From positions 182,769 through 246,768 of IMG/VR virus record IMGVR_UViG_3300025161_000004: a DNA stretch of 64,000 nucleotides, one strand, 5' to 3'. This document shows, piece after piece, positions 1 through 64,000 of the stretch (positions within the stretch are counted from its first letter, which is position 1; each line of letters starts with the position of its first letter). The notes beneath the pieces were generated by a model. It made no database searches. It had not been told where the DNA came from and was given only the letters and a program-made list of their open reading frames with translations. Position numbers and translations under genes: made by a program.

Positions 1-653
1 TTTTTAACATCACCTCTCATTGGTTTATTGAGTGGTTTATTTTTTTTACTCTCAAAAACCTTAAGTGATGTTTGGTTTCTATTTTCCGATGCCCATTTTA
101 AATAGTCTGGATTATTTTTTGCAAAGTCCATTTCCATTTTTTGCATTTTTTTTTCAGCATCTTTTATCCATTCAAAACTACCATAGTATTTGTATATTTC
201 ATTAGCTAATACTTCACTATCTGACGAGATTTTTTTATATTCTTTTTCTGAAAAATCTCCACCTTTTGACTGATTATACTTCATTATATTTTGTTGAAAT
301 TCAAGATCAATCCATTTATCAATCAAAGTATTTGTTTCTTCTGACACATCATAATCCTCAACAATATCATATAATTCATATTTTTCATCTAAATAATTCG
401 ATAAATACTCATTAATAAACTTACCGTATCTAAACAATTTTTTAGATGCCTCTTCATCAAAGTCCAAAATTTTATATGAAGTAAATAAATTAGATAGTGG
501 TATACTTACTGGTAATGCTGCTTGTTTTCTCAGAGATTTAAATTTAATTTCCCTATTCTCACCTATCATCTCTTTAAGAAGAATTTCAGCCTCATTAAGT
601 ATTTCACCGATATTATTTAATCTACTACTTTGATTTTTTTGCATAAAACGCAT
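1..653 (-). CDS. Hypothetical acidic protein, runs off the window edge (partial)
   Basis: Read by hand from ATG 653: MRFMQKNQSSRLNNIGEILNEAEILLKEMIGE..., open to position 1; GTATTTAT motif upstream on the minus strand. Confidence 0.75.
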   Translation of the reverse strand, partial: MRFMQKNQSSRLNNIGEILNEAEILLKEMIGENREIKFKSLRKQAALPVSIPLSNLFTSYKILDFDEEASKKLFRYGKFINEYLSNYLDEKYELYDIVEDYDVSEETNTLIDKWIDLEFQQNIMKYNQSKGGDFSEKEYKKISSDSEVLANEIYKYYGSFEWIKDAEKKMQKMEMDFAKNNPDYLKWASENRNQTSLKVFESKKNKPLNKPMRGDVK

Positions 654-708
654 TTTTTATAAATACTTATAAAAGGACTATTAGTATTTATGTGAAACTA
701 ATATTTTA

Positions 709-2685
709 ATGGAATTAAAGTGTCTTAATGATATAATTCATAATGGTTTAGCGATTCACATTGATTTAACTAATTCAAAATCATGGGATCTCAATAATAA
801 ATTTACATTAATTAGTTTAAATCAATGGAAAAATGCTAAATCGGATAACATATTTTTATATGATTTTGGTTTAACGGCATTTGATAATGGTAGAGTTTCT
901 AATATGTATGATACTCTGTCACTAACTCCAAACGATACCAAAGTTAAACTTTATAGAGTAGGTTATAACACTGAAACTGGTGGTACTTTCTATGATGGTT
1001 ATGGTATAACTGGTGTGACAGAAAATGGATATATATATGGTTTAGAATTTACTGGTATTACTGCAAATACTACATTTACTGGCGATAGTTTTGTGGGTAG
1101 ACATTTAAACCTTAATGGTGGTTATTTACAAGGATTTTTTAAATTATATAATTATAACTATGAGTTATTTCCATCAAGATTAAATGGCATTACAATTGAA
1201 ACTGTTGTTAGAATTGATGAGAATTCATACTCTAATAATGGTATTTTGTTCATGATGGGAGCTAGATCAGAAGATAAATATAATGATCCATTTTCTGGTG
1301 AGACAATTCTTTTGTCCACCTATAAAACTAAAACAGAAAAGAATGGAATTATTGAGTATCTTGATTCATATAATTCATATTCGGGAATAACTACTGGTGA
1401 AGCTAATTACTTAGCAGCATATAAAACTGGAACTACGATACCTAATGGTGTTAAAAATTTGGATAATAAATATAATGAAATTTATATTAGACAGAAAAAA
1501 AATTCTATAAATGGTAATGTTATTGCTTTACAGTTAACTACAGATGGTTATCTTGGTTTTAAATATATCGATGACGATGGAATATTACATAACCAAATAT
1601 CATCGAATAAAATTAGTACTGGTTGGACTATAATCACATTAACATTTAAACCATATGAAATAATTACTAATCCAGATTTACTCGAATGTGCTGAAAAAAG
1701 AAAGGGAGATTTAGCTGTATATGTAAATGGTAGACTGTTCTGGAAAATTAAAGAGTTTGATGAATTCTATTTTAAAAATATTAAAAATCAAAAAGAAAAA
1801 CAATTGGGTGTTCCATATAATATTTCTTGGGGTGGTGGTAGTTTTGGATTGAGACACTCATATCATTGGGATGTGAACAAGAGAATATTATATAATGGGA
1901 ATGATCAGTCATATATTAACTCTAATTTTAAATTAGATCTAAACCCATTAGTGGACTACTCGTGCATTACTACTACTGGAATGACTGGTACTTCAGCAAC
2001 AACAGGAATACAACTTCTAATGAATGATACTCTATTCTATAGTATTGATATTTGTGATCCACAAATAGAACTACCAGTCACTGTATTGGAGATAAGAAAT
2101 CTTACTGGAGTTACTCCGACTAAATCGAAATATTATATTGAATTTATACCCTCATTTGAATTATTAAGTAATAGAGATTATGTTTTATCTGCTAAGATTT
2201 ATGATACTGGAATATTCAGAAACACGAATAACTCAACTCAATTACCAACAATGAATAAAATATCGTTAGTTGTTTATGGAACTACAGATATCAATGTACT
2301 TAATGAAGTGACTTATCGTGGTACAACCCCTAATAAATGGTCTGATTTAAGTTTAAAGTTTAGATTAAAAGATAATACTGGTTTACAAACAATTTTTGTT
2401 GGGATATACATCGAATCAGATGAACCATTAGTAGATGGTTTTAGGTTATATATTGATGATTATACTTTAACGGGATCAGATAAATTATCAAAAGATTTAT
2501 CCAAAAACGATTTACTAATAGAAAATAATTTTAGTAATTCATTTGTTGGTGGATTACAAAAATTAAGAATTTATGACTATGCATTTACATCGGAAGAAGC
2601 ATTACATAATGCATATTGGGAATCAAAAAAGAATCCAAATTTAAATTTAAATGTTGTTAAGGGAGGTAGAATAATATTTAGATAG
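709..2685 (+). CDS. Putative virion structural protein with LamG/ConA-like segments
   Basis: 658 aa, rich in Thr/Gly/Asn; WTIITLTF...VYVNG and LQKLRIYDYAFT are LamG-like. Confidence 0.55.
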   Translation: MELKCLNDIIHNGLAIHIDLTNSKSWDLNNKFTLISLNQWKNAKSDNIFLYDFGLTAFDNGRVSNMYDTLSLTPNDTKVKLYRVGYNTETGGTFYDGYGITGVTENGYIYGLEFTGITANTTFTGDSFVGRHLNLNGGYLQGFFKLYNYNYELFPSRLNGITIETVVRIDENSYSNNGILFMMGARSEDKYNDPFSGETILLSTYKTKTEKNGIIEYLDSYNSYSGITTGEANYLAAYKTGTTIPNGVKNLDNKYNEIYIRQKKNSINGNVIALQLTTDGYLGFKYIDDDGILHNQISSNKISTGWTIITLTFKPYEIITNPDLLECAEKRKGDLAVYVNGRLFWKIKEFDEFYFKNIKNQKEKQLGVPYNISWGGGSFGLRHSYHWDVNKRILYNGNDQSYINSNFKLDLNPLVDYSCITTTGMTGTSATTGIQLLMNDTLFYSIDICDPQIELPVTVLEIRNLTGVTPTKSKYYIEFIPSFELLSNRDYVLSAKIYDTGIFRNTNNSTQLPTMNKISLVVYGTTDINVLNEVTYRGTTPNKWSDLSLKFRLKDNTGLQTIFVGIYIESDEPLVDGFRLYIDDYTLTGSDKLSKDLSKNDLLIENNFSNSFVGGLQKLRIYDYAFTSEEALHNAYWESKKNPNLNLNVVKGGRIIFR

Positions 2686-2687
2686 TT

Positions 2688-2894
2688 ATGGCTGAACTAG
2701 AAGAAATATACTCGGGCTGGAAAAATTATATTTTCCCAAATAAAGAAACTGAAGAATTGGCTAAGAAAAGAATCAGTATATGCTTTTCTTGTACGAATTA
2801 TAAACAAAAAATAAATAGATGTAATATTTGTGGATGCTTTATGCCAGCAAAGGTTAGATCAATAAATTCATCATGTCCACTAAAAAAGTGGTAA
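2688..2894 (+). CDS. Small Cys-rich protein (DUF6171-like)
   Basis: KRISICFSC...RCNICGCFMPAK...CPLKKW. Confidence 0.65.
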   Translation: MAELEEIYSGWKNYIFPNKETEELAKKRISICFSCTNYKQKINRCNICGCFMPAKVRSINSSCPLKKW

Positions 2895-2895
2895 T

Positions 2896-3306
2896 TTATT
2901 GAGCAAATACCACTAAAAATGTATCTTCAAGAAATTCTATTGAATGTGTTGTGTATTTTTTTACCTTAAAGGTTTCAAATGAATTTATTATGGTAGATGA
3001 ATTTAAAAAATTTATCTTCATTTTTCCAAATAAACAAATGTATGATTCGTTAAATTCATGAACATGATTATCAATAACAGTGTCTTTTTTTATGTAGTAA
3101 ACTTTTACCCTATCATCTTTATTTGGCATGTCATTAATACATGTAAGATGAACTCCCTTATCCTTTAAAAAATCAAGTATTTTATGATATTCAGTCTCAT
3201 GAATAATACTAAGTGCATTATTAATTTGATTGATTAATAACGCTTCCTTTTTTTTTGATATTAATCTATTAGCCTTATCGATTGCTATCTCGAAAGACGG
3301 ACTCAT
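2896..3306 (-). CDS. Cupin-domain protein
   Basis: HVHEFNESYICLFG...HSIEFLEDT cupin motifs. Confidence 0.7.
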   Translation of the reverse strand: MSPSFEIAIDKANRLISKKKEALLINQINNALSIIHETEYHKILDFLKDKGVHLTCINDMPNKDDRVKVYYIKKDTVIDNHVHEFNESYICLFGKMKINFLNSSTIINSFETFKVKKYTTHSIEFLEDTFLVVFAQ

Positions 3307-3376
3307 TTTTTTTGTATTTTTTTATAAATACTATAAATACGTCAAAAAATGAAAAAAATCATACATGATAATTACA

Positions 3377-4027
3377 TCAACCATAATTTATTAGTAATTT
3401 CTTAATAAATTTTCTTTTAAATATTGGTTTTATCGTGAATTCGAAATTTTCTTTGGGTGGTGTTTCTACTATAAAGTAGTTTTTTTGATATCTATTTTTG
3501 AAAAAAGTATTCTCGGATATATCAGTTAATTCTAATACAAATAATTCATCTGAAGTAAGTTTTTTATTTAAAAAGTATTCATAATAATATTTTTTAATAT
3601 TATCTATAATTACAATATAACCTGAGTATAATGAAAAGTTGCTAACAATATTTCCATCAATATTGATTTTTGATTCAATTTCATCATATAATTTAGAATA
3701 CGATAAAAATAAACTATCGAATATTTCCTTTCCAAATTCTGCTGTTTCTACTATGTCATTTAATGATGAATCATTTATTAATGATCTATATATAATTTTT
3801 TGTTCGATTACATCTAAACCTATAATTTCTTTTTTTCCATTTTCGAAAACATAAATATTATCTAAAAAAATGTCGATATAATTTTTATTAGCAATAATAT
3901 CAATAAAATCAGGATAAAGTAATCTATGTCTGAATCGCTCTCTTTTCTCTTTTTCATAAGCAAGCAACAAATACTTCTTGTATTCAAAATCAATTGGGTT
4001 GTTTATAAGCCAACCTTTATTTAACAT
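3377..4027 (-). CDS. Hypothetical protein
   Basis: 216 aa ORF, ATG start, GTATTTAT motif upstream. Confidence 0.75.
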   Translation of the reverse strand: MLNKGWLINNPIDFEYKKYLLLAYEKEKRERFRHRLLYPDFIDIIANKNYIDIFLDNIYVFENGKKEIIGLDVIEQKIIYRSLINDSSLNDIVETAEFGKEIFDSLFLSYSKLYDEIESKINIDGNIVSNFSLYSGYIVIIDNIKKYYYEYFLNKKLTSDELFVLELTDISENTFFKNRYQKNYFIVETPPKENFEFTIKPIFKRKFIKKLLINYG

Positions 4028-4087
4028 AGATATAATTTAAATATAAATACTTGTTTGATATTTTTAAAGTATTTATTTTTGTTGTTT

Positions 4088-4576
4088 ATGGGTATAGTTA
4101 GGATTTTAATAATTACACTTATCTTAACCCTAATAACAAACATATCTTTCTCACAATCGATTTCGAAAATTGAAACACCGCAATCAATTCCATTAAAAAA
4201 TTATCAACACATGTATTATATTGAAGTTTTTATTAATGGTAAAAGAGGAAATCTAATTATAGATACTGGAGCATCATTCACATTATTTGATATCACTCAA
4301 TCAGAAGAATATGGTTTTAAACCAGTCTATAGTGATTTTGATTTAATTGGTCTTGGTGGCAGAAAAAAAAGATATCAACTAAAAAATTGTTATGTTGTTT
4401 ATAAAGACTTTCCATTATTACTTAAGGCATATGGTACAGATATGAGTGAATTAGTTAAATCATTTTCTGAACATGGTTTACATATTTTAGGTATAATTGG
4501 ATCAGATTACTTTACAATGGCAAATGCAATAATTGATTATAAAAACAAAAAATTATTATTAAATTGGAAAATGTAA
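4088..4576 (+). CDS. Retropepsin-like (clan AA) aspartic protease with N-terminal signal
   Basis: LIIDTGAS motif and GIIGSD; hydrophobic N-terminus; start moved to ATG 4088. Confidence 0.8.
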   Translation: MGIVRILIITLILTLITNISFSQSISKIETPQSIPLKNYQHMYYIEVFINGKRGNLIIDTGASFTLFDITQSEEYGFKPVYSDFDLIGLGGRKKRYQLKNCYVVYKDFPLLLKAYGTDMSELVKSFSEHGLHILGIIGSDYFTMANAIIDYKNKKLLLNWKM

Positions 4577-4673
4577 TTTATATTAATTACGTACGCATAA
4601 AAATGTTGGAGTTTTGTTTTTTTATGTAAAATTTTAATTATATTTGAAGCTACAAATTTTAATAAATTTAAAA

Positions 4674-4787
4674 ATGGCAAAGACACCACCGAAACCAACA
4701 GGTAATCGTATTATAGATTTAATTACTATTGTAAATAATTCAAGCTGGATTTCTAAAGTAAAAGCAGTTCTTCTATTAAAGAAATAG
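4674..4787 (+). CDS. 37 aa small protein
   Basis: MAKTPPKPTGNRIIDLITIVNNSSWISKVKAVLLLKK, TATATTTG promoter upstream. Confidence 0.45.
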   Translation: MAKTPPKPTGNRIIDLITIVNNSSWISKVKAVLLLKK

Positions 4788-4861
4788 TAATTCTGCTCAG
4801 ATTCGAACTGAGAACTTAACTTTCAGAGAGTTATGTGTTTGACCAATTACACCACAGAATA
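4788..4861 (-). tRNA. tRNA-Gln(CTG)
   Basis: Cloverleaf; anticodon arm TAACT-CTCTGAA-AGTTA; T loop TTCGAAT. Confidence 0.85.
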
Positions 4862-4869
4862 ATATAAAG

Positions 4870-4941
4870 GGTGAAAGGTCGGTTACGATCCGACGACTCC
4901 ATTTTCACAGAATGGTATGTTACCATTACACCACAATCACC
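4870..4941 (-). tRNA. tRNA-His(GTG) with encoded G-1 and C73
   Basis: CCATT-CTGTGAA-AATGG; T loop ATCGTAA (A54/T58 swap). Confidence 0.8.
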
Positions 4942-4945
4942 ATAT

Positions 4946-5020
4946 TGGATGTCGTGGATGGACTTGAACCATCACTTTCAGAGTCAAAGTCTGAAGTACT
5001 ATTCATTATACTACACGACA
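4946..5020 (-). tRNA. tRNA-Gln(TTG), CCA encoded
   Basis: TCAGA-CTTTGAC-TCTGA; acceptor TGTCGTG/CACGACA. Confidence 0.9.
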
Positions 5021-5091
5021 ATATAGCTTTCAAAAAAATAATTCATATTTATCACTTCTACTTAAAGATATAACTCACATAATAAGTATTG

Positions 5092-5166
5092 TCGAGTAGG
5101 CTGGATTCGAACCAGCGACCTCTTGCTCCCAAAGCAAGTGCGTTGACCTGACTACGCTACTACTCG
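5092..5166 (-). tRNA. tRNA-Pro(TGG)
   Basis: CTTGC-TTTGGGA-GCAAG; acceptor CGAGTAG/CTACTCG. Confidence 0.9.
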
Positions 5167-5208
5167 TTTTATCAAATCTCTATTGATTACACAAAATCAA
5201 TATTTGTG

Positions 5209-5284
5209 TCGGGTAAGCAGGATTTGAACCTGCGATCTCCTGAGTCCAAGTCAGGCGAGAACGACCAAACTTCTCCATTACCCG
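5209..5284 (-). tRNA. tRNA-Pro(TGG), second copy
   Basis: CCTGA-CTTGGAC-TCAGG; acceptor CGGGTAA/TTACCCG. Confidence 0.9.
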
Positions 5285-5314
5285 ATAAATATTCAAATTC
5301 CAGCATACCCTGTA

Positions 5315-5350
5315 AAATCAAAAACCCAAGCAAATTGCTTGGGTTTTCTT
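5315..5350 (-). terminator. Attenuator terminator of tRNA operon 1
   Basis: AAAACCCAAGC-AATTT-GCTTGGGTTTTTGATTTT on the minus strand. Confidence 0.85.
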
Positions 5351-5373
5351 ATAATATCCTAATTTGGATTACT

Positions 5374-5457
5374 TTAGGATATGTGTATAGTTTGCCCAAG
5401 CAACAGCTTTTGTAGCTGATGTTTGGGTTGTGGTACTATAAACACATCCATTTTCAT
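5374..5457 (-). CDS. Leader peptide 1 (Pro/Gln/His sensing), 27 aa
   Basis: MKMDVFIVPQPKHQLQKLLLGQTIHIS; contains TTGCTTGGG, complementary to the terminator 5' arm. Confidence 0.85.
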   Translation of the reverse strand: MKMDVFIVPQPKHQLQKLLLGQTIHIS

Positions 5458-5474
5458 TTCTTTAAAATTTTACA

Positions 5475-5504
5475 CAAAGTTATAACTAAATACGTTAATG
5501 TCAA
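5475..5504 (-). promoter_or_regulatory. Promoter of tRNA operon 1
   Basis: TTGACA...GTATTTA...TAACTTTG (Bacteroidota -7 TAnnTTTG). Confidence 0.7.
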
Positions 5505-5527
5505 GCAAATGGTTATAATTATTTTTT

Positions 5528-6532
5528 TTATTCTTCGAATGCTCTATCAATATCGTCGTTTCTGAGGTCATAAAAAACATCATCAGCTATTTCTTTTAAC
5601 TTCCTTCTATTTGGTTGACCAGTTAAAATACCATTAATTAAATTAACAAACTCATTATTTTCAGATGGTACTTTATAGAGTTCTTGAAGAAAATACAATA
5701 AAAAATCGGGATACCGATCCAAATATTGTTCAAAGTTATCAATAACATAATCACGTATTTTACTATAAATATCTCTACCGTTTATAATATCATCAAATTC
5801 ACTATCAATGGTATCGGTATATTTAACAAGTTCGGTGTTTTTTTCTTTATCTAATTCAAATCCTTCAATAGAGATAATTTCGAAAAGTGCTTTAGTTATT
5901 TCATGTACCAATACAGGAAATGTTTGTGCTCTCGCAATAATTCTATACACACCATTATTGTATGAGTACGTTGAAGAGCCCGCTGCCATTCCTTGCCTAT
6001 TACTCATAATAGCCATATTGGCTAGTTGATTTTTATCTGCCAAGTGATATATAATATCGTTCGACTTACCCAACTCATCATACATACTAATCAAATTAGG
6101 GTCTATGGCATCTAATCTATCCTTGAGCATGTGAAATATACCATGAGTTGACACTGCAGAACCCTGTGTAATTGCGTTAATTATTCTTCTTTTGTATGCA
6201 GGGTTTTTAAATTCATCAGGAAGGGTTTCTTTTGGTTTTCTTCTTTCGGGTGCATTTACTGTTACATTAGAGCTTAATTTTGCATCAATTTCAATACCAA
6301 ATTTCTCAATAATTGGAAATTGTTCTTTCACTAATTCGATAGCTAAATTTTCCAATTCTTCTTTATGCTGATTTTCTATCTGTTTAACTTGATGTAAATT
6401 TCTCATTACATTACTACCGAGTTGATGTAATGATTGACCTCTCGCAATTTCTTGACTTCTTCTTTTTAGATCTTGTAGATAGTTTGGATCTAAGAAGTCT
6501 TCGTAGTCAACTTCTTTTAATTGTTTTTTCAT
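5528..6532 (-). CDS. Hypothetical protein
   Basis: 334 aa ORF coupled to the upstream ORF. Confidence 0.85.
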   Translation of the reverse strand: MKKQLKEVDYEDFLDPNYLQDLKRRSQEIARGQSLHQLGSNVMRNLHQVKQIENQHKEELENLAIELVKEQFPIIEKFGIEIDAKLSSNVTVNAPERRKPKETLPDEFKNPAYKRRIINAITQGSAVSTHGIFHMLKDRLDAIDPNLISMYDELGKSNDIIYHLADKNQLANMAIMSNRQGMAAGSSTYSYNNGVYRIIARAQTFPVLVHEITKALFEIISIEGFELDKEKNTELVKYTDTIDSEFDDIINGRDIYSKIRDYVIDNFEQYLDRYPDFLLYFLQELYKVPSENNEFVNLINGILTGQPNRRKLKEIADDVFYDLRNDDIDRAFEE

Positions 6533-6789
6533 TACTTTAATTTATTAAACTTATCTGCAATTTTATTAGCGATTGACATTTCAGACGCTGTAGCAGGTTT
6601 TTTATGACCCTTAGGAGTTGGTTCAGGAGCTTTTTCTGGTGTAGGTAAACGTCTTCTAAGTGGTTTGACTTCCTTCTCTTTATCTGGAGAAGTCTCAACC
6701 TCCTTTTCCCTTTTAGGTTTTTCTGGTTTTGGATTAGTAAATTCTAATAGGGTTTCTTTCACCAATTTTTTTAATTCCTGTAATTTCAT
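6532..6789 (-). CDS. Small Lys/Pro/Glu-rich protein with shared N-terminal motif
   Basis: MKLQELKKLVKETLLE N-terminus. Confidence 0.75.
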   Translation of the reverse strand: MKLQELKKLVKETLLEFTNPKPEKPKREKEVETSPDKEKEVKPLRRRLPTPEKAPEPTPKGHKKPATASEMSIANKIADKFNKLK

Positions 6790-6892
6790 AATTAAAATAT
6801 ATTAAAGTATATTAGTAAATACTGCTTAAATATATAAAAAATTATACTTTAAGTTATCAAAAGGGTATTTATGTATAGTGTTTGTACGTAAT

Positions 6893-9412
6893 ATGTTAAA
6901 TATAAGAACATTATTATTCGAGGATGTCGCTAAATCGAAAAAAATCCTTAGAGAGTTAAATATACCTGAAAGTGACCCAAGATATCAAAAACTTAAGAAG
7001 TTATTAGAAAAAAATATTGGCTATCTGGGTTTGTTCACAACATTCATGTTCAAAAATAGAGTCGAATATGATGAATTGGTGAGTCTATACGATGAAATTA
7101 AGAGAGAACCTGCAAAATTTAAAAAATTACCTAAGCCACTGATTCAGTATAGTTCATATGTTGAATTACAAGATGCATTAACTGAAGTAGAGAAGGATAT
7201 TAAGTTTCAGAAAGCATATAAAATGCTTCCTAAAAATGTAAGAGAGTTAATCGACAATAATTTATCTAAAGATGTTAAAGATAAATTAATATCATTGTCA
7301 GATGACTTTATTAAAGCATATGATTTTCTTTCAAAATCACAAGGTAAATCTCCTGAACAAATTGAAAGTGATAAAAACGAATTAAATAAATTTTATTCTG
7401 GATTTGCAACTATTACTCGTAATCAAGGTGATGTTTCGGATATCTTGAACAAGATTGATCTTTTTGTGAAAAAATATGCAGACCAATTAAGTTTTGAAAA
7501 AAAAGTTGAGGAAATTAAAAACACTGATGGCGCAGAAATTATTACTGCAAATCCACAAACAAAAATTATTGTTGCAGCAATATACACATATAATGCATCA
7601 AAAAAACTAGGTAGCCCATATTGGTGTATTAGTTATTCTAATAGCCATTGGAATGAAAACACAAATGGTAGAATACAATTCTTTATTTGGAACTATAATT
7701 ACCCTGTATCAGATAAAAACAATCTTCTAGGCTTAACACTTAACACAGATTTTACACTAAATAGTTTTCAAAACTCATTAAATAAGCCAGTTAATGTTAA
7801 TAGTAGAGATGAATTAATTTCGTACTTAAGCCGCATAAATATTCCTGTCGAATTAATTCAAAATAAAATACAAAACTTTAATAGAGAAAGAAATAAATTT
7901 AGACTAGAAGAAATAGAAAGAAAAAATGTAAATGAGATAACACAACAAGATATATATTTTCTAATTCAGAATTATTATAGTACTCCAGAAGAGATAATTG
8001 ATTTCTTAGCTAAGAAATATGATAGAATGCCACGTTTTGCATTGCCGATTATTTTGGAAATGAGAACTGGTGATAAGAAAAAAATTATACCTGATATAAT
8101 TAGTAAGTTTAAAGGTAAATTTGTAGATGAGGATGACTTTTATTTCATGATTAATACTGATAATTTACGTAGAATCTATCCTGAAAGTGATCCTGAAAAA
8201 TTCAGAGATGCCATTATTGCAAAATTAACTAAAGAAAGAAATCCAAAAGATATCGATAAATCATTAGCGTTTTCATATATTATTCATAATTTAGGAAGAT
8301 TGTCGGATGCAATAAAGTATATTGGCGTAGATAAATTAAAACTATTCGATAATGATGAGATAATGTTGTTGCTTAATAGAGCAATAATTGCCGATGATAG
8401 TGAAACAATAAAATTACTTAATTCGGTCGGTAGATTACCAAATTTCAAACCAAAAGACATATTAGGATTAATATATAGTTTATATAATCAGGGATATAAG
8501 AATGCGTATCAGAAAATAGTATCGTTATTTGGTGATTCATTTGTTGATGAACTCGATAATAACGCACTATTTACAGTAATAATAAACTATCCTGATGAAA
8601 TCTTTATACCAATGTTTGAAAAAAATAGAGAAAAATTATTCGATAAATTAACTCCCTCACAAATACAAATAATTTTAAAATCAGAAAATGCCGAAAGACT
8701 TAAAAATTTTAAAGGGATAGAAAAAACTAATGAACCAGATCAGGAAGATGGTAGCGAATTTAAAGATGATAAGAGTAATTATCGAATATATAGTGAATTG
8801 ATAAGAGCCAGAACTAAAAGTGAAATAATTAGTATAATAAATAAGTATGGTAAAAGTGCCATACGTCAGTTAGAGCCTGCACAAGTAGTTAAGATACTAA
8901 AAAACACAACACAAAAAAAATTACTTGCAGATACTTTCGGCAAAGATTTAGTACAGAAAGCAATTAATGATCCAACAGGAGGATCAACACTTCAATTTTT
9001 ACTGAATAGAGAAAAATTATCAATAGATAATATTGCTGAAAGTAATCATGTGTTTGAATTATTTCCTACGCTAAAAAATAATGATCTTGATGATTTACTT
9101 AACAGCAAAGAATTTCAAGTTAACTTAGTTTATGATATAATAAATTTACGAAATATACATAATATAAACTATGAAAAATCAAGTCAAACAATAATTGATA
9201 AGTACGCTGATTATAGTTGGAATTCAAATGTTCAAGAATTCGAATTTGATTATGATTTTAATGGTAAAATAGTTTCTTTGAAAATATGGATTGACAATAA
9301 CGAACCAGTTTTTATGGATAGTACTGGTACAAGATTTAGAATGGACTGGTTGAATACAGAAAAGGGTTCATTCTATAAAAAGTTAATGTTATCAAAATTA
9401 AATTCAATATAA
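6893..9412 (+). CDS. Large hypothetical protein (possible virion internal protein)
   Basis: About 840 aa; start moved to ATG 6893 (MLNIRTLLFED); WCISY motif; GTATTTAT upstream. Confidence 0.8.
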   Translation: MLNIRTLLFEDVAKSKKILRELNIPESDPRYQKLKKLLEKNIGYLGLFTTFMFKNRVEYDELVSLYDEIKREPAKFKKLPKPLIQYSSYVELQDALTEVEKDIKFQKAYKMLPKNVRELIDNNLSKDVKDKLISLSDDFIKAYDFLSKSQGKSPEQIESDKNELNKFYSGFATITRNQGDVSDILNKIDLFVKKYADQLSFEKKVEEIKNTDGAEIITANPQTKIIVAAIYTYNASKKLGSPYWCISYSNSHWNENTNGRIQFFIWNYNYPVSDKNNLLGLTLNTDFTLNSFQNSLNKPVNVNSRDELISYLSRINIPVELIQNKIQNFNRERNKFRLEEIERKNVNEITQQDIYFLIQNYYSTPEEIIDFLAKKYDRMPRFALPIILEMRTGDKKKIIPDIISKFKGKFVDEDDFYFMINTDNLRRIYPESDPEKFRDAIIAKLTKERNPKDIDKSLAFSYIIHNLGRLSDAIKYIGVDKLKLFDNDEIMLLLNRAIIADDSETIKLLNSVGRLPNFKPKDILGLIYSLYNQGYKNAYQKIVSLFGDSFVDELDNNALFTVIINYPDEIFIPMFEKNREKLFDKLTPSQIQIILKSENAERLKNFKGIEKTNEPDQEDGSEFKDDKSNYRIYSELIRARTKSEIISIINKYGKSAIRQLEPAQVVKILKNTTQKKLLADTFGKDLVQKAINDPTGGSTLQFLLNREKLSIDNIAESNHVFELFPTLKNNDLDDLLNSKEFQVNLVYDIINLRNIHNINYEKSSQTIIDKYADYSWNSNVQEFEFDYDFNGKIVSLKIWIDNNEPVFMDSTGTRFRMDWLNTEKGSFYKKLMLSKLNSI

Positions 9413-9452
9413 AAATTTGTAGATACGAAAAAAACTCATATATTTGCTATTC

Positions 9453-9854
9453 ATGAAAAATCTGTTTCTAGACGATATTAGAACACCAAAAGATGTTTTT
9501 AGGTATACACATAATAGTGATTATCTAAAATTTGAATGGGATATTGTGAGGAATTATGATGACTTTGTTGAATATATCATAAAAAACGGTTTGCCCGACT
9601 TAATTTCTTTTGATCATGATCTTGCTGATGAACATTACGATGAAGCTATGTATAATGGTGATTTGTACAACAATCTATATGATAAATTTAAAGAGAAAAC
9701 TGGTTATGATTGTGCTAAATGGTTGATTGAATACTGTATGGACAATGATATTGATGTTCCAAAAATATATGTACACTCAATGAATCCTATTGGTGCTGAG
9801 AATATTAGAAAATTATTTATAAACTATATAAATCAACGGAAAAAGAATGCTTAA
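9453..9854 (+). CDS. Cyclic-phosphate processing receiver-domain protein
   Basis: LFLDD.R.P...ISFDHDL...TGYDCAKWL...VHSMNPIGAENI. Confidence 0.75.
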   Translation: MKNLFLDDIRTPKDVFRYTHNSDYLKFEWDIVRNYDDFVEYIIKNGLPDLISFDHDLADEHYDEAMYNGDLYNNLYDKFKEKTGYDCAKWLIEYCMDNDIDVPKIYVHSMNPIGAENIRKLFINYINQRKKNA

Positions 9855-10149
9855 ACGAGATATAAAAATATTGAATATATCAAAAGGGTTAGTATTTTCA
9901 ATCACATATGAGATGAGTGATAATTACTTAACAACACTACTACTCATTCATTCCAATAACTCATCAATTGAATTTGAGCAGAGGTCATTGAAAAACCCAT
10001 ATGATATACATGGATTTAATGTTACTTGGATGTTATGTGATGAGTTAGTTGATATTGGTATATTAGTTGAAGATTATGAGTCTTTTAATGTTCGTTATGT
10101 AATAACCCCATTAGGTTTACAAATAATAAATAAAATTAAAAAACTATGA
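9847..10149 (+). CDS. Hypothetical protein
   Basis: 100 aa ORF overlapping the upstream stop. Confidence 0.65.
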   Translation: MLKRDIKILNISKGLVFSITYEMSDNYLTTLLLIHSNNSSIEFEQRSLKNPYDIHGFNVTWMLCDELVDIGILVEDYESFNVRYVITPLGLQIINKIKKL

Positions 10150-10150
10150 A

Positions 10151-10555
10151 ATGAATTATTTAAAGGTAGTTTTAACTTTTTTTAAAAAAAATTTAGTTAA
10201 AATAATAACTAAAGTAGTATTATTATTATTGATAGTAATCCATATACATTACAGACATACAACTGGAAAAAAAATAGATCACCTTATAAATTTATACGGT
10301 AAAGTAAAATATGATATAAATAAGTTACCAAATGGACTTGTAATATATAAATCAGAAAAGGCACTAATAGATAAATCAACTGGTATGGTATTTTATGAGA
10401 TCGGAATTTGGGATTATATTAATGATTTTGTGCACTATGTAAGAGTTCCATATTATGCTCATAATCGTTTTAATGTTGGAATGGAAATTAGGGCTAAACA
10501 AAAACAGAAAAATTCAGAAAAGAAAAGAATAAGAAAATCGAAATCATTAATTTAA
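10151..10555 (+). CDS. Hypothetical membrane-anchored protein
   Basis: N-terminal hydrophobic stretch VVLLLLIVIHI. Confidence 0.65.
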   Translation: MNYLKVVLTFFKKNLVKIITKVVLLLLIVIHIHYRHTTGKKIDHLINLYGKVKYDINKLPNGLVIYKSEKALIDKSTGMVFYEIGIWDYINDFVHYVRVPYYAHNRFNVGMEIRAKQKQKNSEKKRIRKSKSLI

Positions 10556-10878
10556 ATAAAAAAATAAACCCTTACAGTAAGCCAATTTATGGTTAATAAC
10601 AGTCATGTTGATATTTTAAGACCCATTATTGATAAAATAAAAAGTTCTGTTAGACCAGAAGAAATTGAAGAAAAAAAACTTTTATTATCCAACCCGATTG
10701 AACTTTTTCAAAAATGGTTAATTTATAATCTAAGGCACTATCCATAGCACCATACATAGCACAAGCAGAATCAAAATGATGTGGAAGTGTACGTTCACTA
10801 TTTGATTGTATGTAAATCATAACTACATTTGCAATGTATTACACGTAAAAGTAGTCAAAAAAAATATTTAAAAAAACT

Positions 10879-10920
10879 TGATAATTAATTAAACCTTTTA
10901 TACTTTTGTAACGTATTTAA
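10879..10920 (+). promoter_or_regulatory. Promoter of tRNA operon 2
   Basis: TACTTTTG at 10901-10908, followed by ACGTATTTA. Confidence 0.7.
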
Positions 10921-10936
10921 GGAAAAACAGAAATTA

Positions 10937-11029
10937 ATGGAAAACTTAATATTAGATATGGCAGTCGTAGCAGAAGCGTTGGTTTTAGACGCTGAGTGGA
11001 ATTGTATTGGGTTTTCTATTAAGAGATAA
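10937..11029 (+). CDS. Leader peptide 2 (Glu/Leu/Asp/Met/Ala/Val/Trp sensing), 30 aa
   Basis: MENLILDMAVVAEALVLDAEWNCIGFSIKR; GGGTTTTCTATT antiterminator segment. Confidence 0.88.
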   Translation: MENLILDMAVVAEALVLDAEWNCIGFSIKR

Positions 11030-11053
11030 TTGAATTTAAAATTATACAAATAG

Positions 11054-11090
11054 AAAACCCGATCACAAAAAAGATCGGGTTTTTTGTTTT
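11054..11090 (+). terminator. Attenuator terminator of tRNA operon 2
   Basis: AAAACCCGATC-ACAAAAAA-GATCGGGTTTTTTGTTTT. Confidence 0.9.
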
Positions 11091-11189
11091 ATAGCTTTTG
11101 TAGATGACAAAAGCAATTTTGAGATATTTGATCTATAGTCACACCCATTTACATGTGCAAAATATGTTCTTTGAAATTTTGTAATATAC

Positions 11190-11261
11190 ACATCTATAGT
11201 TTAATTGGTAAAACGATAGTCTCCAAAACTATAAATTTCAGTTCGAGTCTGAATAGATGTG
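11190..11261 (+). tRNA. tRNA-Trp(CCA)
   Basis: ATAGT-CTCCAAA-ACTAT. Confidence 0.9.
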
Positions 11262-11267
11262 CGAAAT

Positions 11268-11339
11268 GCTCGGTTCGTCTAACGGTTAGGACACATGGTT
11301 TTCAACCATGGAATAGGGGTTCGATTCCCCTATCGAGTA
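11268..11339 (+). tRNA. tRNA-Glu(TTC)
   Basis: CATGG-TTTTCAA-CCATG. Confidence 0.9.
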
Positions 11340-11375
11340 CTTTAAATTCTTTTTTCCTGTTAGGAATTAAGATAT

Positions 11376-11450
11376 GTTGCCGTAGCCAAATGGAATAAGG
11401 CACAACACTTTCAATGTTGTAATGTGTGGGTTCGAGTCCCATCGGCAATA
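11376..11450 (+). tRNA. tRNA-Glu(TTC), second copy
   Basis: CAACA-CTTTCAA-TGTTG. Confidence 0.85.
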
Positions 11451-11464
11451 CGAAAAAAATAAAT

Positions 11465-11539
11465 GCCCTTGTAGCTCAGTAGGTTCAGAGCAACACTCTT
11501 ACAAAGTGAAGGTCATAGGTTCGATTCCTGTCAAGGGCA
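11465..11539 (+). tRNA. tRNA-Val(TAC)
   Basis: CACT-CTTACAA-AGTG; acceptor GCCCTTG/CAAGGGC. Confidence 0.9.
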
Positions 11540-11624
11540 CTTAAAAATATGTTTAAGTTATGAAGAACAATTACAGCTTGGACGCAAGAGAAAATTCTCA
11601 AAAAGATTCGATAGAAACTTTGAA

Positions 11625-11975
11625 TTGTTTTTGAGAATGTATAGAACACAATTAATTACATTCTGTGGTTCTGAAGTAAAAGTTGTGTTTGATGTAAATG
11701 GTCTTGATGGAAAGAATTGTTTCAATAATTATGAAAATGGTTTATATAAACATAAAGAAACAATTGTAACAAGACACCCAAACATTGTAAGAGCTGTAAT
11801 AACATCAAAAAGGGGTTGGGGTCTTTGGGTTGGTGAATGGAGTAGAGGAATTAGTGAAGGGTTATTTAGTAAAGATGACATACTAAATGAGTTTGAAATA
11901 AGAAATATTAAATTACCAGAGTTCTTATTAAAAGAGTTTGATAATTTAATACATAAAAAAAATATGGGGCTATAG
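11625..11975 (+). CDS. Hypothetical protein within the tRNA array
   Basis: 116 aa ORF; start uncertain, possibly frameshifted from ATG 11560; 3' end overlaps tRNA-Ala by 10 nt. Confidence 0.55.
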   Translation: MFLRMYRTQLITFCGSEVKVVFDVNGLDGKNCFNNYENGLYKHKETIVTRHPNIVRAVITSKRGWGLWVGEWSRGISEGLFSKDDILNEFEIRNIKLPEFLLKEFDNLIHKKNMGL

Positions 11976-12038
11976 TTTAATTGGCTAAAATTCCTGACTT
12001 GCACTCAGGGGATCAGGGTTCAAGTCCCTGTAGCTCCA
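11966..12038 (+). tRNA. tRNA-Ala(TGC)
   Basis: CCTGA-CTTGCAC-TCAGG; GGGGCTA/TAGCTCC with G3-U70. Confidence 0.92.
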
Positions 12039-12104
12039 CTGTTCTTTACCATAGGTAGGTAAAGTACAAAGGCTTTATAACGTTGTACCCACAACGTTTA
12101 TAAC

Positions 12105-12175
12105 GTGAATGTGGTGTAATGGATTGCATATGATACTGTCACTATCAAGGTTGGGGTTCGAGTCCCCCATTCACG
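12105..12175 (+). tRNA. tRNA-Asp(GTC), short or imperfect T stem
   Basis: TGATA-CTGTCAC-TATCA. Confidence 0.75.
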
Positions 12176-12272
12176 GCAAAAACTGGTACTAATACCGAAC
12201 TGACTGCAATCAAAGTAGGTAAAAGTAAAGGTTACTTTAATTGAAATCGTTGCAGCAATAGAAATTAAAGTT

Positions 12273-12340
12273 TAGCTATAGGTGTATTGGTGCATATTCT
12301 GCGTTGAGCTGAAATGGAAAGTTCGAATTTTTATAGCTAG
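12273..12340 (+). pseudogene. Degenerate tRNA-like element
   Basis: TAGCTAT/ATAGCTA acceptor and GTTCGAAT loop; anticodon arm mismatched, no U33. Confidence 0.45.
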
Positions 12341-12348
12341 CAAAATAT

Positions 12349-12422
12349 AGTGCGTTGGTGTAGTGGTCTAACATGCTTGCCTGTCACGCAAGAGATCATG
12401 AGTTCAAATCCCATACGCACTG
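12349..12422 (+). tRNA. tRNA-Asp(GTC)
   Basis: CTTGC-CTGTCAC-GCAAG. Confidence 0.9.
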
Positions 12423-12433
12423 CAAAAATTATT

Positions 12434-12508
12434 GGTCTATTGGGGTTATGGGTATGCTTCCAAACTGTCACTTTGGAGAAACGGGTTCGAGTCCCGTATA
12501 GACCGCCA
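12434..12508 (+). tRNA. tRNA-Asp(GTC), CCA encoded
   Basis: CCAAA-CTGTCAC-TTTGG. Confidence 0.85.
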
Positions 12509-12539
12509 AAAATTATTAATAGTAAAATGGGTGAATGTT

Positions 12540-12743
12540 ATGTATATCGAGATTGTAAGAAGTGTGGGGTTGAGATATATCCGTTTGTTTCCAAAATTGT
12601 TAAATCGTTATCACAGTGATAATGATATGACAATTATAAGACTAATTAGTAATGAGATTATTAATAATAAAGAAATCACTGGTGTAATTAATAAGAAAGA
12701 ATTAGAGAAAGAAATACAAAAAACATTAGAAATAAAGAAATGA
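12540..12743 (+). CDS. Small hypothetical protein
   Basis: ATG 12540, just after the tRNA, in the frame of the predicted ORF. Confidence 0.4.
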   Translation: MYIEIVRSVGLRYIRLFPKLLNRYHSDNDMTIIRLISNEIINNKEITGVINKKELEKEIQKTLEIKK

Positions 12744-12857
12744 GAAATCATAACATATATAGTGAACGATTATACTACCAATAGTAGCGATTAGTTACTG
12801 TCAACAATAGCTTTTAAATTTTGAAAGTCTTTACTGTTATAAAATAAATTAAAGTCA

Positions 12858-13012
12858 TAAAATATAAAATCACTAAAGAAAAATTAGAATTAGTTGTTGA
12901 AAAATCATTATTTTTTTCAGATATTTGTAAAGATTTAAATATTAGATTTGTTGGCATAAATTATAAAAGTGTTAAATCAAAATTAAAAGAATATAATATT
13001 AATACTGATTTA
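12858..13012 (+). pseudogene. Remnant resembling the N-terminus of an HNH endonuclease
   Basis: Frame KYKITKEKLELVVEKSLFFSDICKDLNIRFVGINYKSVKSKLKEYNINTD with no start; resemblance judged from memory. Confidence 0.35.
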
Positions 13013-13123
13013 ATACAGATCTATTGAATCATGGAAATAGATTTAGAACTTTCGGATTAAATAAATGAGAATCATTAAAAATTTATATTAGTGTTTATCT
13101 GAAAAAAAAAGAAAAGCATAAAT

Positions 13124-13209
13124 GCCTCTGTGGTGAAATCGGTAGACACGCTACACTTAAGATGTAGTTCTCATTAATGGGAGTACAGGTTCGAGTCCTG
13201 TCAGAGGTA
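13124..13209 (+). tRNA. tRNA-Leu(TAA)
   Basis: CTACA-CTTAAGA-TGTAG; long variable arm. Confidence 0.92.
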
Positions 13210-13327
13210 CAAACTAAATTAAAATGCCTTGTGAAAAAAGAAAGTTACATTGAATGAAAGATTGAAACATTAAGAAAAGAATTAACAAACATTAAATAGT
13301 GTAGTATTTATAAGAAATTATAATACT

Positions 13328-13558
13328 ATGAAAAAAGTGATTGAATTTGTATTAAATCCACTAAAAATGCTTGCTCTTTGCGGTGTTTGTTTTGGTGTGG
13401 CATTCGTTGATTCGTTGATTCATGATGCATCATCTATGGCTGATTTGTCAATTGTTGGTAAAATATTTACTGGTATATTTATGGTTGGCTTTACCATATT
13501 AGTTATTAGATATTTATTGTTACCATTATATTATTGGTTAATCAGTTTGGTTCAATAA
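13328..13558 (+). CDS. Small membrane protein
   Basis: Two hydrophobic segments. Confidence 0.65.
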   Translation: MKKVIEFVLNPLKMLALCGVCFGVAFVDSLIHDASSMADLSIVGKIFTGIFMVGFTILVIRYLLLPLYYWLISLVQ

Positions 13559-13567
13559 AAACCAGAA

Positions 13568-13649
13568 GCACCAATGATGGAACTGGTAGTCATGCTTGTC
13601 TCAAAAGCAAGTGTCGAAAGACGTGTAGGTTCGAGTCCTACTTGGGGTA
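13568..13649 (+). tRNA. tRNA-Leu(CAA)
   Basis: CTTGT-CTCAAAA-GCAAG; variable arm GTCGAAAGAC. Confidence 0.88.
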
Positions 13650-13702
13650 CTAAACAGCATTTGACAAACATATTTTAAATGCTTATTTTGAACACATCCT
13701 AA

Positions 13703-13984
13703 TTGCTTCGGTTGCAATTATGGATTATGAACTCTAATAGTAGAGAAAATGACAAAAGATGGGTAATTCCAAGTCTTGATGTAAGACTGCCTCAACCATC
13801 TCAAGTCATAAACCGAGAACCCATCCGTTACTGGATGGTCGAACTAACCCTTACGAGTGGTGATGTTCAGAATTTTTATGTGAAGGCAAAAACATCAATT
13901 GATGCATTGGTAAAAGCAAACGAACTAAAAAATCGTTTTGAAATACCAAGACTTCGAAAACGTAAATTAATCTTAGTTGATTAA
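13703..13984 (+). CDS. Hypothetical protein (start uncertain)
   Basis: ORF track; true start may be the later ATG (MVELTLTSG). Confidence 0.5.
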   Translation: MLRLQLWIMNSNSRENDKRWVIPSLDVRLPQPSQVINREPIRYWMVELTLTSGDVQNFYVKAKTSIDALVKANELKNRFEIPRLRKRKLILVD

Positions 13985-14021
13985 TTTCCCTTGCACAATT
14001 CCCTGTTTTAACAGGGAACAT

Positions 14022-14093
14022 GGCGATATAGTATAATGGGTATTACATCTCCCTCATAAAGAGAAGATTGCAGTTCGATTCTGCATGTCGCTA
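14022..14093 (+). tRNA. tRNA-Met(CAT), elongator; lysidine Ile2 not excluded
   Basis: TCTCC-CTCATAA-AGAGA. Confidence 0.8.
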
Positions 14094-14236
14094 CTAACTA
14101 CTAATTGGAAAGTTGAATACCATTCTATTTTAAACGCTATGTAACTAATTTTTATTTAGAAATCACTTGACAAGTATTTATTATTAAGCTATATTTATAG
14201 CTTAATAATAATATCTTATTCAAAATCTTAAATCAG

Positions 14237-15034
14237 ATGTCCAAAAAGAAGGTAACAAAAACAGTCACAACAACAATTACCGAAGAAATTGTTGAAAATC
14301 AATCAAACAAAACACATATCGTATGTATCCTTGATAGATCTGGATCAATGGGTTTAGTAGCACAAGATGCTATTGGTGGGTTCAACAGATTTTTAAAAGA
14401 TCAAAAAGAAACAGAAGGTGAAGCAACAATGAGCGTAACTTTATTTGATGATGAATATACTCCACTCTATGATGGTAAAGCTATCCCATTAAAAGAAGTT
14501 CCTGAGTTAGATGAGAAGACATTTATACCAAGAGGTGCTACTGCCCTGTATGATGCTATTGGTAGAACGATAGCAAGAACCAAAGAAGATTTTGATAAGA
14601 TGACACCTTCAGAAAAACCAGATAAGGTCTTAGTAGTTATTGTCACTGATGGTAAAGAAAATTCTTCTAAAGAATATAATCAAAATCAAATTAAAGATTT
14701 AATCACTGACTTGAAGAAAAAGAACTGGCAGTTTATTTTCTTGTGTTCGACTGAAGATGCATTAACAAGAGCGAATTCTATTGGAATTGGTTATGGAAAT
14801 GCATTTAAATTTACTAATACATCTGCTGGTAATAATGTTCTTTATACTAGTGTTATCAATAACGCAACTAAGTTATATAGAAGTTTGACTACAAATAATT
14901 CAGAATATGATGTAATATCTAATAATATTATTTCATATGCCATATCTAATGTTAGTCATGTTGATCATATCAACACAAATTCTGAGTCAAATGAATCAAC
15001 AACTAATACTTATAGTACTCCACAAAAAGTATAG
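14237..15034 (+). CDS. vWA-domain protein
   Basis: ILDRSGSM MIDAS motif; TALYDAIG; VIVTDGKEN. Confidence 0.9.
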   Translation: MSKKKVTKTVTTTITEEIVENQSNKTHIVCILDRSGSMGLVAQDAIGGFNRFLKDQKETEGEATMSVTLFDDEYTPLYDGKAIPLKEVPELDEKTFIPRGATALYDAIGRTIARTKEDFDKMTPSEKPDKVLVVIVTDGKENSSKEYNQNQIKDLITDLKKKNWQFIFLCSTEDALTRANSIGIGYGNAFKFTNTSAGNNVLYTSVINNATKLYRSLTTNNSEYDVISNNIISYAISNVSHVDHINTNSESNESTTNTYSTPQKV

Positions 15035-15066
15035 AAATAATATTTTTTGGTTTGGTGTTTTTGTTT

Positions 15067-15100
15067 AAAAGGTATGGGTAATACTATACCTTTTTTATTT
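15067..15100 (+). terminator. Intrinsic terminator
   Basis: AAAAGGTATG...TATACCTTTTTTATTT. Confidence 0.6.
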
Positions 15101-15121
15101 TAGATTAATAAATTTGTAATT

Positions 15122-15865
15122 ATGGGAAAAAAAAGAATTATTTCTATTGGTGATATTCACGGAAGAACCTTTTGGAAGTCCATTAACATCATTGAATATG
15201 ATTATATTATATTTGTTGGTGACTATGTAGATTCGACCATATATGGTAATGAGCAAATATTAACTAATTTACTTGACATTATTGAATTAAAGAAAACTTA
15301 CCTAGATAAGGTAATACTATTATTAGGTAATCACGATATCCAATACATGTTTTTGAATGAAGGTTATGAATGTAGCGGTTACAGACCATCAATGGCATCA
15401 ACACTGAATCATATATTTACAGATAATAAAGAACTATTTCAAATGGCATTTCAGATAAACAATTATATCTGGACACATGCTGGTATTTCTGAAAAGTGGT
15501 ATAACCTTAATAAGGATGAAATCGATATTTTTTCTGATAAATTTAATTGTAAGAATTTATCCGACATATTTAATAGGATGATGTATACTAAAGAAAATAA
15601 ATTATTGCATCAGGTCGGAAAATTGCGTGGTGGTCTTTATCCTGCTGGTGGTATTACTTGGGCAGATCGTAATGAAACAAAATATGCATATCTTGTGGGT
15701 TATCATCAGATAGTAGGTCATACATCAATAGATGGAATTGAAAGATTTGGTGATGATAATAGTTCAATAACATATATTGATTGTCAATATAAGCTAGAGA
15801 ATTTAGAAAATTTTGACGATATTCGATTAGAAGACTATTTTTTAGTACTTGATTTGGCTGAATAA
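15122..15865 (+). CDS. Calcineurin-like metallophosphoesterase
   Basis: GDIHG, GDYVD, GNHD, HAG and GHT motifs. Confidence 0.9.
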   Translation: MGKKRIISIGDIHGRTFWKSINIIEYDYIIFVGDYVDSTIYGNEQILTNLLDIIELKKTYLDKVILLLGNHDIQYMFLNEGYECSGYRPSMASTLNHIFTDNKELFQMAFQINNYIWTHAGISEKWYNLNKDEIDIFSDKFNCKNLSDIFNRMMYTKENKLLHQVGKLRGGLYPAGGITWADRNETKYAYLVGYHQIVGHTSIDGIERFGDDNSSITYIDCQYKLENLENFDDIRLEDYFLVLDLAE

Positions 15866-16058
15866 CTAAATCTAAATATATTTCGTATAATATTATTTAA
15901 AACCGTTTTTTTTTGTGTGTGATTTCGGATAAAATCATATTAGAATTGAATTTATTGTGGAAACTATTACTGATTTTAATCCGTAAAAATATAAAAAAAT
16001 TTAACTAGAAGAAAAGACATATATCATTATAGAAATTAAAATAAAAACTAGAGCAAAA

Positions 16059-17114
16059 GTGAAATTAAATAATGATATATTGAATAAATTGATTGATGAT
16101 GGTTATGTTATGGTTAATAATCATCCATCTCTACCTTTAAGAATTTATAATTATACTCGCAAAACTCAGTTTGAAAAATATTGGAACGAATATACATTAT
16201 TATGTCGTGGACTTATTCTTGATCATGATTTAAATGTTATCGCTAGACCTTTCATGAAGTTCTTCAATTATGAAGAACATAAACCAGAAGAAATTCCAAA
16301 TACAAATTTTGAAGTCTATGAAAAGGTAGATGGTTCATTGGGTATTATATTTAATTATGCAAATGAATGGCATATTGCCACCAGAGGTTCATTTGTATCA
16401 GAACAAGCTATTAGAGCTAAATCAATGCTTAGCAGATATAATATCGATGGTTTAGATTCTGAAAAGACTTATTTGGTTGAAATTATCTATCCAGAAAATC
16501 GTATTGTTGTTGATTATTTTGGTGAAGAAAAATTAGTGTTGTTAGCTGTTGTTGACATTAAAACAGGACATGATATGCCATATTCACATATGAAATATCA
16601 TACCTATATGCGTAAAATAGATTTCCCATTAATTAAATATTATGATGGTATTAATGATATTTTTGAATTAAGCAAACGTAACAATCAAAATGAAGAGGGT
16701 TACGTGTTAAGATATGAAAATGGATTTCGTGTAAAAATTAAATTTGAGAATTATTGTCGTCTACATGCAATCATTACCAATCTATCAACTAAAGATATTT
16801 GGAAATATTTACGTGATGGTAAAGATATTAATGAATTGCTTGATCGCACACCAGATGAATTTGATGATTGGGTAAGAAATGAAATGAAGTCATTAACTGA
16901 CAGGTATTTGGCAATTGAATCTGAAGCAAAATTAATATTTTCTAAAATTTATGTGGATGGTATGTCAAGAAAAGATTTTGCAATGAAAGCATTGAATGAA
17001 AATCATTCACCAATTTTATTTAAGATATTAGAAAATAAACCATATGATAGTATTATATGGAAAATGATTGAACCAAAATATTCAAAAGCATTCTTTAAAG
17101 AAGAAGGTAATTAG
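16059..17114 (+). CDS. rnlA: T4 Rnl1-like RNA ligase
   Basis: CRGLI, ARPFMKFFN, EKVDGS (motif I), ATRGSF, EGYV, RVKIK. Confidence 0.88.
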   Translation: MKLNNDILNKLIDDGYVMVNNHPSLPLRIYNYTRKTQFEKYWNEYTLLCRGLILDHDLNVIARPFMKFFNYEEHKPEEIPNTNFEVYEKVDGSLGIIFNYANEWHIATRGSFVSEQAIRAKSMLSRYNIDGLDSEKTYLVEIIYPENRIVVDYFGEEKLVLLAVVDIKTGHDMPYSHMKYHTYMRKIDFPLIKYYDGINDIFELSKRNNQNEEGYVLRYENGFRVKIKFENYCRLHAIITNLSTKDIWKYLRDGKDINELLDRTPDEFDDWVRNEMKSLTDRYLAIESEAKLIFSKIYVDGMSRKDFAMKALNENHSPILFKILENKPYDSIIWKMIEPKYSKAFFKEEGN

Positions 17115-17517
17115 TTGAAAAGTGTATGTAAAATCACACCTAAAAGCATAAAATTCACATTTAATATACAATGTGATTAATTAAACTATTTATATAGTTT
17201 CACAGTATTAATTAAAATTATGAAAAACAGAAATTTAGATTATAACTATAATTAGGTTGCCATAAAAGAATTTTATAATAAACTAAATACTGAGTCCGTT
17301 TTTTTTATTCAATCCTTGTCCTTTAAGGGAAAGGGAGACGATAAAAAATAACCAAATTTAAAATAGAATATATATTCTATTGTTGAGTTGTAAAAAATAT
17401 ATAAAAGTAGTTAAATGTGAAACTATAGTAACTATAGTCAATAGAATAACTCTAATGATTGGCTATGTATATGATGAAAATTTTAATTTTTTATATATTT
17501 ATATATAAAGAAAGGTA

Positions 17518-17733
17518 ATGGAATTGAGAAAACTTATAGAAACCACAATAAGAGAATATCTAAATGAAAACAAGATAACGAAAACAGTCTATAAATCAGG
17601 TTCTGATATGGGTAGTAATTATTTCAATATCACATTTTACACTGATTCAAAAGATGTTGCAAAAAAATATGTAGAAAAATTACAAGGAAATAATAAAATA
17701 TATAAAGAACTATATCCTTCAATAATCCATTAG
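17518..17733 (+). CDS. Short, probably truncated protein with shared N-terminal motif
   Basis: MELRKLIETTIREYLNE...FYTDSKDVAKKY. Confidence 0.55.
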   Translation: MELRKLIETTIREYLNENKITKTVYKSGSDMGSNYFNITFYTDSKDVAKKYVEKLQGNNKIYKELYPSIIH

Positions 17734-17837
17734 CTTTGATTAAAAGTCAAATTGGGCAAAGTAAATTATATAAAATAATGGTTATAATGGTATGATGGGT
17801 AAAGTCTTTTTTTTTACGGGATTGGAAATTTAAAACT

Positions 17838-18356
17838 ATGAAATTAAGAAAATTCATAAAAACAACTATACACGAATATTTGAATGAAGACTATTTAAAG
17901 CGTGCTATCAAAAATTATTTGATCGAAGGTAAATATCTTTTTCATTATACATTAACTGATTATTTAGATGATATCAAAACCGAAGGTCTAATACCCAGAA
18001 AGAACCCAAATTCTTATTATAAAGGTGGGTCAAAAGGCGTTTTCTTAACAACATCAAGCTCATTAAATAAAGCAAATTTACCACAATCATTGTATGATGT
18101 AATGGATGATTATTATGAGAATAAGGAAAATTATGATGTTAAACCAATAGTTAGATTATGGATTGATGTTACCAAATTAGATTTAGATAAATTAACATGG
18201 GATGATGATTATATCCTGAATAGATATGGTTGGAACAAAGCGAAAACTGACAAAGAAAAAATAATCGAAAGTTTAGATATATGGGGTTCTGTTGCGTATC
18301 TTGGGACTATACCAAGTAAATTTATAGTAAAATATGATTTTGATTATAAGAATTAA
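17838..18356 (+). CDS. ADP-ribosyltransferase-like fold protein with shared N-terminal motif
   Basis: LFHYT...IKTEGLIP...GVFLTT; MKLRKFIKTTIHEYLNE. Confidence 0.5.
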   Translation: MKLRKFIKTTIHEYLNEDYLKRAIKNYLIEGKYLFHYTLTDYLDDIKTEGLIPRKNPNSYYKGGSKGVFLTTSSSLNKANLPQSLYDVMDDYYENKENYDVKPIVRLWIDVTKLDLDKLTWDDDYILNRYGWNKAKTDKEKIIESLDIWGSVAYLGTIPSKFIVKYDFDYKN

Positions 18357-18502
18357 TTTGTCGAATTTATGTTTGGGTATTGAATTTTTTAAACCAAAAT
18401 CTCAACAACATGAATGAAGTAAGAATTTGATAGAGTATTTTGTAATATTACTTATAATGGTTTGGTTTACGAGAAGGTTTGTTTATAAAAATTTTAAGTA
18501 AT

Positions 18503-18799
18503 ATGATATTTAATAGAATAGTTTTGTTAGTGTTGTATATATATACTATTATATATCGTTATATATTCCCATATAAGACATGGATTAAATTGAGAGAAAA
18601 ATCTATCGACGAATATGGTGAAAAATTATGTTACTGTGGACATACATATAGATGTTCATGTGCTAATCCAGACAAGAAGTTATTTAAAGAAAGTGTAAAG
18701 TGTGGTAGTATAATTCTGTGGGATAAAAAAAAACGGCTGGAAAAATGGAATATGATTTATTGTATATTTATGTTAGTTTTTGTATATTATGAACATTAA
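18503..18799 (+). CDS. Hypothetical protein
   Basis: CYCGH..CSC motif; start at ATG 18503. Confidence 0.5.
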   Translation: MIFNRIVLLVLYIYTIIYRYIFPYKTWIKLREKSIDEYGEKLCYCGHTYRCSCANPDKKLFKESVKCGSIILWDKKKRLEKWNMIYCIFMLVFVYYEH

Positions 18800-18889
18800 A
18801 TCACTTACAAATATCAACCACAAAATTCACACGACTAGCTTGTTGTTGCTAAGGTTGTTTAAGAATATTCATAGTAAAAACAATATAAT

Positions 18890-19192
18890 ATGAAATACAT
18901 GGGTAGTAAAAACAGAATAGCTAAGGAAATACTACCAATAATGCTAAAAGAGCGAGGTGGGAGAATTTGGATAGAGCCATTTGTTGGTGGTGGAAACATC
19001 ATTGATAAAGTAGAAGGTGAAAGAATTGGTGCTGATATAAATCCTTATGTGATTGATGCATTAATTACTATTAGAGATTCTGTGATGGATTTACCAAAAA
19101 ATAATAAAGAATTTACTGAAGATGATTACAAACGATTAAGATATAGTGACGATTATAAATACAAAGGTTATGCTGGTTTTGCGTTTTCTTAA
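18890..19192 (+). pseudogene. Truncated Dam/D12-class adenine methyltransferase
   Basis: KYMGSK...IEPFVGGG...DIN present; stops at 100 aa, before the DPPY motif. Confidence 0.75.
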
Positions 19193-19445
19193 TGTAAATA
19201 AAATTGATAGTAAAACATTTTATCAAAAAACAAAACAATATTTTCCTTCTAAAGTTTTAAGTAAAAATCCAAATTCAGCATTGTGGGAATTAATACGTTT
19301 AGATTTTGATTGTGAAATAAAAAAAACATTTCAAAGTAGAGGTTTTGATGGATTGATTATTATTGAAAAGAAAAATAACGAATTATTTGAATGTTATGTG
19401 TTATTCAACACAAACCCAATTGTTGTGTTTTTAAACGGAGGTTAA
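19146..19445 (+). pseudogene. Headless C-terminal gene fragment joined to the Dam remnant
   Basis: Open frame without a good start, ...RGFDGLIII... Confidence 0.4.
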
Positions 19446-19467
19446 AAAATAAAACTAAAATATTATT

Positions 19468-20055
19468 ATGACAAAAGAAGAAATTGACCAATTAGTCAGA
19501 CAAATTTACGAGGAGTATATCTTTGGAGGGTCTGAAACACCTACTTACGGAGTAGATTTTGACAAGAAAGATATTTTGCAGGCACTTGAAATGGTGGTAC
19601 AAAAAACCAACGAATATTGGTCAGGAAAAAGTATTTCTCCAAAACCCCTGCTGACTGGCGGTAGCGGACAGTTACCATTACCTTCCGAAAGGTTTGATGC
19701 GGAGGAATGGCTTGGGGAACAGAAAGACATTTGGAATCATCCACAAGTTACAGATAGAAATAATAAAAATAGCTATGAGGTGGCTGATTTAATGGCTGAA
19801 TTTGCTAATTGGTACTATAACAACAGTAAAGTTACCTTTAACAGTTCTCAGATTGCTGTCGGAATCAACGTAGTAACACAGCAACAAACCAATGTTATGG
19901 GCAGTGTTTTTTTAGTTTATAATCCAAATGGGCACGTTATAGCTGTTTGCAGCAACTATAAAAAAGCAGAAGAAATATTTAGGTCGGAGTTCGGTGACCT
20001 TGATCCATCTATTGGGATTGAAGAAATGGATGTTGATGTTAAACATTGCCCATAA
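19468..20055 (+). CDS. Hypothetical protein, probably a fusion of cassette units
   Basis: Contains an internal GTTATGGGCA site and ends within TGCCCATAAC. Confidence 0.6.
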   Translation: MTKEEIDQLVRQIYEEYIFGGSETPTYGVDFDKKDILQALEMVVQKTNEYWSGKSISPKPLLTGGSGQLPLPSERFDAEEWLGEQKDIWNHPQVTDRNNKNSYEVADLMAEFANWYYNNSKVTFNSSQIAVGINVVTQQQTNVMGSVFLVYNPNGHVIAVCSNYKKAEEIFRSEFGDLDPSIGIEEMDVDVKHCP

Positions 20056-20113
20056 CGGTTACAGCTATATTTAGTGCCGGTTTTAAAAAAACAAAACTTA
20101 ATAAACAGGTAAA

Positions 20114-20398
20114 ATGAAAAACGAAGAACAAAACTCAAATACTCCACAGAACTCAGCATTGAATATAGTTGATGTTAGCGACAGTTTTAAACTTCCTAAC
20201 CAAACTGGAAAGCTAATGTTTAAATTTGATGATGATGAACCACAGGAATGTGCAACAATTTATGACTACGGAAAAGTTACGATAGAATTGCAACAACAAA
20301 AAGAGTTAGACAATAATTTACGGCAAACGACCAACTCAATCGAATTTACTTCCAAAGACGGAAAGAAGTTTAAACTGTTCATAGAGAATTGCCACTAA
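20114..20398 (+). CDS. Cassette-borne hypothetical protein
   Basis: Starts inside an attC-like site (MKNEEQNSNTPQNSALNIVDVSDS); stop lies in CACTAAC. Confidence 0.7.
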   Translation: MKNEEQNSNTPQNSALNIVDVSDSFKLPNQTGKLMFKFDDDEPQECATIYDYGKVTIELQQQKELDNNLRQTTNSIEFTSKDGKKFKLFIENCH

Positions 20399-20480
20399 CT
20401 TCTGTATTAACTCAGATACGATAAAGGATGTTATGAATTATTGAAGCTAACAGTTTTCAGATCTATGTTAGTATACAATT

Positions 20481-20774
20481 TTGTACAAACCTCAAAATTT
20501 AAAATCTATGAAAATTAATTTTTTAAAGACAATTCATCTCTTTGTGGGTAGGTTGTTTTTAACAGAAAAGCCACGTATCGGTAAGTTTCCTTTAGAATTT
20601 AAATTTTCATTCCGAAGAAATGAATGGTATTTATTCCCACAAGGATGGTCTCATTTGCACACAGCAAAAGACGAGGGTACAGATAGAAGATTTGAGTATC
20701 ACTATAAGTACAATTTTTCATGGCTTTTTATTGATCTCGAATGGACACAAAGATTGTGTAATGTTGATTTTTAA
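20481..20774 (+). CDS. Cassette-borne hypothetical protein
   Basis: ORF followed directly by TACCCACAAC. Confidence 0.55.
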   Translation: MYKPQNLKSMKINFLKTIHLFVGRLFLTEKPRIGKFPLEFKFSFRRNEWYLFPQGWSHLHTAKDEGTDRRFEYHYKYNFSWLFIDLEWTQRLCNVDF

Positions 20775-20905
20775 ACTTACCCACAACGGTTTTAAATATA
20801 AGAAGTAAATTTTACTCATAAAATTTGGATAAATGAAAATTTATTTATTATATTTGTTCTTATAATTTATTAAAAAATAATTATACAAATTTAAAAAATA
20901 AAATT

Positions 20906-21094
20906 ATGAAAACATTATTAAGTAGAGTAGAAGAAGAAAGTGTTAATTATCCAACAGCAGAACACGCAGCAATAGACCATTTGAAAATGGCATCTGCACA
21001 TTTATTTGAAGAAACAGAAGGTAGAGACATTGATAATTGTTTATCTGATATTGAAAAAATAATTAAAAAACTTGAAAATAGAATAAACTCATAA
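20906..21094 (+). CDS. Small hypothetical protein
   Basis: ATG after an A-rich leader; TATATTTG upstream. Confidence 0.65.
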   Translation: MKTLLSRVEEESVNYPTAEHAAIDHLKMASAHLFEETEGRDIDNCLSDIEKIIKKLENRINS

Positions 21095-21377
21095 TTTTTT
21101 TTTATTACTTATAACGGTTGGATGTATAAGTGGTCTAAGATTAGAAACGCTTAACTTCACTTAAGCACAACTGTTGATTAGAATTATAAACTTAAACAAC
21201 CAACTAAACATCAGATTACATATATACCATCTTATACACTTTTAAATTTTATATATTATGAGAATATAGGAAAAACTTTAAATCGAAACATTCAGGCTCG
21301 TAGCAGCATTTTGCCTACCTGCTGTTAGATGTCTGTGAAAAATAAATTTAGTGTTGGGCAATTAAACAAATTTTAAA

Positions 21378-21659
21378 ATGAAAGCAGAAAGAAAAAATTA
21401 TTTAACCCTAAAATGGGGAACATTGAAAGAGTATGATTTTAGTAATTCAAAAAAAGGACAAAAGTTGCTAAAAGAGTACAAACGAATTGGAGCATCTTTT
21501 AGTAGAATGTTACAAGAAGACACTCCGAGACAAAAGGAAATTATTTGTGAATTGATAGACCTTTGTGATGGGGATAAAATTTATTTAGAGTGGGATGGAA
21601 AATATGTGTCAAAACAAAAAGCAAAAGACTATGTCCTAAATTATGGTAAAGAAGACTGA
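21378..21659 (+). CDS. Cassette-borne hypothetical protein
   Basis: 93 aa, LTLKWGTLK N-terminal motif. Confidence 0.7.
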   Translation: MKAERKNYLTLKWGTLKEYDFSNSKKGQKLLKEYKRIGASFSRMLQEDTPRQKEIICELIDLCDGDKIYLEWDGKYVSKQKAKDYVLNYGKED

Positions 21660-21893
21660 TACTGTTGATGCGATAAGAAATTTATTTTTTTATTGTATCT
21701 AACGTACAGGTGCGGTGAAGTTCAGATAGAATTTAATTAGAACCACAGACAAAAACAAAAAAGAATATTACAATGAAACTTAATAAGAAGTGATAACGTA
21801 GTATTTCTTATAAAGGTTGATAAGAACTTTTTAAAAATATTTGGTGGGAAATTTAATTCTAAGTATTTATATATAATAAACTATTTATTCTAT

Positions 21894-22202
21894 ATGGAAA
21901 ACGATAAAAAAATAAGGGACTTAGTTAAAACTACTCTTAGAGAGGTTTTGAACGAAAACAAAGATATTGAACCATATTATAATGAAGATTTTAAAGATAA
22001 ATTAAAAAAATTATTAATTGAACTTGGTTATGAGGATATTGAATTTGAAGTGGATGGTGTGTCTTTTCATAATCCCTATGGGGATGATGTGTTAGTGAAT
22101 AAAAAAAGTTCGGTAATATATGATTTCATTGAGAATTATGGTTATGATCCGGATGATTTTATTATAGGAAATTTTAGAATATTTTATCCAACTAATTTTT
22201 AA
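21894..22202 (+). CDS. Acidic protein with shared N-terminal motif
   Basis: MENDKKIRDLVKTTLREVLNE; GTATTTAT upstream. Confidence 0.7.
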   Translation: MENDKKIRDLVKTTLREVLNENKDIEPYYNEDFKDKLKKLLIELGYEDIEFEVDGVSFHNPYGDDVLVNKKSSVIYDFIENYGYDPDDFIIGNFRIFYPTNF

Positions 22203-22328
22203 TTTTTTTTACGAAGAACTATAACTGTAACACGAATGTAGTATTGTGTATAACGGTTAGGGTATTGCTGCCGTGTGGTATTCCTTGCACGTCAGCCGAA
22301 TAAATTACTAATGTTAAATAGAAATACT

Positions 22329-22802
22329 ATGGATGAAAATTTAAGCGTCAGCCCACATGGAAGCAATACCATGTTAGCGGCTGTTACGGTGGGTAGAATT
22401 ACTCCCGAAAATATTACAAGCATTTCAGAAAATGAAGTATTTGTCTTTGGTAGTAATTTGTCTGGAAGGCACGGGAAAGGTGCTGCAAAAACTGCTTTAG
22501 GTTGGGGTGCAAAATGGGGTCAAGCCGCAGGAATACAAGGCAAAACCTACGGAATACCAACCAAAGATGCTTCGATAAAAAGAACGCTCCGAATTGATGA
22601 AATAAAGCCATTTGTAGATGATTTTATTGAATGGGCAAAGCATCACACAGGGAATACTTTTTATGTAACTGAAATAGGCTGTGGTTTGGCTGGATACAAG
22701 CCTAAAGATATTGCTCCACTATTTGCAGAATGTGTCAATTTGAAAAATGTCAAACTGCCACAAAGGTTCTGGCACGAGTTGGTTGGTAGTAATAGCCGCT
22801 AA
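22329..22802 (+). CDS. A1S_2505-family (macro-like) phage protein, cassette-borne
   Basis: VFVFGSNLSGRHGKGAA...TYGIPT...VTEIGCGLAG; start moved to ATG 22329. Confidence 0.8.
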   Translation: MDENLSVSPHGSNTMLAAVTVGRITPENITSISENEVFVFGSNLSGRHGKGAAKTALGWGAKWGQAAGIQGKTYGIPTKDASIKRTLRIDEIKPFVDDFIEWAKHHTGNTFYVTEIGCGLAGYKPKDIAPLFAECVNLKNVKLPQRFWHELVGSNSR

Positions 22803-22994
22803 CGGTTGCAAATATAAAACGTTGCAACATAAATGTTAATTAAATACGACAATTTTTAAAATTTAACATATAATAATAATTGAAACACGACAGCAACGTT
22901 TTTGTTGTTATAAGTTATATTGAAATTTATCTTGATACTAAGCTAAATTTATCCATCCGATAATCAATATATTATAAAATAATTTAAAATTTTC

Positions 22995-23035
22995 TTGACA
23001 AATCTGAATAATTCGTGTACTTTTGACACGAATTA
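22995..23035 (+). promoter_or_regulatory. NAD operon promoter overlapped by a candidate NrtR operator
   Basis: TTGACA at 22995; perfect palindrome TAATTCGTGT-ACTTTTG-ACACGAATTA (23009-23035) containing the TACTTTTG -7 box. Confidence 0.75.
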
Positions 23036-23048
23036 ATAGTATTTATAA

Positions 23049-23504
23049 GTGAATGGTAAAATAAAAACTGTTTTTTTTGACCAGATTAATTTGTGTATAA
23101 ATTACAATAATATGATGACATTTAGGGATATAGTTCAAATTATTGAAAACATAACCTATAAAAGGGGGTGGTCAATTTTAGTGAATGTGGATGGTCTTGA
23201 AAAAAGACCATATCTTCAAGTAGAATTTAATGCTGAAGATGCTGAAACTGGGAATGTGGAAAAGCAGAGATGTAGAAAATGGATGTTGTCATATCACATG
23301 ACCACTACTGAAATTGTGTATACCGCATTAAAAGCTATTCAAGCTGCAGAAGACCATGAAACAAGAGAATTCTTCAGATATAAGAATGTTCGTATTGTCA
23401 ATCCACACTTTTCGGTGGATGATATTGTTAAAATGGTGAATCAAAAGAAATTAAACGAAGAATCAAGAATCTTAATCCCTTCATGTGGGACTGATAAAAA
23501 TTAA
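23049..23504 (+). CDS. Hypothetical protein, first gene of the NAD operon
   Basis: RKWMLSYHMTTTEIV.TA...HE.RE.F; true start probably a later ATG. Confidence 0.7.
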   Translation: MNGKIKTVFFDQINLCINYNNMMTFRDIVQIIENITYKRGWSILVNVDGLEKRPYLQVEFNAEDAETGNVEKQRCRKWMLSYHMTTTEIVYTALKAIQAAEDHETREFFRYKNVRIVNPHFSVDDIVKMVNQKKLNEESRILIPSCGTDKN

Positions 23505-23533
23505 ACTTTTATGAATAAAAAATCACAGATAAT

Positions 23534-24466
23534 ATGGAGGAAGTTAAAAAAAAATATGATATAGGGGTAATCATAGGACGTTTTCAAGTTCACGAATTAC
23601 ACGATGCACATAAGGGAATGATAGAAGAGGTTCTATCAAGACATGAAAAGGTAATTTTGTTTTTAGGGGTATCTCCTACACTTTCTACAAAAAGAAATCC
23701 ACTTGATTTCTTATCAAGAAAAGTAATGTTTGAAGAAGAATATGGTAATCGCATTTCTGTGATCTTACCATTATACGATAAAAAATCTGACTATGTTTGG
23801 TCTAAACAAGTCGATACTAAAATTCGTGAAGTATTTCCGCTTGGCTCTGTTGTTCTTTATGGGTCAAGAGATTCGTTTATCCCACATTATAAGGGAGAAT
23901 TTGATGTGATTGAATTAGTACCAAGTTCTTTAGTATCCGCAACTGAAATCAGAGAATCTGTATCTAAAAGAGTTGAGCGTAAAAAAGAATTTCGTGCAGG
24001 TGTTATTTATGCATGTTATAATACATTTGATTTGGTTCATCCTGTAGTCGATGTTGCAATTATGAATGATGATGAAACAATGGTTCTTCTTGGTAGAAAG
24101 AAAGATGAAACAGAATTTCGATTTATTGGTGGATTTGTTGATGTTACAGATGAATCTTTGGAACAGACAGTAAGACGTGAAGTATATGAGGAAACTGGAT
24201 TAGAAATTGACAATATTCAATACATCGCATCAATAAAGGTAAATGATTGGAGATATCGTTTAGATAAAGAACGTTCTGTTATGACATCATTTTTTAAGGC
24301 AAAGAAGATTTTTGGTGGTGGTTCTGAACAAGCCAAAGATGATATTGCTGAAGTAAAATGGTTTGACATTAATAAAATTAATGGAACTCAAATTGTTAGT
24401 GAGCATTTGAAACTACTCAACATCCTAAAAAATTTACTAAAAACCCAAAAGCTAAATAATTCTTAA
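23534..24466 (+). CDS. nadM: Bifunctional NMN adenylyltransferase / Nudix ADP-ribose pyrophosphatase
   Basis: GRFQVHELHDAH...RNPL...SAT, then Nudix box GG...EQTVRREVYEETG. Confidence 0.9.
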   Translation: MEEVKKKYDIGVIIGRFQVHELHDAHKGMIEEVLSRHEKVILFLGVSPTLSTKRNPLDFLSRKVMFEEEYGNRISVILPLYDKKSDYVWSKQVDTKIREVFPLGSVVLYGSRDSFIPHYKGEFDVIELVPSSLVSATEIRESVSKRVERKKEFRAGVIYACYNTFDLVHPVVDVAIMNDDETMVLLGRKKDETEFRFIGGFVDVTDESLEQTVRREVYEETGLEIDNIQYIASIKVNDWRYRLDKERSVMTSFFKAKKIFGGGSEQAKDDIAEVKWFDINKINGTQIVSEHLKLLNILKNLLKTQKLNNS

Positions 24467-24483
24467 CTAAAAATTATTAATTT

Positions 24484-25941
24484 ATGAAAACAATTAATTT
24501 AATCCCGAATTTAATTCTAAGAACTGATAGCTATAAACTTAGTCACTGGAAACAATATCCGAAAGGTATGACTAAAGTATATTCATATCTTGAAAGTAGA
24601 GGTGGTGCATATCCTGCAACACTATTCTTTGGATTGCAATATTTCTTAAAGCAATTAGAGGGTGTTGTGATTACCATGAAAGACGTTGAAGACGCTGATA
24701 AATTTTCAAAAGCACACTTTGGGAGTGATATCTTTAATAAAGAAGGTTGGAAATATATTGTTAAAGTACATGGTGGCAAACTCCCAATTCGTATTAAAGC
24801 GGTGAAAGAGGGTACATTAGTACCAACACGTAATGTTTTGATGACTATTGAAAATACTGATGAAAATTGTTTCTGGTTAACTAATGCAATGGAAACAATG
24901 CTAATGCGTATTTGGTATCCGATTACAATTGCAACAAATAGTTTTTATGCAAAACAAATGATAGCAAAATATTTAAAAACCAGTGCAAATGATTTAAATT
25001 CATTACCTTTTAAACTTCATGATTTCGGATATCGTGGTGTGTCAAGTGAAGAAAGTGCTGGTGTTGGTGGTATGGCTCACTTGGTAAATTTCATGGGTAC
25101 AGATACTCTTGCAGCAATTGTATATTCTAATGAATATTATAATGCTGGTGGTGTAAATGCATTTTCAGTTCCTGCATCTGAACACTCTGTGGCTTGTTCA
25201 TTTGGAAAAGAAAATGAAGAAGAATATTTCTTGAACATGCTTAATCAGTATCCTACAGGTATTGTATCGATAGTATCTGACACATATGATGTATTCAATT
25301 TTGTTGATTCTATGTCGAAGAAACATAAAAAGAAAATTCTTGAACGTCAAGGTACTACAGTATTTCGTCCTGATTCTGGGGATCCGATTGATGTTAATGT
25401 TAAATTAATCAACATCCTTTGGAATGTGTTTGGTGATGTAGGTTCTATTACTAAAACAGGACATAAATTATTACCACCACAAGTACGACTTATTCAAGGT
25501 GATGGTATTGATTTGAAAACATTAGATCAAATTCTTAAAACTGTTACTGACTTAGGATTCTCAGCTGAAAATTGGGTGTTCGGTTCTGGTGGTGGGCTTC
25601 TTCAAAAATTTGATCGTGATACATTGAAGTTTGCGATTAAAGCATCCTATGGTGAGAGAATAGTTGATGGAAATCGTCTAGAATTTGATATTCAGAAAGA
25701 CCCTATCACTTCATCTGGTAAGAAAAGTAAAGCAGGTAAATTGAAATTGGTAAAATCTCAATTAGATGGTGAGTTTTTCACTGTAACAAGTGAGCACCCA
25801 CATTTCGAAAAATTTAAAGATGAATTAGAGGTTGTATTTGAAAACGGTGAGATTAAGAGAACTCAGCAATTCGAAGAGATAAGAGTTCTTGCAAATTCAT
25901 TTATAAAAATTAATTCAGATGTAGAATATCAGAATCACTGA
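24484..25941 (+). CDS. nadV: Nicotinamide phosphoribosyltransferase
   Basis: TDSYKLSHW, LHDFGYRG, PASEHS, VSDTYD, RPDSG, QGDG, GSGGGLLQ. Confidence 0.95.
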   Translation: MKTINLIPNLILRTDSYKLSHWKQYPKGMTKVYSYLESRGGAYPATLFFGLQYFLKQLEGVVITMKDVEDADKFSKAHFGSDIFNKEGWKYIVKVHGGKLPIRIKAVKEGTLVPTRNVLMTIENTDENCFWLTNAMETMLMRIWYPITIATNSFYAKQMIAKYLKTSANDLNSLPFKLHDFGYRGVSSEESAGVGGMAHLVNFMGTDTLAAIVYSNEYYNAGGVNAFSVPASEHSVACSFGKENEEEYFLNMLNQYPTGIVSIVSDTYDVFNFVDSMSKKHKKKILERQGTTVFRPDSGDPIDVNVKLINILWNVFGDVGSITKTGHKLLPPQVRLIQGDGIDLKTLDQILKTVTDLGFSAENWVFGSGGGLLQKFDRDTLKFAIKASYGERIVDGNRLEFDIQKDPITSSGKKSKAGKLKLVKSQLDGEFFTVTSEHPHFEKFKDELEVVFENGEIKRTQQFEEIRVLANSFIKINSDVEYQNH

Positions 25942-25994
25942 ATTATAAAATAAGATAGTTCAATACTTAAATTTACAATATTAATAGAAGCAAT

Positions 25995-26924
25995 ATGATA
26001 AAAATTTTCCCACAATCGAATAGTCTTAAATTTACTGAGCAACTGGTAAATTCTAATTCTGTATTGGAAACTGGTAGAGCAAATTACTATAGTTTGGGTA
26101 AAATACATAAGACCAAATTTGCTAATGGTGAGATTACTGTTGTATTTGAAGAATCGGTTCGAAATGAATCGATTGTGATTGTATCACAACCAAAAACATA
26201 TGAAGATATTTTCGAACTTCTTGAGACAATTGATGCAGCAAGAAGATCTTCAGCGAAAGAAATCATCGGAGTGATACCATCATTACCACATTCAAGACAA
26301 GAAAGAAGAGAGAATGGTGTAAGAACAACAATCTCGGCAAGATTAATTGCTGATATATTACAAGTTGCTGGTCTTGACAGATTAATAACTATGGATGTTC
26401 ATACTACCGCCATTGAAGGATTTTATAAAATACCATTTGATAATATTGATCCTTTTGATAGTATTCTAAAAAAAATAAAAACATTGAATTTGCAAAACCC
26501 TACAATTGTATCACCAGATTTTGGCGGTATGAAACGAGCAAAAAAATATGCTAATAAGTTAGGGTATAATATAGCATTCATTAGTAAGGAAAGATTAAAA
26601 GCAAATGAAGTTGAAAGTATGACATTAATTGGATCAGTAAAAGATTCGGATGTCATTATTGTTGATGATATGATTGATACTGGTGCTACTATATTGAAAG
26701 GGCTTGATTTGCTTAAAGAGAATGGTGCAAAGAACTTTTATGTATTTGCTACACATGGTGTATTTTCTAATGACGCTATTAATAAGTTTGCAACTAATCA
26801 TAATTTTCCACATGTTTACATAACAAATACAATACCTGTAGATAATCATAGTAATTTTGTTAACATTAAAGAAATTAATGTTATTTCCGAATTTGATAAG
26901 GCATTAAGAAAAATTTTTATATAA
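25995..26924 (+). CDS. prs: Ribose-phosphate pyrophosphokinase family protein
   Basis: FANGE, SRQERR, DVH, SPDFGG, IVDDMIDTGAT, THGVFS. Confidence 0.9.
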   Translation: MIKIFPQSNSLKFTEQLVNSNSVLETGRANYYSLGKIHKTKFANGEITVVFEESVRNESIVIVSQPKTYEDIFELLETIDAARRSSAKEIIGVIPSLPHSRQERRENGVRTTISARLIADILQVAGLDRLITMDVHTTAIEGFYKIPFDNIDPFDSILKKIKTLNLQNPTIVSPDFGGMKRAKKYANKLGYNIAFISKERLKANEVESMTLIGSVKDSDVIIVDDMIDTGATILKGLDLLKENGAKNFYVFATHGVFSNDAINKFATNHNFPHVYITNTIPVDNHSNFVNIKEINVISEFDKALRKIFI

Positions 26925-27337
26925 TGTGCATAATAAAAGCAATCGATAAAGCACTAAAAAATAAAGAAAAAAAGGGTTGGGATAAGATTTATTTTTATTT
27001 TGACATTCATGAGACAATTCTTTATCCCGATTATAATAATGAAGAACCTTTAAAATTTTACAAACACGCTAAAGAAGTTTTACAATATCTTTCTAATAGA
27101 AGTGATATTGAATTGGGTTTATTTACTTGTTCGTATCCACAAGAAATAAAGCGTTATAGAAAATTTTTTATGGATAATGGTATTATTTTTAGGTATGCAA
27201 ATAAAAATCCTGATGTTGAAGATACTGCATATGGATATTATGAAGATAAACCCTATTTTAATGTATTATTTGAAGATAAAGCAGGTTTTGATGCTGAAAA
27301 TGATTGGATATTAGTAAAAAATTATTTTGGTATTTAA
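26924..27337 (+). CDS. Hypothetical HAD-like protein
   Basis: FDIHETI...KPYFNVLFEDKAGFD. Confidence 0.6.
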   Translation: MCIIKAIDKALKNKEKKGWDKIYFYFDIHETILYPDYNNEEPLKFYKHAKEVLQYLSNRSDIELGLFTCSYPQEIKRYRKFFMDNGIIFRYANKNPDVEDTAYGYYEDKPYFNVLFEDKAGFDAENDWILVKNYFGI

Positions 27338-27358
27338 TTTTTTTATTATATTTGTGAT

Positions 27359-27973
27359 ATGAGAAAAAAGTACATAACAACAATTTTGTTAGTTACGACT
27401 CTCGTATCAACAGCTAACAATAAAAAAATAGATTTACATGCCCTTAATGATTCTTCAAAAAAGGGTATGATTAATTCTAATTTAATACTTGAAGAACCTA
27501 AAGTGGTATGTCCTGAAGATATTGTTATTAGGGATTTTCACGTATTACATCCAGCTTTTAGAAATAAAGTAGTATTATTATTTATTGAAGCTAAAAAACA
27601 GGGTATTGATTTAGTTATTTCGGAAACATATAGAACACCTGAAAGGCAAAATATGTTATATAATAAAAAATTAACTAAAGTTAAGTCAGGTAAATCAAAA
27701 CATCAATATGGTTTAGCAATTGATCTTATACCAGTGATAAATAATAAATCACAGGCAAATAATGATGAAGTATTAAAACGTGTTGGAATTATTGGTGAAA
27801 AATTAGGATTAAAATGGGGTGGTAGATGGAAATTCTATGATCCTGTCCATTTTGAATATAAATGGAATATTAATGATGCATTGAGTGGTAGATTACCTGA
27901 AATACCCGATACATTAATTATTCCAGATACTGATTTTTTCTACAAAAATATTAAAAGAACAAATATAGAATAA
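27359..27973 (+). CDS. M15-family peptidoglycan peptidase with N-terminal signal
   Basis: ETYRTPERQ...SKHQYGLAIDL...WGG.W...D..HFE. Confidence 0.85.
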   Translation: MRKKYITTILLVTTLVSTANNKKIDLHALNDSSKKGMINSNLILEEPKVVCPEDIVIRDFHVLHPAFRNKVVLLFIEAKKQGIDLVISETYRTPERQNMLYNKKLTKVKSGKSKHQYGLAIDLIPVINNKSQANNDEVLKRVGIIGEKLGLKWGGRWKFYDPVHFEYKWNINDALSGRLPEIPDTLIIPDTDFFYKNIKRTNIE

Positions 27974-28437
27974 TGATTGAGTATAAACCACCATACGACA
28001 TTCGCACCATTAATTTATCCAATAAATCAGTATTTCTTGCAGGCACAATTGAAATGGGTAAATCAATTGATTGGCAAAGAGAAATTGTTGAATTGTTAAA
28101 AGATGAAGATATAATTGTTTTAAATCCAAGAAGAGATGATTGGGATTCATCATGGGTTCAAAGTATCGAGAACCCGCAATTTAAAGAACAAGTTGAATGG
28201 GAATTGTATGGTATAGAAAATGTAACGAAGGTAATAATGTGTTTTATGCCTAATACATTATCACCAATATCTATGCTTGAATTGGGATTATGTTTGAAAA
28301 GGGGTAATGTCATAGTTTATTGTCCAAAAGATTTTTGGAGAAAGGGAAATATAGATGTAACTTGCTCAGTGTATGGTATTCCAGTGTTTGATGACTTCGA
28401 TCTTTTTAAAGATAAGATTAAATCAATTTTAAAATAA
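27973..28437 (+). CDS. Nucleoside 2-deoxyribosyltransferase-like protein
   Basis: VFLAGTIEMG...WQ...NPRRDDW...QVEWEL...SPISMLELG. Confidence 0.85.
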   Translation: MIEYKPPYDIRTINLSNKSVFLAGTIEMGKSIDWQREIVELLKDEDIIVLNPRRDDWDSSWVQSIENPQFKEQVEWELYGIENVTKVIMCFMPNTLSPISMLELGLCLKRGNVIVYCPKDFWRKGNIDVTCSVYGIPVFDDFDLFKDKIKSILK

Positions 28438-28442
28438 CAAAT

Positions 28443-29111
28443 ATGAAAGTTGCTGTTGATGCAGTGGTATTTGCTTATATTAATAAAGAATTGAATATTC
28501 TTCTTATTGAAAGAGCATTTGAACCATTTAAGGGTAAATTATCTTTGGCTGGTGGTTTTATTAATGAAAATGAGACTGCAGATCAGGCAGTTATTAGAAA
28601 ATTAAAAGAAGAAACTAATGTGAAATTGAACTATCTTGAACAACTATTTACATTCACAGACGTGGATCGTGATCCAAGAGAGAGAATTATATCTATAGCA
28701 TATTATGCTTTAATTAATCCAACAAATCATAATTTAGAAGCTAATATTCATGCTAAAGACGTTAACTGGTATCCAGTTAGTAAACTGGAATATTTACCAA
28801 TAGCTTTTGATCACTATAAGATTATAAACTATGGGATAACACGTTTAAAGAATAAGGTGATTTATGAACCAATAGGGTTTGAATTATTACCAAAATATTT
28901 TTCAATGAGTGATTTGTATGATTTATACTGTGCAATACTTGGTAATAATTTAGATAGAAGAAATTTTATTAAAAAAATAACCAGTTTTGGTTTATTAAAA
29001 AAAACTAAATTTAAAACAAAAGGTCATATAGGTAGACGTGCTCAGTTATTTGAGTTCGATCAAAAAAAATATGAAAAACTTAAACTGAATGGATTTAAGT
29101 TTGATATTTGA
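28443..29111 (+). CDS. nrtR: NrtR-family Nudix/wHTH regulator
   Basis: VAVDAVVF...LAGGF...EETN...RDPRER...AFDH; C-terminal LDRRNF...GRRAQLF wHTH. Confidence 0.9.
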   Translation: MKVAVDAVVFAYINKELNILLIERAFEPFKGKLSLAGGFINENETADQAVIRKLKEETNVKLNYLEQLFTFTDVDRDPRERIISIAYYALINPTNHNLEANIHAKDVNWYPVSKLEYLPIAFDHYKIINYGITRLKNKVIYEPIGFELLPKYFSMSDLYDLYCAILGNNLDRRNFIKKITSFGLLKKTKFKTKGHIGRRAQLFEFDQKKYEKLKLNGFKFDI

Positions 29112-29393
29112 TATGTAAAAACTGATTGAGATATCACATATTTATTAGGGAATGATAAATCAAATCATCATATACATTGTGAACATGATTGTTTGTTAAT
29201 TTTGAAATATTAATCCATTAATCCATATAATGTGTCAGAAGAAGACGTGAAGAAACTTGATAAGTTAGGGTTCTTCATTGGAGAAGATTTTAAATTATAT
29301 AAATGTTGTTTTATAATGGAAATAAAGAACGAATATCATCGAAAATGAGAAATGTGAATAACTAAAATATCTGATATATCGTATACTATAATA

Positions 29394-30308
29394 ATGGAAA
29401 ATTTAAAAATTATATTAACAATAGGGATACCAGCGTCAGGTAAATCTACATGGTCAAAAGAATTTGTACGCATAAACAATAACTATGTCCGTGTTTGCCG
29501 TGATGATTATCGTTTAATGTTAGCTCAATCTAATATGCTCAATCCTAAGGGCGAAAAATTAGTTAGCCGATTAGTTAAGAGTGCTATTTCTAATGCAATC
29601 GATTCTAAATATAATGTTATTGTTGATCAAACAAATGTTAATATTAAATATTTGGATGAGTTGGTTGATTTTTGTCAAAAATTGGCTGATGTTGAGTTTA
29701 AAATATTTGATATACCAATAGAATTAGCTATCGAAAGAGATAAGAAAAGAGGTTCTGCTATGGTTGGTGAGGAAATTATAAGAAAAATGTATAAAAATTA
29801 TTTAGATTTATGTTATTCTTTTAATTATGATTTTTCTTATAGGAAGAAAAAATCAAGAATCGTCACAAACATTGATTGGAAACCAAAAAATGAATTACCT
29901 AATGCTGTTATTTTTGATATTGATGGTACTCTTGCACATATAAATGGTAGAAGGGATTACTTTGATTGGGATCAAGTCGATAAAGATTTAGTTGATGAAC
30001 GTGTCCGTCAAACATTAGATGTACATAGATATGCTGGTTACCATATTATTATCGTAACTGGACGTGATGGTTCTTGTGAGAAATTAACTAAGATGTGGTT
30101 AGCAAAAAATAAAATACACTATAATCATTTCTTTATTAGACCTGCAGGTGATTTTCGTAAAGACACTGTCATTAAAAAAGAAATATTCGATAAGTATATT
30201 AATGGAAAATTTAACGTGCTTAGTGTTTATGAAGACAGAGATCGAGTAGTTTCTATGTGGAGAGAAATGGGATTAAAGTGTTTTCAAGTTATTGATGGTA
30301 ATTATTAA
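29394..30308 (+). CDS. pseT: Polynucleotide kinase/3'-phosphatase (T4 Pnkp-like)
   Basis: GIPASGKST P-loop, RDD; HAD DIDGT, TGR, D.VIKKE, EDR. Confidence 0.92.
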   Translation: MENLKIILTIGIPASGKSTWSKEFVRINNNYVRVCRDDYRLMLAQSNMLNPKGEKLVSRLVKSAISNAIDSKYNVIVDQTNVNIKYLDELVDFCQKLADVEFKIFDIPIELAIERDKKRGSAMVGEEIIRKMYKNYLDLCYSFNYDFSYRKKKSRIVTNIDWKPKNELPNAVIFDIDGTLAHINGRRDYFDWDQVDKDLVDERVRQTLDVHRYAGYHIIIVTGRDGSCEKLTKMWLAKNKIHYNHFFIRPAGDFRKDTVIKKEIFDKYINGKFNVLSVYEDRDRVVSMWREMGLKCFQVIDGNY

Positions 30309-30309
30309 C

Positions 30310-30642
30310 ATGAAATTCTATAGATATACATTAGTACAATATGCCGTTAAAGATATAGATGGTGAATATGTTCGTTCCGAACATCCAAGTCCAACATTAA
30401 CTTTATATGAATATGATATAATATCCGAAACTCCTAAAGGGTATTGGATTGGTATGTCAGGTCTAAAAATCAAATGGATATCAAAGAAATCTAAAAACTG
30501 TTTTGCATATCCTACAAAAAGAGAGGCATTACTGGACTTAATAAAAAGAACTGAAAAGAGAGTGAGAATACTTGATTATCAATTAAGATTCTGTAAAATT
30601 GGATTAGGTATACTTAAATCTAAGCAAAATAAAGAATCATAA
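30310..30642 (+). CDS. Hypothetical protein
   Basis: ATG 30310; ETPKGYWI motif. Confidence 0.7.
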   Translation: MKFYRYTLVQYAVKDIDGEYVRSEHPSPTLTLYEYDIISETPKGYWIGMSGLKIKWISKKSKNCFAYPTKREALLDLIKRTEKRVRILDYQLRFCKIGLGILKSKQNKES

Positions 30643-30762
30643 ATTATCCTAATATAATTATTGTTTTTTTATAATTTATTTTGCTATCATATCTATTGAA
30701 TACCCAACCTTCTATTTTTAAAGGTAAATTTCTAATTTCAGTTCTGATGATTTTATTTTAAA

Positions 30763-31959
30763 TTATTTATGTTTTGATTTATCAATCATTCTTATTAATT
30801 TATCTTTGCCTCTCTCAGCAGACATTTTTTTTAATTCTTCTTTAACTGTCGGATCATCAATGTACTTTTCCATCGAAATCGGTGATTCAATTGTTTCATC
30901 TATAGAACCTCTCATTAATAGTTTTGACATAACATCACCAATCCTATCCATCATCCCCTCTATCATTGGTATATTAGGTGTAGAACCTCTGTATTTTAAT
31001 ACATCAATTATGAATTTTGGATCGCTGAAAAATGCATTTTTCAACATTATAGTATGAGTAGTTAGTTGTCCACCATCCATCACTTCCTTTATCGCTTTAG
31101 TGATGATTTTTTTATACTTAGCTAAGTATTCTGGATTACTATCAATTACATCCATCATATCAGAAAAATCATCCATCTTTTTATTTATACCTTTAATACG
31201 AAGAATACTTTCTATAATATATGATTTTTCTTTATTGTGTGATATTGATTCATTTTGTTCTGTTTCTAATTCGGATGATTGCTCATCATTACGCATAACA
31301 GCTACCATACCTTTTGTCAATGAATGATAAACATCATCACCAAATCTTTCTTTAATTCTATTTTTTTCTCTCATGTCAAATAATTCACCACCTGTTAAAA
31401 ACGCCAGTACGTTACCAAGATTTATATTTCTAAAACTTTCTTTTGCAGCCAAATCATCACTACCAAGTTCCCTTTTTTTCTTAATAAAAACATTAGTATC
31501 GTATACATTTAATAAATTGTTGTTTTTTAACATGTTTATTTGAGCATCTGTTTTGGGTGCATCACTTTTTTTATAAGATTTTAGATTTCTTCTAAAAGCC
31601 ATGTGTCTAACTGTACCATCCTTTTTTACAAATGCTACACTAATAGTAATATTCTTATAAAAATTATTTTTAACTTTTTCAGGTAATTGATCAAATGTTA
31701 ATAAACCCTTCATATCATTAGATTCATCCACGTGAGATAAACCAAGATCTTCTTTACATGCTGCAATTGCTTCTTTTAATGAACCATATTGGAAATATAT
31801 TTCTTCAATAATTTGTGCTATATCACCATGACCCATGTCTTCAGCATGTGTCCATGCAGCATCTGGATCAGACAATTTAACTAATTCAATAGCCTCAACT
31901 ACCTTTTTTGGGTCATGCCCTAACCATTTAGCAAATTGTTGTACAGTTAATTTAGCCAT
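30763..31959 (-). CDS. Multidomain hypothetical protein with SH3-like (WYL_2/DUF2693-like) segment
   Basis: VAFVKKDGTVRHM...YD...FRNINL; start moved to ATG 31959. Confidence 0.65.
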   Translation of the reverse strand: MAKLTVQQFAKWLGHDPKKVVEAIELVKLSDPDAAWTHAEDMGHGDIAQIIEEIYFQYGSLKEAIAACKEDLGLSHVDESNDMKGLLTFDQLPEKVKNNFYKNITISVAFVKKDGTVRHMAFRRNLKSYKKSDAPKTDAQINMLKNNNLLNVYDTNVFIKKKRELGSDDLAAKESFRNINLGNVLAFLTGGELFDMREKNRIKERFGDDVYHSLTKGMVAVMRNDEQSSELETEQNESISHNKEKSYIIESILRIKGINKKMDDFSDMMDVIDSNPEYLAKYKKIITKAIKEVMDGGQLTTHTIMLKNAFFSDPKFIIDVLKYRGSTPNIPMIEGMMDRIGDVMSKLLMRGSIDETIESPISMEKYIDDPTVKEELKKMSAERGKDKLIRMIDKSKHK

Positions 31960-32026
31960 ATATTGTTTTTTTTTATATAAATACATTTTTTTTTGTATTT
32001 ATATAAAGTAAACACAAAAAAATATC

Positions 32027-32527
32027 ATGAAAAATCATGGTAAAAAAAGATTATTTGAAATGATGGGTAGATTAAACCCCGATTTTAAGAGAGATAATTA
32101 TCATGAAAATGATGGTACTTATTTTAAGCCTAAATTGAAGGATATTATTAAAATGGCAACCGAAATTGATTCCATGTTAAAGAATTCTGATGATCTTGAT
32201 GCTTGGATACAAGATAAGCTAAGTATTTCTTACCATAATATGGATGCCGTTTTGGGATATTTTAAAAGAAAAATGGATAATGATTTTGTGAAAAAAACTA
32301 ATTTGATTACTGGCGGTAGAGCAGATAAACTAACAGTGGATGATATCGCCAAAAAACATAATGTATCTGTCGATTTAATTAAGCATCAGTTAGAGAAAGG
32401 TAAGAGAGTTGAGATGGAACACACTAATAATATTGAAATGGCTGAAGAAATTGCCATGGATCATCTTTATGAAATACCAGATTATTATGAACGATTAGCT
32501 AAGATTGAAAAAGATACTAAAAAATAA
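32027..32527 (+). CDS. DUF5661-like protein
   Basis: GGRAD...IAKKH...G..VEMEHT...AEEIAMDHL.E.PDYY..L. Confidence 0.75.
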   Translation: MKNHGKKRLFEMMGRLNPDFKRDNYHENDGTYFKPKLKDIIKMATEIDSMLKNSDDLDAWIQDKLSISYHNMDAVLGYFKRKMDNDFVKKTNLITGGRADKLTVDDIAKKHNVSVDLIKHQLEKGKRVEMEHTNNIEMAEEIAMDHLYEIPDYYERLAKIEKDTKK

Positions 32528-32565
32528 TTTTTTAAAAAAAAAATAAGTTTTTTTTGATTTAAAAG

Positions 32566-32583
32566 TATTTAGTACTATATTTG
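32566..32583 (+). promoter_or_regulatory. Promoter of tRNA operon 3
   Basis: GTATTTA, then TATATTTG at 32576-32583. Confidence 0.7.
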
Positions 32584-32599
32584 CAAAATATTTAAGGGA

Positions 32600-32668
32600 A
32601 TGATAACTATTAAGAAATATTATTATAAAAAGTCTTCAAAAGTGAAGATCAGTAATACTATATCTTAA
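32600..32668 (+). CDS. Leader peptide 3 (Lys/Tyr sensing), 22 aa
   Basis: MITIKKYYYKKSSKVKISNTIS; GTGAAGATCAG antiterminator segment. Confidence 0.9.
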   Translation: MITIKKYYYKKSSKVKISNTIS

Positions 32669-32685
32669 CAGTAATATAAAAAAAT

Positions 32686-32728
32686 AAAAACCCTGATCTT
32701 CACAAAAAGATCAGGGTTTTTATTTTTT
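32686..32728 (+). terminator. Attenuator terminator of tRNA operon 3
   Basis: AAAAACCCTGATCTT-CACAAA-AAGATCAGGGTTTTTATTTTTT, abutting tRNA-Tyr. Confidence 0.92.
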
Positions 32729-32812
32729 GGGAGTGCGCTAACGTTGGAGTGTTAGGCTTGTCTGTAAAACAAGTGCCTGTTGGCTTAGTAGGTTCGAATC
32801 CTACCACTCCCA
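32729..32812 (+). tRNA. tRNA-Tyr(GTA)
   Basis: CTTGT-CTGTAAA-ACAAG; long variable arm. Confidence 0.9.
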
Positions 32813-32833
32813 CAATAAACCATATAGAAAAAA

Positions 32834-32866
32834 ATGAAAGCTAAACAAAGTAAACGAAAACACTAA
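32834..32866 (+). CDS. Lys-rich mini-ORF before tRNA-Lys, 10 aa
   Basis: MKAKQSKRKH with four AAA codons. Confidence 0.55.
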   Translation: MKAKQSKRKH

Positions 32867-32869
32867 TTT

Positions 32870-32899
32870 AATCACACCTCATGACTAAGAGGTGTGATT
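32870..32899 (+). other. 11-bp hairpin between the mini-ORF and tRNA-Lys
   Basis: AATCACACCTC-ATGACTAA-GAGGTGTGATT, no U tract. Confidence 0.75.
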
Positions 32900-32906
32900 G
32901 GTCAAT

Positions 32907-32993
32907 CCCCTCTTAGCTCTAATTGGCGAGTCGAAAGACGAGAGCTTCTGACTTTTAATCAGAAGGTTGCTGGTTCGAATCCAGCAGAGGGGA
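32907..32993 (+). tRNA. tRNA-Lys(TTT) with expanded D loop
   Basis: TCTGA-CTTTTAA-TCAGA; 22-nt D loop containing a GTC-GAAA-GAC hairpin. Confidence 0.85.
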
Positions 32994-33404
32994 CAAAAAA
33001 AATATTTTTTATTATAATTATCTTTGATAACCATTGTAAGACATATAGTATTTTATACCAGTTCTTATTTACGTAAAAGTTATATAGTATTGAATATTAT
33101 TCAAATTAATGTGTTTTAGTGTTTAGCTTTTTTATTTATATTTGTACTTATAGAAATAAGTTATTATGAATAAAGTGATTGAAAAAGCAAAAACGATAAT
33201 TATATCATTAATTTCATATGAGGTTGCAAGTAAAAAATTTGGTTTTAGATTATATTCTAAAAAGTTTATCGATAATCAAGTTAATCGATACACCCATATC
33301 TAAAGGGATGATTATATTATTTTTTTCGTGTCTTGAATTATCTAATATATTCAATTGACAAATTGAAACTACTGATATATATTTGTTTTTTTAGTTTAAA
33401 ATCT

Positions 33405-33680
33405 ATGTCAAAGAAAAAAAATATATCTAAATACTACTTGCTTTACAATAATGAATATCAAGAAAAATTACTTACAACAGCTTCATCTGAAGAAATGCTA
33501 TTAGAAGAAACTTCCTACTACTCTGGCGGTACTTGGTTCGAATATGATGTTGTAAGTGGCTCAAGTATTTTATTCAATGAAAAAATAAAAACAGGAATTA
33601 AATTCCCAAAACAACCAAAAGAAAGAGAAAGTTTTAAAAGTTCTTCTTTATCTAATGAAAAAAAATTTTGGTTGAAGTAA
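33405..33680 (+). CDS. Hypothetical protein
   Basis: ATG 33405 in the frame of the predicted ORF. Confidence 0.65.
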   Translation: MSKKKNISKYYLLYNNEYQEKLLTTASSEEMLLEETSYYSGGTWFEYDVVSGSSILFNEKIKTGIKFPKQPKERESFKSSSLSNEKKFWLK

Positions 33681-33849
33681 CTGATAATCATTACTATTTT
33701 TTTAGGATAAAAATATTTATCTATTTTTTTTTGATATTGGTTGACGATATTAGTATTTATCCATAAGATTGTAAAAAATATTCAAAAAATATTCTGATGC
33801 TGTCAGTATCAGAAACAAATTATTTTATTAAAAAATTATATAATCAAAA

Positions 33850-36432
33850 ATGGAAACACTATCGTTGGAAGATTCAAAAAAACAAGAAAAAACTATTTTA
33901 AAACGTTACACGAGAGATGAGGTTTATAAATCGACGTTAGATTATTTTAAAGGTGACACATTAGCTACAGAGGTATGGATTAACAAATATTGTTTGAAAG
34001 ATTCTAGTGGTAATCTGTATGAGTTAAATCCCAATGATATGCATTGGAGGTTAGCTAATGAACTTGCAAGAATTGAAGCTAAGTATCCAAATCCACTTAC
34101 AGCACAAGAAATTTACGACAAGATTAAATATTTTGAAAAGATAGTTCCACAAGGATCACCAATGGCTGGTATCGGTAATAACTTTCAAACTATTTCGATT
34201 TCAAATTGCTTTGTGATTGGTAATGATCAAGATGCGGACTCATATGGTGGTATTTTTAAATTAGATCAGGAGATTGCTCAATTACAAAAAAGGCGAGCTG
34301 GTGTTGGTGTTGACTTATCATTTATCAGACCACAAGGTTTACCAGTAAAAAACTCAGCACTAACCTCTACTGGAGTTGTTCCTTTTATGGAACGTTTTTC
34401 AAATACAACAAGAGAAGTTGCACAGGACGGGAGAAGAGGTGCATTAATGGAATCAATATCTATCAAGCATCCTGATTCAGAGTCATTTATTGATGCTAAA
34501 ATGACTATGGGTAAAGTAACTGGTGCTAATGTGTCGGTTCGTATTGATGACGCATTTATGGAGGCAGCAATAAATAATAAATCATATACTACTCAATATC
34601 CTGTAGAATCGAAAAACCCAATTTATACTAAAGAAATTAATGCAAATAAATTATGGAAAAAAATAATCCATAATGCATGGAAATCTGCAGAGCCTGGTAT
34701 CTTATTTTGGGATACTATTATACGTGAATCAATTCCAGATTGCTATGCTGATTTAGGCTTTAAAACTATTTCGACAAATCCATGTGGCGAAATTACTCTT
34801 TGTGCTAATGATTCTTGTCGTTTATTAGCCATAAATCTGTATGGTTATGTCGTGAATCCTTTTACTAAAGAAGCATATTTTGACTGGGATGCATTTAAAA
34901 AGGATGTGATTATTGCAGAAAGATTAATGGATGATATTGTTGATCTTGAATTAGAAAAAATCGATAAAATTCTTGATAAAATTAATAGTGATCCAGAAAA
35001 TGACGATATCAAAAGAGTAGAAAGACAGCTTTGGATAAATATAAAAGATAAAGCAATTAGAGGTAGAAGAACAGGATTAGGCGTAACTGCAGAAGGTGAT
35101 ATGCTTGCAGCACTTGGATTGAAATATGGTACTGATGAAGCCAATGATTTTTCGGAAGAAGTTCATAAAGTACTAAAACTCGAAGCGTATCGTTCATCGG
35201 TAATAATGGCAAAAGAACGTGGCGCATTTCCAATATATGACCATAAGCGTGAAGTAAATAATCCATTCATTCAAAGAATTAAGGCTGAAGACCCTGAATT
35301 ATATGAGGAGATGATTAAGTACGGTAGAAGAAACCTTGCATTACTAACCATTGCTCCAACTGGTTCAGTATCTATTATGACACAAACATCTTCAGGTATT
35401 GAATGTGTATTTTTAGTCTATTATACTCGTAGAAGAAAAATTAATCCTAATGATAAAAATGTTAGAATAGATTTTACTGATGAACTTGGTGATCATTGGA
35501 TGGAGTATCCAGTATTTCATCATAAATTTGAAACTTGGTTAGCTGTTAATGGTTATGATGTTGAAAATATAAAACAAAATTATACGAAGGAACAAATTAA
35601 TGAACTTGTAAAACTTTCACCATACTACGGAGCAACATCTAATGATGTTGATTGGGTAAAAAAGGTTGAAATGCAAGGTCGTATACAAAAACACGTAGAT
35701 CATTCTATTTCTGTTACAGTAAATTTACCAAACGAAATTAGTGAAGAAATGGTAGGTAAGGTTTATGAAACTGGATGGAGAACAGGCTGCAAAGGTATTA
35801 CTGTTTATCGTGATGGTTCTCGTTCTGGTGTTTTGATTTCAGATACCGATAAGAAGAAAATGGAGAAGGAAGAACTTTTCAAAGATAATCATGCACCAAA
35901 GAGACCAAAGAGATTAAAGGGTGAGATTATTCGTTTCCAAAACAATCTTGAAAAATGGATTGCTGTTGTTGGATTACTTGATGGGAGACCTTACGAAATT
36001 TTTACTGGAAAACTAGAGAACGGTTTAAGTGAATTACCCACTACTATCACTGAGTGTGAGATAGTTAAAAAGAAGTATGAAGATGGTACTAAACGTTATG
36101 ATATTGAATATATAGATGCTAACGGTGAGAAAAAAATTCATACTGGTTTAAATCACACTTTTAATCCAGAATTTTGGAATTACGCTAAGCTGATTTCGTC
36201 CGTATTACGACATGGTATGCCAATAGTATATGTATTGAATTTAGTGCAGTCACTTAATTTAAATGACGATCATCTTAATACGTGGAAAAATGGTGTTGCG
36301 AGAGTGATTAAGAGATATATTCGAGACGGTGAAAAGGGTAATGGTAAATGTCCTAGTTGTGGGAGTGAAAATCTCGAATATAAGGAAGGTTGTTTAACAT
36401 GTATTTCTTGTGGTAATTCGAAATGCGGTTAA
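33850..36432 (+). CDS. nrdJ: Class II (B12-dependent) ribonucleotide reductase
   Basis: SNCFV, TNPCGE, CRLLAINL, TIAPTG, KGITVYRDG, C-terminal TSCP region and Zn ribbon; no nrdB nearby. Confidence 0.93.
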   Translation: METLSLEDSKKQEKTILKRYTRDEVYKSTLDYFKGDTLATEVWINKYCLKDSSGNLYELNPNDMHWRLANELARIEAKYPNPLTAQEIYDKIKYFEKIVPQGSPMAGIGNNFQTISISNCFVIGNDQDADSYGGIFKLDQEIAQLQKRRAGVGVDLSFIRPQGLPVKNSALTSTGVVPFMERFSNTTREVAQDGRRGALMESISIKHPDSESFIDAKMTMGKVTGANVSVRIDDAFMEAAINNKSYTTQYPVESKNPIYTKEINANKLWKKIIHNAWKSAEPGILFWDTIIRESIPDCYADLGFKTISTNPCGEITLCANDSCRLLAINLYGYVVNPFTKEAYFDWDAFKKDVIIAERLMDDIVDLELEKIDKILDKINSDPENDDIKRVERQLWINIKDKAIRGRRTGLGVTAEGDMLAALGLKYGTDEANDFSEEVHKVLKLEAYRSSVIMAKERGAFPIYDHKREVNNPFIQRIKAEDPELYEEMIKYGRRNLALLTIAPTGSVSIMTQTSSGIECVFLVYYTRRRKINPNDKNVRIDFTDELGDHWMEYPVFHHKFETWLAVNGYDVENIKQNYTKEQINELVKLSPYYGATSNDVDWVKKVEMQGRIQKHVDHSISVTVNLPNEISEEMVGKVYETGWRTGCKGITVYRDGSRSGVLISDTDKKKMEKEELFKDNHAPKRPKRLKGEIIRFQNNLEKWIAVVGLLDGRPYEIFTGKLENGLSELPTTITECEIVKKKYEDGTKRYDIEYIDANGEKKIHTGLNHTFNPEFWNYAKLISSVLRHGMPIVYVLNLVQSLNLNDDHLNTWKNGVARVIKRYIRDGEKGNGKCPSCGSENLEYKEGCLTCISCGNSKCG

Positions 36433-36623
36433 TATATATTAATAAAGAGATTTATTGTCAGATATGTGACATACTTGATCATAAGTATGTCACATTATTT
36501 GACTATGAAGAAAATCTTCTAGATATCATTAGAAGAGAAATTAATTCAAAAAAATTTACTGTATTAGACGGAAATATTATATTGGATGATAATAACAATA
36601 AATATAAATTAATATTAATATAA
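36423..36623 (+). CDS. Small hypothetical protein
   Basis: Overlaps the nrdJ stop. Confidence 0.4.
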   Translation: MRLIYINKEIYCQICDILDHKYVTLFDYEENLLDIIRREINSKKFTVLDGNIILDDNNNKYKLILI

Positions 36624-36671
36624 TGTATACTTATTTAGGAATCGAATGTTGGGTTTATACTCAATTTATTT

Positions 36672-37547
36672 ATGAAACAAGAAAGATTTAAGACTTACAC
36701 TAAAGACCATTGTTGGCAATACGATATTAGATTAAATAATTTTGAAGAAGATTTGAAATTATCAGGTCTAGATATTAACACAGTTAAAAATTTGAAATGT
36801 AGTGACTTTACATTTCAACATGAGGAAAAATCATCGGTCTATTCGGAAGTTAAATCATTTATCGAAAGACATGAATGGCTTGGGAAAATGTCTTTATATC
36901 CAACACATATCTTTACTGCAAGATATAATGGTATATTAGCTGGTGTTGTTATAATGGATATGCCCAATTCTTTTAGTAAGATGTTAGGTGAAGACACAAG
37001 AAAAATAGAGCGATTAATAAGTAGAGGTGCTTGCATATCTTGGAGTCCAAAAAATTTAGCAAGTAGTTTACTTTCTTTTGCAATAAGATGGATGGTAAAG
37101 AATACACAATATCGTTTATTTGTAGCGTACAGTGATACTGAAGCAAAAGAGCTCGGAACTATTTATCAGGCATGTAATTTTTATTATTTGGGTAAAAAAT
37201 CTGGTGCGACCTTTCAATATAAAATAGAAAATGGTAAATGGGTATCTGATAGATACTTTAGAAGTAGAAGTGTTTATAAAAGACTTGCATTGAAAGACGG
37301 TATTATTTGGAAGGATGAATGGCAAAAAGGAGATAGAGTTCTTTTTGATTTGATGCCTAAAGATATTGCTGATAGAATAAAAGAATTATCTAAAAATTAT
37401 ATGAACTCATGTGAAAAAAGAAGAATAAACCCAAAACATAAATATGCTTATGTTTTAAGTCACAATAAATATGATACAAAAAGACTAAGAAGCATATTTT
37501 TAGCTAATAATAAAATTTATCCATATCCAAAAGAAAGAGGTAACTAA
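36672..37547 (+). CDS. Mom-like (GNAT-fold) DNA modification protein
   Basis: FIERHEWLG...LISRGAC..WSPKNLAS.L...AYSD....GTIYQACNFYYLG. Confidence 0.75.
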   Translation: MKQERFKTYTKDHCWQYDIRLNNFEEDLKLSGLDINTVKNLKCSDFTFQHEEKSSVYSEVKSFIERHEWLGKMSLYPTHIFTARYNGILAGVVIMDMPNSFSKMLGEDTRKIERLISRGACISWSPKNLASSLLSFAIRWMVKNTQYRLFVAYSDTEAKELGTIYQACNFYYLGKKSGATFQYKIENGKWVSDRYFRSRSVYKRLALKDGIIWKDEWQKGDRVLFDLMPKDIADRIKELSKNYMNSCEKRRINPKHKYAYVLSHNKYDTKRLRSIFLANNKIYPYPKERGN

Positions 37548-37548
37548 T

Positions 37549-38109
37549 ATGCGTAAAATATTAATGATTGAGAAAGGTAAGAGATTTGGTAAATGGACAG
37601 TAATTGATACTTTGCCACGAAGAAAAAATAAACAAACATATTGGCTATGTAAATGTGATTGTGGTTGTGTTTTGGAAGTTAAATCTAATTCACTAATGAA
37701 TGGTAAATCAACACAATGTTCTAATTGTGCTAAAAAACTAATTGGATTAAAAAATAGAAAGGGATTTGGAGAAATATCTGGTGATATGTGGGCACAAATA
37801 AAAAGAAATGCTATAAAGAAAAAAATTGTATTTGATATTAGAATAGAAGAGGCATGGAATTTATTTATCTTACAAAATAAAAAGTGTGCATTAAGTGGTA
37901 TGGATTTAAAATTCTCTGCATATCCATATGATCCAGCAAATACAACTGCAACACTTGATTTGATAAATCCCGAATTTGGTTATGTAATTAATAATATACA
38001 ATGGATACATAAAGAAATATCAATTAGTAAGAAATCGATGTCAAATACACAATATATAAGATTATGTTCTTTAGTATCAAATTATTGTATTCACAATGGC
38101 AAAAAATAA
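37549..38109 (+). CDS. HNH-type endonuclease-like protein
   Basis: GKRFGKWTV...WLCKCDCG N-terminus; CALSG...TLD..N...GY...NIQWIHK. Confidence 0.75.
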   Translation: MRKILMIEKGKRFGKWTVIDTLPRRKNKQTYWLCKCDCGCVLEVKSNSLMNGKSTQCSNCAKKLIGLKNRKGFGEISGDMWAQIKRNAIKKKIVFDIRIEEAWNLFILQNKKCALSGMDLKFSAYPYDPANTTATLDLINPEFGYVINNIQWIHKEISISKKSMSNTQYIRLCSLVSNYCIHNGKK

Positions 38110-38258
38110 TTTAATTGTAGGTATTGATTATGTTATTGAGTCAGGTAAAATTGTTTTTACTAAAACATATCATTTAAAAAGAGGATATTGTTGTAAAAAT
38201 AAATGCAAAAACTGTCCATATAAAAAATAGACTGAAAAAATATAAATTAATTGATAAC

Positions 38259-38540
38259 TTATTTTATTTTGATAGCTTTATTACCCTTTACAATATATTC
38301 AACCTTCGGCGGTAAAGATTTGTATAGCGTATCAATACATCTTTTTTTAACTCTATCATAAAAAGCATTATATTCTTTTGGGTAGTTCATTCTCCATTCA
38401 AGACATTCTCTTTTCATGTTATCATCATCTAAATAGAAACAAGGATTTGTATTATAGATGCCTCTATTCGATACGATACAAGAGTCTACTGATATTAATA
38501 TAATTAACGTTGATATAATTTTAATTAATTTTTTCTTCAT
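38259..38540 (-). CDS. Putative lipoprotein or secreted protein
   Basis: MKKKLIKIISTLIILISVDSC; start moved to ATG 38540. Confidence 0.6.
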   Translation of the reverse strand: MKKKLIKIISTLIILISVDSCIVSNRGIYNTNPCFYLDDDNMKRECLEWRMNYPKEYNAFYDRVKKRCIDTLYKSLPPKVEYIVKGNKAIKIK

Positions 38541-38634
38541 CCGAATATAAATACATTTTTTATGTATATAAAATTTTATAATCGTATTGATTATTATCAA
38601 TTATTATTTAAATTTGTTTTTTAAAAAAAAATTT

Positions 38635-39330
38635 ATGGATATTAATAAAGAATTTAGAAATTATGCAGTTAAACACATAGGTATTTCATCGTTATCATTA
38701 CATAGATATGATAATGCATTAATTAATCATGGTGTTACCAATATGACTCGTTCAATTATAGAAGAAAGGCAAGTTAACTTCAGAGAAATCGACGTTTTCT
38801 CAAGATTAATGCAAGATAGAATCATATTTTTAGGTATGCCCATTGATGATATTGTATGTAATATTGTGACTGCACAATTATTATTTCTTGATAATCTCGA
38901 TCCAAGTAAAGAAATCACAATGTACATAAACTCCCCTGGTGGTTCAGTTTATGATGGTTATGGGATTAGAGATGTTATGCAATATGTTACACCAGAAGTA
39001 TCAACCGTTGCAATATCATTAGCAGCATCAATGGCGGCTATTCTTTTAACTTCTGGTGCTGCAGGCAAAAGATACTCACTTCCTTACTCTCGTATTATGT
39101 TACATCAACCATTAGGTGCTATGCAAGGTCAAGCATCTGATATGGAAATTAGCTATAAGCAAATTTCAATAATAAAGAAAGAACTTTATGAAATTATTCA
39201 AATGCACTTACCAGACAATAAAAAGAAATCACTTGAGCAGATTGAAAAAGATTGTGATAGAGATTATTGGATGAATGGTAAAGAAGCTGTTGAATACGGC
39301 ATTATTGATGAAGTAATAGAAAGAAGATAA
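38635..39330 (+). CDS. clpP: ClpP protease subunit
   Basis: FSRLMQDRIIFLG, YINSPGG, AASMAA, MLHQP, DRDYWM; Bacteroidota-style N-terminus. Confidence 0.95.
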   Translation: MDINKEFRNYAVKHIGISSLSLHRYDNALINHGVTNMTRSIIEERQVNFREIDVFSRLMQDRIIFLGMPIDDIVCNIVTAQLLFLDNLDPSKEITMYINSPGGSVYDGYGIRDVMQYVTPEVSTVAISLAASMAAILLTSGAAGKRYSLPYSRIMLHQPLGAMQGQASDMEISYKQISIIKKELYEIIQMHLPDNKKKSLEQIEKDCDRDYWMNGKEAVEYGIIDEVIERR

Positions 39331-39387
39331 ATAAAAATGAACTTTTTCTAAAAAAGAATGTATTTAATAATATATTACGATAAAACT

Positions 39388-39465
39388 ATGAAAAATATAA
39401 TCACAATTACCCAAATTACAAGGATAAGAGGTACAAAAACCTCAAGTAATGGGTTTATTGTGTGA
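39388..39465 (+). CDS. Leader peptide 4 (Ile/Thr/Arg sensing), 25 aa
   Basis: MKNIITITQITRIRGTKTSSNGFIV; GGGTTTATTGTGT antiterminator segment. Confidence 0.88.
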   Translation: MKNIITITQITRIRGTKTSSNGFIV

Positions 39466-39493
39466 AATTTTTTAGTTAATATCTTTAACACAT

Positions 39494-39524
39494 AAACCCG
39501 ATAAAAAATCGGGTTTTTTTGTTT
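39494..39524 (+). terminator. Attenuator terminator of tRNA operon 4
   Basis: AAACCCGAT-AAAAA-ATCGGGTTTTTTTGTTT. Confidence 0.88.
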
Positions 39525-39631
39525 ATATATCTTGATGATATGGAGTAAATTATGTTTATTTGCCATAATAAAATCTAAATTCCATTTTTAGTCAAGGTAT
39601 AGAGATTGTTATTTGATATATTGGGTTTTAT

Positions 39632-39716
39632 GCTTGGGTCGCATAGAGGTCGATTGCGCCTGACTTGTAATCAGGAGAGTTTATACTCCACGTGGGTTCG
39701 AATCCCACCTCAAGCT
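39632..39716 (+). tRNA. tRNA-Thr(TGT) with long variable arm
   Basis: CCTGA-CTTGTAA-TCAGG; 16-nt variable region. Confidence 0.85.
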
Positions 39717-39721
39717 CATTT

Positions 39722-39793
39722 GCCTCTGTAGTTCAATGGATAGAACATTTGACTTCTAATCAAAAGATACAGGTTCGACTCCTGTCAGGGGTA
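39722..39793 (+). tRNA. tRNA-Arg(TCT)
   Basis: TTTGA-CTTCTAA-TCAAA. Confidence 0.92.
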
Positions 39794-39887
39794 CTAAAAC
39801 TTAGTTCAGTATTTTTTTTTAAATAAGCAATAATTTTAATTTAAAAATATTTTATTTTAGATAAATGGTTTTCAGGTTAAAGTTTAT

Positions 39888-39960
39888 ATCTCCATAGTTT
39901 AATTGGACAAAATAGATGACTACGAATCATCAGTTATAGGTTCGAATCCTATTGGAGATA
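39888..39960 (+). tRNA. tRNA-Arg(ACG)
   Basis: GATGA-CTACGAA-TCATC. Confidence 0.9.
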
Positions 39961-39964
39961 CAAA

Positions 39965-40088
39965 GAAGTGTGTTTAGCTTAAAATGTCCATTAGTAATGA
40001 TAGAGAGAGTTACTAATGCTTAAATGATAGAGTCCCTCGCTCTCTGTAAGAGGTGGATGTAGAAATTGACTAACTACAACACACTTCA
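39965..40088 (+). ncRNA. Structured tRNA-like element of unclear identity
   Basis: 10-bp closing stem GAAGTGTGTT/AACACACTTC; internal 9-bp hairpin CATTAGTAA/TTACTAATG. Confidence 0.4.
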
Positions 40089-40112
40089 TATGATATTACT
40101 ATATATCTTAAT

Positions 40113-40171
40113 TAGTTAAGGTATGAAGTCGATACTTACGAGATTACGGGTTCAAATTCAGTCTTGACTAC
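40113..40171 (+). pseudogene. tRNA remnant lacking the anticodon arm
   Basis: TAGTTAAG/CTTGACTA acceptor, GTAT/ATAC D stem, GGTTCAAAT loop. Confidence 0.4.
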
Positions 40172-40202
40172 TAAGTGGGTTATGTGGAATTTCTTTCAAC
40201 AT

Positions 40203-40277
40203 TGTCGGATAGCTCAGTTTGGTTAGAGCACAAAGCTGATACCTTTGGGGTCGCTGGTTCGAATCCAGTTCCGACAA
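40203..40277 (+). tRNA. tRNA-Ile(GAT)
   Basis: CAAAG-CTGATAC-CTTTG. Confidence 0.9.
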
Positions 40278-40291
40278 CATTATTTTTTTTT

Positions 40292-40753
40292 ATGGAAAAG
40301 CAAATACGATTAACAATTGAATTAGTGCCAAGTACATGTTGGTATACTAATGTACGTAGTCATGTATCAGAATTTACTTGGGATATAATAAGAAAAAAAT
40401 GCTATAGACTTGCTAATCATAAATGTGAAATATGTGGTTCTACGGGTAAAGAGCAAGGATATAATCACAATGTTGAATGTCATGAAATATGGTATTATGA
40501 TGATGTAAATCACAAACAAATCCTTACGGGATTAATTGCGTTATGTCCTTATTGTCACAAAACTAAACACGTTGGTTTAGCTCAAATTAATGGTGAAAAA
40601 GAAATTGTTATTAATCAATTAATGAAGGTTAATGGTATGTCTAGAGAAGAAGCAATAAAATACATAACGGAATCATTTTCGATTTGGAAAAAAAGAAGTG
40701 AATTTAAATGGGAAACCGATATTACCTATATAAAAAAATATATCAATGATTAA
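40292..40753 (+). CDS. HNH endonuclease-family protein
   Basis: CEICG...ECHEIW...LCPYCHKTKH; start moved past the tRNA to ATG 40292. Confidence 0.85.
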   Translation: MEKQIRLTIELVPSTCWYTNVRSHVSEFTWDIIRKKCYRLANHKCEICGSTGKEQGYNHNVECHEIWYYDDVNHKQILTGLIALCPYCHKTKHVGLAQINGEKEIVINQLMKVNGMSREEAIKYITESFSIWKKRSEFKWETDITYIKKYIND

Positions 40754-41033
40754 TAGAAAAAATAAAATAGTATTTTATGATTATCAATTAACTAAAGATA
40801 TTGATAAGTTTGGTTTGGATGCTCATCCTAAATTAGGATTTGAAAATCAAAGAAACGTAATTAAATATATCGAAGATAATTTTGATAAATCTGATTTATC
40901 AAATAGCACACTAGAGATTATGATTTACAAAGTAGAAGTAATTAAAACAATTAGAGTAGGAATTGATAAAAATAATAGTATTATCATAAAAAAATCACAT
41001 AACCAAAATTTGAATAAATTATTGACGGCATAG
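40746..41033 (+). CDS. Hypothetical protein
   Basis: 95 aa, coupled to the upstream gene. Confidence 0.65.
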   Translation: MINRKNKIVFYDYQLTKDIDKFGLDAHPKLGFENQRNVIKYIEDNFDKSDLSNSTLEIMIYKVEVIKTIRVGIDKNNSIIIKKSHNQNLNKLLTA

Positions 41034-41163
41034 TATCGGTTTTAAAACAATTTTTTAGATAAAAATTATTTACTAAATCCCATATTTTTTTCATTACTAA
41101 AATAACCGAATTATAAAATTTATCGTATAATATATTTATACTTAATATTTAATTTATTCTATT

Positions 41164-41433
41164 ATGAATTTTGGTTTAAAAGAAAAAATCATTGAATTGC
41201 GCAAACAAAAATTAACTTACAATCAGATAGCCGAAAGGCTGAATTGTGCCAAATCTACTATTTCATATCATTGTCAAAAAGAGGGTTTAGATGACATCGG
41301 ATTAAAACTTAATCCTGTCGAAAAAAATGTCGTGAAACAAATTAAGAGCTTTACTCGTAATAATTCTTTAAATGCTGCTGTCAAACATTTTGGATTGTCA
41401 AAAACGACAATTATAAAATATAAGAAATTATAA
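41164..41433 (+). CDS. Double-HTH small protein (possibly a truncated homing endonuclease)
   Basis: TYNQIAERLNCAKSTISYH; AVKHFGLSKTTI. Confidence 0.6.
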   Translation: MNFGLKEKIIELRKQKLTYNQIAERLNCAKSTISYHCQKEGLDDIGLKLNPVEKNVVKQIKSFTRNNSLNAAVKHFGLSKTTIIKYKKL

Positions 41434-41434
41434 A

Positions 41435-41881
41435 ATGCTTGTGGAAAGTATAGGTGGTGAGTGTCCATGCTGTAACTATGATAAAATGTTACAACGACAT
41501 GGCTCATCGGAGTACTATCTTTTGGATGGCTGTCCAAATTGTGGTTTTGGATATGGTACTAATCATCATGATTTACATAATTTCGGTATTGATGCTTGGA
41601 TTGATTACGGTAGACATGTGTTAGCATCCATATTCTCTCATTCTATTGATGGTGAGTTTTATTTAGTAGATGATAGTAAATTTGAGCATGATGATATACG
41701 ATATTATTTGTTGAATAATGATTTAAAAAAGTTGGATAAAGATGTTCTCAGAAAAAGAATATTTGATTGGATGGAAACACAAGATATAAAGTCTGACAGT
41801 ATCACCGTATTTCGATATAATCGTGTTGATGTTGAAAGATGGTTATCTACTAATCCAATGATATTTAAAAAAATTGATTGA
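41435..41881 (+). CDS. Zn-finger hypothetical protein
   Basis: CPCC...CPNCG. Confidence 0.65.
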   Translation: MLVESIGGECPCCNYDKMLQRHGSSEYYLLDGCPNCGFGYGTNHHDLHNFGIDAWIDYGRHVLASIFSHSIDGEFYLVDDSKFEHDDIRYYLLNNDLKKLDKDVLRKRIFDWMETQDIKSDSITVFRYNRVDVERWLSTNPMIFKKID

Positions 41882-42050
41882 TGATTAAGGAAAAAAAATA
41901 TCAAACACAATTTTGTAAAATAAGGTAGTGAAAGAAGAAATCTATAAGAAACATTACAATGGAATGATTGAATGTTTTAAATTATCTGAATTACCTACAA
42001 ATCTAGAACCTGACGATTTAATTGTATTCCATTAAATTATATGATTAATT

Positions 42051-42278
42051 ATGATTTGGATTGACGCTAATGTAGAACTCCCAGATGAATTTATACATGT
42101 ATATGTTAAAATTCGCAGAAGAAAAAGAATTATAAAGGAGGTTGCTTTTTATTCCGCAGAAAGAAAAGAATTTTTTACTAAGTCAGGTGATACGTTTAAA
42201 ACAAAATATGTTCAATGGCTAAAAGATAACGACTACTTAAAAGAATCAAGTAAAATGAAAAAAATAATCAAAAAATAA
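42051..42278 (+). CDS. Small hypothetical protein
   Basis: MIWIDANVELP N-terminus. Confidence 0.6.
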   Translation: MIWIDANVELPDEFIHVYVKIRRRKRIIKEVAFYSAERKEFFTKSGDTFKTKYVQWLKDNDYLKESSKMKKIIKK

Positions 42279-42299
42279 TAAACCTTTTCTTGGCAAGAA

Positions 42300-42319
42300 C
42301 GTATTTATGTGTATATTTG
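42300..42319 (+). promoter_or_regulatory. Promoter of tRNA operon 5
   Basis: CGTATTTAT, then TATATTTG at 42312-42319. Confidence 0.7.
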
Positions 42320-42338
42320 CAGAAAAATAAGAAGAAAA

Positions 42339-42458
42339 ATGAAATTTTTAAATCTAAATAATAATCCTTCGAACCTGAATAGTAATTTTATATCAGGGAA
42401 TATTTTTCTTGGTACTTGTCAAGAGAAGTCGGGTTATTCTTTAGATTTTGGTGGATGA
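42339..42458 (+). CDS. Leader peptide 5 (Phe/Leu/Asn/Ser/Ile/Gly/Cys sensing), 39 aa
   Basis: MKFLNLNNNPSNLNSNFISGNIFLGTCQEKSGYSLDFGG; GTCGGGTTATTCTT antiterminator segment. Confidence 0.88.
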   Translation: MKFLNLNNNPSNLNSNFISGNIFLGTCQEKSGYSLDFGG

Positions 42459-42485
42459 TAAACTAAAACAACTAAAGAAATCAAG

Positions 42486-42516
42486 AAAACCCGACACAAA
42501 AGTCGGGTTTTTTATT
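42486..42516 (+). terminator. Attenuator terminator of tRNA operon 5
   Basis: AAAACCCGAC-ACAAAA-GTCGGGTTTTTTATT. Confidence 0.9.
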
Positions 42517-42595
42517 ATAAGTATATGACATGGAGATGAGGTTATTGATTATTATCAAAAAAGTATGGTTTTGATTCATATCAAATTTACAATAT

Positions 42596-42668
42596 GTGGT
42601 AGTTACCGAGTAGGTCAAGGTGACGGTCTGAAAAACCGTTAATGTGGGTTCGATTCCCACCTACCACA
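42596..42668 (+). tRNA. tRNA-Phe(GAA)
   Basis: ACGGT-CTGAAAA-ACCGT. Confidence 0.9.
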
Positions 42669-42738
42669 CAGTTTAATATGAAAACTAAAGATCTTTGACA
42701 GATTGATATTTTTTTTCTACCTTTATGTGTAGGTTTAT

Positions 42739-42811
42739 GCTCATGTGGCGCAATGGTTAGCGCAGGATGCTTATATCATCAAGGTTGCAGGTTCGAGTCC
42801 TGCCATGAGTA
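42739..42811 (+). tRNA. tRNA-Ile(TAT)
   Basis: GATG-CTTATAT-CATC; canonical D and T arms. Confidence 0.8.
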
Positions 42812-42814
42812 CAT

Positions 42815-42904
42815 AGAGAGTTGGCAGAGTTGGTTTATTGCACTTGTTTGCTAAACAAGCAGTCGAGATAACTTGACTCAAGGGTTCGAATCCCTTACTC
42901 TCTA
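42815..42904 (+). tRNA. tRNA-Ser(GCT)
   Basis: CTTGT-TTGCTAA-ACAAG; long variable arm. Confidence 0.9.
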
Positions 42905-42912
42905 CTTATTAT

Positions 42913-42985
42913 GCAGTAATAGCTCATTTGGTAGAGCATTGCATTGCCAATGCAAGGGCGGCGGGTTCGAATCCCGTTTACTGCA
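42913..42985 (+). tRNA. tRNA-Gly(GCC)
   Basis: TTGCA-TTGCCAA-TGCAA. Confidence 0.9.
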
Positions 42986-43039
42986 CAATAGACTTGGAAA
43001 AACCTCTTATCTTGTTAAAGATAAAGTAACCAAGTTGTT

Positions 43040-43110
43040 GCCCGAATGGTGTAAATAGTAGCATACTTGCTACGCAGCAAGAGGTGTTGGTTCAAGTCCA
43101 ACTTCGGGCC
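43040..43110 (+). pseudogene. Atypical tRNA with a 6-nt anticodon loop (Arg ACG-like)
   Basis: CTTGC-TACGCA-GCAAG; D loop lacks GG; acceptor and T stems intact. Confidence 0.5.
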
Positions 43111-43239
43111 TAATAACATATTACTACTGAAGTAGATTAATATGTGTGAATAGAATATAGAAATGTGATTATAGAGATAAAAATAGAAACAAAAAAAACT
43201 ATTTTTATTATGGATTTAAAACCTACTGACACAGTAATT

Positions 43240-43311
43240 GCGATATAGGTGTTGATGGTTACATAGCAGACTTCCAATCTGCAGTAGCGGGTTCGAGCCC
43301 CGCATATCGCT
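43240..43311 (+). tRNA. tRNA-Gly(TCC)
   Basis: GCAGA-CTTCCAA-TCTGC; U73. Confidence 0.88.
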
Positions 43312-43369
43312 CATAACTATATTTGGTTAGTATAATTAATATAATAAATATTTTATTATAAAATAATAC

Positions 43370-43454
43370 AGAGAGTTGGCAGAGCGGTCGAATGCACCTG
43401 TCTTGAAAACAGGAATCCTTTCGGGGATCGGGGGTTCGAATCCCTCACTCTCTG
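43370..43454 (+). tRNA. tRNA-Ser(TGA)
   Basis: CCTGT-CTTGAAA-ACAGG; long variable arm; G73. Confidence 0.93.
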
Positions 43455-43573
43455 CAAACAAATTAAATTGATATTTTAATTCAGTTAGTGCATATTTTAG
43501 CTTTACCAATAATATGTTGATATTTTAATAGACAAAATAATGATATATTTATATAATTAATATAGAATTTTAT

Positions 43574-43664
43574 TCTGGTGTAGCTGATGTGGTTTTAGCT
43601 GCGGACTGTTAATCCGTGAATGAAATATATTGAAATAAAGTAGGTTCGAGTCCTACCACCAGAG
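43574..43664 (+). tRNA. tRNA-Asn(GTT) with a 22-nt variable region
   Basis: GCGGA-CTGTTAA-TCCGT; G73. Confidence 0.82.
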
Positions 43665-43665
43665 C

Positions 43666-44079
43666 ATGGAAATTAAGAAGCAATTTAGAGTTATCGTTGC
43701 AGGTAGCAGAAACTTTAATGATTATGATTTCTTAAAAGAAAAACTTGATCGTTTATTAATTAATAAAATTAAAGATTCTGAAATCATAATAGTATCTGGT
43801 ACTGCATATGGTGCTGATAAATTGGGAGAAAAATATGCAAAAGAAAGGGGATTCAAAATCCATAGATATCCAGCTGATTGGGGAAAATTTGGTAAAGCAG
43901 CTGGATATATAAGAAATATTGAAATGTTAGAAAATGCTGACGCATGTATTGTTTTTAGGGTAAATAATTCGAAAGGTTCAACACACATGATAGATATTGC
44001 AAAAGAGAAAAATATCCCACTGAGATACTATGATATATACGACACACGCTCCAATGATGGAATTGGTAGACATGCCTGA
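43666..44079 (+). CDS. SLOG/DUF2493-family protein
   Basis: IVAGSRNF...VSGTAYGAD...YPADW...GKAAG.IRN.EM...SKGS; 3' end overlaps tRNA-Leu. Confidence 0.85.
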   Translation: MEIKKQFRVIVAGSRNFNDYDFLKEKLDRLLINKIKDSEIIIVSGTAYGADKLGEKYAKERGFKIHRYPADWGKFGKAAGYIRNIEMLENADACIVFRVNNSKGSTHMIDIAKEKNIPLRYYDIYDTRSNDGIGRHA

Positions 44080-44135
44080 TTTAGAATCAGGTGCGAACTA
44101 ATAGTAGCGTGTAGGTTCGAATCCTACTTGGAGTA
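44048..44135 (+). tRNA. tRNA-Leu(TAG)
   Basis: CCTGA-TTTAGAA-TCAGG; long variable arm. Confidence 0.9.
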
Positions 44136-44207
44136 CAAAAGGTATGGTTAATGATTGGTGTTCTATCAATTATAAATCTCAATTTATTAATTAAACAATA
44201 CTAAAAT

Positions 44208-44289
44208 GCCCTTATGGTGGAAATGGTAGTCACGCTGGTCTAAGAAGCCTGTGTCGAAAGACGTGTAGGTTCGAATCCTACTAAGGGCA
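44208..44289 (+). tRNA. tRNA-Leu(AAG)
   Basis: CTGGT-CTAAGAA-GCCTG (one mismatch); variable arm GTCGAAAGAC. Confidence 0.8.
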
Positions 44290-44297
44290 CTTAGTAT

Positions 44298-44374
44298 GTG
44301 GGAGTCGCCAAGTGGTTCAAGGCGCAAGTCTGCAAAACTTGTATATGTCGTGGGTTCGAATCCCACCTCCCACT
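44298..44374 (+). tRNA. tRNA-Cys(GCA)
   Basis: CAAGT-CTGCAAA-ACTTG; U73. Confidence 0.9.
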
Positions 44375-44583
44375 CGAATAAAATTTAGTAATACGGATTG
44401 ACTTTTTTATTATACTTTCTATTTTTACAATCCATACCAAAACAAATTAAATAAAACATATTATCAATTTAATTAAGTGATAATATTTTTATGCTTATTA
44501 TTACCAATTTAAATTGTATTGTTTTCTTAGATAAAAAAATTTATTCTCAAAATTTTTCATGTAATTTAAATTAAACAGAAATA

Positions 44584-45714
44584 ATGAATATATTCCATAA
44601 CTTCATTCATAGTAATGAAATATTTGTTAAACCTAATGACTGGATTTCCATAAAAGAAAATTACAGTCAGGAATTTATTATTAAACAATTATCAGATGCC
44701 ATTGTTGAATATAATATAAAATTACCATATCAAATAATCACACATCAAGATATGGTTGACAGCTATAATGATCTTATGAATTTCGATTCTCTAACTCTAA
44801 TTAAAAATGGGAAATGGGTAAGTAAATTTGAATATAAATATCACTTTAACGAAATCTATATTGATCTGAGTTCTGTTGGTGCTAAAGCATCTAACTATTT
44901 TCATCAAGTTGAGAGATGGAAGTGTGATGCAACAGGTTATCCTTCACCGCAAAAAACATGGGAAAAAGAACGATTCAGAATTACACTATTGAAAGCGTTA
45001 TTTTCATTGAAAGTTTCAGAGATAAACCCTCATATTTTACGTAATATTATTTCTCTTAGAAAATATATAGCACCTCAATTTAGACCAAGTGCAGCGAAAG
45101 CAATATATGATTACTTTAAGGCTGAAAGAGTTCTTGATTTTAGTATGGGTTGGGGTGATAGATTATTAGCGGCACATACTTCGAAATATGTGAAGAAATA
45201 TATCGGATTTGACCCTAATAAAAACCTTTATAGTGGTTATTTAAGTCAAATTGAGGAGTATAATAAATTAAATCTGTTAAAAAAAGAATTTGTTCTATAT
45301 CCACTTTGTGCTGAAGATGAGAATATTGATTTGTCTAATGAACAATTTGATTTAATATTCACATCACCACCATATTTTGATAAAGAAAAGTATGATCAAT
45401 CGGATAGACAATCATATAAGAGATATAAAAAGTTTGATGATTGGTTGAATAATTTTTTATGTAAGACTATTGAGTTAAGAATTAAGAATTTAAAAGTTGG
45501 TGGATATTTAGTAATCAATATAAGTGATATTTATACCAGAAAAAAACTTTATAAGATATGCGATGGTATGAATAATTTTATTCATAATAACTTACCTGAT
45601 ATGAAATATATTGGTGCTATAGGATATAGAATGCCTAAAAGACCACAGAGTATTTCAAGTGATCAAGTAGGTATATATGGTGAACCTATGTGGGTTTATC
45701 AAAAAATATCATGA
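44584..45714 (+). CDS. Amino-DNA methyltransferase (N4C/N6A)
   Basis: VLDFSMGWGDRL SAM motif, then FTSPPYF. Confidence 0.85.
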   Translation: MNIFHNFIHSNEIFVKPNDWISIKENYSQEFIIKQLSDAIVEYNIKLPYQIITHQDMVDSYNDLMNFDSLTLIKNGKWVSKFEYKYHFNEIYIDLSSVGAKASNYFHQVERWKCDATGYPSPQKTWEKERFRITLLKALFSLKVSEINPHILRNIISLRKYIAPQFRPSAAKAIYDYFKAERVLDFSMGWGDRLLAAHTSKYVKKYIGFDPNKNLYSGYLSQIEEYNKLNLLKKEFVLYPLCAEDENIDLSNEQFDLIFTSPPYFDKEKYDQSDRQSYKRYKKFDDWLNNFLCKTIELRIKNLKVGGYLVINISDIYTRKKLYKICDGMNNFIHNNLPDMKYIGAIGYRMPKRPQSISSDQVGIYGEPMWVYQKIS

Positions 45715-45980
45715 GCAAATTTACTTTATTAAAAAGAACATACCCAACATCTAAAGTCGATAGAGAATGTGATGGTTATAAATATATTATGGAGTCATTT
45801 ACTAAAGAACAAAGAGATGCTGCAGGTATTGACGAAAGTAAATTAAAAAAGATAATATATTCTGGTGAGACATATATGTATCAAGTAGGAAAAGAAGATG
45901 GCGAATTTAAAACGAAATATATCTCATTAGAAAACTTTGAAATTATAAGAATGAAATTTTTTGGTAACCAAGATGATTAA
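45711..45980 (+). CDS. Hypothetical protein
   Basis: ATG overlaps the upstream TGA; ends NQDD. Confidence 0.65.
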   Translation: MSKFTLLKRTYPTSKVDRECDGYKYIMESFTKEQRDAAGIDESKLKKIIYSGETYMYQVGKEDGEFKTKYISLENFEIIRMKFFGNQDD

Positions 45981-46036
45981 TTTTTCGTATTATCTACATA
46001 TACGATATATTAACATAGTGGTTAATACTGGACTCT
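45964..46036 (+). repeat. Diverged copy of 47691-47764, including the 5' half of the suppressor tRNA
   Basis: GTAACCAAGATGATTAA.TTTTCGTAT...CATAGTGGTTAAT...GGACTCT occurs at both places. Confidence 0.85.
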
Positions 46037-46040
46037 ATAA

Positions 46041-47328
<1,288 letters not shown>

Positions 47329-47352
47329 TGCCACACCAAATTCCCAAATTAA

Positions 47353-47565
47353 ATGAGAAACAAAATTTTCATAAGCCATGCTGCACCTGATGACAACGAT
47401 TTTACTAAATGGTTGGCATTAAAGCTAATTGCCTTGGGTTATGAGGTATGGTGTGATGTTTTATTCTTAGATAGAGGAGTTCACAGTAAACTTATGTATG
47501 AGTTGACAGTAAATTTCTGTAAAATAGCCAATAGCGGCAACATTCCAAATGTTATTATGTTTTAA
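47353..47565 (+). pseudogene. 3'-truncated TIR-domain gene
   Basis: KIFISHAAPDDNDFTKWLALKLIALGYEVWCD, then diverges and stops at 70 aa. Confidence 0.75.
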
Positions 47566-47690
47566 GACATCGTCTTATAACAAGACAGTTTGTAAGTTTT
47601 GATGTTAAACCACCATTAATGGACTTCAAAATATTAAATTTAGCTATATGAAATTATCTTGGGACAAACTTGATGTGTTAGCAAAAAAGT

Positions 47691-47764
47691 GTAACCAAGA
47701 TGATTAAATTTTCGTATAATACAACAAATACGATCCATTAGCATAGTGGTTAATGTAGGACTCT
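47691..47764 (+). repeat. Second copy of the direct repeat (intact tRNA 5' half)
   Basis: See 45964-46036. Confidence 0.85.
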
Positions 47765-47803
47765 CTAAAAGTCTTGAGGTGGGTTCGATTCCCACATGGA
47801 TCA
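47732..47803 (+). tRNA. Amber suppressor tRNA(CTA)
   Basis: GATCCAT/ATGGATC acceptor; GGACT-CTCTAAA-AGTCT; GTGGG-TTCGATT-CCCAC. Confidence 0.88.
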
Positions 47804-47932
47804 CAAAAATTTATTAAATATGATCTTAAAGATATATCACAACACCAATCGGAAGGTTGAATATGAACTGTGGGCTGTGGTGTTTTTATTTAAAAATCAT
47901 AAAAAATAACTTAACAATTTGAAACTTTTTAA

Positions 47933-47950
47933 TAACTTTGTACGTATATA
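47933..47950 (+). promoter_or_regulatory. Promoter of the amber-gated unit
   Basis: TAACTTTG at 47933-47940, then ACGTATATA. Confidence 0.65.
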
Positions 47951-47970
47951 TAAAAAAAAACAGCACAACA

Positions 47971-48324
47971 ATGAAAAGGTAGATATCTAAACTAATTACT
48001 ATAACCAGACAGGATTTACCTATTGGTTATCAAATTGCACAATGCTGCCATTCTGTTGCAGATTTTGCGTACTATCAACCAGAATTATTTAAATATTGGA
48101 GAGAAAATTCTAACTATAAAATATGTCTCTCTGTTAAAGACGAACAATCTCTAATCAAACTTCATAAAAAACTTATTGATAAAGGCGCACAAGTTGTCGC
48201 ATTTATTGAACCTGATTTACAAAATCAAATGACGGCAATTACCTTCTATGGTACTCCTGAGTATCAGAAAGTAACATCATATCTACCACTTGCAGGCAAA
48301 CAATTAAACCATAATATACTATGA
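47971..48324 (+). CDS. Pth2-like peptidyl-tRNA hydrolase with in-frame TAG at codon 4 (missed by the ORF track)
   Basis: ATG AAA AGG TAG ATA...; readthrough gives 117 aa with TRQDL..GYQIAQ..HS...W...K..LSVKDE..L...F.EPDL.NQ.TAI...YLPL. Confidence 0.8.
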
Positions 48325-48578
48325 AATAGATAGTCGATTCAAATCAGAAAGAAGTGATTGTATTCCACTTTAACAAGAAACATTTGGAGGATCCAAATAT
48401 TCCTATGTGGACAATCAAACATAAAGGTAAAACCTATTATGTACATCACTTAACAAGCTATATTGGATTTTCGACAAAAGAAACTCCAGATAATGAGCAT
48501 ACTAAAGGTAGTTTAAAATTTAAAGGTAAATTAAAGATATATGAAAAAGATAATCAGATACTTGCAGAGATAAGCTAA
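48321..48578 (+). CDS. Hypothetical protein with in-frame TAG at codon 3
   Basis: ATG overlaps the upstream TGA (ATGA); ATG AAA TAG ATA GTC... is in frame with ORF 48354-48578. Confidence 0.7.
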
Positions 48579-48586
48579 TATCTAAA

Positions 48587-48659
48587 GCAGGGATAGCCAA
48601 GAGGTAAGGCATGACACAGCAAATGTCACATTCAGGTGGTTCGAGTCCCCTTCCCTGCT
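48587..48659 (+). tRNA. tRNA-Cys(GCA)-like with A33
   Basis: TGACA-CAGCAAA-TGTCA; U73. Confidence 0.65.
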
Positions 48660-48665
48660 CGATAA

Positions 48666-48736
48666 GTCGATGTGGCTGAGTGGTTAGGCATAGGATCGCA
48701 AGTCCTATTAGATTGGTTCGATTCCAGTCATCGACT
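48666..48736 (+). tRNA. tRNA-Cys(GCA)-like with C33
   Basis: TAGGA-TCGCAAG-TCCTA; U73. Confidence 0.65.
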
Positions 48737-48880
48737 CTTTAATTAATAAAGGTATGAATTACAAGTAGGTAACAGCAAGACCACCATAATTGGTGTATTA
48801 TATCATCTTATATATGTTGTATGTAGCTCTGATGATATGAAACATGATCAATAATAAATTTAAGTTAAAAAAAAACAATT

Positions 48881-49321
48881 ATGGAAACAAAAAAAATTAA
48901 TCACATTCACGTTAGTGAATTAAATGCTGGATTAGTATATCTAACAATCGAGAACATCGAAAAATTCGCAAATAGAAATCTATATCAACTTAAAGATTGG
49001 AATAATGTAACAAACATTATCCCTACACAAATCAACACTGGTATTATAAACTTGAGCAAGAAAAAGAAGAAGAAATTGGCATCAATAATAAAAAGTATTG
49101 AAGTATCACCCACATTAAAGAAGGTGAATATCTTTCTTCATTTCTTGGTAAAGAATGTGCTTGGTTCTGATTTAACTGCTAAGGTTGTTTTAAGTGAAAA
49201 AGAAATTGCTATTCAAAAGAAAAGAGCAGAATATAAAGCATTACTTGAAAAATTGAAGCAAGTATATTCTGAATATAAGGCTGAGAAGGGTAATTTTTAT
49301 AAATTGAGATTGGGTGGATAA
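48881..49321 (+). CDS. Basic hypothetical protein
   Basis: 146 aa, Lys-rich, C-terminal coiled coil. Confidence 0.75.
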   Translation: METKKINHIHVSELNAGLVYLTIENIEKFANRNLYQLKDWNNVTNIIPTQINTGIINLSKKKKKKLASIIKSIEVSPTLKKVNIFLHFLVKNVLGSDLTAKVVLSEKEIAIQKKRAEYKALLEKLKQVYSEYKAEKGNFYKLRLGG

Positions 49322-49477
49322 TTAAACTTACGAGGATAAAAAATTTATAAAATACCACAAAAAAGTTGATCCTTCTGGTAAGTTTGTGTAATGAATAAAT
49401 GATGTTGGATTTTGTCCTGAGACAGGAAAGAGGGTGGAGAATTAGTTAATACTAAAATAGTATAAATCTTAATTATG

Positions 49478-49511
49478 AAAAGGTTAATAGAAATATTAAC
49501 CTTTTTTGTTT
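49478..49511 (+). terminator. Intrinsic terminator
   Basis: AAAAGGTTAATA-GAAA-TATTAACCTTTTTTGTTTT. Confidence 0.75.
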
Positions 49512-49563
49512 TACTTGACACATTTGTTATTATTGGTTAAATTTGTTAAAAAAATATTTGTTT

Positions 49564-49848
49564 ATGGACAAAAACGATAAACCATTAGACAATCCAGAAT
49601 TTTTAGTGGAAAATGAACCACATAAAAATGAGTTAACTAAAGAAGAAAAAGATGGTCGTATTAATGACGATAAATTAACTGAGAAAGATAGTCAAAATTT
49701 ATATGAGTCACTTGAAAAGCATGCAGAAATACTGCCACGTTATTATTTGAGTAAACCGATAAGAAATATTTCATTTAAAGAAAGAAAAATTAAAAAGAAG
49801 AAAAGAAGAATGACAAACGCATCCCGTAAAAAAAATAGAAAAAGATAA
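49564..49848 (+). CDS. Hypothetical protein with basic tail
   Basis: ATG 49564. Confidence 0.65.
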   Translation: MDKNDKPLDNPEFLVENEPHKNELTKEEKDGRINDDKLTEKDSQNLYESLEKHAEILPRYYLSKPIRNISFKERKIKKKKRRMTNASRKKNRKR

Positions 49849-49853
49849 ATTAT

Positions 49854-50216
49854 ATGGGAAAAGAGGAAGCAATAAAAGAATTTTATTGGGAAAGAATTAG
49901 AGGATTTATATCCGAAAATGATATTGATGCTCGTTGGATTCTTCGTAAATATACAGACAATAAAGCTCATGGTTCATTACGTATTGTAAGTCATCCAGAT
50001 TTGAAACCTGGGTATTTACGTGCATTCTGGACTGTTGTTACTAAGCGTAGTCCTAAAACACAACAAGAAATTCTTGAAACAATTGAAAAATATAAAATGG
50101 ATATAAAAGAACTTGAGTTGTATTCTGTTGATGAAAATATCGAAACAACTTCAAGAATAATAGAAGAACCGCTAAAAAAAATTGAAGAATTATTTGGAGT
50201 AAAAATTTTTGAATGA
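49854..50216 (+). CDS. Hypothetical protein
   Basis: 120 aa ORF in operon. Confidence 0.75.
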   Translation: MGKEEAIKEFYWERIRGFISENDIDARWILRKYTDNKAHGSLRIVSHPDLKPGYLRAFWTVVTKRSPKTQQEILETIEKYKMDIKELELYSVDENIETTSRIIEEPLKKIEELFGVKIFE

Positions 50217-50479
50217 AAATGGAAGAGAAAAATTTAACACAAGAAGAATACGATTATATTAGACCTCAACATTATAAAGAGAAAGATGGTCGTGAAACTT
50301 GGGAAGTAATGGTTGAATTATTTGGTGCTGAAAGAGTGGCAGATTGGTGCGAATTAACTGCATACAAATACAAAGCACGCATGGGTAAGAAGCCTAATGA
50401 AAGTATTGAACGTGAACAAGCTAAAATTGAATGGTATGAAAATAAAGCAAGAGAAATTAGAGAATCACTTAAAAAGTAA
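50213..50479 (+). CDS. DUF3310-family protein
   Basis: P.HY...ETWE.M......C...AYKY..R.GKK. Confidence 0.8.
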   Translation: MKMEEKNLTQEEYDYIRPQHYKEKDGRETWEVMVELFGAERVADWCELTAYKYKARMGKKPNESIEREQAKIEWYENKAREIRESLKK

Positions 50480-50513
50480 TATTTCTGATATTGTGACTAA
50501 AACAATTGATGTT

Positions 50514-51353
50514 ATGAACAGTCAATCAGAAAATGAGGATACTAAAGCTCTTAGATATAATAAAGGGAAGAACCGTCATGACTTACTTCATCCTCAAGCA
50601 ATAGAAGATTTAGTTAAAGTTCTTACGATTGGTGCTAATAAATATGCAGATCGTAATTGGGAAATGGGTATGTCGTGGTCATCCGTGCTTGCCTCACTTA
50701 AAAGACATTTAAATGAATTTGAAAAATCAAAAGATTATGATGCGGAAAGTGGGCTACTTCATATTGCACATGTTGCGGCTAATGCGCATTTTTTAAATGC
50801 ATACTATTATCTCTATCCACAAGGTGATGATAGACCTAAAAGATGGCTTGAATTACCAAGAATAGGTTTGGATATTGACGAAGTATTAGCTGATTGGTTA
50901 AATCCTTGGAGAGAGAAATTTAACATAACTAACGTTCCAAATTCATGGTATTTCGACAGAGAAATACGTCATAGATTTGAAGCACTTAGAGATCGAAATG
51001 AACTTGATGATTTTTATTTGAGTCTTAAACCATTGATAGACGCTAAAGATTTACCTTTTGAACCACATTGCTACATTACGTCAAGACCAATAGCCACTGA
51101 AACAACCATCAAATGGTTAGATCATCATGGCTTTCCTGCAAGACCAGTATTTACTGTTAACGTTGGAGAATCTAAAGTAGATGTTGCAAAGAAAGCTGGT
51201 GTGGAAATATTTATTGATGATTCATTTGATAACTTCAGGGATTTCAATAAAAATAAAATCTTTTGCTATCTATATGATAAACCACATAATAGAAGATACG
51301 ATGTTGGACATATGAGAATAAAATCGTTACATGATTTACCAATATTGAAATGA
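50514..51353 (+). CDS. dATP/dGTP diphosphohydrolase (DUF5664) fused to a HAD 5'-nucleotidase-like domain
   Basis: RYNKGK...GANKYADRNW.MG...SLKRH...D.ESGL.H.AH.AAN; GLDIDEV...FIDD. Confidence 0.82.
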   Translation: MNSQSENEDTKALRYNKGKNRHDLLHPQAIEDLVKVLTIGANKYADRNWEMGMSWSSVLASLKRHLNEFEKSKDYDAESGLLHIAHVAANAHFLNAYYYLYPQGDDRPKRWLELPRIGLDIDEVLADWLNPWREKFNITNVPNSWYFDREIRHRFEALRDRNELDDFYLSLKPLIDAKDLPFEPHCYITSRPIATETTIKWLDHHGFPARPVFTVNVGESKVDVAKKAGVEIFIDDSFDNFRDFNKNKIFCYLYDKPHNRRYDVGHMRIKSLHDLPILK

Positions 51354-51410
51354 ACTAAAAATTAATTGAATAATGAAACATTAATACAAAGATTAAAAAA
51401 AAATATAATT

Positions 51411-51752
51411 ATGGAAGACCAAATTTTAACAAAATTAAATGAAATTAATTCTCAGTTACAAGCATTGAGACAAGAAATTGAATCATTGAAGCTATCAATA
51501 TTGTATATTAAACAAGCACCCTTACCTCAAGACCCTAATGCTTGTATTGATGGATTTGGTCATGATTATCCAAGTCCTTGGTTTGGTACTATACCACCTA
51601 GGTGTAAAAAATGTGGTAAAGAATCAACTTATACAATTATTTCATATAGAAAAAGTGGAACTGGTGATGCTCCAGATTTTAATCTATTTGGTGGTAATAT
51701 GATGTATACAAATATTAATACTACACAATATGTTATTGATAATGGAAAATGA
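51411..51752 (+). CDS. Hypothetical protein
   Basis: Coiled N-terminus, C..GH...CKKCG. Confidence 0.6.
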   Translation: MEDQILTKLNEINSQLQALRQEIESLKLSILYIKQAPLPQDPNACIDGFGHDYPSPWFGTIPPRCKKCGKESTYTIISYRKSGTGDAPDFNLFGGNMMYTNINTTQYVIDNGK

Positions 51753-51769
51753 TTTAATAGCAAGAAGTT

Positions 51770-52771
51770 ATGGGAGGTAATGCATTAAAATCTGTATCCA
51801 CCAGAAGATATCAAAAAGATGAATATGAAGAAATAAAAAACGAAGTCTTATATAAATTAAATAAAAAAAATATAATCTGTCAATCGACAATCTCATATAA
51901 ATCTAAAGATTCCTTTGGCGATCTTGACATTCTTGTTCTAAAAAGGATGGATATGGATGAATTTATACCCATAGCAAGGGATATATTTCAACCCAAAGAA
52001 GAGTATCGTAACGGTAATTGTTTTACAATCAATTACAAAGAACTTCAAGTAGATTTTATTTTGATTAAACCAGAGGAATGGGATACCTCTATTGTATATT
52101 ACTCATATAATGAACTAAGTAATTTCATGGGTAGGATTGCACGTAAACTTGGATTCAGATATGGTAATTATGGATTAGCGTATACATTTCCAGAAGGTGA
52201 ACGTGTTATTGTGAGCAGAAATGTAAAAAAAATATTTACTTTCCTTGGTTTTAATCATGATAGATATCTACAGGGATTTAATACACTTGAGGATATTTTT
52301 AATTATGTTATAGATTCAGAATACTACAATAAAGAATTATTTCTCTTCAAAAATCTAAACCATCCTACTAGAGCTAGAAATATGAAAAGAAAATCATATA
52401 TACAATTTGTAGAGTATATACAAACTAAAAAAATTACTAAGGAGGATTATTCGTTTAATAATAAAGAATTTTATTTAACAATGGCATTCAATTTCTTTGA
52501 TGAGGAAGCCTTTAAGGTTAGATATGATGAAATTGTAAGCATTAAAAATCTAAAAATGAAAGCCAAAGAATTCTTCAATGGTAATTTAATAAGTCTTTAT
52601 TATCCAAATGTAGATCATAAAGAATACAGTTTTTTAATTTCAAATTATAGAAGAGCTATTGAGAAGATAATTAATTCTGATGATGAACTATGTTTTGAAA
52701 AGTATCTTATCAATATTGGCGATCCAGAACTCATTATGAATGAGTTTGGGTATATTAATAATCTGAATTAA
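51770..52771 (+). CDS. Pol-beta-superfamily nucleotidyltransferase
   Basis: MGGNA...SFGDLDILV...QVDFI. Confidence 0.75.
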   Translation: MGGNALKSVSTRRYQKDEYEEIKNEVLYKLNKKNIICQSTISYKSKDSFGDLDILVLKRMDMDEFIPIARDIFQPKEEYRNGNCFTINYKELQVDFILIKPEEWDTSIVYYSYNELSNFMGRIARKLGFRYGNYGLAYTFPEGERVIVSRNVKKIFTFLGFNHDRYLQGFNTLEDIFNYVIDSEYYNKELFLFKNLNHPTRARNMKRKSYIQFVEYIQTKKITKEDYSFNNKEFYLTMAFNFFDEEAFKVRYDEIVSIKNLKMKAKEFFNGNLISLYYPNVDHKEYSFLISNYRRAIEKIINSDDELCFEKYLINIGDPELIMNEFGYINNLN

Positions 52772-52919
52772 AGACACAAAAAAATAGAAAATGAGTTTAA
52801 GTAAAATTTTAATGAAAAAAATCCTTTAATAAAAGGGTTATACTCAACATGGATTTAACTATGCACTAATAACTAAAATCATGTCATTTTCGTATATTAT
52901 ATGAAATTAAGGAATAGAT

Positions 52920-53294
52920 ATGATAACTAAATTAATGTATTATTTTGCGATATTTGGGAAGATAGTTGTTTTTTTATTTATTTTGATGGTTATGCTAACT
53001 GCAATAATTAATCATGGTAAACCTAAGATTTCGGTACATGATAAGTTATTTGCAAGCATAATACTGCATTTGATATTAATAACATTCTATGCGATAAATG
53101 GAATATTAAATAATTTAACAATAGGTCTTATATGTGTTGCATTATTTCATCTCGTTGATATTGTTGAGACAATCCGTAAAAATGGATATGTCGAATTTAC
53201 AATATTCAATGCATATAAATCAGTACCTACTATGATATTTTATTTTATGTCATTATATTTGACTAATTTTTGGAGTCCAGTGCTCGTTTTTTAG
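52920..53294 (+). CDS. Membrane protein
   Basis: Three to four hydrophobic segments. Confidence 0.7.
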   Translation: MITKLMYYFAIFGKIVVFLFILMVMLTAIINHGKPKISVHDKLFASIILHLILITFYAINGILNNLTIGLICVALFHLVDIVETIRKNGYVEFTIFNAYKSVPTMIFYFMSLYLTNFWSPVLVF

Positions 53295-53314
53295 TGTAAT
53301 ATAACTAATCTATG

Positions 53315-53350
53315 AAACGGCACTTAATTTAAAAAGTGCCGTTTTTTTTT
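53315..53350 (+). terminator. Intrinsic terminator
   Basis: AAACGGCACT...AGTGCCGTTTTTTTTT. Confidence 0.8.
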
Positions 53351-53362
53351 ACTTCGTAAACT

Positions 53363-54223
53363 ATGCCACAGATATTAAGGAAAGGTAGTAAAAATTTGGG
53401 TATAGAAAACTGGAAGGTATATCATCCGAACGGTAAACATATGTTTACTTGTAGTGAAAGAAAAGCTGAATGGTATCTTAAAAGAAATCTTGCAGAAATT
53501 ATTGGTGAAAAGGAGATACAATTAACATTCATACCGAAAGGATATGGTTTCAGTGCTGATGAGACATTTGGTCTTTCAGGTAGAAATATTATATGTGTGG
53601 TGACAGGTAGCAAAGATGACCTTCAAAGACATCATATAGTACCGTATTGTTATAGAAAGCATTTTAAAGAAGAATATAAAAGTAAAAATCATCATGATGT
53701 GGTTTTGGTTACTTATTCTGTTCACCAGTACTATGAAACATTGGCAACTAAATTTAAAGATGAATTAGCGATTAAATATGGGGTCAGAAATCTTAATGAA
53801 GCAAACAGTATGTTCACTAAAGAAATGTCTGAATTTGCTAAAGAAAAAGTCAAATCATTAAGCGGACTACATTCAATATTCAAAGCATATGGTAAATTAC
53901 CTCAAGACAAGATAAATCAAATATTAAAGTTAGTTGCAAATACATCAGGAATGGACTTGGAGTATATAAAAAAACTTAACTATATTCAACTTTACAAGTT
54001 ATATCAAATCCTCAAAGATAGGTATAATGAGGAATTTAAAAATTTTAAAGCAAAAAAATCACTTGAATACGATCATGGATATCAAATAGTGAAACAACTA
54101 GATACTCATGAGAAAATTGAGGATTTTATAAAGATGTGGAGAAAACACTTTATTGAAACTATGAATCCACTTTATATGCCAGAAGGTTGGTCTATTGATT
54201 TTAGATGTAGAGTGGAATTATGA
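53363..54223 (+). CDS. HNH-domain protein
   Basis: KAEWYL.RNLA...CVVTG...RHHIVPYCYR...HHDVV. Confidence 0.75.
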   Translation: MPQILRKGSKNLGIENWKVYHPNGKHMFTCSERKAEWYLKRNLAEIIGEKEIQLTFIPKGYGFSADETFGLSGRNIICVVTGSKDDLQRHHIVPYCYRKHFKEEYKSKNHHDVVLVTYSVHQYYETLATKFKDELAIKYGVRNLNEANSMFTKEMSEFAKEKVKSLSGLHSIFKAYGKLPQDKINQILKLVANTSGMDLEYIKKLNYIQLYKLYQILKDRYNEEFKNFKAKKSLEYDHGYQIVKQLDTHEKIEDFIKMWRKHFIETMNPLYMPEGWSIDFRCRVEL

Positions 54224-54286
54224 TATAATTGACTTGACATCATAATTCTTGCTTAATATATTTGTATATTATTATTCATTACTGGT

Positions 54287-54718
54287 ATGAAACTATATCA
54301 AGCTCTTAAAGAAAAAAATAAAATCATTAATAAAATTAATGAATTAACCATTATAATTCAAAATAAAAATTCGACTCTTAAAACTAACCCTTCAAATTTT
54401 AATCTACATGAGATATTGGCTGAGTTAGATTCTCAAAGAGAGTTGCTTGTGTCATTAAAGACCCGTATCTACAAAACCAATATGCCTATTCAGCATAAAA
54501 TTTTTAAACTTGCAGAATTAAAAGCGGAAATTAAATTTTGGTCATCTTTGAATACTAAAGAAGGTGTTGAATTTGAACGTTTTTCAAAAGAAAAATTTGA
54601 ATATACTGCTCATTTCAACGATGTTTTTGTTCGTAATAAAAAAGAAGAACTTCAAAAGGAAATAGAAAAAATACAAGAAGAACTTGATTATTTTAATCAC
54701 GTTACCGATCTAATCTAA
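54287..54718 (+). CDS. Coiled-coil protein (DIP1984-like)
   Basis: MKLYQALKEKN...LKTRIYKTN...IQEELDYFN. Confidence 0.6.
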   Translation: MKLYQALKEKNKIINKINELTIIIQNKNSTLKTNPSNFNLHEILAELDSQRELLVSLKTRIYKTNMPIQHKIFKLAELKAEIKFWSSLNTKEGVEFERFSKEKFEYTAHFNDVFVRNKKEELQKEIEKIQEELDYFNHVTDLI

Positions 54719-54724
54719 AGGTAT

Positions 54725-54918
54725 AATTGGGTATGATGTGATAATTAGTAATTTTAAGTCGATTTCAAACACACATATATAACTATACTAAATTGATAGC
54801 CGTAGTTGGTATTAAGGTCAAAATGTAAATTTTAAGTATTCAAGATTTAAAAATAAAACTTCAAAACGCAACTATTGGAATCAGATTATTAAAATGAACG
54901 TTATCCATCAACCCAATT
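54725..54918 (+). ncRNA. Candidate structured RNA between the coiled-coil gene and thg1
   Basis: Ends pair: AATTGGGTATGATG / CATCAACCCAATT; repeated TCAA motifs inside. Confidence 0.35.
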
Positions 54919-54933
54919 TAATCATGAATTTTT

Positions 54934-55662
54934 ATGGGAAAAAATGATAGTCTTAGTGACAGGATGAAGCGTTATGAGGATACGTCACGCATATTCCTTT
55001 TAAGAAGGATGTATACCATAATACGTATTGATGGTAAGGCATTTCACACATACACTAAAGAATTAAAGAAACCGTTCGACCATGACTTAATTTATGATCT
55101 GGACGAAACAGCAAAATTCCTTTGTAGAAATATTCAGGGTTGTAAATTGGCGTATATGCAATCGGATGAAATTTCATTGGTTCTCACTGATTTTGATGAA
55201 TTAAATACTTCTGCTTGGTTTGATAATAACATTCAAAAAATTGTATCAGTGTCTGCAAGTATGGCTACATCAAAATTTAATCAAATGAGAGTGCTGAGAA
55301 ATAAAGAATTTTTAAATAAACTAGCATTTTTCGATGCAAGAGCATTTCAAGTCCCAACTAAAACTGAGGTAATTAATTATTTGATTTGGAGACAAAATGA
55401 TGCGATAAGAAATAGTGTACTATCAGTAGCACAATCATTTTACTCACATGAAGAGTTACAAGGTAAAAACATAAATCAGATGTTAAATATGATTTCCAAG
55501 ATAGGTCTTAACTGGGATAATTTACCATCTGGATTGAAAAGAGGTAGATTAATCTATAAAAGACAAGAGAATAAACGTAGTTTTTGGGATTTATTGTCAG
55601 TTACTCCATCACTAAAAGAGGATAAAGAACTAGTTAATAAAATATTACCAAATAATTTTTGA
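54934..55662 (+). CDS. thg1: tRNA-His guanylyltransferase / Thg1-like protein
   Basis: RMKRYE...IRIDGKAFH...QSDEIS...QKIVSVSAS...FDAR...WRQNDA.RNS. Confidence 0.93.
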   Translation: MGKNDSLSDRMKRYEDTSRIFLLRRMYTIIRIDGKAFHTYTKELKKPFDHDLIYDLDETAKFLCRNIQGCKLAYMQSDEISLVLTDFDELNTSAWFDNNIQKIVSVSASMATSKFNQMRVLRNKEFLNKLAFFDARAFQVPTKTEVINYLIWRQNDAIRNSVLSVAQSFYSHEELQGKNINQMLNMISKIGLNWDNLPSGLKRGRLIYKRQENKRSFWDLLSVTPSLKEDKELVNKILPNNF

Positions 55663-55665
55663 TCT

Positions 55666-56694
55666 ATGAATTTTAAGATTGACTTTGATGATTTAATTAT
55701 TGTTCCTAATATATTAACCGATATCAAATCAAGAAAAACAGTTAACCCCTATGATAAATATGGTTATTTACCATTATTTACTGCACCTATGAGTACTGTA
55801 GTTAATAGTAGTAATGCTCAACAATTCACATCCAATAATATCCATGTCGTTTTACCAAGAACAGAAAAATATAAATTCAATCAAAACTATTTTAATTCAT
55901 TTAGTTTAAATGAATTCGAAAGAGAGTTCTTAATTAAAAAATATGATGGTGATGATATAAAAATTTTAATTGATATTGCTAATGGACACATGCAAGACAT
56001 AATTAGATTAGCTAAAGAAGCGAAAAGTAAATATCTTAAAGCAAATCAAACATCTAAATTAACTATTATGGCTGGTAATATCGCTTCACCCGAAACATAT
56101 GAGCTATATTGTAAATCTGGAGCAATAGATTACGTAAGATTGGGAATAGGTAACGGTAATGGTTGTCTTACGACCCAACAGACAGGTATTGGATATCCCA
56201 TTGCTTCACTAATTATTGAGTGTAATCAAATCAAAAATAAATTTAAAAATCCCACTAAAATAGTTGCTGATGGTGGAATGAAAAAATATGCTGATATTAT
56301 AAAAGCATTGGCTTTGGGTGCTGATTATGTAATGGTAGGTTCATTGTTTAATAAAGCATTAGAAAGTGCATCACCTAACTATTGGTATAATTTTAAATTA
56401 CCTAATATTCTCGCAGAATACTTATATAAAAATGGTTATAGTATCTATAAAGAGTTTTATGGAATGAGCACCAAAAAGGCACAAAAGGAAATGGGTAATA
56501 CTCAACTAAAAACAAGTGAGGGAGTTATACGTAAACAAAAAGTAGAATATACATTGTATCAATGGAAGGATAATTTTGAATCTTATTTGAGAAGTGCCAT
56601 GAGTTATACAAATTCCCATAATTTGACTGAATTTATCGGGTCAGTAAATTATGTTCTAATCACTGAAAATTCTTTTTTAAGATATAATAAATAA
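55666..56694 (+). CDS. GMP reductase / IMPDH-family protein
   Basis: FDDLIIVP, APM, DIANGH, GIGNG.GC.T, ADGG...KALALGAD.VM.GS, LRSAMSY. Confidence 0.85.
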   Translation: MNFKIDFDDLIIVPNILTDIKSRKTVNPYDKYGYLPLFTAPMSTVVNSSNAQQFTSNNIHVVLPRTEKYKFNQNYFNSFSLNEFEREFLIKKYDGDDIKILIDIANGHMQDIIRLAKEAKSKYLKANQTSKLTIMAGNIASPETYELYCKSGAIDYVRLGIGNGNGCLTTQQTGIGYPIASLIIECNQIKNKFKNPTKIVADGGMKKYADIIKALALGADYVMVGSLFNKALESASPNYWYNFKLPNILAEYLYKNGYSIYKEFYGMSTKKAQKEMGNTQLKTSEGVIRKQKVEYTLYQWKDNFESYLRSAMSYTNSHNLTEFIGSVNYVLITENSFLRYNK

Positions 56695-56821
56695 TGTTAA
56701 TAATATAATTAATATATAATATGGAAAAAGTTGATAAAGAAGTATTAAATTTTTCTATGGTACTAACAATATTACTTGTTGTAATAATGTTGGGATGTTG
56801 GATATTTACACTTCTAAAATA

Positions 56822-57022
56822 ATGAGAAAAAATAAAATTGTTGTTATCAGTAGCTGTGAGCAATGCCCATTTTATGATTACGATGATACTTTCCACGTGC
56901 ATAAATGGGGTAGACATTGGTGTAATAAATTAGATATTGATTTAGGTAGTAATGTGGACATTATTCCAGAAGTTTGCCCATTACCAGATGAAAATGGACA
57001 AGAAAATGAGAGAAATAACTAA
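56822..57022 (+). CDS. Small Cys-rich protein
   Basis: SCEQCPFY...WC...CPL. Confidence 0.6.
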   Translation: MRKNKIVVISSCEQCPFYDYDDTFHVHKWGRHWCNKLDIDLGSNVDIIPEVCPLPDENGQENERNN

Positions 57023-57280
57023 ACTTAATATTATTATATTCAAATAATGTCGAATCAACTAAACATAATATTTAATCTACATCAAATAAATTAATAATCA
57101 ATTTAAATGTAATGATTTGGATTTTATATAATTTTGGATTTTATTGGCTATGTATTGAAAATAATACTGTATATAAGAGTTGAAATGGAAATGAACATTC
57201 TATAATATTGGATGCAATGTTGACACTATAAGTAAAATTTTAAAAAAACGCAAACCAAAATTTATTATATATTTATCACA

Positions 57281-57694
57281 ATGAATACTAATTTTGATTA
57301 TTTAGTTGAAAGTCTTGACGACTTAACGGAAGATGAAAAGGCTAGGTTAGTAACCTATTTTAAAGAATCGATAACATACATTAATTCAAATTATAAACAT
57401 GAAGAGTTGTATAAAAAACAACTTGTTGTATGGATGATAAGAAACCTTATAAATGAAATTAAATTAAATGAAGTGCAATCATTTATTGATGACTGGTTTA
57501 AACGTACCAACATAAACAGTGATGAAATAATTAAATTAAAGGGGTGTTATTATTATTATGAGGATAATGATCAACTCTATTTAGGTATTGCTGAAAAAAT
57601 AATGCAAGAAAGAAGAAATAATGGATCATTATCTGGATTATTAAATTTAGTAATATCTTTATTCACTTTACAATGTTTCAAAATATTTCATTGA
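57281..57694 (+). CDS. Hypothetical protein
   Basis: 137 aa ORF. Confidence 0.65.
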   Translation: MNTNFDYLVESLDDLTEDEKARLVTYFKESITYINSNYKHEELYKKQLVVWMIRNLINEIKLNEVQSFIDDWFKRTNINSDEIIKLKGCYYYYEDNDQLYLGIAEKIMQERRNNGSLSGLLNLVISLFTLQCFKIFH

Positions 57695-57990
57695 GAACCA
57701 ATATAAAAATATTACCCAATAGCTCAACCATACTTAGTTTTTTTATGTTAAATGGGATTTTGCATGAAAAATCGAGTACTCATTTATTAGTTAATTATAG
57801 TTTCTTTAAGAGAAATAATTCTGATGAATCGACACCAAAATATGAGGGTGAGGTGCTACTATATCCTTTTAATCGCACACATACTTATTATAAATTAATC
57901 GATAAGACAATTCATTATTCAAAAATAAATAGAGCTAAAAAGAAATATAGGACAGAATTTCTAAACTTAATTAGAAATGAAAGTTTTTAA
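57673..57990 (+). CDS. Hypothetical protein
   Basis: 105 aa ORF; start uncertain. Confidence 0.5.
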   Translation: MFQNISLRTNIKILPNSSTILSFFMLNGILHEKSSTHLLVNYSFFKRNNSDESTPKYEGEVLLYPFNRTHTYYKLIDKTIHYSKINRAKKKYRTEFLNLIRNESF

Positions 57991-58323
57991 AAATACTATT
58001 TGATTCAAATTTGTTTAATAAGACCGTAACATCTTGATTTCAATATTCTGCGTTTACCAATAAAAGATATATTAATGGAGAAGACTAAACTATTCTCTAT
58101 ACCATTCCAGATGGTGTTAAAAAATTAAAAATTGCTGGTATTTATTATATTCTTAATAAATCACATGAAAAATCTCATTAAATCAAAACAAGAGCTATTT
58201 TTGAACTAAAGAAGATAAGTAAACAAAAGTATTATCTAAATAAGATGGTAAATCTAATTGGGATAAATCACATAAAAAATTTACAAAAAAAGAAAAGCCT
58301 AAAAATACATGTATTTATTAAAT

Positions 58324-59361
58324 ATGGCAAGTAAACAACGTCTTTTCGAGATTTTTCAATACGTAACAAAAGCCAAAATAAATGAAGCTAATAGCCATGA
58401 TATAATAATTAAAAAGGGTACTGAATTATTCCATGGTACAATAGAACAATTCAAAAAAGAAAAGGCTGGTGTTGGTGGATATGATAATATATTTTGGACA
58501 ACAGATTCACCTGCTATAGCTCAAACATATATCCCTGTTGCAAGTAAATACCATATTAAGAGTGAACATCTTGCAATGCCAACGAATAATAAAATAATAC
58601 AAGACTTTCAAAAAAGCATAGGTATAGATTATGATTATACTCAGGTAGAATTTGATGGTAATAGATTGATATCCTATAAAGAAGCACCAATATTTAGGGA
58701 TTATTCCAATAAAGTAAATGAATTAAATTATGCTGTTGTTCGTGCCTATACCAAATTGAATGACATGCATAAGAAATTTCTTGAAATGTATAAAGCCGAC
58801 CAAGATGTTCCAGATGATTTTCTTGAAGAATATAAGAGGGTTGAAGATGAATATCATAGATTAGAAACAGAAAATAAAAAATATAATCTTGAAAAATATA
58901 AAAACGATTATGTAAATCAGCAATTAGCTAAGTTAGGGTACACCCCAATAAATATAGGTAGTAACGGTAATCATAGTTGGGAATTATTATATGATAATAA
59001 TAAAATTCAACCTGCAAATTATAGAGCTAAGGGTAGACTCCTAATAGTTACTCCTAAACGTGATCTTAGAATTTATGATAATACTTTGGGTGGCAGCACC
59101 GAAGGAGATTTAACCGATCCTGAATATCATAAATTAGATTTATTCAAAATTGTCGAAAAACAAGGCTACGATGGTATTAAAATTAATGATTTTGCCCAAA
59201 GTAGTGATTGGGGTAACGTTAACCACACATCAATAGGACTTTTTAAAAAAACCCTAAAAGATCTTAATTTTGAAGAAATTGAGGCAATTCACCACGATTT
59301 ATCTGATGTGTCTAAAGACTGGAAAACGCCTGAATACAAAAAATTCAAAGGTTTAGCATAA
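58324..59361 (+). CDS. Protein with a split ADP-ribosyltransferase-like fold and shared N-terminal motif
   Basis: LFHGT...FWTTDSPAIAQTY...GYDGIKIND; MASKQRLFE; GTATTTAT upstream. Confidence 0.55.
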   Translation: MASKQRLFEIFQYVTKAKINEANSHDIIIKKGTELFHGTIEQFKKEKAGVGGYDNIFWTTDSPAIAQTYIPVASKYHIKSEHLAMPTNNKIIQDFQKSIGIDYDYTQVEFDGNRLISYKEAPIFRDYSNKVNELNYAVVRAYTKLNDMHKKFLEMYKADQDVPDDFLEEYKRVEDEYHRLETENKKYNLEKYKNDYVNQQLAKLGYTPINIGSNGNHSWELLYDNNKIQPANYRAKGRLLIVTPKRDLRIYDNTLGGSTEGDLTDPEYHKLDLFKIVEKQGYDGIKINDFAQSSDWGNVNHTSIGLFKKTLKDLNFEEIEAIHHDLSDVSKDWKTPEYKKFKGLA

Positions 59362-59547
59362 TTACTTATTTTTGTGTATATTTGAATTTAATGATGAATT
59401 CCAATGCTTCTGGTAAATAACCAGAAGCAAGTTTGTTTCATTGATAATGAGATTTTTAATCATGAATTTAAAATTATTTTTTAGATTAAAATTAGATGGT
59501 AAAAAAATACTATATTGATATTGATTACAAACTAAAATAAATATCAT

Positions 59548-59754
59548 ATGGAAAATAAAAGAAAAAAATATTTATCCCACATAACATCAAATAACGGAGA
59601 GTTTGTATCCTGTTTAATAATAATTGATAATTTACGATATAATTTGGAAGGTGGGGCTATAACCTATAATGAACCCATACCCGAATATCATTTAGATAAA
59701 TATAATGCATCTAAAAGTTATCTTACTACAACGACTTTAACACCGATAGATTAG
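59548..59754 (+). CDS. Small hypothetical protein
   Basis: 68 aa ORF. Confidence 0.5.
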   Translation: MENKRKKYLSHITSNNGEFVSCLIIIDNLRYNLEGGAITYNEPIPEYHLDKYNASKSYLTTTTLTPID

Positions 59755-59777
59755 GATTAAATTTAAAACACTTTATC

Positions 59778-60269
59778 GTGAATAAAAAGATGGTGACACC
59801 ATATATAAATCAATATAAAAATCTATATACTTCTCAGCATAATAAATTGATTATGGAATATGAAAAACAATTAGATGCACAAATGGCTGAATTAGATATG
59901 CATTTTTCTATGCTGATGAAGCGACTTTATTTTTCAGATAATGAATTCGAAAGAATTACTATGTTAGTTTATTATGACCAAAAACTAATTATAAAATATG
60001 GTCTTAGAGTTGATTTTTATTTTTCGAGACATGACCGAGATGGTGAACATATATACTACACCTATACAATAAAGACTCAAGAACAACTCAAAGCCTTAGT
60101 TAATTACATCCTACTTAATAATCAAAATAGCATTCAAACAATTTTCAATACCTTTTATAACTATGAAAATAGTTCACAGAAAAAATGGAAATTGAAAATA
60201 AATAAATTAGGATTCTATATTAGATCATTCTTATTTCCAAAGAAATGGATATCAGAACATATGAATTAA
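59778..60269 (+). CDS. Hypothetical protein
   Basis: 163 aa ORF. Confidence 0.6.
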   Translation: MNKKMVTPYINQYKNLYTSQHNKLIMEYEKQLDAQMAELDMHFSMLMKRLYFSDNEFERITMLVYYDQKLIIKYGLRVDFYFSRHDRDGEHIYYTYTIKTQEQLKALVNYILLNNQNSIQTIFNTFYNYENSSQKKWKLKINKLGFYIRSFLFPKKWISEHMN

Positions 60270-60343
60270 TATTTGCAGATCATTAAATAATTGAATTTAG
60301 ATTTTTTTATTTAGCAAATAGGATAATTTCCTATTATAGTGTT

Positions 60344-61375
60344 TTAATTTGTATATCCTTTCATTTTCTTAAGTAACTTCTGATTTTTTATTGCTTGTGT
60401 ATTTAAACCAGATTTCTTTGGCTGTTTACCGTGTAATAGTAAAGCAAAATTTTTATCGGAATTATAAGCTAAACTATCATCTACATCGATAGGTAGTTTC
60501 AATTCCTTTGCTTCTTCTGGGCTAGTCACTATTTGTGAATATCTTAAATTATATTTATCAATCAAGTGATCATATTTTCCGCCCTTGCTAGCAATTAATT
60601 TAAGATTAGGTGGTATCTGTCCTAATCTGGCAACCCAATATGGTAATGCTTTTGTGTAGGTATAAAACTTAATATTCGGATTATTTTTTGCAACCTCCAA
60701 CCAAGCATCAAAGTATTCCTGACTAAAAAAATCACCCGATTCATGTATTCTGAATAATGAGAAGTTCTTACCAGCATATTCCAATGATTTTTCAATCAAT
60801 TCAGCCATTCCCTTCACGTCACCCTTGAATTTTTGTAATAAGTCAAAATTTCTCCATCTTGAATTTTGTACATTTGGATAGATTAATTCTGTGGATGCAG
60901 CATAGCAACGAATATCACCAGTATCCATAATCTTCATGCCCGAGGATTTAAATTTGCTTCTATCTTTTTTGACGAATGATTTGCAAACATTAGCAAATGG
61001 ACATGTATTTCCTGCAGGTAATGAGAAATATGGATGATTCAGTTTAGCATTACCACCCATAGAAATAGATAATACACAATCATTCTTTTCATCTATCTTA
61101 TCTGTTTTTACTAAATGAGCAAATGGATCGAAATTATCATTTTCTAGTAGTAAAGAGAATTCCTTTAGATAGGCTACATCTTCTCTTAAATTACCAGTTA
61201 ATTTATTATGGGCAGAAAAATGCTCTACTAAATTATGATATAATTCAGTATAATGACCTTCATTTAATTTTTTTAAGTATGAGTTCTTTGCAGCTTGTTC
61301 CAGTAAAGAACCCTTTTTTATACAACCCTTATTATATATAAATAGCTCCAGTAATCTTAATGAATTATCTTTCAT
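60344..61375 (-). CDS. Gp88-like (radical-SAM-related) phage protein
   Basis: FSLPAG.TCP.A..C...CYA...FRIHESGDFFSQEY..AW...FY.YTK. Confidence 0.8.
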   Translation of the reverse strand: MKDNSLRLLELFIYNKGCIKKGSLLEQAAKNSYLKKLNEGHYTELYHNLVEHFSAHNKLTGNLREDVAYLKEFSLLLENDNFDPFAHLVKTDKIDEKNDCVLSISMGGNAKLNHPYFSLPAGNTCPFANVCKSFVKKDRSKFKSSGMKIMDTGDIRCYAASTELIYPNVQNSRWRNFDLLQKFKGDVKGMAELIEKSLEYAGKNFSLFRIHESGDFFSQEYFDAWLEVAKNNPNIKFYTYTKALPYWVARLGQIPPNLKLIASKGGKYDHLIDKYNLRYSQIVTSPEEAKELKLPIDVDDSLAYNSDKNFALLLHGKQPKKSGLNTQAIKNQKLLKKMKGYTN

Positions 61376-61845
61376 ATTTTTTATAAATACTTAATTGATT
61401 CTAATTCGTAAGAACACTTAACATACTCAAATAATTATGAATCAAATATTTAAATTCATATCTGATTCGTATCTGGATAAAATGACTATATAATTATTTC
61501 ATTCGATAAAGATATTATACACTAATATAACTTACACAAAAGAATCTCATGGCAATGAGCGAGGTCCCGAACTCGGAAAATTTAATTTATAATCTAAAAT
61601 ACTTTATCAGACATATTAATTTATAATCTAAAATACTTTATCAGACACATAATATTTATCCCTTAAACCAAATGTATATCAGATATTACCATATTACCAT
61701 GTAACTACCACCAACAAAACACTACAATTTTAAAAATGATGCAAAAAAGGGAAACAGAATTGACATTTCAATTATTAGTGCCATTTTAAATAATGACAAA
61801 AATGAATATATTTACAACCCATACTTTAAAAATGGATAACATCTA

Positions 61846-62079
61846 TTGAAACCCATGAAAAATAAAATTGAAGTTGAGAATGTGATATTTATAACGAATC
61901 TTTCTGATATTGTTTATTGTGCCAATATTAAGGGTGATACATTTAATCCTGAAGGTGAGTTTATTATATATGAAGACATATGCTTTTATGAAAAAAAATC
62001 ACCAGAATCTATGATTCAACCATATCAAATCAACAAGAATAAAAAAACTATGATATTTGTGGAAAATCCACAGACATAA
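61846..62079 (+). CDS. Small hypothetical protein
   Basis: 77 aa ORF. Confidence 0.45.
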   Translation: MKPMKNKIEVENVIFITNLSDIVYCANIKGDTFNPEGEFIIYEDICFYEKKSPESMIQPYQINKNKKTMIFVENPQT

Positions 62080-62313
62080 AAATTACATTTAAATTGAATA
62101 TCATGTGTATCATAGGTTATTATTGAAGTCAGATGTTTTATTCATCATCATAATTCTTTTTAACGATTACTCCATTAACAGTTTTGAATATTCTTTTTGA
62201 AGTCCCATCCACTATTAGCTATATATTCTACATATTTTTTTATATTGATTAAAATTCACCTAAACCTAAGATGGAAAGTTCATCATATAAAACATCATAC
62301 TCTTATCAGGAAT

Positions 62314-62434
62314 TTTTTATAAAAAATTATAAAATTCTATATGTAAATTTTTAGATACAAAAAAAATGAAAGTACATCATATGAAAATATGATTCGCTTA
62401 ATAAGGTTTTTATAAAAAATTATAAAATTCTATA
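62314..62434 (+). repeat. Two direct copies of an approximately 27-bp AT-rich unit
   Basis: TTTTTATAAAAAATTATAAAATTCTATA near 62314 and 62407. Confidence 0.75.
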
Positions 62435-62496
62435 GCTAAATTTTTGGATCCCCAAAAAAATTTTTTTTATCTGGGATATAGGATTTCTAAAACCCA

Positions 62497-62605
62497 TATA
62501 AAACTGAAATTTCCTAAAAAAAAATATAAAACTGAAATTTCCTAAAAAAAAATATAAAACTGAAATTTCCTAAAAAAAAATATAAAACTGAAATTTCCTA
62601 AAAAA
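62497..62605 (+). repeat. Tandem repeat, 28 bp x about 3.9
   Basis: TATAAAACTGAAATTTCCTAAAAAAAAA at 62497, 62525, 62553 and 62581 (partial). Confidence 0.95.
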
Positions 62606-62619
62606 TTTTTTTCATGTAA

Positions 62620-62700
62620 GACCCCACCATACGGGTGGTGGGCCTGGACGGGGGTAGGGCCAAGGGGGGGATATGGTAATAGGTAGGGGGGGTATGGTAA
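62620..62700 (+). other. G-rich tract with G-quadruplex potential
   Basis: GGGTGGTGGGCCTGGACGGGGGTAGGGCCAAGGGGGGG...GGGGGGG in an AT-rich background. Confidence 0.7.
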
Positions 62701-62750
62701 GTAATTCCTATATATGCAAGGAAAATCAGATATATATTTAAACCTGAAAA

Positions 62751-62783
62751 AAAGAAAAGGGCTTTTCATGCCCTTTTCTTTCG
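62751..62783 (-). terminator. Bidirectional-looking terminator after the DUF932-like gene
   Basis: AAAGAAAAGGGC-TTTTCAT-GCCCTTTTCTTT. Confidence 0.75.
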
Positions 62784-62796
62784 TTTTAAACCTACT

Positions 62797-63615
62797 TTAA
62801 TTAAGTAGGTATTTCATGATATTTAAATCTAATTGTGCCCTCTTATCAGGCGTAAGACGGTTTAAATCGTTATTGTAAACGTAGCCCTCATTGAAAGCGT
62901 TGTAAATATCCCATCTATTGTTGGCATACAATGCACGCTCTAAAACTGCTCTTTTGTTTTTACCATCCTTACCGTATCCATTACTTATTTTTGTTGCGCT
63001 CATTACTTTTTCAACAAGTTCTGATGGCTTGTCAACTTTGGTTATTAACAAGGTTTCGATAGCCTTTGTTATCTCTTCTTTGTGTTTAATAATTTGTTCG
63101 ACGGTATCAAAAAAATCTATACTTGCCCTTAACGATTTTTTTGTGTGTTTACCGCCTTTTAAAAAGTCTTGGTCCACTACTGGAATTGACTTTCTGTACT
63201 CGGGCTTATCCCTCCCTATTAAGCCCGCAAAGAAAGAATATGTTAGCCAGCCATCATAGGAATGAATAACCGAAATCGTCAGAGACAAGTTTATATGCCG
63301 AATATCAAACGTTTCGGTGAACAATCTGTATTCGGCATAAAACTTAGAATAGTTAATGTGTGTATAAATCGAATCAAAGGGTATGTTTTTTTCTTTCAGG
63401 CTTGCCTCAATCACAGGAAATATTTCCGAATTGGGTATAAGGCAATAGACATCACTACACGACTGCAATTTGCGTTTGACGTTATTAATAGTTGCGACAA
63501 CATCGAATGCGCAATCAGGATTGCTTTCAGGGTACGGAGTCGGTACAATTTCAACAGGAAATAAAAAATCTTTCATTGTTGCTTTGTAGTACTTGTTTTT
63601 TGCTGTGTTTTTCAT
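62797..63615 (-). CDS. DUF932/DUF945-like protein
   Basis: CSDVYCLIPNSEIF...HSYDG...KHT...WD.YNAFN; CATATTTG promoter upstream. Confidence 0.7.
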   Translation of the reverse strand: MKNTAKNKYYKATMKDFLFPVEIVPTPYPESNPDCAFDVVATINNVKRKLQSCSDVYCLIPNSEIFPVIEASLKEKNIPFDSIYTHINYSKFYAEYRLFTETFDIRHINLSLTISVIHSYDGWLTYSFFAGLIGRDKPEYRKSIPVVDQDFLKGGKHTKKSLRASIDFFDTVEQIIKHKEEITKAIETLLITKVDKPSELVEKVMSATKISNGYGKDGKNKRAVLERALYANNRWDIYNAFNEGYVYNNDLNRLTPDKRAQLDLNIMKYLLN

Positions 63616-64000
63616 AGTTGCTGTATTTAAGTGTTTGTGTTTAACTGATGCAAATATGAAGAGTATTTTTTAATTACAAAATATTTTTTTAATTTTTTTT
63701 TTTCAAAAAAATGAAATTTAGAATTGTTCTAAATAATACAGAATGTAGGGTAGGTTGGAGTACACTCGGTACTGCATTATGATGCATTACAGGTACAAAG
63801 GTTTTAATAAAAAATGAGAATTCCAAATTTTTAACTAAAAAAATTTTACGGTGAAATTTAATAATTTGCCGTAAAAATTTGGATAATTCGAACCTTTGTT
63901 CTATATTTGTTTTATCGGTTCGAGTATTGCCGATGGTGGGGCGTTAATGCACTACCGCATCATCAAGGTACAAATGTAAATAGTAGTGCAAATTGTTCAA

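What the first reader, a model, noticed from the sequence alone, without database searches (positions are those of the whole stretch)
22995..29111. NrtR operator on the NAD salvage operon: an ADP-ribose-inducible counter-defence
Seen: a perfect palindrome with 10-bp arms, TAATTCGTGT-ACTTTTG-ACACGAATTA (23009-23035), whose 7-nt spacer is part of the -7 promoter box. It precedes a tightly packed run of genes ending in an nrtR gene. Established: NrtR repressors bind palindromes with a GT-N7-AC core (as I recall the consensus) and are released by ADP-ribose; SIR2/TIR/SEFIR defences cleave NAD+ into ADP-ribose and nicotinamide; phages rebuild NAD+ through the NARP1 and NARP2 pathways. Inference: the phage detects the product of host NADase defence and derepresses its NAD rebuilding genes, the same demand-sensing logic as the tRNA attenuators.
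Basis: partly seen in the sequence, partly recalled or inferred. Interest (0 to 1): 0.82.

Follow-up and report, generated by a model that had tools for sequence, protein, structure and literature searches.

The report
Phage NrtR repressor gating NAD salvage
A large phage of Bacteroidota-type bacteria carries its own NrtR-type repressor together with two matching operator sites on the promoter of its NAD-rebuilding genes, so this costly pathway looks switched by a metabolite, although which metabolite is still untested.

Summary
A perfect 10+7+10 palindrome lies at 23009-23035. Its spacer is the -7 box of a promoter class that recurs in this phage (cTTGACA-N16/17-TAnnTTTG). Eight tightly packed genes follow (23112-29111): unknown, NMNAT-Nudix, Nampt, Prs, HAD-like, M15 peptidase, NDT-like, NrtR.

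The NrtR-operator reading is strongly supported in silico. The site fits the published 21-bp GT-N7-AC consensus. A second, degenerate site (23090-23110) abuts the first start codon. Both sites are conserved in six independent relatives while their flanks diverge. In one relative, nrtR lies 6 kb away and the sites stay with the NAD genes. GTGT-N7-ACAC accompanies this NrtR subfamily across Bacteroidota genomes. It is absent from 43 phage Nampt loci with no nrtR nearby. The protein keeps the BtAraR residues that read GTGT.

Not shown: that ADP-ribose is the inducer, or that host NADase defence is what is sensed. The ligand pocket is mixed: two of six SoNrtR ADP-ribose contacts are kept, the adenine-binding N-terminal arm is missing, and the Nudix box is nearly intact. 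The enzymes are NARP2-type plus Prs, not NARP1.

Verdict: a new, phage-borne member of the NrtR regulon kind. I found no description of it in the literature searched.

The parts
22995..23000 (+). -33 box TTGACA of the operon promoter
   Evidence: It is part of the composite TTGAC-N15-21-TAnnTTTG, found 6 times against 0.71 expected, with 0 of 100 shuffles reaching 6. The same architecture precedes the tRNA clusters. It is conserved in relatives.
23009..23035 (.). Operator O1: perfect palindrome; 21-bp core 23012-23032, TTCGTGT-N7-ACACGAA
   Evidence: Fits the NrtR consensus GT-N7-AC. The GTGTA-N6-ACA core is invariant in 7 aligned relatives.
23018..23025 (+). -7 box TACTTTTG (TAnnTTTG), lying in the operator spacer
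   Evidence: Relatives have TAACTTTG at the same place.
23052..23078 (+). Leader stem plus T-run between the two operators (weak in this phage)
   Evidence: In L135, L003, L137 and L138 there is an AUGGC..GCCAU stem followed by a U-run, with z down to -4.1. In the window and in L134 z is about 0. Role unknown.
23090..23110 (.). Operator O2: degenerate site TTTGTGT-N7-ACAATAA, ending 1 bp before the start codon
   Evidence: It is the only other match in 64 kb at up to 3 mismatches. It is conserved in L135, L003, L137, L138, L134 and L004.
23112..23504 (+). First gene, 130 aa, unknown function (phrog_1540)
   Evidence: Atlas search uninformative. Present in L003, L135, L137 and L138; absent in L134 and L004.
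23534..24466 (+). NMN adenylyltransferase fused to Nudix (NadM/NatV-like)
   Evidence: Pfam NUDIX 9e-18; PHROG cytidyltransferase for the N-terminal half; PDB 2qjt NadM-Nudix 1.8e-9.
24484..25941 (+). Nicotinamide phosphoribosyltransferase (Nampt/NadV), canonical type
   Evidence: Pfam NAMPT_N plus NAPRTase. PDB Nampt entries at 1e-130, far better than the three divergent entries at 1e-67 to 1e-78.
25995..26924 (+). PRPP synthetase (Prs), canonical type
   Evidence: Pfam. PDB PRPS at 2e-58, aligned to E. coli PRPS through residue 304 of 316, so it keeps the C-terminal module that Adps has lost (PMC13586617).
26924..27337 (+). Small HAD-like protein, 137 aa
   Evidence: PHROG 1238. It travels with nrtR-NMNAT-Nampt-Prs in cellular cassettes at 48-54% identity.
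27359..27973 (+). M15 peptidase (endolysin-like)
   Evidence: Pfam Peptidase_M15_4 6e-15. The called genes of the operons in L135, L137 and L138 include no such peptidase.
27973..28437 (+). Nucleoside 2-deoxyribosyltransferase-like protein
   Evidence: Pfam PF15891 1e-32. Homologs at 50-53% identity sit next to nrtR-prs in Aquimarina genomes.
28443..29111 (+). NrtR-family regulator, 222 aa (Nudix-like domain plus winged helix)
   Evidence: Pfam NrtR_WHD 1.6e-19 and NUDIX 2.6e-16. PDB BtAraR 1e-43 and SoNrtR 1e-29. Model pLDDT 90.6, TM 0.86 to BtAraR and 0.81 to the SoNrtR-DNA complex.

Best explanation
The phage encodes an NrtR-family repressor as the last gene of an eight-gene NAD-salvage operon. 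A dimer of this protein binds two GTGT(A)-N6/7-ACA operators. O1 wraps the -7 box of the operon's host-sigma-type promoter and blocks RNA polymerase. O2 lies 78 bp downstream, against the first start codon. Because nrtR is inside the unit it represses, the operon is negatively autoregulated. It would fire on entry, or be held off by a host NrtR of the same specificity, and then shut down as NrtR accumulates. A small ligand bound in the Nudix-like pocket releases the repressor. The pocket points to a phosphorylated ribose compound, with ADP-ribose the leading candidate. Expression of NMNAT-Nudix, Nampt and Prs would then rise when NAD is being broken down. Shown in silico: the sites, their promoter position, their conservation, their co-occurrence with the regulator, and the regulator's fold and DNA-reading residues. 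Inferred: binding, repression, autoregulation, ligand identity, and any link to host defence.
For: - The site fits the published 21-bp GT-N7-AC consensus.
- Both sites in the window lie in this one promoter region.
- The promoter class is enriched: 6 copies against 0.71 expected.
- O1 and O2 are conserved in L135, L003, L137, L138, L134 and L004 while the flanks diverge.
- In L134, nrtR lies 6 kb away and the sites stay with the NAD genes.
- GTGTA-N6-ACA: 18 of 27 matches in 229 kb fall within 160 bp upstream of the NAD operon, against 0.06 expected.
- A motif-only scan of 2.9 million viral contigs gave 6 hits, 3 of them in front of NMNAT-Nampt genes of this clade.
- None of 43 phage Nampt loci without nrtR has the site.
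- The motif accompanies this NrtR subfamily in metagenomes and in named Bacteroidota genomes.
- BtAraR residues K179, R180, N181, K184 and R205, which read GTGT, align to R172, R173, N174, K177 and R198, all conserved in the family.
- No promoter of the phage's class lies in front of nrtR, and no strong terminator lies inside the run.
- NARP2 is costly and was toxic when cloned, which gives a reason to gate it.
Against: - No binding, expression or transcript-end data exist. The one possible RNA run held only four short contigs.
- The close relatives share ancestry, so part of the conservation is inheritance.
- The pocket keeps only R24 and R79 of six SoNrtR ADP-ribose contacts. F26 and E57 replace N43 and K76, and the arm carrying Y10 and F15 is absent.
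- The nearest solved relative senses arabinose.
- O1 and O2 are about 7.4 helical turns apart, which does not suggest simple same-face cooperativity.
- Only 64 kb of the 247-kb genome was searched for further sites.
Confidence: 0.72

Rival explanations
1. Same wiring, but the effector is not ADP-ribose. It would be ribose 5-phosphate, PRPP, NMN, NAD or similar. The circuit would then be a cost-limiting homeostat for a PRPP-draining pathway, not a sensor of host NADase defence.
For: - 4 of 6 SoNrtR ADP-ribose contacts are lost, including the whole adenine-binding arm.
- All BtAraR pentose-site residues (R34, R86, H131, F36, F49, F129) are kept as R24, R76, H124, F26, F39 and F122.
- Rodionov 2008 itself proposed ribose 5-phosphate for the Bacteroidetes NrtRs.
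- Effectors vary across the family: NAD for NdnR, arabinose for AraR, and ATP or NAD for NadQ.
- NARP2 over-produces NAD and consumes PRPP even without any defence.
Against: - R79, the counterpart of SoNrtR R98 that contacts ADP-ribose, is invariant, whereas BtAraR has Gly there.
- The Nudix domain superposes on the SoNrtR-ADP-ribose co-crystal at 1.8 A with 38% identity.
- ADP-ribose was the best effector for both NAD-linked NrtRs that have been tested.
Confidence: 0.3
2. The sites are used mainly by the host's own NrtR. The phage protein's chief role would lie elsewhere: repressing or titrating the host NrtR regulon, or acting as an ADP-ribose pyrophosphatase that feeds ribose 5-phosphate to Prs.
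For: - Cellular Bacteroidota NrtRs at about 50% identity share the DNA-reading residues and the GTGT-N7-ACAC motif.
- The Nudix box is nearly intact (G38, E44, R52, E56, E57; only E53K and G59N changed). An intact box correlates with catalysis in this family.
Against: - The operator co-occurs with a phage-encoded nrtR: it is absent from all 43 phage Nampt loci that have no nrtR nearby.
- K53 replaces the glutamate of the box's 'RE' pair. From my own knowledge of MutT, that glutamate is catalytically important.
- This reading adds roles and does not remove self-regulation.
Confidence: 0.1
3. The palindrome works as an RNA hairpin: a terminator of the upstream gene or a 5' leader structure, not a protein-binding site.
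For: The simple scan lists 23009-23035 as terminator-like: 10 pairs, 3 G-C, with a T-rich tail. The two changes in L003, L135, L137 and L138 are G-U-compatible on the + strand.
Against: - The -7 box lies inside the loop, so a transcript from this promoter starts in the right arm and lacks the left arm.
- In L004 only the four GTGT/ACAC base pairs can still pair, yet the GTGT-N7-ACAC core is intact. L134 has a mismatch as well.
- True terminators in this window are G+C-rich stems with T-runs.
- A hairpin role does not explain O2, or the family-wide link between motif and regulator.
Confidence: 0.04
4. A chance palindrome in AT-rich intergenic DNA with no function.
For: Palindromes with 10-bp arms are common in the window. 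The 21-bp pattern with up to 3 mismatches is expected about twice per window by chance.
Against: Conservation, position, the reverse scan and the negative control are incompatible with chance.
Confidence: 0.01

Closest known systems
Bacterial NrtR regulons of NAD salvage (Shewanella oneidensis prs-nadV; Synechocystis nadM-nadV; Cytophaga hutchinsonii nrtR-prs-nadV; Rodionov 2008, PMC2330246)
   Same: A Nudix-like plus winged-helix repressor, a 21-bp palindrome with a GT-N7-AC core, often tandem sites, and the target genes prs, nadV and nadM. Named Flavobacteriia here show nrtR-prs-nadV with the site at -32 to -43. Cytophagia and Chitinophagia genomes carry nrtR, then the operator, then NMNAT-Nudix-Nampt-Prs-HAD.
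   Different: This one is carried by a roughly 247-kb phage. nrtR has moved to the 3' end of the operon. The -7 box sits in the operator spacer rather than over the left arm. The two sites are 78 bp apart rather than 22-26 bp. Extra genes have been added (unknown first gene, M15 peptidase). The phage proteins form their own clade, sister to the Bacteroidota clade.
BtAraR of Bacteroides thetaiotaomicron (PDB 5bs6, 5dd4, 5deq; PMC4666351)
   Same: It is the best sequence and fold match (1e-43, TM 0.86). The residues that read GTGT are the same, as are the pentose-site residues R, R, H.
   Different: BtAraR senses L-arabinose and controls sugar-utilisation genes. It has Gly where the phage protein has R79, and its Nudix box is degraded. 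Its N-terminal arm fills the nucleotide cleft, whereas the phage protein has no such arm.
NARP2 of Vibrio phage KVP40 (Nampt plus NMNAT-Nudix; 10.1101/2024.02.11.579819)
   Same: The same two enzymes, on a large phage. Shown there to counter NAD-depleting defences.
   Different: No regulator is described for KVP40 NARP2. The operon here adds Prs, which supplies PRPP, and a dedicated repressor with operators. Most phage Nampt loci sampled (43 of 45) have no nrtR nearby.
Self-repressed phage counter-defence operons (Aca repressors of anti-CRISPR operons; recalled from my own knowledge, not checked here)
   Same: A phage counter-defence operon that ends in, and is repressed by, its own DNA-binding protein.
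   Different: As I recall, Aca proteins have no ligand-sensing domain. Here the repressor carries a metabolite pocket, so the shut-off could be conditional.

Membership tests
[quoted passage not shown] | [quoted passage not shown] | tested here: met
   Pfam NUDIX 2.6e-16, residues 7-128. The model superposes on the SoNrtR Nudix domain at 1.8 A.
[quoted passage not shown] | C-terminal winged helix-turn-helix DNA-binding domain | tested here: met
   Pfam NrtR_WHD 1.6e-19, residues 145-205. Full-length TM 0.81-0.86 to SoNrtR and BtAraR.
[quoted passage not shown] | Cognate 21-bp palindromic operator with a GT-N7-AC core upstream of the regulated genes | tested here: met
   In silico only. O1 is a perfect match and O2 a degenerate one. 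The sites are conserved and co-occur with the regulator.
[quoted passage not shown] | Positional linkage to NAD metabolism genes | tested here: met
   Same operon as NMNAT-Nudix, Nampt and Prs. The linkage recurs in viral, metagenomic and genomic loci.
[quoted passage not shown] | Specific DNA binding by the purified protein | not testable with these tools
   Needs EMSA or footprinting.
[quoted passage not shown] | Release from DNA by ADP-ribose | tested here: inconclusive
   Residue mapping only. R24 and R79 are kept. N43 becomes F26 and K76 becomes E57. Y10 and F15 are absent with the N-terminal arm.
[quoted passage not shown] | Perturbed Nudix signature (loss of hydrolase activity), typical but not universal in the family | tested here: inconclusive
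   Only 2 of the 9 signature positions of GX5EX7REUXEEXGU are changed (E53K, G59N). E44, R52, E56 and E57 are kept. Activity cannot be judged from sequence.
NARP2 (Nampt plus NMNAT NAD reconstitution pathway) | Canonical Nampt that uses PRPP | tested here: met
   By homology: 1e-130 to bona fide Nampt structures.
NARP2 (Nampt plus NMNAT NAD reconstitution pathway) | NMN adenylyltransferase, here fused to Nudix | tested here: met
   PHROG cytidyltransferase plus Nudix. NadM-Nudix 2qjt at 1.8e-9. This is the weaker of the two assignments.
NARP2 (Nampt plus NMNAT NAD reconstitution pathway) | Counteracts NAD-depleting defence during infection | not testable with these tools
   Needs infection assays.
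NARP1 (Adps plus Namat) | PRPS-like enzyme lacking the C-terminal alpha11-alpha12 module (Adps), paired with a Namat that carries an adenine selectivity clamp | tested here: not met
   The Prs aligns with E. coli PRPS to residue 304 of 316 at 6e-58 (criterion from PMC13586617). The Nampt is far closer to canonical Nampt than to the divergent PDB entries. No named Adps or Namat sequence was available for a direct comparison.

The most novel reading that the evidence does not exclude
A phage counter-defence pathway that is switched on by the product of the defence it counters. ADP-ribose released by SIR2, TIR or SEFIR NADases would lift a phage-encoded NrtR off the promoter of a NARP2-plus-Prs operon, so the phage pays the PRPP cost only when it is attacked. 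NrtR genes occur in at least two separate clades of large phages, which suggests that such gating has been recruited repeatedly.
Probability: 0.35. Interest if true: 0.85.

Novelty: new member of a known kind. Interest (0 to 1): 0.58.

Why it matters
Phage NAD reconstitution pathways (NARP1, NARP2, NARP3) are described as enzyme sets. The searches I ran found no account of how a phage controls them, and none of a phage-encoded NrtR. NARP2 is known to be costly: it over-produces NAD, drains PRPP, and was toxic when cloned.

A phage that brings its own metabolite-sensing repressor and matching operators offers a concrete test system for a broader question: do phages sense the state of the host's immune response and express counter-defence only when needed? 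The parts are small and well defined (a 222-aa protein and a 130-bp control region), so the question can be answered with EMSA and a reporter.

If the effector turns out not to be ADP-ribose, this is still the first regulated phage NAD-salvage module I could find. It is also a clear case of a regulator, its operator and its target genes having moved together between Bacteroidota and their phages.

Tried and rejected
- **Sigma-70 promoter scan:** uninformative at 29% G+C, with 50 sites found against 55.6 expected. I replaced it with the TTGAC/TAnnTTTG composite.
- **Transcript evidence:** the one possible RNA run held only four short contigs, in prs and in nrtR, and all runs are kept as contigs. 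No start sites or operon proof came from it.
- **NARP1 reading of the Nampt/Prs pair:** rejected.
- **Two extra GTGTA-N6-ACA matches inside prs (26317, 26741):** not conserved in relatives, so taken as chance.
- **A second promoter at O2:** there is no TAnnTTTG, and the conserved TTGACC is too close. Not supported.
- **Leader stem plus T-run as an attenuator:** convincing in four relatives but weak in the window and in L134. Left as a side observation.
- **Function of the first gene:** Pfam, PHROG and Atlas gave nothing.
- **Near-identity search in the phage collection:** found no relatives.


Full report
**Observation.** The window reads TAATTCGTGT, ACTTTTG, ACACGAATTA at 23009-23035: a perfect inverted repeat with 10-bp arms and a 7-nt spacer. 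The window is 28.8% G+C. It holds about 20 distinct palindromes with arms of 10 bp or more, many of them G+C-rich stems followed by T-runs. The palindrome alone is therefore not remarkable. The window belongs to IMG/VR contig 3300025161_000004, 246.8 kb long. It carries 35 tRNA genes and has no close relative among deposited phage genomes.

**Genes.** Eight ORFs run from 23112 to 29111 with gaps of 29, 17, 53, -1, 21, -1 and 5 bp. In order they are:
- an unknown 130-aa protein (phrog_1540);
- an NMN adenylyltransferase fused to Nudix;
- Nampt;
- PRPP synthetase (Prs);
- a small HAD-like protein;
- an M15 peptidase;
- a nucleoside 2-deoxyribosyltransferase-like protein;
- a 222-aa protein with NUDIX and NrtR_WHD domains.

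A 282-bp gap follows, then a polynucleotide kinase gene preceded by its own sigma-70-like consensus match. Nampt matches canonical Nampt structures at 1e-130. Prs matches canonical PRPS at 2e-58 through to its C-terminus. Adps homologs have lost that C-terminal module (PMC13586617). The enzyme set is therefore NARP2-type plus Prs, not NARP1.

**Promoter.** A sigma-70 scan is uninformative at this composition. The composite TTGAC-N15-21-TAnnTTTG occurs six times against 0.71 expected, and none of 100 shuffles reach six. The copies read cTTGACA-N16/17-TAnnTTTG and include sites in front of tRNA clusters. As I recall, this is the Bacteroidota type of housekeeping promoter. That fits the nearest cellular relatives of the regulator, which are almost all Bacteroidota. 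In the finding, TTGACA is at 22995-23000 and TACTTTTG at 23018-23025. The -7 box is thus the operator's spacer plus one base of the left arm. Transcription should start near 23030, inside the right arm.

**Operator evidence.** Rodionov et al. 2008 state that most NrtR motifs share 21-bp palindrome symmetry and a GT-N7-AC core. O1 fits perfectly. The evidence then builds in eight steps.
1. Searching the window for the 21-bp pattern with up to three mismatches gives only one other site, 23090-23110. It lies 78 bp downstream and ends just before the first ATG.
2. Loci fetched through the regulator show both sites conserved in L135, L003, L137, L138, L134 and L004, while the sequence between the -33 box and the operator has diverged.
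3. In L134, nrtR sits in another gene cluster about 6 kb away, and the operator pair stays with NMNAT-Nampt-Prs.
4. The shared element GTGTA-N6-ACA was defined on the window's two sites. Across nine loci (229 kb) it has 27 matches, 18 of them within 160 bp upstream of the NAD operon, against 0.06 expected.
5. A scan of 2.9 million viral contigs with the O1 motif alone returned six hits. Three lie in front of NMNAT-Nampt genes of this clade.
6. Of 43 viral loci fetched through Nampt with no nrtR within 10 kb, none has GTGT-N7-ACAC in or near the NAD cluster.
7. In the wider subfamily (43-54% identity, G+C 27-74%), GTGT-N7-ACAC recurs just upstream of nrtR. In metagenomic loci it is often a tandem pair 22-26 bp apart. 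In named Flavobacteriia it sits at a fixed -32 to -43, overlapping a TAnnTTTG box.
8. The BtAraR-DNA structure assigns recognition of GTGT to K179, R180, N181, K184, K204 and R205 (PMC4666351). The phage protein aligns R172, R173, N174, K177 and R198 to five of these (K204 aligns to G197), and these positions are conserved in the family alignment.

A strain variant in a public run carries all 11 of its listed substitutions over 22976-25702 between 23107 and 23146 and leaves both GTGT/ACA cores untouched.

**The regulator.** The AlphaFold model is confident (pLDDT 90.6). It matches BtAraR (TM 0.86) and the SoNrtR-DNA complex (TM 0.81). Its Nudix domain superposes on the SoNrtR-ADP-ribose co-crystal at 1.8 A. 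The ligand pocket gives a mixed picture.
- **Pentose site:** the BtAraR residues R34, R86 and H131 are R24, R76 and H124 here, all invariant.
- **ADP-ribose contacts:** of the SoNrtR contacts, R41 and R98 are kept as R24 and R79. N43 and K76 are replaced by F26 and E57.
- **N-terminal arm:** the arm that supplies Y10 and F15 to the adenine is missing. The ORF cannot extend upstream, and the whole clade starts at the first strand.
- **Nudix box:** it is nearly intact. G38, E44, R52, E56 and E57 are kept, and only E53K and G59N differ. In this family an intact box goes with hydrolase activity.

I read this as a pocket for a phosphorylated ribose compound. ADP-ribose is the leading candidate but is not established.

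**Mechanism.** The best-supported model is promoter occlusion at O1 by a dimer of the phage NrtR, with a second dimer at O2. The operon would be negatively autoregulated, because nrtR is its last gene. No promoter of the phage's class lies in front of nrtR, and no strong terminator lies in the run. A ligand would relieve the repression. Host NrtRs of Bacteroidota share both the motif and the reading residues, so cross-talk in either direction is plausible. A reason for gating exists: NARP2 over-produces NAD even without a defence system, it consumes PRPP, and the KVP40 operon was toxic to clone. Binding, repression, the ligand and any link to defence are all inferences.

**Rivals.** An RNA-hairpin role is unlikely.
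- The left arm lies upstream of the predicted transcription start.
- L004 keeps the GTGT-N7-ACAC core but only those four base pairs of the stem.
- A hairpin explains neither O2 nor the link between motif and regulator.

The main live alternative concerns the effector: a non-ADP-ribose ligand would make this a cost-limiting homeostat rather than a defence sensor.

**Origin and novelty.** In a maximum-likelihood tree, the window's NrtR falls in a phage-only clade (support 100/97). That clade is sister to a Bacteroidota clade, joined at 95/44. A second all-viral clade of twelve also exists. The tree is midpoint-rooted only, so no direction of transfer is claimed. Cellular Cytophagia and Chitinophagia carry nrtR, an operator, then NMNAT-Nudix-Nampt-Prs-HAD at 40-54% identity. 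The phage module is a rearranged version of that cassette. My literature searches found NrtR only in bacteria. Surveys of viral NAD systems and of jumbo-phage NAD genes do not mention a phage Nudix-winged-helix regulator. I therefore file this as a new, phage-borne member of the NrtR regulon kind.

**Limits.** All evidence is computational. The close relatives share ancestry. Only 64 kb of the genome was searched for further sites. The host is unknown.

Noticed in passing
window 23052-23078; L135:4411-4440, L003:5339-5362, L137:5369-5392, L138:5705-5730: Between the two operators, four relatives have a short G+C stem (AUGGC..GCCAU) followed by a U-run: a terminator-like element inside the leader, with z down to -4.1. 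In the window and in L134 it is degenerate (z about 0). It could be an attenuator or a leak-reducing terminator.
   Followed up: partly
window 47732-47804: A tRNA with a CTA anticodon, which ARAGORN calls Pyl. It is an amber suppressor sitting among 35 tRNA genes, which hints that TAG may be read through in part of this genome. The genes of the finding need no read-through.
   Followed up: no
window 43040-43110: ARAGORN reports a tRNA-like gene with a two-base anticodon loop call (cg) and no amino-acid assignment.
   Followed up: no
window 5475-5504(-), 33355-33385, 41250-41277(-), 49515-49545, 54234-54264: Further copies of the promoter class cTTGACA-N16/17-TAnnTTTG. Together with the one in the finding they make 6 copies against 0.71 expected. 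This points to a Bacteroidota-type host sigma factor.
   Followed up: partly
window 3334-3342(-), 5487-5495(-), 10911-10919, 42299-42307; also 23043-23050 as GTATTTAT: The short element ACGTATTTA occurs 4 times against 1.06 expected, each time beside a promoter-like site. GTATTTA is invariant just downstream of O1 in all seven aligned relatives. Meaning unknown.
   Followed up: partly
window 27973-28437; L148, L150, L167, L170 (Aquimarina); L138:6679-7002: A nucleoside 2-deoxyribosyltransferase-like gene (PF15891) travels with nrtR-prs in cellular Flavobacteriia at 50-53% identity. L138 has a DUF1937 gene inserted between the NMNAT and Nampt-family genes. These are unassigned steps of the NrtR-linked NAD module.
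   Followed up: partly
L003:6898-7983, L137:6718-8358, L138:7015-8652: In three relatives the canonical Nampt is replaced by a divergent Nampt-family protein of about 545 aa (28% identity to the window's Nampt). Its best PDB matches are canonical Nampt at only 6e-30, and the three divergent entries at 1e-9. It sits in the same operon as a Prs that is 67% identical to the window's in L003. Its substrate is open.
   Followed up: partly
window 27359-27973: An M15 peptidase of endolysin type sits inside the NAD operon of this phage. The operons of L135, L137 and L138 contain no such gene, so it looks like an insertion.
   Followed up: no
L134:12800-13237, L135:11611-12072: NADAR-domain genes (ADP-ribose processing) and YqeY-like genes lie a few kb from nrtR in two relatives, alongside RNA ligase and polynucleotide kinase genes. 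The neighbourhood is rich in RNA-repair and ADP-ribose-related functions.
   Followed up: no
L028:9915-9965: A GC-rich viral contig of the second NrtR clade has three overlapping CCATGGT-N7-ACCATGG sites directly upstream of nrtR-nampt. The GT-N7-AC core is kept but the arms differ, so this is a different specificity variant.
   Followed up: no

Follow-up and report, generated by a model that had tools for sequence, protein, structure and literature searches.

Why would a huge bacteriophage place a very short, Lys/Tyr-rich reading frame and a strong transcription terminator directly in front of its own tRNA genes? The question is raised by a stretch of 64,000 nucleotides (hereafter the window; positions 182,769 to 246,768 of the IMG/VR virus record IMGVR_UViG_3300025161_000004), in which the initial annotation proposed a KKYYYKK leader acting as an attenuator over tRNA-Tyr and tRNA-Lys. 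We re-examined the locus, and the sequence observations proved correct in every detail. The interpretation was only partly supported, in that the attenuator assignment is upheld, whereas the suggestion that Tyr and Lys have a dedicated sensor because they are frequently attacked by defence nucleases is not specifically supported.

Architecture of the tRNA-Tyr/tRNA-Lys unit

The unit comprises the following features, all on the plus strand.

32553-32583: predicted promoter of Bacteroidota type, with TTTG (32553-56), a 19-nt spacer containing GTATTTA (32565-71), and TAtaTTTG (32576-83)
32600-32668: leader ORF of 22 codons, MITIKKYYYKKSSKVKISNTIS, with a TAA stop, reading ATG ATA ACT ATT AAG AAA TAT TAT TAT AAA AAG TCT TCA AAA GTG AAG ATC AGT AAT ACT ATA TCT TAA
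32612-32632: putative regulatory codons 5-11, AAG AAA TAT TAT TAT AAA AAG (KKYYYKK), which also form the 5' strand (segment 1, extending to 32638) of the anti-antiterminator hairpin
32642-32652: segment 2, GTGAAGATCAG, able to pair with either segment 1 or segment 3
32693-32703: segment 3, CTGATCTTCAC, the 5' arm plus first loop bases of the terminator
32679-32728: intrinsic terminator, core stem 32689-32700/32707-32718, with an A-tract upstream and a U-tract at 32719-32728
32729-32812: tRNA-Tyr(GUA) with a long variable region, starting at the base after the U-tract
32834-32866: 10-codon mini-ORF, MKAKQSKRKH, in the inter-tRNA spacer
32870-32899: 11-bp hairpin without a U-tract, in the inter-tRNA spacer
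32907-32993: tRNA-Lys(UUU) with an unusual 22-nt D-loop

All four RNA segments of a classical attenuator are present. Segments 2 and 3 are perfect reverse complements (11/11), and the duplex between the leader and the terminator arm has a predicted energy of -18.2 kcal/mol, which 0 of 1000 shuffled leaders reach. The terminator stem, AACCCTGATCTT/AAGATCAGGGTT, has 12 core pairs (up to 22-23 with the A/U extension), and region 32590-32730 folds at -43.6 kcal/mol (z = -8.9). The alternative partner of segment 2 lies in segment 1 (GUCUUCA/UGAAGAU, 32632-38 with 32643-49, extended over the Tyr codons). When the leader ORF is folded alone, segment 2 pairs with the K/Y block at -12.7 kcal/mol (z = -3.3). 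Since the U-tract abuts tRNA-Tyr, no promoter fits between them, and the tRNAs can only be made by read-through.

The exact motif GTATTTA-N4-TAnnTTTG occurs only three times in the 64 kb, each time in front of a tRNA leader (A, C and E of the five leaders lettered A to E), and with up to one mismatch there are 7 matches against 0.79 expected. The same motif precedes the leaders of relatives. TTTG/TAnnTTTG is the consensus of Bacteroides promoters. The implied 5' UTR is only about 10 nt, and there is no convincing Shine-Dalgarno sequence at a usual distance, which fits Bacteroidota, although this is inferred.

The Rfam tRNA model (RF00005) aligns over its full length with 32729-32812 (39.7 bits), with anticodon loop CUGUAAA, i.e. 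Tyr(GUA), a gene that ARAGORN misses at default settings. ARAGORN calls the second gene (32907-32993/4) Leu(gag), or Arg(tct) with an intron, but these readings were rejected because the folds have mismatched stems and lack U33. The cloverleaf with perfect 4- and 5-bp stems, parsed by eye, has anticodon loop CUUUUAA, i.e. Lys(UUU). It aligns by its anticodon arm with the Lys tRNAs that relatives carry at the same position, and Lys is the amino acid otherwise missing from the tRNA set of the window. The Lys assignment therefore holds, with the caveat of the unusual D-loop and the by-eye parsing.

Leader composition tracks the downstream tRNAs

To test whether the leader codons match the tRNAs that follow, we compared every leader with every tRNA cluster of the window. 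In the Tyr/Lys leader, 9 of 21 codons are read by the downstream Tyr/Lys tRNAs against 15% expected (P = 2e-3), with no enrichment for any other cluster. Four more units in the window have leaders spelled in the codons of their own downstream tRNAs, and together the five main tRNA operons cover all 20 amino acids. Each of the five leaders is enriched only for codons read by its own tRNAs (P = 1e-3, 5e-3, 2e-3, 1e-3 and 3e-6), and the summed -log10 P is 16.4 on the diagonal against 11.4 for the best other assignment. Leu codons split by isoacceptor, such that all four in leader B are UUR (tRNAs UAA and CAA follow), while leader E has CUA, CUG and CUU (tRNAs UAG and AAG follow) plus two non-cognate UUA. 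For each of the other four units, again, 0 of 1000 shuffles reach the antiterminator duplex. The device is, however, not found throughout the window: we looked for a leader with in-frame TAG codons before the suppressor tRNA at 47732, and for a leader before the two Cys tRNAs (48587, 48666), and found neither leader nor terminator.

Natural swaps point the same way. In the 635-kb phage LR745206.1, Tyr tRNAs sit with Glu tRNAs and the leader reads YESYYEE, a Gln-only operon (Gln x3) has MTTTQQIQQQQ, and PVNPQPQDQDP precedes Pro/Asp tRNAs, though antiterminator scores are weaker for some units of this phage. In L070, one of the related loci, an Arg-richer leader precedes four Arg tRNAs.

Conservation and covariation in related phages

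The unit recurs before Tyr/Lys tRNAs in 16 further distinct phage contigs, which keep a K/Y leader with an intact homologous ORF, an antiterminator and a terminator. Fifteen of these are next to the ribonucleotide reductase gene, and one came from a genome scan, whose single hit is a 363-kb scaffold binned as Candidatus Paceibacterota, probably a mis-binned phage. The leader is alignable, whereas the linker between stop codon and terminator is not. Segment 2 starts 9 nt after the last K codon in the window. By the boundaries of the scored duplexes, the gap is 8 nt here and 6-10 nt (mostly 8-9) in the 15 of 16 scored loci whose K/Y block was captured; it was not captured in the related locus L085, where the antiterminator score is also weaker. 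The leader ORF alone folds into a hairpin pairing the K/Y codons with segment 2 in 15 of 15 loci (z = -2.3 to -6.2). The spacer elements between the two tRNAs are retained in L070, where the mini-ORF reads MNTLKLKRKP and the hairpin has a different stem sequence.

RNAalifold on a MAFFT alignment of 16 units recovered only the terminator, because the linker is unalignable and the 3' arms are out of register. Pairing was therefore scored per sequence and by cross-pairing between classes. There are three unrelated antiterminator/terminator sequence classes, GTGAAGATCAG, GAATCGGG and AAGACTGG, and each leader pairs with its own arm and not with the arms of the other classes. This covariation is at class level: a 20-mer of the leader scanned against viral contigs returned only the source contig and that of L070, so that the window's own class has just two members and base-pair-level covariation within the 11-bp helix could not be counted. 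Against metagenome contigs, the same 20-mer returned the source contig plus 31 unrelated A/T-rich matches.

Megablast of 25 kb around the site against GenBank phages found only a 48-nt match. Relatives of the upstream DUF5661 protein (32027-32524) were found in 17 other viral contigs, none of which has tRNAs nearby, so that gene is not part of the unit.

Comparison with known regulatory systems

A covariance-model search of the whole window at Rfam gathering thresholds returned only tRNAs, and a permissive scan of 32540-33040 returned only tRNA and sub-threshold hairpin look-alikes. The element thus matches none of the curated leader families (His_leader, Trp_leader, Thr_leader, Leu_leader, Leu/Phe leader and others), nor the T-box model RF00230, even at E <= 1.

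In anatomy, the closest systems are the leader-peptide attenuators of enterobacterial amino-acid biosynthesis operons (trpL, hisL, pheL, thrL, leuL, ilvL). These share a short promoter-proximal ORF with a run of regulatory codons held in segment 1, mutually exclusive 1:2, 2:3 and 3:4 helices, and an intrinsic terminator before the regulated genes; mixed-amino-acid leaders also exist (ilv: Leu/Val/Ile; thr: Thr/Ile). Here, however, the regulated genes are tRNA genes rather than enzymes, so the product would feed back directly on the signal. The element is also phage-encoded and multiplexed, with five units covering 20 amino acids and leaders carrying up to about 8 different cognate amino acids, and segment 2 lies inside the ORF rather than after the stop codon. 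The pheM leader of E. coli pheST likewise controls a component of the translation apparatus in response to decoding of its cognate codons, but it controls a synthetase, senses one amino acid, and is chromosomal. In T-box riboswitches, a tRNA-status signal also decides between a terminator and an antiterminator upstream of translation-related genes, but uncharged tRNA is bound directly, with a single specifier codon and conserved Stem I/T-box motifs and without a ribosome; none of these features is present here.

Phage-encoded tRNA-Lys and tRNA-Tyr can replace host tRNAs destroyed by defence nucleases. The background invoked by the initial annotation is in the literature: PARIS AriB cleaves tRNA-Lys, against which T5 tRNA-Lys acts (PMC11464382), and retron Ec78 PtuAB targets tRNA-Tyr, against which T5-family tRNA-Tyr acts (PMC11555353). 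In those systems no demand sensor in front of the tRNA genes has been described, whereas here every main tRNA operon has one, not only those of attacked tRNAs. Together with the grouping of Tyr with Glu in LR745206.1, this suggests a design for general tRNA supply control, not a Tyr/Lys speciality. A defence-related use remains possible, as PNKP, an Rnl1-type ligase and a Thg1-like enzyme are encoded in the same window; in T4, the pair of PNKP and Rnl1-type ligase repairs cleaved tRNA-Lys.

Proposed mechanism

The best reading of these data is a classical four-segment, ribosome-mediated transcription attenuator that couples tRNA synthesis to decoding speed at the cognate codons, and we regard this as likely. 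The sequence architecture, its statistical significance, its conservation and covariation, and the tracking of leader composition to tRNA identity are established by the analysis. Translation of the leader, transcription-translation coupling in the uncultured (probably Bacteroidota) host, the direction of the response, including any increase in read-through when the cognate charged tRNA is limiting, and the physiological trigger are inferred from sequence.

In this model, transcription starts about 10 nt before the leader ORF. If Lys-tRNA and Tyr-tRNA are plentiful, the ribosome would run through KKYYYKK and over segment 2 to the stop codon; segment 2 would be covered, or re-pair with the K/Y-codon strand, the terminator (segments 3:4) would form, and RNA polymerase would stop at the U-tract, one base before tRNA-Tyr. 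In some relatives segment 2 ends up to 26 nt before the stop codon, where a ribosome parked at the stop would not cover it, and termination would there rely on re-formation of the 1:2 hairpin. If decoding of AAA/AAG or UAU is slow, because host tRNA-Lys or tRNA-Tyr is scarce, cleaved, uncharged, or outstripped by the demand of this 29% G+C phage, the ribosome would stall on the K/Y codons. It would then hold segment 1 and leave segment 2, starting 8-9 nt downstream, free to pair with segment 3; the edge of a ribosome lies at about +12 to +15 from the P site, and the conserved spacing is compatible with such uncovering. The terminator could not form, polymerase would read into both tRNA genes, and RNase P would release the tRNAs. 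The new tRNAs would relieve the stall, closing a negative feedback loop. Such an attenuator cannot tell tRNA loss from amino-acid starvation. Across the five units, the supply of tRNAs for all 20 amino acids would be demand-regulated.

Alternative explanations

The alternative that survives best, though still unlikely, is a translation-dependent gate without codon specificity, responding to general translation failure or loss of coupling, with the K/Y codons incidental. Any ribosome arrest inside the first half of the leader would free segment 2, and the leader is A/T-rich like the genome. However, leader composition tracks the downstream tRNA set in every unit examined (five in the window, five in LR745206.1, and two conserved families in relatives), including the isoacceptor-level matching of Leu codons and the Tyr/Glu leader.

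Direct RNA-tRNA sensing, with the codon run acting as specifier sequences without a ribosome, is very unlikely. The terminator/antiterminator choice and the tRNA-related signal recall T-boxes, but in addition to the absence of a family match, Stem I and T-box bulge, the codons are always in frame with a conserved ATG and stop, many different codons are present rather than one specifier, and the 6-10 nt spacing fits a ribosome edge.

It is equally doubtful that the small ORFs encode functional micropeptides, for example ones acting on synthetases or tRNAs, with the RNA structures secondary. Part of the peptide outside the K/Y block is conserved, such as the (I)GNT(M/I)S tail, but this tail is encoded by nucleotides that form segment 2 and the helix with the Tyr codons, peptides of different operons share nothing except matching their tRNAs, and lengths are 16-39 residues with no domain.

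An ordinary terminator of the upstream gene (32027-32527) plus a chance small ORF, with the tRNAs silent or made by leaky read-through, could be entertained because the terminator has flanking A- and T-tracts like a bidirectional terminator and lies 150 nt after a gene, but a dedicated promoter motif lies between gene and leader, the antiterminator pairs 11/11 with 0 of 1000 shuffles reaching it, and this explanation is already contradicted by the comparative data, with conservation of ORF, spacing and co-varying pairing across 16 further contigs whose upstream genes differ.

Discussion

Phage tRNA genes are usually explained by codon-usage compensation, or more recently as replacements for host tRNAs destroyed by defence nucleases or by the phage itself, and how their expression is controlled has hardly been studied. 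Literature searches, which did not reach most subscription-journal papers, found no description of leader-peptide attenuation of tRNA genes. A leader-peptide attenuator in this position would be, to our knowledge, the first case of ribosome-mediated attenuation regulating tRNA synthesis, giving a direct feedback loop in which the product removes the signal.

A broader reading, possible but tentative, is that huge phages of this clade carry a codon-resolved tRNA homeostat, in which every tRNA operon would be gated by a leader peptide written in the codons of the tRNAs it controls. The phage would thus measure, amino acid by amino acid, where host decoding fails and answer with exactly those tRNAs. 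On this reading, the system would also act as an inducible counter-defence against anticodon nucleases, delivering structurally unusual tRNAs that may resist them (for example tRNA-Lys with a 22-nt D-loop here and with a long extra arm in relatives) alongside a PNKP/Rnl1/Thg1-like tRNA repair kit.

Attenuation of this kind would show that huge phages monitor translation codon by codon. It would offer a compact, reprogrammable sensor, in that changing the leader codons should change which tRNA shortage is sensed. It also gives a simple genomic signature, leader composition equal to the downstream tRNA set, which can delimit tRNA operons, help assign identities to aberrant tRNAs, and let one ask which tRNA shortages phages anticipate. 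The debate over why phages carry tRNAs thereby becomes experimentally approachable, through what induces read-through.

Architecture of the Tyr/Lys unit

The 64-kb window is part of a 246,768-bp viral contig, IMGVR_UViG_3300025161_000004 (also Ga0209381_1000103), with 28.8% G+C. The initial annotation had described a Lys/Tyr codon run in a leader reading frame, an 11-nt complementarity between leader and terminator, and a terminator U-tract abutting tRNA-Tyr, and on re-examination the sequence proved to be exactly as described. The elements of the unit are as follows.

32553-32583 (+), promoter of the Bacteroides type: TTTG, then 19 nt, then TAtaTTTG, with an embedded GTATTTA
32600-32668 (+), leader ORF of 22 codons encoding MITIKKYYYKKSSKVKISNTIS, with AAG AAA TAT TAT TAT AAA AAG as codons 5-11
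32642-32652 (+), segment 2, GTGAAGATCAG
32693-32703 (+), segment 3, CTGATCTTCAC, the perfect reverse complement of segment 2
32679-32728 (+), terminator with core stem AACCCTGATCTT / AAGATCAGGGTT and a U-tract ending at 32728
32729-32812 (+), tRNA-Tyr(GUA)
32834-32899 (+), inter-tRNA mini-ORF and hairpin
32907-32993 (+), tRNA-Lys(UUU)

The promoter matches the Bacteroides-type -33/-7 consensus. The exact composite motif GTATTTA-N4-TAnnTTTG occurs only three times in 64 kb (32565-32583, 42301-42319 and, on the minus strand, 5493-5475), each time in front of a tRNA leader, and a one-mismatch copy lies at 33753-33771, just upstream of the ribonucleotide reductase gene.

Region 32590-32730 folds at -43.6 kcal/mol (z = -8.9). 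The leader RNA alone folds into an anti-antiterminator, in which the K/Y codons and GUCUUCA (segment 1) pair with UGAAGAU and the following AAUACUAU (segment 2 region), at -12.7 kcal/mol (z = -3.3). Segment 2 can instead pair 11/11 with segment 3, which comprises the 5' arm plus loop of the terminator, forming an antiterminator of -18.2 kcal/mol that 0 of 1000 shuffled leaders reach. The terminator U-tract abuts tRNA-Tyr, so that no promoter fits in between and the two tRNAs can only be made by read-through.

The Rfam tRNA model matches 32729-32812 over its full length (39.7 bits) with anticodon loop CUGUAAA, identifying tRNA-Tyr(GUA), although ARAGORN misses this gene at default settings. The second gene is called Leu(gag) by ARAGORN, but that fold has mismatched stems and no U33. 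An alternative cloverleaf has perfect stems, anticodon loop CUUUUAA and a 22-nt D-loop containing a GUC-GAAA-GAC mini-hairpin, and it aligns by its anticodon arm with the Lys tRNAs that relatives carry at the same place; we therefore read this gene as tRNA-Lys(UUU). With Tyr and Lys added, the tRNAs of the window cover all 20 amino acids.

The tRNA-Lys genes of this clade are structurally odd. Whereas that of the window has the 22-nt D-loop, relatives have a long extra (variable) arm, giving 83-91 nt (in the loci from related contigs designated L070, 1501-1591; L072, 1070-1153; L075, 503-589; L077, 1492-1576 and 1641-1723; L083, 1398-1481; and L094, 990-1074), a feature that could conceivably bear on recognition by anticodon nucleases or by the synthetase. 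Between tRNA-Tyr and tRNA-Lys (32834-32899) lie a 10-codon Lys-rich mini-ORF (MKAKQSKRKH) and an 11-bp hairpin without a U-tract. L070 keeps both, with a different hairpin sequence, and the region could be a processing site or a second control step for tRNA-Lys.

Five cognate leaders in the window

Reading the other tRNA clusters of the window showed the same device four more times, at 5457-5320 (-), 10937-11089 (+), 39388-39516 (+) and 42339-42513 (+). Each lies before a tRNA operon and is written in the codons of that operon, and together with the Tyr/Lys unit they cover all 20 amino acids.

Table. Leader, terminator and downstream tRNAs of the five units in the window.
Unit; leader; terminator; downstream tRNAs
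A (minus strand); 5457-5374, MKMDVFIVPQPKHQLQ...; 5348-5320; Pro, Pro, Gln, His, Gln
B; 10937-11029, MENLILDMAVVAEALVLDAEW...; 11048-11089; Trp, Glu, Glu, Val, Ala, Asp x3, Leu(UAA), Leu(CAA), Met
C (the Tyr/Lys unit); 32600-32668, MITIKKYYYKK...; 32679-32728; Tyr, Lys
D; 39388-39465, MKNIITITQITRIRGTKT...; 39494-39516; Thr, Arg, Arg, Ile
E; 42339-42458, MKFLNLNNNPSNLNSNFISGNIFLGTC...; 42484-42513; Phe, Ile, Ser, Gly, Gly, Ser, Asn, Leu(UAG), Leu(AAG), Cys

Each unit has an antiterminator that no shuffle reaches (0 of 1000 each). A codon-level matrix of leaders against clusters showed each leader to be enriched only for codons read by its own downstream anticodons (P = 1e-3, 5e-3, 2e-3, 1e-3 and 3e-6), and the true leader-to-cluster assignment scores 16.4 summed -log10 P, against 11.4 for the next best of the 120 permutations. 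Leu codons split by isoacceptor: all four in leader B are UUR, while leader E has CUA, CUG and CUU, plus two non-cognate UUA. Five of the roughly nine strong terminators in the window belong to these units.

The suppressor tRNA(CUA) at 47732-47804 and two Cys tRNAs at 48587 and 48666 have no such leader. The suppressor tRNA is followed by two ORFs, starting at 47973 and 48323, that carry an in-frame TAG at codon 4 and codon 3, respectively, suggesting that TAG is read as sense in at least some genes; none of the five leaders ends in TAG. In addition, tRNA-like genes with abnormal anticodon loops lie inside attenuator-controlled clusters (window 43040-43110; L099, 1061-1134; L087, 9029-9100), for which ARAGORN reports 2-nt or 4-nt anticodons (cg, gtag, aaga), while Rfam gives 49.7 bits for the window copy.

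Conservation and covariation in related contigs

Relatives of the adjacent ribonucleotide reductase were retrieved from IMG/VR, and many contigs, from 6 to 357 kb, keep a Tyr/Lys tRNA cluster 1.5-2.5 kb upstream of that gene. In 15 distinct ones the cluster is preceded by an intact K/Y-rich leader, an antiterminator and a terminator, for example MRTFGTYYYGKKSYKKQLIGIGNTMTKGKR. A sixteenth instance came from a scan of genomes. A GTDB genome scaffold (L137; JBAZIW010000001.1, 362,763 bp, labelled MAG Candidatus Paceibacterota) carries the same Tyr/Lys leader unit, with a leader at 6844 (MRTFGTYYYGKKSYKKQLIGIGNTMTKGKI) followed by a terminator and Lys, Lys, Tyr, Lys and Tyr tRNAs, and is probably a huge phage binned as a bacterium. 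The closest relative, L070, has MKTVKKYYYKKSSEVKIGNTMS, and its differences in the helices are G-U compatible.

The leader is alignable across the set, while the stop-to-terminator linker (17-52 nt) is not. The gap between the last K/Y codon and segment 2 is 6-10 nt, mostly 8-9, in the 15 of 16 scored loci whose K/Y block was captured, which is what one expects if the edge of a stalled ribosome must just clear segment 2. Three unrelated helix sequences occur, GTGAAGATCAG, GAATCGGG and AAGACTGG, and each leader pairs with its own terminator arm and not with the arms of the other classes; the window leader, for example, scores -16.9 kcal/mol with its own arm and -2.2 to -6.3 with foreign arms. 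The K/Y codons pair with segment 2 in 15 of 15 loci.

Downstream of the reductase, relatives carry a second conserved unit, whose leader is rich in T, S, R, I, G, F, C and N and precedes Thr/Cys/Asn/Phe/Ser/Arg/Gly/Ile tRNAs. In several relatives (L032, 1472-1621; L046, 1445-1584; L055, 1336-1476; L075, 335-502; L078, 1420-1564; L137, about 7000-7130) the terminator is separated from the first tRNA by about 150 nt of short repeats (GCATAAAAACGCATA twice, and ATGAAAAACAG-like three to four times), which may be an additional regulatory or promoter region that the window lacks. Two relatives (L057, 1700-1965, and L082, 880-1122) lack the K/Y leader and have instead a shared element (CGCAATCGTGAGATAAAAAAAC...CAGTGGAAGGTGCTGACAGGCA) and a tRNA-like gene with an insertion in the anticodon arm, upstream of their Tyr/Lys tRNAs.

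Leaders follow regrouped tRNAs in a 635-kb phage

The published 634,780-bp uncultured phage LR745206.1 groups its tRNAs differently, and the leaders follow. Five units were found in its region 360000-409999 (L101), with leaders at 5030-5116, 6082-6165, 27701-27817, 46704-46799 and 47639-47689 of that region, including YESYYEE before Glu/Tyr and QQIQQQQ before three Gln tRNAs.

Table. Leaders and downstream tRNAs in LR745206.1.
Leader; downstream tRNAs
MNTITNIASYESYYEEGN...; Glu, Glu, Glu, Tyr, Glu, Tyr
...ISIAVIGNGAGAI...; Ile, Gly, Met, Gly, Gly, Ala
MTTMNLNMTMNLTLNVVNITL...R; Asn, Arg, Leu, Val, Ile, Thr, Met set
...PVNPQPQDQDP...; Pro, Asp x4, Pro
MTTTQQIQQQQINQTD; three Gln

Tyr is paired with Lys in one lineage and with Glu in another, and the leader reads K/Y or E/Y accordingly. 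These natural swaps provide the strongest argument that the codons are the sensed feature.

Comparison with known attenuators

All testable defining features of a leader-peptide attenuator are present in the element, whereas it does not match any Rfam leader family or the T-box model. Searches of the literature, in a collection that is incomplete, found no report of leader-peptide attenuation of tRNA genes in phages or bacteria. The mechanism class is known, while the target (tRNA genes), the direct product feedback, the multiplexing over all amino acids and the phage setting are, as far as these searches go, new.

Implications for tRNA supply and counter-defence

Our analysis strongly supports, at the computational level and with high confidence, the interpretation of the unit as an attenuator, as the initial annotation had proposed. 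Its further proposal, that tRNA-Tyr and tRNA-Lys, as two frequently attacked tRNAs, have their own dedicated sensor, is only partly supported. The background cited for it is correct, in that PARIS AriB cleaves tRNA-Lys (PMC11464382) and retron Ec78 PtuAB targets tRNA-Tyr (PMC11555353). However, the sensor is not special to these two tRNAs, given that every main tRNA operon has one and that the partner of Tyr varies.

A role in counter-defence nevertheless remains plausible. The same window encodes a putative tRNA/RNA repair toolkit. This comprises the following genes.

29394-30305 (+), polynucleotide kinase-phosphatase (PF25109, 157 bits)
16059-17111 (+), Rnl1-type RNA ligase (PF09511, 61 bits)
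15122-15862 (+), metallophosphoesterase next to the ligase
54934-55659 (+), Thg1-like tRNA-His guanylyltransferase family protein

In T4, the kinase-phosphatase and the ligase repair cleaved tRNA-Lys. The window also carries an NAD-related block at 23534-29108 (+), comprising a NUDIX protein, nicotinamide phosphoribosyltransferase, PRPP synthetase, a nucleoside 2-deoxyribosyltransferase-like protein and a NUDIX-NrtR-like regulator, which resembles phage NAD+ reconstitution pathways.

The design is that of the classical trp/his/thr attenuators. In this model, with ample charged tRNA the ribosome would pass the regulatory codons and move over segment 2, so that the terminator forms and polymerase stops one base before tRNA-Tyr. 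When Lys or Tyr decoding is slow, the ribosome would instead stall on segment 1, segment 2 would capture segment 3, and polymerase would read into the tRNA genes. The architecture, its statistical support, its conservation and the tracking of leader codons to downstream tRNAs are established by the sequence analysis, whereas translation of the leader, coupling in the host and the sign of the response are inferred. Such an attenuator would respond equally to codon-usage mismatch, to decay of host tRNA, or to amino-acid starvation, and, because its products are the tRNAs that read the stalling codons, the loop would be self-limiting.

What the first reader, a model, noticed from the sequence alone, without database searches (positions are those of the whole stretch)
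32834..32916. Nested second Lys sensor: mini-ORF plus a hairpin that can sequester the tRNA-Lys 5' end
Seen: between the Tyr and Lys tRNAs lies ATG AAA GCT AAA CAA AGT AAA CGA AAA CAC TAA (four AAA codons, the codon read by the next tRNA). An 11-bp hairpin without a U tract follows (32870-32899). Its loop and 3' arm contain CTAAGAGG (32885-32892), the exact complement of CCTCTTAG in the tRNA-Lys acceptor/D region (32909-32916). Inference: a ribosome reaching the stop would cover the hairpin 5' arm, freeing CTAAGAGG to misfold pre-tRNA-Lys, whereas stalling on AAA would let the hairpin and the tRNA fold. That would be a translation-coupled tRNA maturation switch separating Lys from Tyr demand. 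An 8-bp match could be chance.
Basis: partly seen in the sequence, partly recalled or inferred. Interest (0 to 1): 0.65.

Follow-up and report, generated by a model that had tools for sequence, protein, structure and literature searches.

The report
Switch hairpin guarding phage tRNA-Lys
Between two phage tRNA genes, a 10-codon leftover of a lost gene ends right at a conserved RNA hairpin whose second arm can instead pair with the start of tRNA-Lys, so a ribosome finishing that tiny reading frame could decide whether the tRNA folds; this would be a new way of controlling tRNA supply, but it is not yet tested.

Summary
The window is the last 64 kb of a 247-kb AT-rich jumbo phage from hot-spring and sediment metagenomes.

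- **Mini-ORF.** It is not a purpose-built leader peptide. It corresponds to the last 10 codons of a ~147-aa gene that related phages carry intact at this spot. L022 and a complete 363-kb phage (G001) also carry a 10- or 11-codon version.
- **Conserved layout.** AAACGAAAAC is identical in five lineages. In the four relatives it runs on as ...CCTTAR (Lys-Arg-Lys-Pro-stop); the window has CAC TAA (His-stop). The stop abuts the hairpin in all five (-1 to +1 nt).
- **Hairpin.** It occurs in three sequence types with compensatory changes.
- **Alternative helix.** It is kept in all three types although the tRNA 5' ends differ. Shuffle p is 0.011, 0.010, below 2e-4 and 0.079.
- **Energetics.** Hairpin and alternative helix are almost iso-energetic in three relatives.

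Best reading, confidence 0.45: an attenuator-like 1:2 / 2:3 / 3:4 switch whose 3:4 helix is the tRNA-Lys acceptor stem, gated by the terminating ribosome, downstream of a Tyr/Lys leader-peptide attenuator. No RNA data exist. Translation and the effect on maturation are inferred.

The parts
32554..32728 (+). Context: promoter (TTGATT..TATATTTG, -7 box TAnnTTTG at 32576-83), leader ORF 32600-32668 (MITIKKYYYKKSSKVKISNTIS*), 1:2 stem 32632-38/32643-49, antiterminator 32642-52/32693-703, terminator 32688-32719 plus T tract to 32728. It drives the Tyr-Lys transcript.
   Evidence: Read. Promoter motif, leader peptide and terminator are conserved in L022, L037, L033, L035, L032, L031 and G001, with co-varying stems in L031 and G001.
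32729..32812 (+). tRNA-Tyr(GUA), class II, with C at position 8. ARAGORN misses it.
   Evidence: Rfam RF00005, 39.7 bits, full length. Absent from the ARAGORN list.
32813..32833 (+). A-rich spacer, the untranslated leader of the mini-ORF. It has no Shine-Dalgarno sequence.
   Evidence: This phage's genes do not use Shine-Dalgarno sequences: 7% carry an SD-like 4-mer against 8% background, and -14..-11 is A-rich. Lack of SD is therefore no argument against translation.
32834..32866 (+). Mini-ORF M K A K Q S K R K H *. It corresponds to the 3' end of a ~147-aa gene, starting at that family's conserved internal Met.
   Evidence: Full-length gene in L035/L036/L033 (ends ...IMRIVNIKRKP*) and L037-L040 (...IMNTLKLKRKP*). 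L022 has MNTLKLKRKP* and G001 has MYYALRLKRKP* as mini-ORFs.
32852..32861 (+). AAACGAAAAC (Lys, rare Arg CGA, Lys). The most conserved stretch of the spacer.
   Evidence: AAACGAAAAC is identical in window, L022, L035, L037 and G001. In the four relatives it continues CCTTAR, in the window CACTAA. CGA is used 1.6 times per 1000 codons in this phage.
32868..32880 (+). Segment 1: the 5' arm of the hairpin. It starts 1 nt after the stop codon.
32881..32888 (+). Hairpin loop ATGACTAA. Its last four bases, CTAA, belong to the alternative helix.
32889..32901 (+). Segment 2: the 3' arm of the hairpin. Nine of its bases pair in both helices.
   Evidence: GAGGTGTGATTG (32889-32900) is identical in L035.
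32885..32916 (+). Alternative hairpin 2:3 (13 pairs, tetraloop GGTC). It sequesters linker bases AAT (32904-06) and tRNA-Lys nt 1-10.
   Evidence: -12.7 kcal/mol, z = -3.15. p = 0.011 and 0 of 36 control tRNAs as good. Equivalent helices in L035 (-16.1), L037/L022 (-20.3 to -20.5) and G001 (-11.7).
32907..32993 (+). tRNA-Lys(UUU), 87 nt. Acceptor CCCCTCT/AGAGGGG, discriminator A, anticodon at 32954-56.
   Evidence: Compensatory changes against the L035 orthologue in the anticodon stem (G-C to C-G) and T stem (G-C to A-T). Ordinary bacterial tRNA-Lys contigs match from 32941 onward.
32927..32940 (+). Insertion in the D-loop of tRNA-Lys, with a mini-hairpin GTC-GAAA-GAC (GNRA loop).
   Evidence: Kept in L035 with GTAA in place of GAAA.

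Best explanation
The Tyr-Lys spacer holds an attenuator-like RNA switch whose output helix is the acceptor stem of tRNA-Lys.

**Segments.** Segment 1 (32868-80) and segment 2 (32889-901) form a stable hairpin that starts 1 nt after the stop codon of a short ORF. Segment 2 can instead pair with segment 3, which is the linker plus tRNA-Lys nt 1-10 (32904-16). That removes the 5' acceptor strand from its partner, segment 4 (32986-92).

**The ORF.** It is not a purpose-built leader. It corresponds to the last 10 codons of a ~147-aa gene that relatives carry whole at this place. What is conserved is its end (AAACGAAAAC, then one codon and the stop) and the position of the stop against the stem.

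**Proposed working (inferred).** The transcript comes from the upstream promoter, after read-through of the Tyr/Lys-codon leader attenuator.
- If the leading ribosome runs to the stop codon, it unwinds the base of the hairpin. The freed 3' arm then captures the nascent linker and tRNA 5' end, and that precursor is trapped in a fold that RNase P handles poorly.
- If the ribosome is held back on the AAA (or rare CGA) codons 2-4 codons before the stop, because usable Lys-tRNA is short, the hairpin closes first. The cloverleaf then forms and tRNA-Lys matures.

The element would thus tune phage tRNA-Lys output to Lys decoding capacity, separately from the Tyr-sensing step upstream.

**Shown:** the sequences, the origin of the ORF, conservation and covariation of both helices, and the energetics.
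**Inferred:** translation of the ORF, ribosome gating, misfolding, the effect on maturation, and the direction of the regulation.
For: **Same layout in five lineages and three hairpin types.** These are the window, L035, L037/L022 and G001. Each has an ORF end with AAACGAAAAC (followed by CCT-TAR in the relatives and CAC-TAA in the window), a stop -1 to +1 nt from the stem, a hairpin of -16.4 to -21.4 kcal/mol, a 7-8-nt linker, and tRNA-Lys(UUU).

**Hairpin covariation.**
- One base pair is deleted on both arms.
- One pair runs C-G / T.G / T-A, another T-A / A-T.
- G001 has a wholly different stem, TCCACCCCG/CGGGAGTGGA, at the same place.

**The alternative helix 2:3 is kept although tRNA 5' ends differ.**
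- Window -12.7 (p 0.011); L035 -16.1 (p 0.010); L037/L022 -20.5 (p below 2e-4, z about -6); G001 -11.7 (p 0.079).
- No control tRNA is as good in the four loci tested (window, L035, L037, L022).
- Pairs at tRNA positions 1, 3-7 and 9 change on both sides between types.

**Energetics.**
- 1:2 and 2:3 are nearly iso-energetic in L035 (-16.4/-16.1) and in L037 (-21.4/-20.3).
- With the 5' arm masked, 2:3 is the minimum-energy fold in L035, L037, L022 and G001. In the window it wins only before the 3' acceptor strand exists.

**Uniqueness.** No other tRNA of the phage has such a leader hairpin or complementarity.

**Selection on the hairpin.** Its 3' arm is unchanged from L035 while codons 2-6 of the mini-ORF differ at 12 of 15 bases. 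So the hairpin, not the lost protein, is under selection.

**Start codon.** Three lineages keep a short in-frame ORF with an ATG. G001's ATG is one codon further upstream, although G001 holds a full-length paralogue elsewhere.

**Context.**
- The unit sits behind a conserved KKYYYKK leader attenuator.
- Lys and Tyr are the only amino acids among the phage's 38 tRNAs placed here.
- Non-native pre-tRNA folds can lower RNase P cleavage 20-fold (PMC8915964).
Against: - There are no transcript, ribosome or processing data. All public runs holding the region are DNA contigs.
- Only five lineages and three independent hairpin types exist. The alignment of segment 2 between types is defined by the pairing itself.
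- The one lineage found after the hypothesis was formed (G001) is only marginal on its own (p 0.079).
- In the window the hairpin plus cloverleaf is 13 kcal/mol better than the 2:3 fold. With the 5' arm masked the cloverleaf still wins once complete. The switch there could only be kinetic.
- The ORF is a gene remnant. Its in-frame ATG is explained by a conserved internal Met codon and by short direct repeats (about 6 nt in L037, 5 nt in L035) between the gene start and that Met.
- The window ends in His-stop, not Pro-stop.
- A stable hairpin next to a stop codon in front of a tRNA is also what a 3'-end protector of the upstream message would look like.
Confidence: 0.45

Rival explanations
1. 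Inert remnant plus an ordinary intercistronic hairpin. The mini-ORF is a decaying piece of the lost 147-aa gene. The hairpin is the 3'-end protector or processing signal of the upstream message: RNase P cutting at tRNA-Lys leaves hairpin plus 7-8 nt, which resists 3' exonucleases. It may also insulate tRNA folding from upstream sequence. The complementarity to the tRNA 5' end has no regulatory role.
For: - The intact gene ends at the same hairpin in L035 and L037, which is the typical place for a protective stem-loop.
- Short direct repeats explain the in-frame deletions.
- In the window the native fold is far more stable than the alternative.
- The G001 2:3 helix is not significant alone.
Against: - This does not explain why 2:3 complementarity is kept through three different tRNA 5' ends, nor why it is nearly iso-energetic with the hairpin in L035 and L037.
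- It does not explain why hairpin and AAACGAAAAC stay conserved in the window and G001, where there is no protein-coding message left to protect.
Confidence: 0.3
2. A real RNA switch that is not gated by translation. The 2:3 helix would be a co-transcriptional folding intermediate or 'anti-acceptor' that delays or times tRNA-Lys folding and RNase P cleavage. It could respond to temperature (hot-spring phage), to a protein or to transcription speed. The neighbouring ORF end would be incidental.
For: - Both helices are conserved.
- At 65 C the energies of the two states come closer. In L035 the truncated, unmasked transcript already prefers 2:3 at 65 C. In L037 and L022 it does so even at 37 C.
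- The habitat is hot spring and sediment.
Against: - The stop codon lies -1 to +1 nt from the stem in all five lineages.
- The AAA CGA AAA codons are conserved at the nucleotide level.
- An in-frame ATG is kept in three gene-less lineages.

All three would be unexplained coincidences.
Confidence: 0.15
3. An evolutionary by-product at the DNA level. Segments 1, 2 and 3 would come from local inverted or direct duplication (template switching) of the tRNA-Lys 5' end, or from the acceptor-stem relic of a destroyed tRNA copy. Alternatively the inverted repeat is a protein-binding or recombination site. There is no RNA function.
For: - Segment 1 resembles segment 3 in each type (window CAATCACACCTC against CAATCCCCTC; L037 AACACATCA against AACGCATCG), as read.
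- HNH homing genes and mosaic tRNA bodies show that the region recombines often.
Against: - The hairpin base (TCAAyCACA) is homologous between types A and B while the apex follows each tRNA. This would need repeated identical accidents or selection.
- G.U pairs (T.G in DNA) are tolerated in the stems, which points to RNA rather than DNA pairing.
- No repeat family of this hairpin exists elsewhere in the genome.
Confidence: 0.1

Closest known systems
Ribosome-mediated transcription attenuators with leader peptides (trp, his, pheA type)
   Same: A short ORF with codons for the regulated product. Overlapping segments 1:2 / 2:3 / 3:4. The position of the leading ribosome decides which helix forms. 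This element sits directly behind a bona fide example (the KKYYYKK leader, antiterminator and terminator at 32554-32728).
   Different: The 3:4 helix is the acceptor stem of a tRNA, not a terminator, and there is no U tract. The output would be folding and maturation of an RNA product, not transcription termination. The ORF corresponds to the 3' end of a gene, and is that gene's actual end in some relatives. The polarity is reversed: a ribosome at the stop favours the non-productive 2:3 helix.
Translational attenuation and termination-pause leaders (ermC/cat leaders; TnaC, which ends in Arg-Pro-stop)
   Same: A ribosome stalled or pausing at a defined codon of a short ORF remodels the RNA just downstream. 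Four of the five lineages end in Lys-Arg-Lys-Pro-stop, and a C-terminal Pro is known to slow termination (my own knowledge of the E. coli literature, not tested here).
   Different: No ribosome-binding site or Rho site is being exposed. No drug or ligand is implied. The window has His-stop instead of Pro-stop.
Non-native folds of tRNA precursors that impair RNase P (for example mouse n-Tr20 C50U, PMC8915964)
   Same: A stable alternative fold of a pre-tRNA lowers 5' processing (20-fold in that case). That is the step assumed here for the 2:3 state.
   Different: That case is a pathological mutation in a eukaryote. Here the alternative fold is encoded in the 5' leader, conserved, and apparently regulated.
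Phage-encoded tRNAs as counter-defence (T5 tRNA-Lys/Thr/Asn against PARIS AriB; T5 tRNA-Tyr against retron-Eco7/Septu PtuAB)
   Same: The module supplies the two tRNAs, Tyr and Lys, known to be cut by such systems (PMC12409363; PMC11555353 and PMC13096335). The phage copies are structurally aberrant.
   Different: Those phage tRNAs are not known to be regulated. Here they sit behind codon-sensing elements. Nothing links this phage's host to PARIS or Septu.
Stem-loops that protect the 3' ends of messages, and tRNA-linked processing in T4-type tRNA clusters
   Same: A stable hairpin directly after a stop codon and a few bases before an RNase P site.
   Different: Such hairpins need no complementarity to the following tRNA. 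Here that complementarity co-varies.

Membership tests
Leader-peptide (ribosome-mediated) attenuator | Short translated ORF enriched in codons cognate to the regulated product | tested here: inconclusive
   The 10-codon ORF has 4 AAA codons, and AAA CGA AAA is conserved in 5 lineages. However, the ORF corresponds to the 3' end of a 147-aa gene, and translation cannot be tested because no RNA or ribosome data exist.
Leader-peptide (ribosome-mediated) attenuator | Overlapping, mutually exclusive helices 1:2, 2:3 and 3:4 | tested here: met
   9-11 bases of segment 2 pair in both helices in all five lineages. Segment 3 is also the 5' acceptor strand.
Leader-peptide (ribosome-mediated) attenuator | The 3:4 helix is an intrinsic terminator followed by a U tract | tested here: not met
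   3:4 is the tRNA-Lys acceptor stem. The hairpin has no U tract after it and there is no terminator call between 32814 and 32993.
Leader-peptide (ribosome-mediated) attenuator | Stop and regulatory codons placed so that the ribosome footprint covers or spares segment 1 | tested here: met
   The stop codon is -1 to +1 nt from the first paired base in 5 of 5 lineages. The last AAA lies 2 codons before the stop. The footprint reach of about +11 to +15 nt from the P site comes from the literature (my own knowledge).
Intrinsic (Rho-independent) terminator | G+C-rich hairpin followed by a run of U | tested here: not met
   The hairpin is followed by GGTCAAT (window), ATCCAAT, TAAAAAAC or AAAACTCT in the relatives. 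The scan finds terminators only at 32680-32727.
tRNA-Lys(UUU) gene | Cloverleaf with 7-bp acceptor stem, anticodon loop CUUUUAA, T arm GGTTCGAATCC, discriminator A73 | tested here: met
   (the minimum-energy fold is a cloverleaf). Rfam 31.7 bits against a gathering score of 29, as a local hit. Compensatory stem changes against L035.
tRNA-Lys(UUU) gene | Canonical D-loop of 7-11 nt | tested here: not met
   The D-loop is about 22 nt and holds an inserted GTC-GAAA-GAC hairpin. This is why ARAGORN calls it Leu(GAG). The insertion is conserved in L035.
T-box or other known cis-regulatory RNA family | Match to a curated covariance model | tested here: not met
   Rfam at E up to 10 on 32820-33010 gives only chance-level hits for the spacer.
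3'-end protective or processing stem-loop | Stable hairpin at the end of an ORF that ends the processed upstream RNA | not testable with these tools
   The position fits. RNA 3' ends and half-lives would need experiments, and no RNA runs are available.

The most novel reading that the evidence does not exclude
A two-tier, ribosome-read sensor makes a phage's replacement tRNAs inducible.

- First tier: a KKYYYKK leader attenuator opens transcription of tRNA-Tyr and tRNA-Lys when ribosomes stall on Tyr or Lys codons, for example after host nucleases of the Septu/retron or PARIS/PrrC kind cut those tRNAs.
- Second tier: a nested switch lets tRNA-Lys fold and mature only when ribosomes fail to reach the stop codon of the upstream ORF. 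Its 'terminator' position is occupied by the tRNA's own acceptor stem.

This would be the first case of translation controlling the folding of a tRNA precursor.
Probability: 0.3. Interest if true: 0.85.

Novelty: new variant of a known kind. Interest (0 to 1): 0.68.

Why it matters
tRNA genes are usually treated as constitutively made and processed. Phage tRNAs are seen as codon-usage aids or, more recently, as fixed counter-measures to tRNA-cutting defence systems.

If this element works as proposed, a phage reads the decoding state of the cell with a ribosome and adjusts the maturation of one tRNA. It would do so with attenuator logic in which the regulated helix is the tRNA acceptor stem.

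- That would add a new output class to ribosome-mediated attenuation.
- It would give a direct handle for asking how phages sense tRNA depletion.
- It would explain why Tyr and Lys, the tRNAs targeted by known defence nucleases, are kept apart from the other 36 tRNA genes.

The test is short and cheap, because a 260-nt construct holds everything.

Even under the dull reading, the case shows how a regulatory-looking mini-ORF can arise from an in-frame gene deletion.

Tried and rejected
**Searches for near relatives**
- Annotated phages: none.
- DUF5661 neighbours in IMG/VR: 17 loci, no tRNAs nearby.

**DNA pattern scans.** The leader, ORF end plus hairpin, and both tRNA-Lys types were scanned against the viral, metagenome and genome collections.
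- They returned only the window's own contig, L022's contig and L033.
- The five genome hits were chance matches without tRNAs at the site.
- The motif AAACGAAAACNNTAR is absent from 15 further jumbo-phage records.

**The 147-aa family**
- More distant members sit next to Metallophos or Rnl1 genes, or in unrelated contexts. They lack the KRK tail, the hairpin and tRNA-Lys.
- The family has no PHROG match and no precomputed Pfam domain.

**RNA evidence**
- No RNA run holds the region.

**Readings rejected**
- Another genetic code: reading TAG or TGA as sense raises ORF coverage only from 82.6% to 84.5%, despite a tRNA(CUA).
- Intrinsic terminator, for lack of a U tract.
- ARAGORN's Leu(GAG) reading. 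Its anticodon stem has mismatches and lacks U33, whereas the Lys reading is perfect.

**Ideas considered and dropped**
- The hairpin as an acceptor-stem relic of a destroyed tRNA. This leaves the basal 5 pairs and the co-variation unexplained.
- Segment 1 as a primer-binding site for the tRNA 3' end. Only 4 bases match.
- The ORF starting in the hairpin loop (ATG 32881), which is not conserved.
- AAGAGGTG in the 3' arm as a Shine-Dalgarno site. This phage does not use them and it is absent in types B and C.

**Deletions.** Independent deletions keeping the frame were at first taken as evidence of selection. This was downgraded because short direct repeats at the gene start and the internal Met (about 6 nt in L037, 5 nt in L035) explain them.

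**Not used.** Complex prediction and structure prediction were not run, because no protein claim needs them.
Full report
**What the window is.** The window is the last 64 kb of a 246,768-bp IMG/VR virus record (G000, 79% complete by CheckV). G+C is 28.5%, and it has 36 ARAGORN tRNA genes plus one that ARAGORN misses. Near-identical DNA occurs in hot-spring and sediment metagenomes. Genes lack Shine-Dalgarno sequences: 7% carry an SD-like 4-mer against 8% background, with an A-rich -14..-11. The promoter in front of the Tyr-Lys unit has a TAnnTTTG -7 box. From my own knowledge this is the Bacteroidota pattern, so the host is probably of that phylum (inference). The standard genetic code applies.

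**Check of the observation.**
- The ORF is 32834-32866 (MKAKQSKRKH*).
- The hairpin arms are 32870-80 and 32889-99. Free energy is -18.4 kcal/mol with two extra G.U pairs, z = -5.1.
- CTAAGAGG at 32885-92 faces CCTCTTAG at 32909-16.
- There is no U tract and no terminator call.
- The upstream tRNA is Tyr(GUA), 32729-32812 (Rfam 39.7 bits).
- The downstream gene (32907-32993) is tRNA-Lys(UUU). ARAGORN calls it Leu(GAG) only because a 14-nt insertion with a GTC-GAAA-GAC mini-hairpin swells the D-loop, and that Leu model has a mismatched anticodon stem and no U33.
- The Lys reading has a perfect anticodon arm and folds as a cloverleaf.
- It shows compensatory stem changes against its orthologue in L035.
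- From 32941 onward it matches ordinary bacterial tRNA-Lys contigs.

**Where the mini-ORF comes from.** Relatives were reached through the neighbouring PNKP and DUF5661 genes and through the 147-aa gene described here.
- In L035/L036/L033 and in L037-L040 the space between tRNA-Tyr and tRNA-Lys holds a 147-aa gene of unknown function. It has no PHROG match and no precomputed Pfam domain.
- That gene ends ...IMRIVNIKRKP* or ...IMNTLKLKRKP*.
- L022's mini-ORF (MNTLKLKRKP*) is letter for letter the last 33 nt of the L037 gene, and its upstream flank resembles that gene's 5' leader.
- The window's ORF starts at the same conserved internal Met and keeps AAA CGA AAA before the stop.
- The mini-ORF is therefore what remains after an in-frame loss of the gene body.
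- Short direct repeats lie at the gene start and the internal Met: ATGAA or ATGAAY in L037 and TATGA in L035. These give a simple mutational route, so the preserved frame is not by itself evidence of selection.
- Codons 2-6 of the window ORF differ from L035 at 12 of 15 bases, so the exact junction in the window is uncertain.

**A further independent lineage.** A scan of tRNA regions in three other jumbo phages (G001, G004 and G005) found the whole module in G001, a complete 362.6-kb genome. In order it holds:
- the same promoter motif;
- the leader MKKSYSYKTYKKSFSRQGKSM*;
- a terminator;
- tRNA-Tyr;
- an 11-codon ORF, ATG TAT TAC GCT TTA AGA TTG AAA CGA AAA CCT TAG;
- a hairpin with an entirely different stem, TCCACCCCG/CGGGAGTGGA (-16.6 kcal/mol), beginning inside the stop codon;
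- an 8-nt linker;
- tRNA-Lys(UUU).

G001 keeps a full-length paralogue of the 147-aa gene elsewhere. The short ORF is therefore a stable state, and its ATG is one codon upstream of the window's. AAACGAAAAC is identical in all five lineages. In L022, L035, L037 and G001 it continues as CCTTAR.

**The hairpin and the alternative helix.** Three hairpin types exist: A (window, L035), B (L022, L037) and C (G001).
- Between A and B, one base pair is lost from both arms. Two pairs change on both sides or through G.U intermediates. No change disrupts the stem.
- Type C replaces the stem outright.
- In all five lineages the first paired base is -1 to +1 nt from the stop codon.

| Locus | Alternative helix 2:3 (kcal/mol) | Shuffle p | Control tRNAs as good |
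|---|---|---|---|
| Window | -12.7 (13 pairs) | 0.011 | 0 of 36 |
| L035 | -16.1 | 0.010 | 0 of 36 |
| L037 / L022 | -20.5 (14 pairs) | below 2e-4 (z about -6) | 0 of 36 |
| G001 | -11.7 | 0.079 | not run |

- The tRNA 5' ends differ (CCCCTCTTAG, GCATCGGTG, GCACTCGTG). The partners in segment 2 differ with them, at tRNA positions 1, 3-7 and 9.
- Hairpin and alternative helix are nearly iso-energetic in L035 (-16.4/-16.1) and L037 (-21.4/-20.3).
- With the 5' arm made unavailable, 2:3 is the minimum-energy fold in L035, L037, L022 and G001. In the window it wins only while the 3' acceptor strand is still unmade.
- Forced 2:3 costs 8-13 kcal/mol against hairpin plus cloverleaf. The alternative can therefore only be a gated or kinetic state.
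- No other tRNA of this phage has a comparable leader.

**Context.** The unit is preceded by what looks like a textbook trp-type attenuator.
- The leader ORF is 32600-32668 (MITIKKYYYKKSSKVKISNTIS*).
- A 1:2 stem lies just after the Tyr and Lys codons.
- An 11-bp antiterminator (32642-52/32693-703) overlaps the terminator (32688-32719 plus T tract), which runs straight into G1 of tRNA-Tyr.
- Promoter motif and leader are conserved in seven relatives, with co-varying stems in L031 and G001. The terminator is seen in all of them except L032, whose contig ends before it.
- No promoter-like TAnnTTTG box lies in the spacer. tRNA-Lys is therefore most likely co-transcribed with tRNA-Tyr (inference).
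- Lys and Tyr are the only amino acids whose tRNAs are placed here, away from the other arrays.

**How it most likely works.** This section is inference from the anatomy.
- Segments 1:2, 2:3 and 3:4 (3:4 being the acceptor stem) form an attenuator-like set.
- With the stop codon in the A site, the ribosome's unwinding reach is about +11 to +15 nt from the first P-site base (my own knowledge of the literature). That opens the lower 3-7 pairs in the window and more in types B and C.
- The bases of the 3' arm freed this way are the ones complementary to the linker: GATT with AATC in the window, GTT with AAC in type B. They give a toehold for 2:3 as the tRNA 5' end emerges.
- A ribosome held on the AAA codons 2 and 4 codons before the stop does not reach the stem. 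The hairpin then closes and the tRNA folds.
- Pro-stop in four of the five lineages may prolong occupancy at the stop. This rests on my own knowledge that C-terminal Pro slows termination in E. coli.
- That non-native pre-tRNA folds can depress RNase P cleavage is documented (20-fold, PMC8915964).
- The net effect would be more tRNA-Lys when Lys decoding is failing.

I put 0.45 on this. I put about 0.6 on the weaker claim that 2:3 is a selected alternative structure of some kind, and about 0.9 on the ORF being a gene remnant.

**Rivals.**
- An ordinary 3'-end protective or processing hairpin with incidental complementarity (0.30).
- A switch not gated by translation, for example thermal or protein-dependent (0.15).
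- A duplication or template-switch by-product, or a DNA-level site (0.10).

The first is weakened because hairpin and motif persist where no gene is left to protect (window, G001). The last is weakened by tolerated G.U pairs and by the apex of the stem tracking each tRNA.

**Comparison with known systems.**
- It works like a leader-peptide attenuator but fails the terminator criterion, so it is not a member of that family.
- It is not a T-box or any Rfam family.
- Full-text searches found no report of leader-peptide or translation-coupled control of tRNA genes. Absence from that library is not proof of absence.
- The biological rationale comes from recent work. PARIS AriB cuts tRNA-Lys(UUU), Thr(UGU) and Asn(GUU) and reads the D-loop (PMC12409363). 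Septu/retron-Eco7 PtuAB targets tRNA-Tyr, in one case at its variable loop (PMC11555353, PMC13096335).

**Limits.**
- There are five lineages and three independent hairpin types.
- The alignment of segment 2 between types depends on the pairing itself.
- The post-hoc lineage, G001, is marginal alone.
- There are no RNA data.

Noticed in passing
window 32554-32728; also L022 7567-7748, L037 1610-1792, L033, L035, L032, L031, L064 (minus strand) 3060-2880: A conserved trp-type attenuator lies in front of tRNA genes. It has a Bacteroidota-like promoter (TAnnTTTG), a leader peptide rich in Tyr and Lys codons (KKYYYKK, or YSYK.YKK in L031 and G001), a 1:2 stem, an antiterminator and a terminator that abuts G1 of tRNA-Tyr. 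Leader-peptide attenuation of tRNA genes did not turn up in the literature searches.
   Followed up: partly
window 32907-32993 (Lys UUU), 39632-39717 (Thr UGU, 86 nt), 43574-43665 (Asn GUU, 92 nt): The three tRNAs with aberrant insertions are Lys (D-loop), Thr (extra variable arm) and Asn (24-nt variable loop). These are exactly the three E. coli tRNAs cut by the PARIS nuclease AriB, which also reads the D-loop (PMC12409363). All three keep the U36-A-A-U-C site. They may be nuclease-resistant replacement tRNAs.
   Followed up: partly
L022 7750-7823, L037 1793-1867, L033/L035, L064 (minus strand) ~2877-2807: Relatives carry two or three tRNA-Tyr(GUA) genes, including a form with a short 4-5-nt variable loop, which is unusual for a bacterial-type tRNA-Tyr. 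Septu is reported to cut the variable loop of tRNA-Tyr (PMC13096335). In the window's tRNA-Tyr the only polymorphisms seen in other samples (32773, 32776, 32777) lie at the anticodon-stem/variable-arm junction.
   Followed up: no
L022 against L037 (Tyr2 and Lys bodies); window against L035: Between very close relatives (about 99% identical in leader and spacer), the anticodon stems of tRNA-Tyr and tRNA-Lys are replaced by different but still paired sequences. This suggests fast, compensated evolution of the anticodon arm, as expected under pressure from anticodon-arm nucleases.
   Followed up: no
L022 8113-8180, L037 2583-2667, L035 2853-2920, L064 (minus strand) ~2450-2400: A conserved element of about 70 nt follows tRNA-Lys genes (GGGRA..GTATGTRC..ATCTG..GTCAGAT..). 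It has nested stems, including ATCTGA/TCAGAT in L035. It has no Rfam match and is absent after the window's tRNA-Lys. It could be an unknown small RNA.
   Followed up: no
L035 2222-2295: A canonical-length tRNA-Lys(UUU) has C at position 33, where U33 is almost universal, and C39 in place of U39. An HNH endonuclease gene (2343-2816) lies between the Lys genes and overlaps the start of tRNA-Lys(CUU).
   Followed up: no
window 47732-47804: This is a tRNA with anticodon CUA (an amber suppressor, labelled Pyl by ARAGORN). The genome shows no sign of TAG recoding: ORF coverage is 82.6% under the standard code and 84.5% with TAG as sense, no better than with TGA as sense.
   Followed up: partly
window 29394-30308; L042: A T4-type polynucleotide kinase-phosphatase gene lies 2.2 kb upstream of the Tyr-Lys unit. 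Distant members of the 147-aa family sit beside Metallophos and T4 Rnl1-type RNA ligase genes. The neighbourhood looks like a tRNA-repair and tRNA-supply island.
   Followed up: no
L068 15473-15980 (G004): Another jumbo phage has two consecutive Tyr-Lys tRNA pairs. Each pair is separated by a short AT-rich 7-bp hairpin (TTACTA..TAGTAA), without a mini-ORF. The Tyr-Lys pairing recurs beyond this phage group.
   Followed up: no
L024 1798-1871 (minus strand): A Pistol ribozyme match (47.7 bits against a gathering score of 34.5) occurs in a 290-kb phage that shares the PNKP gene.
   Followed up: no
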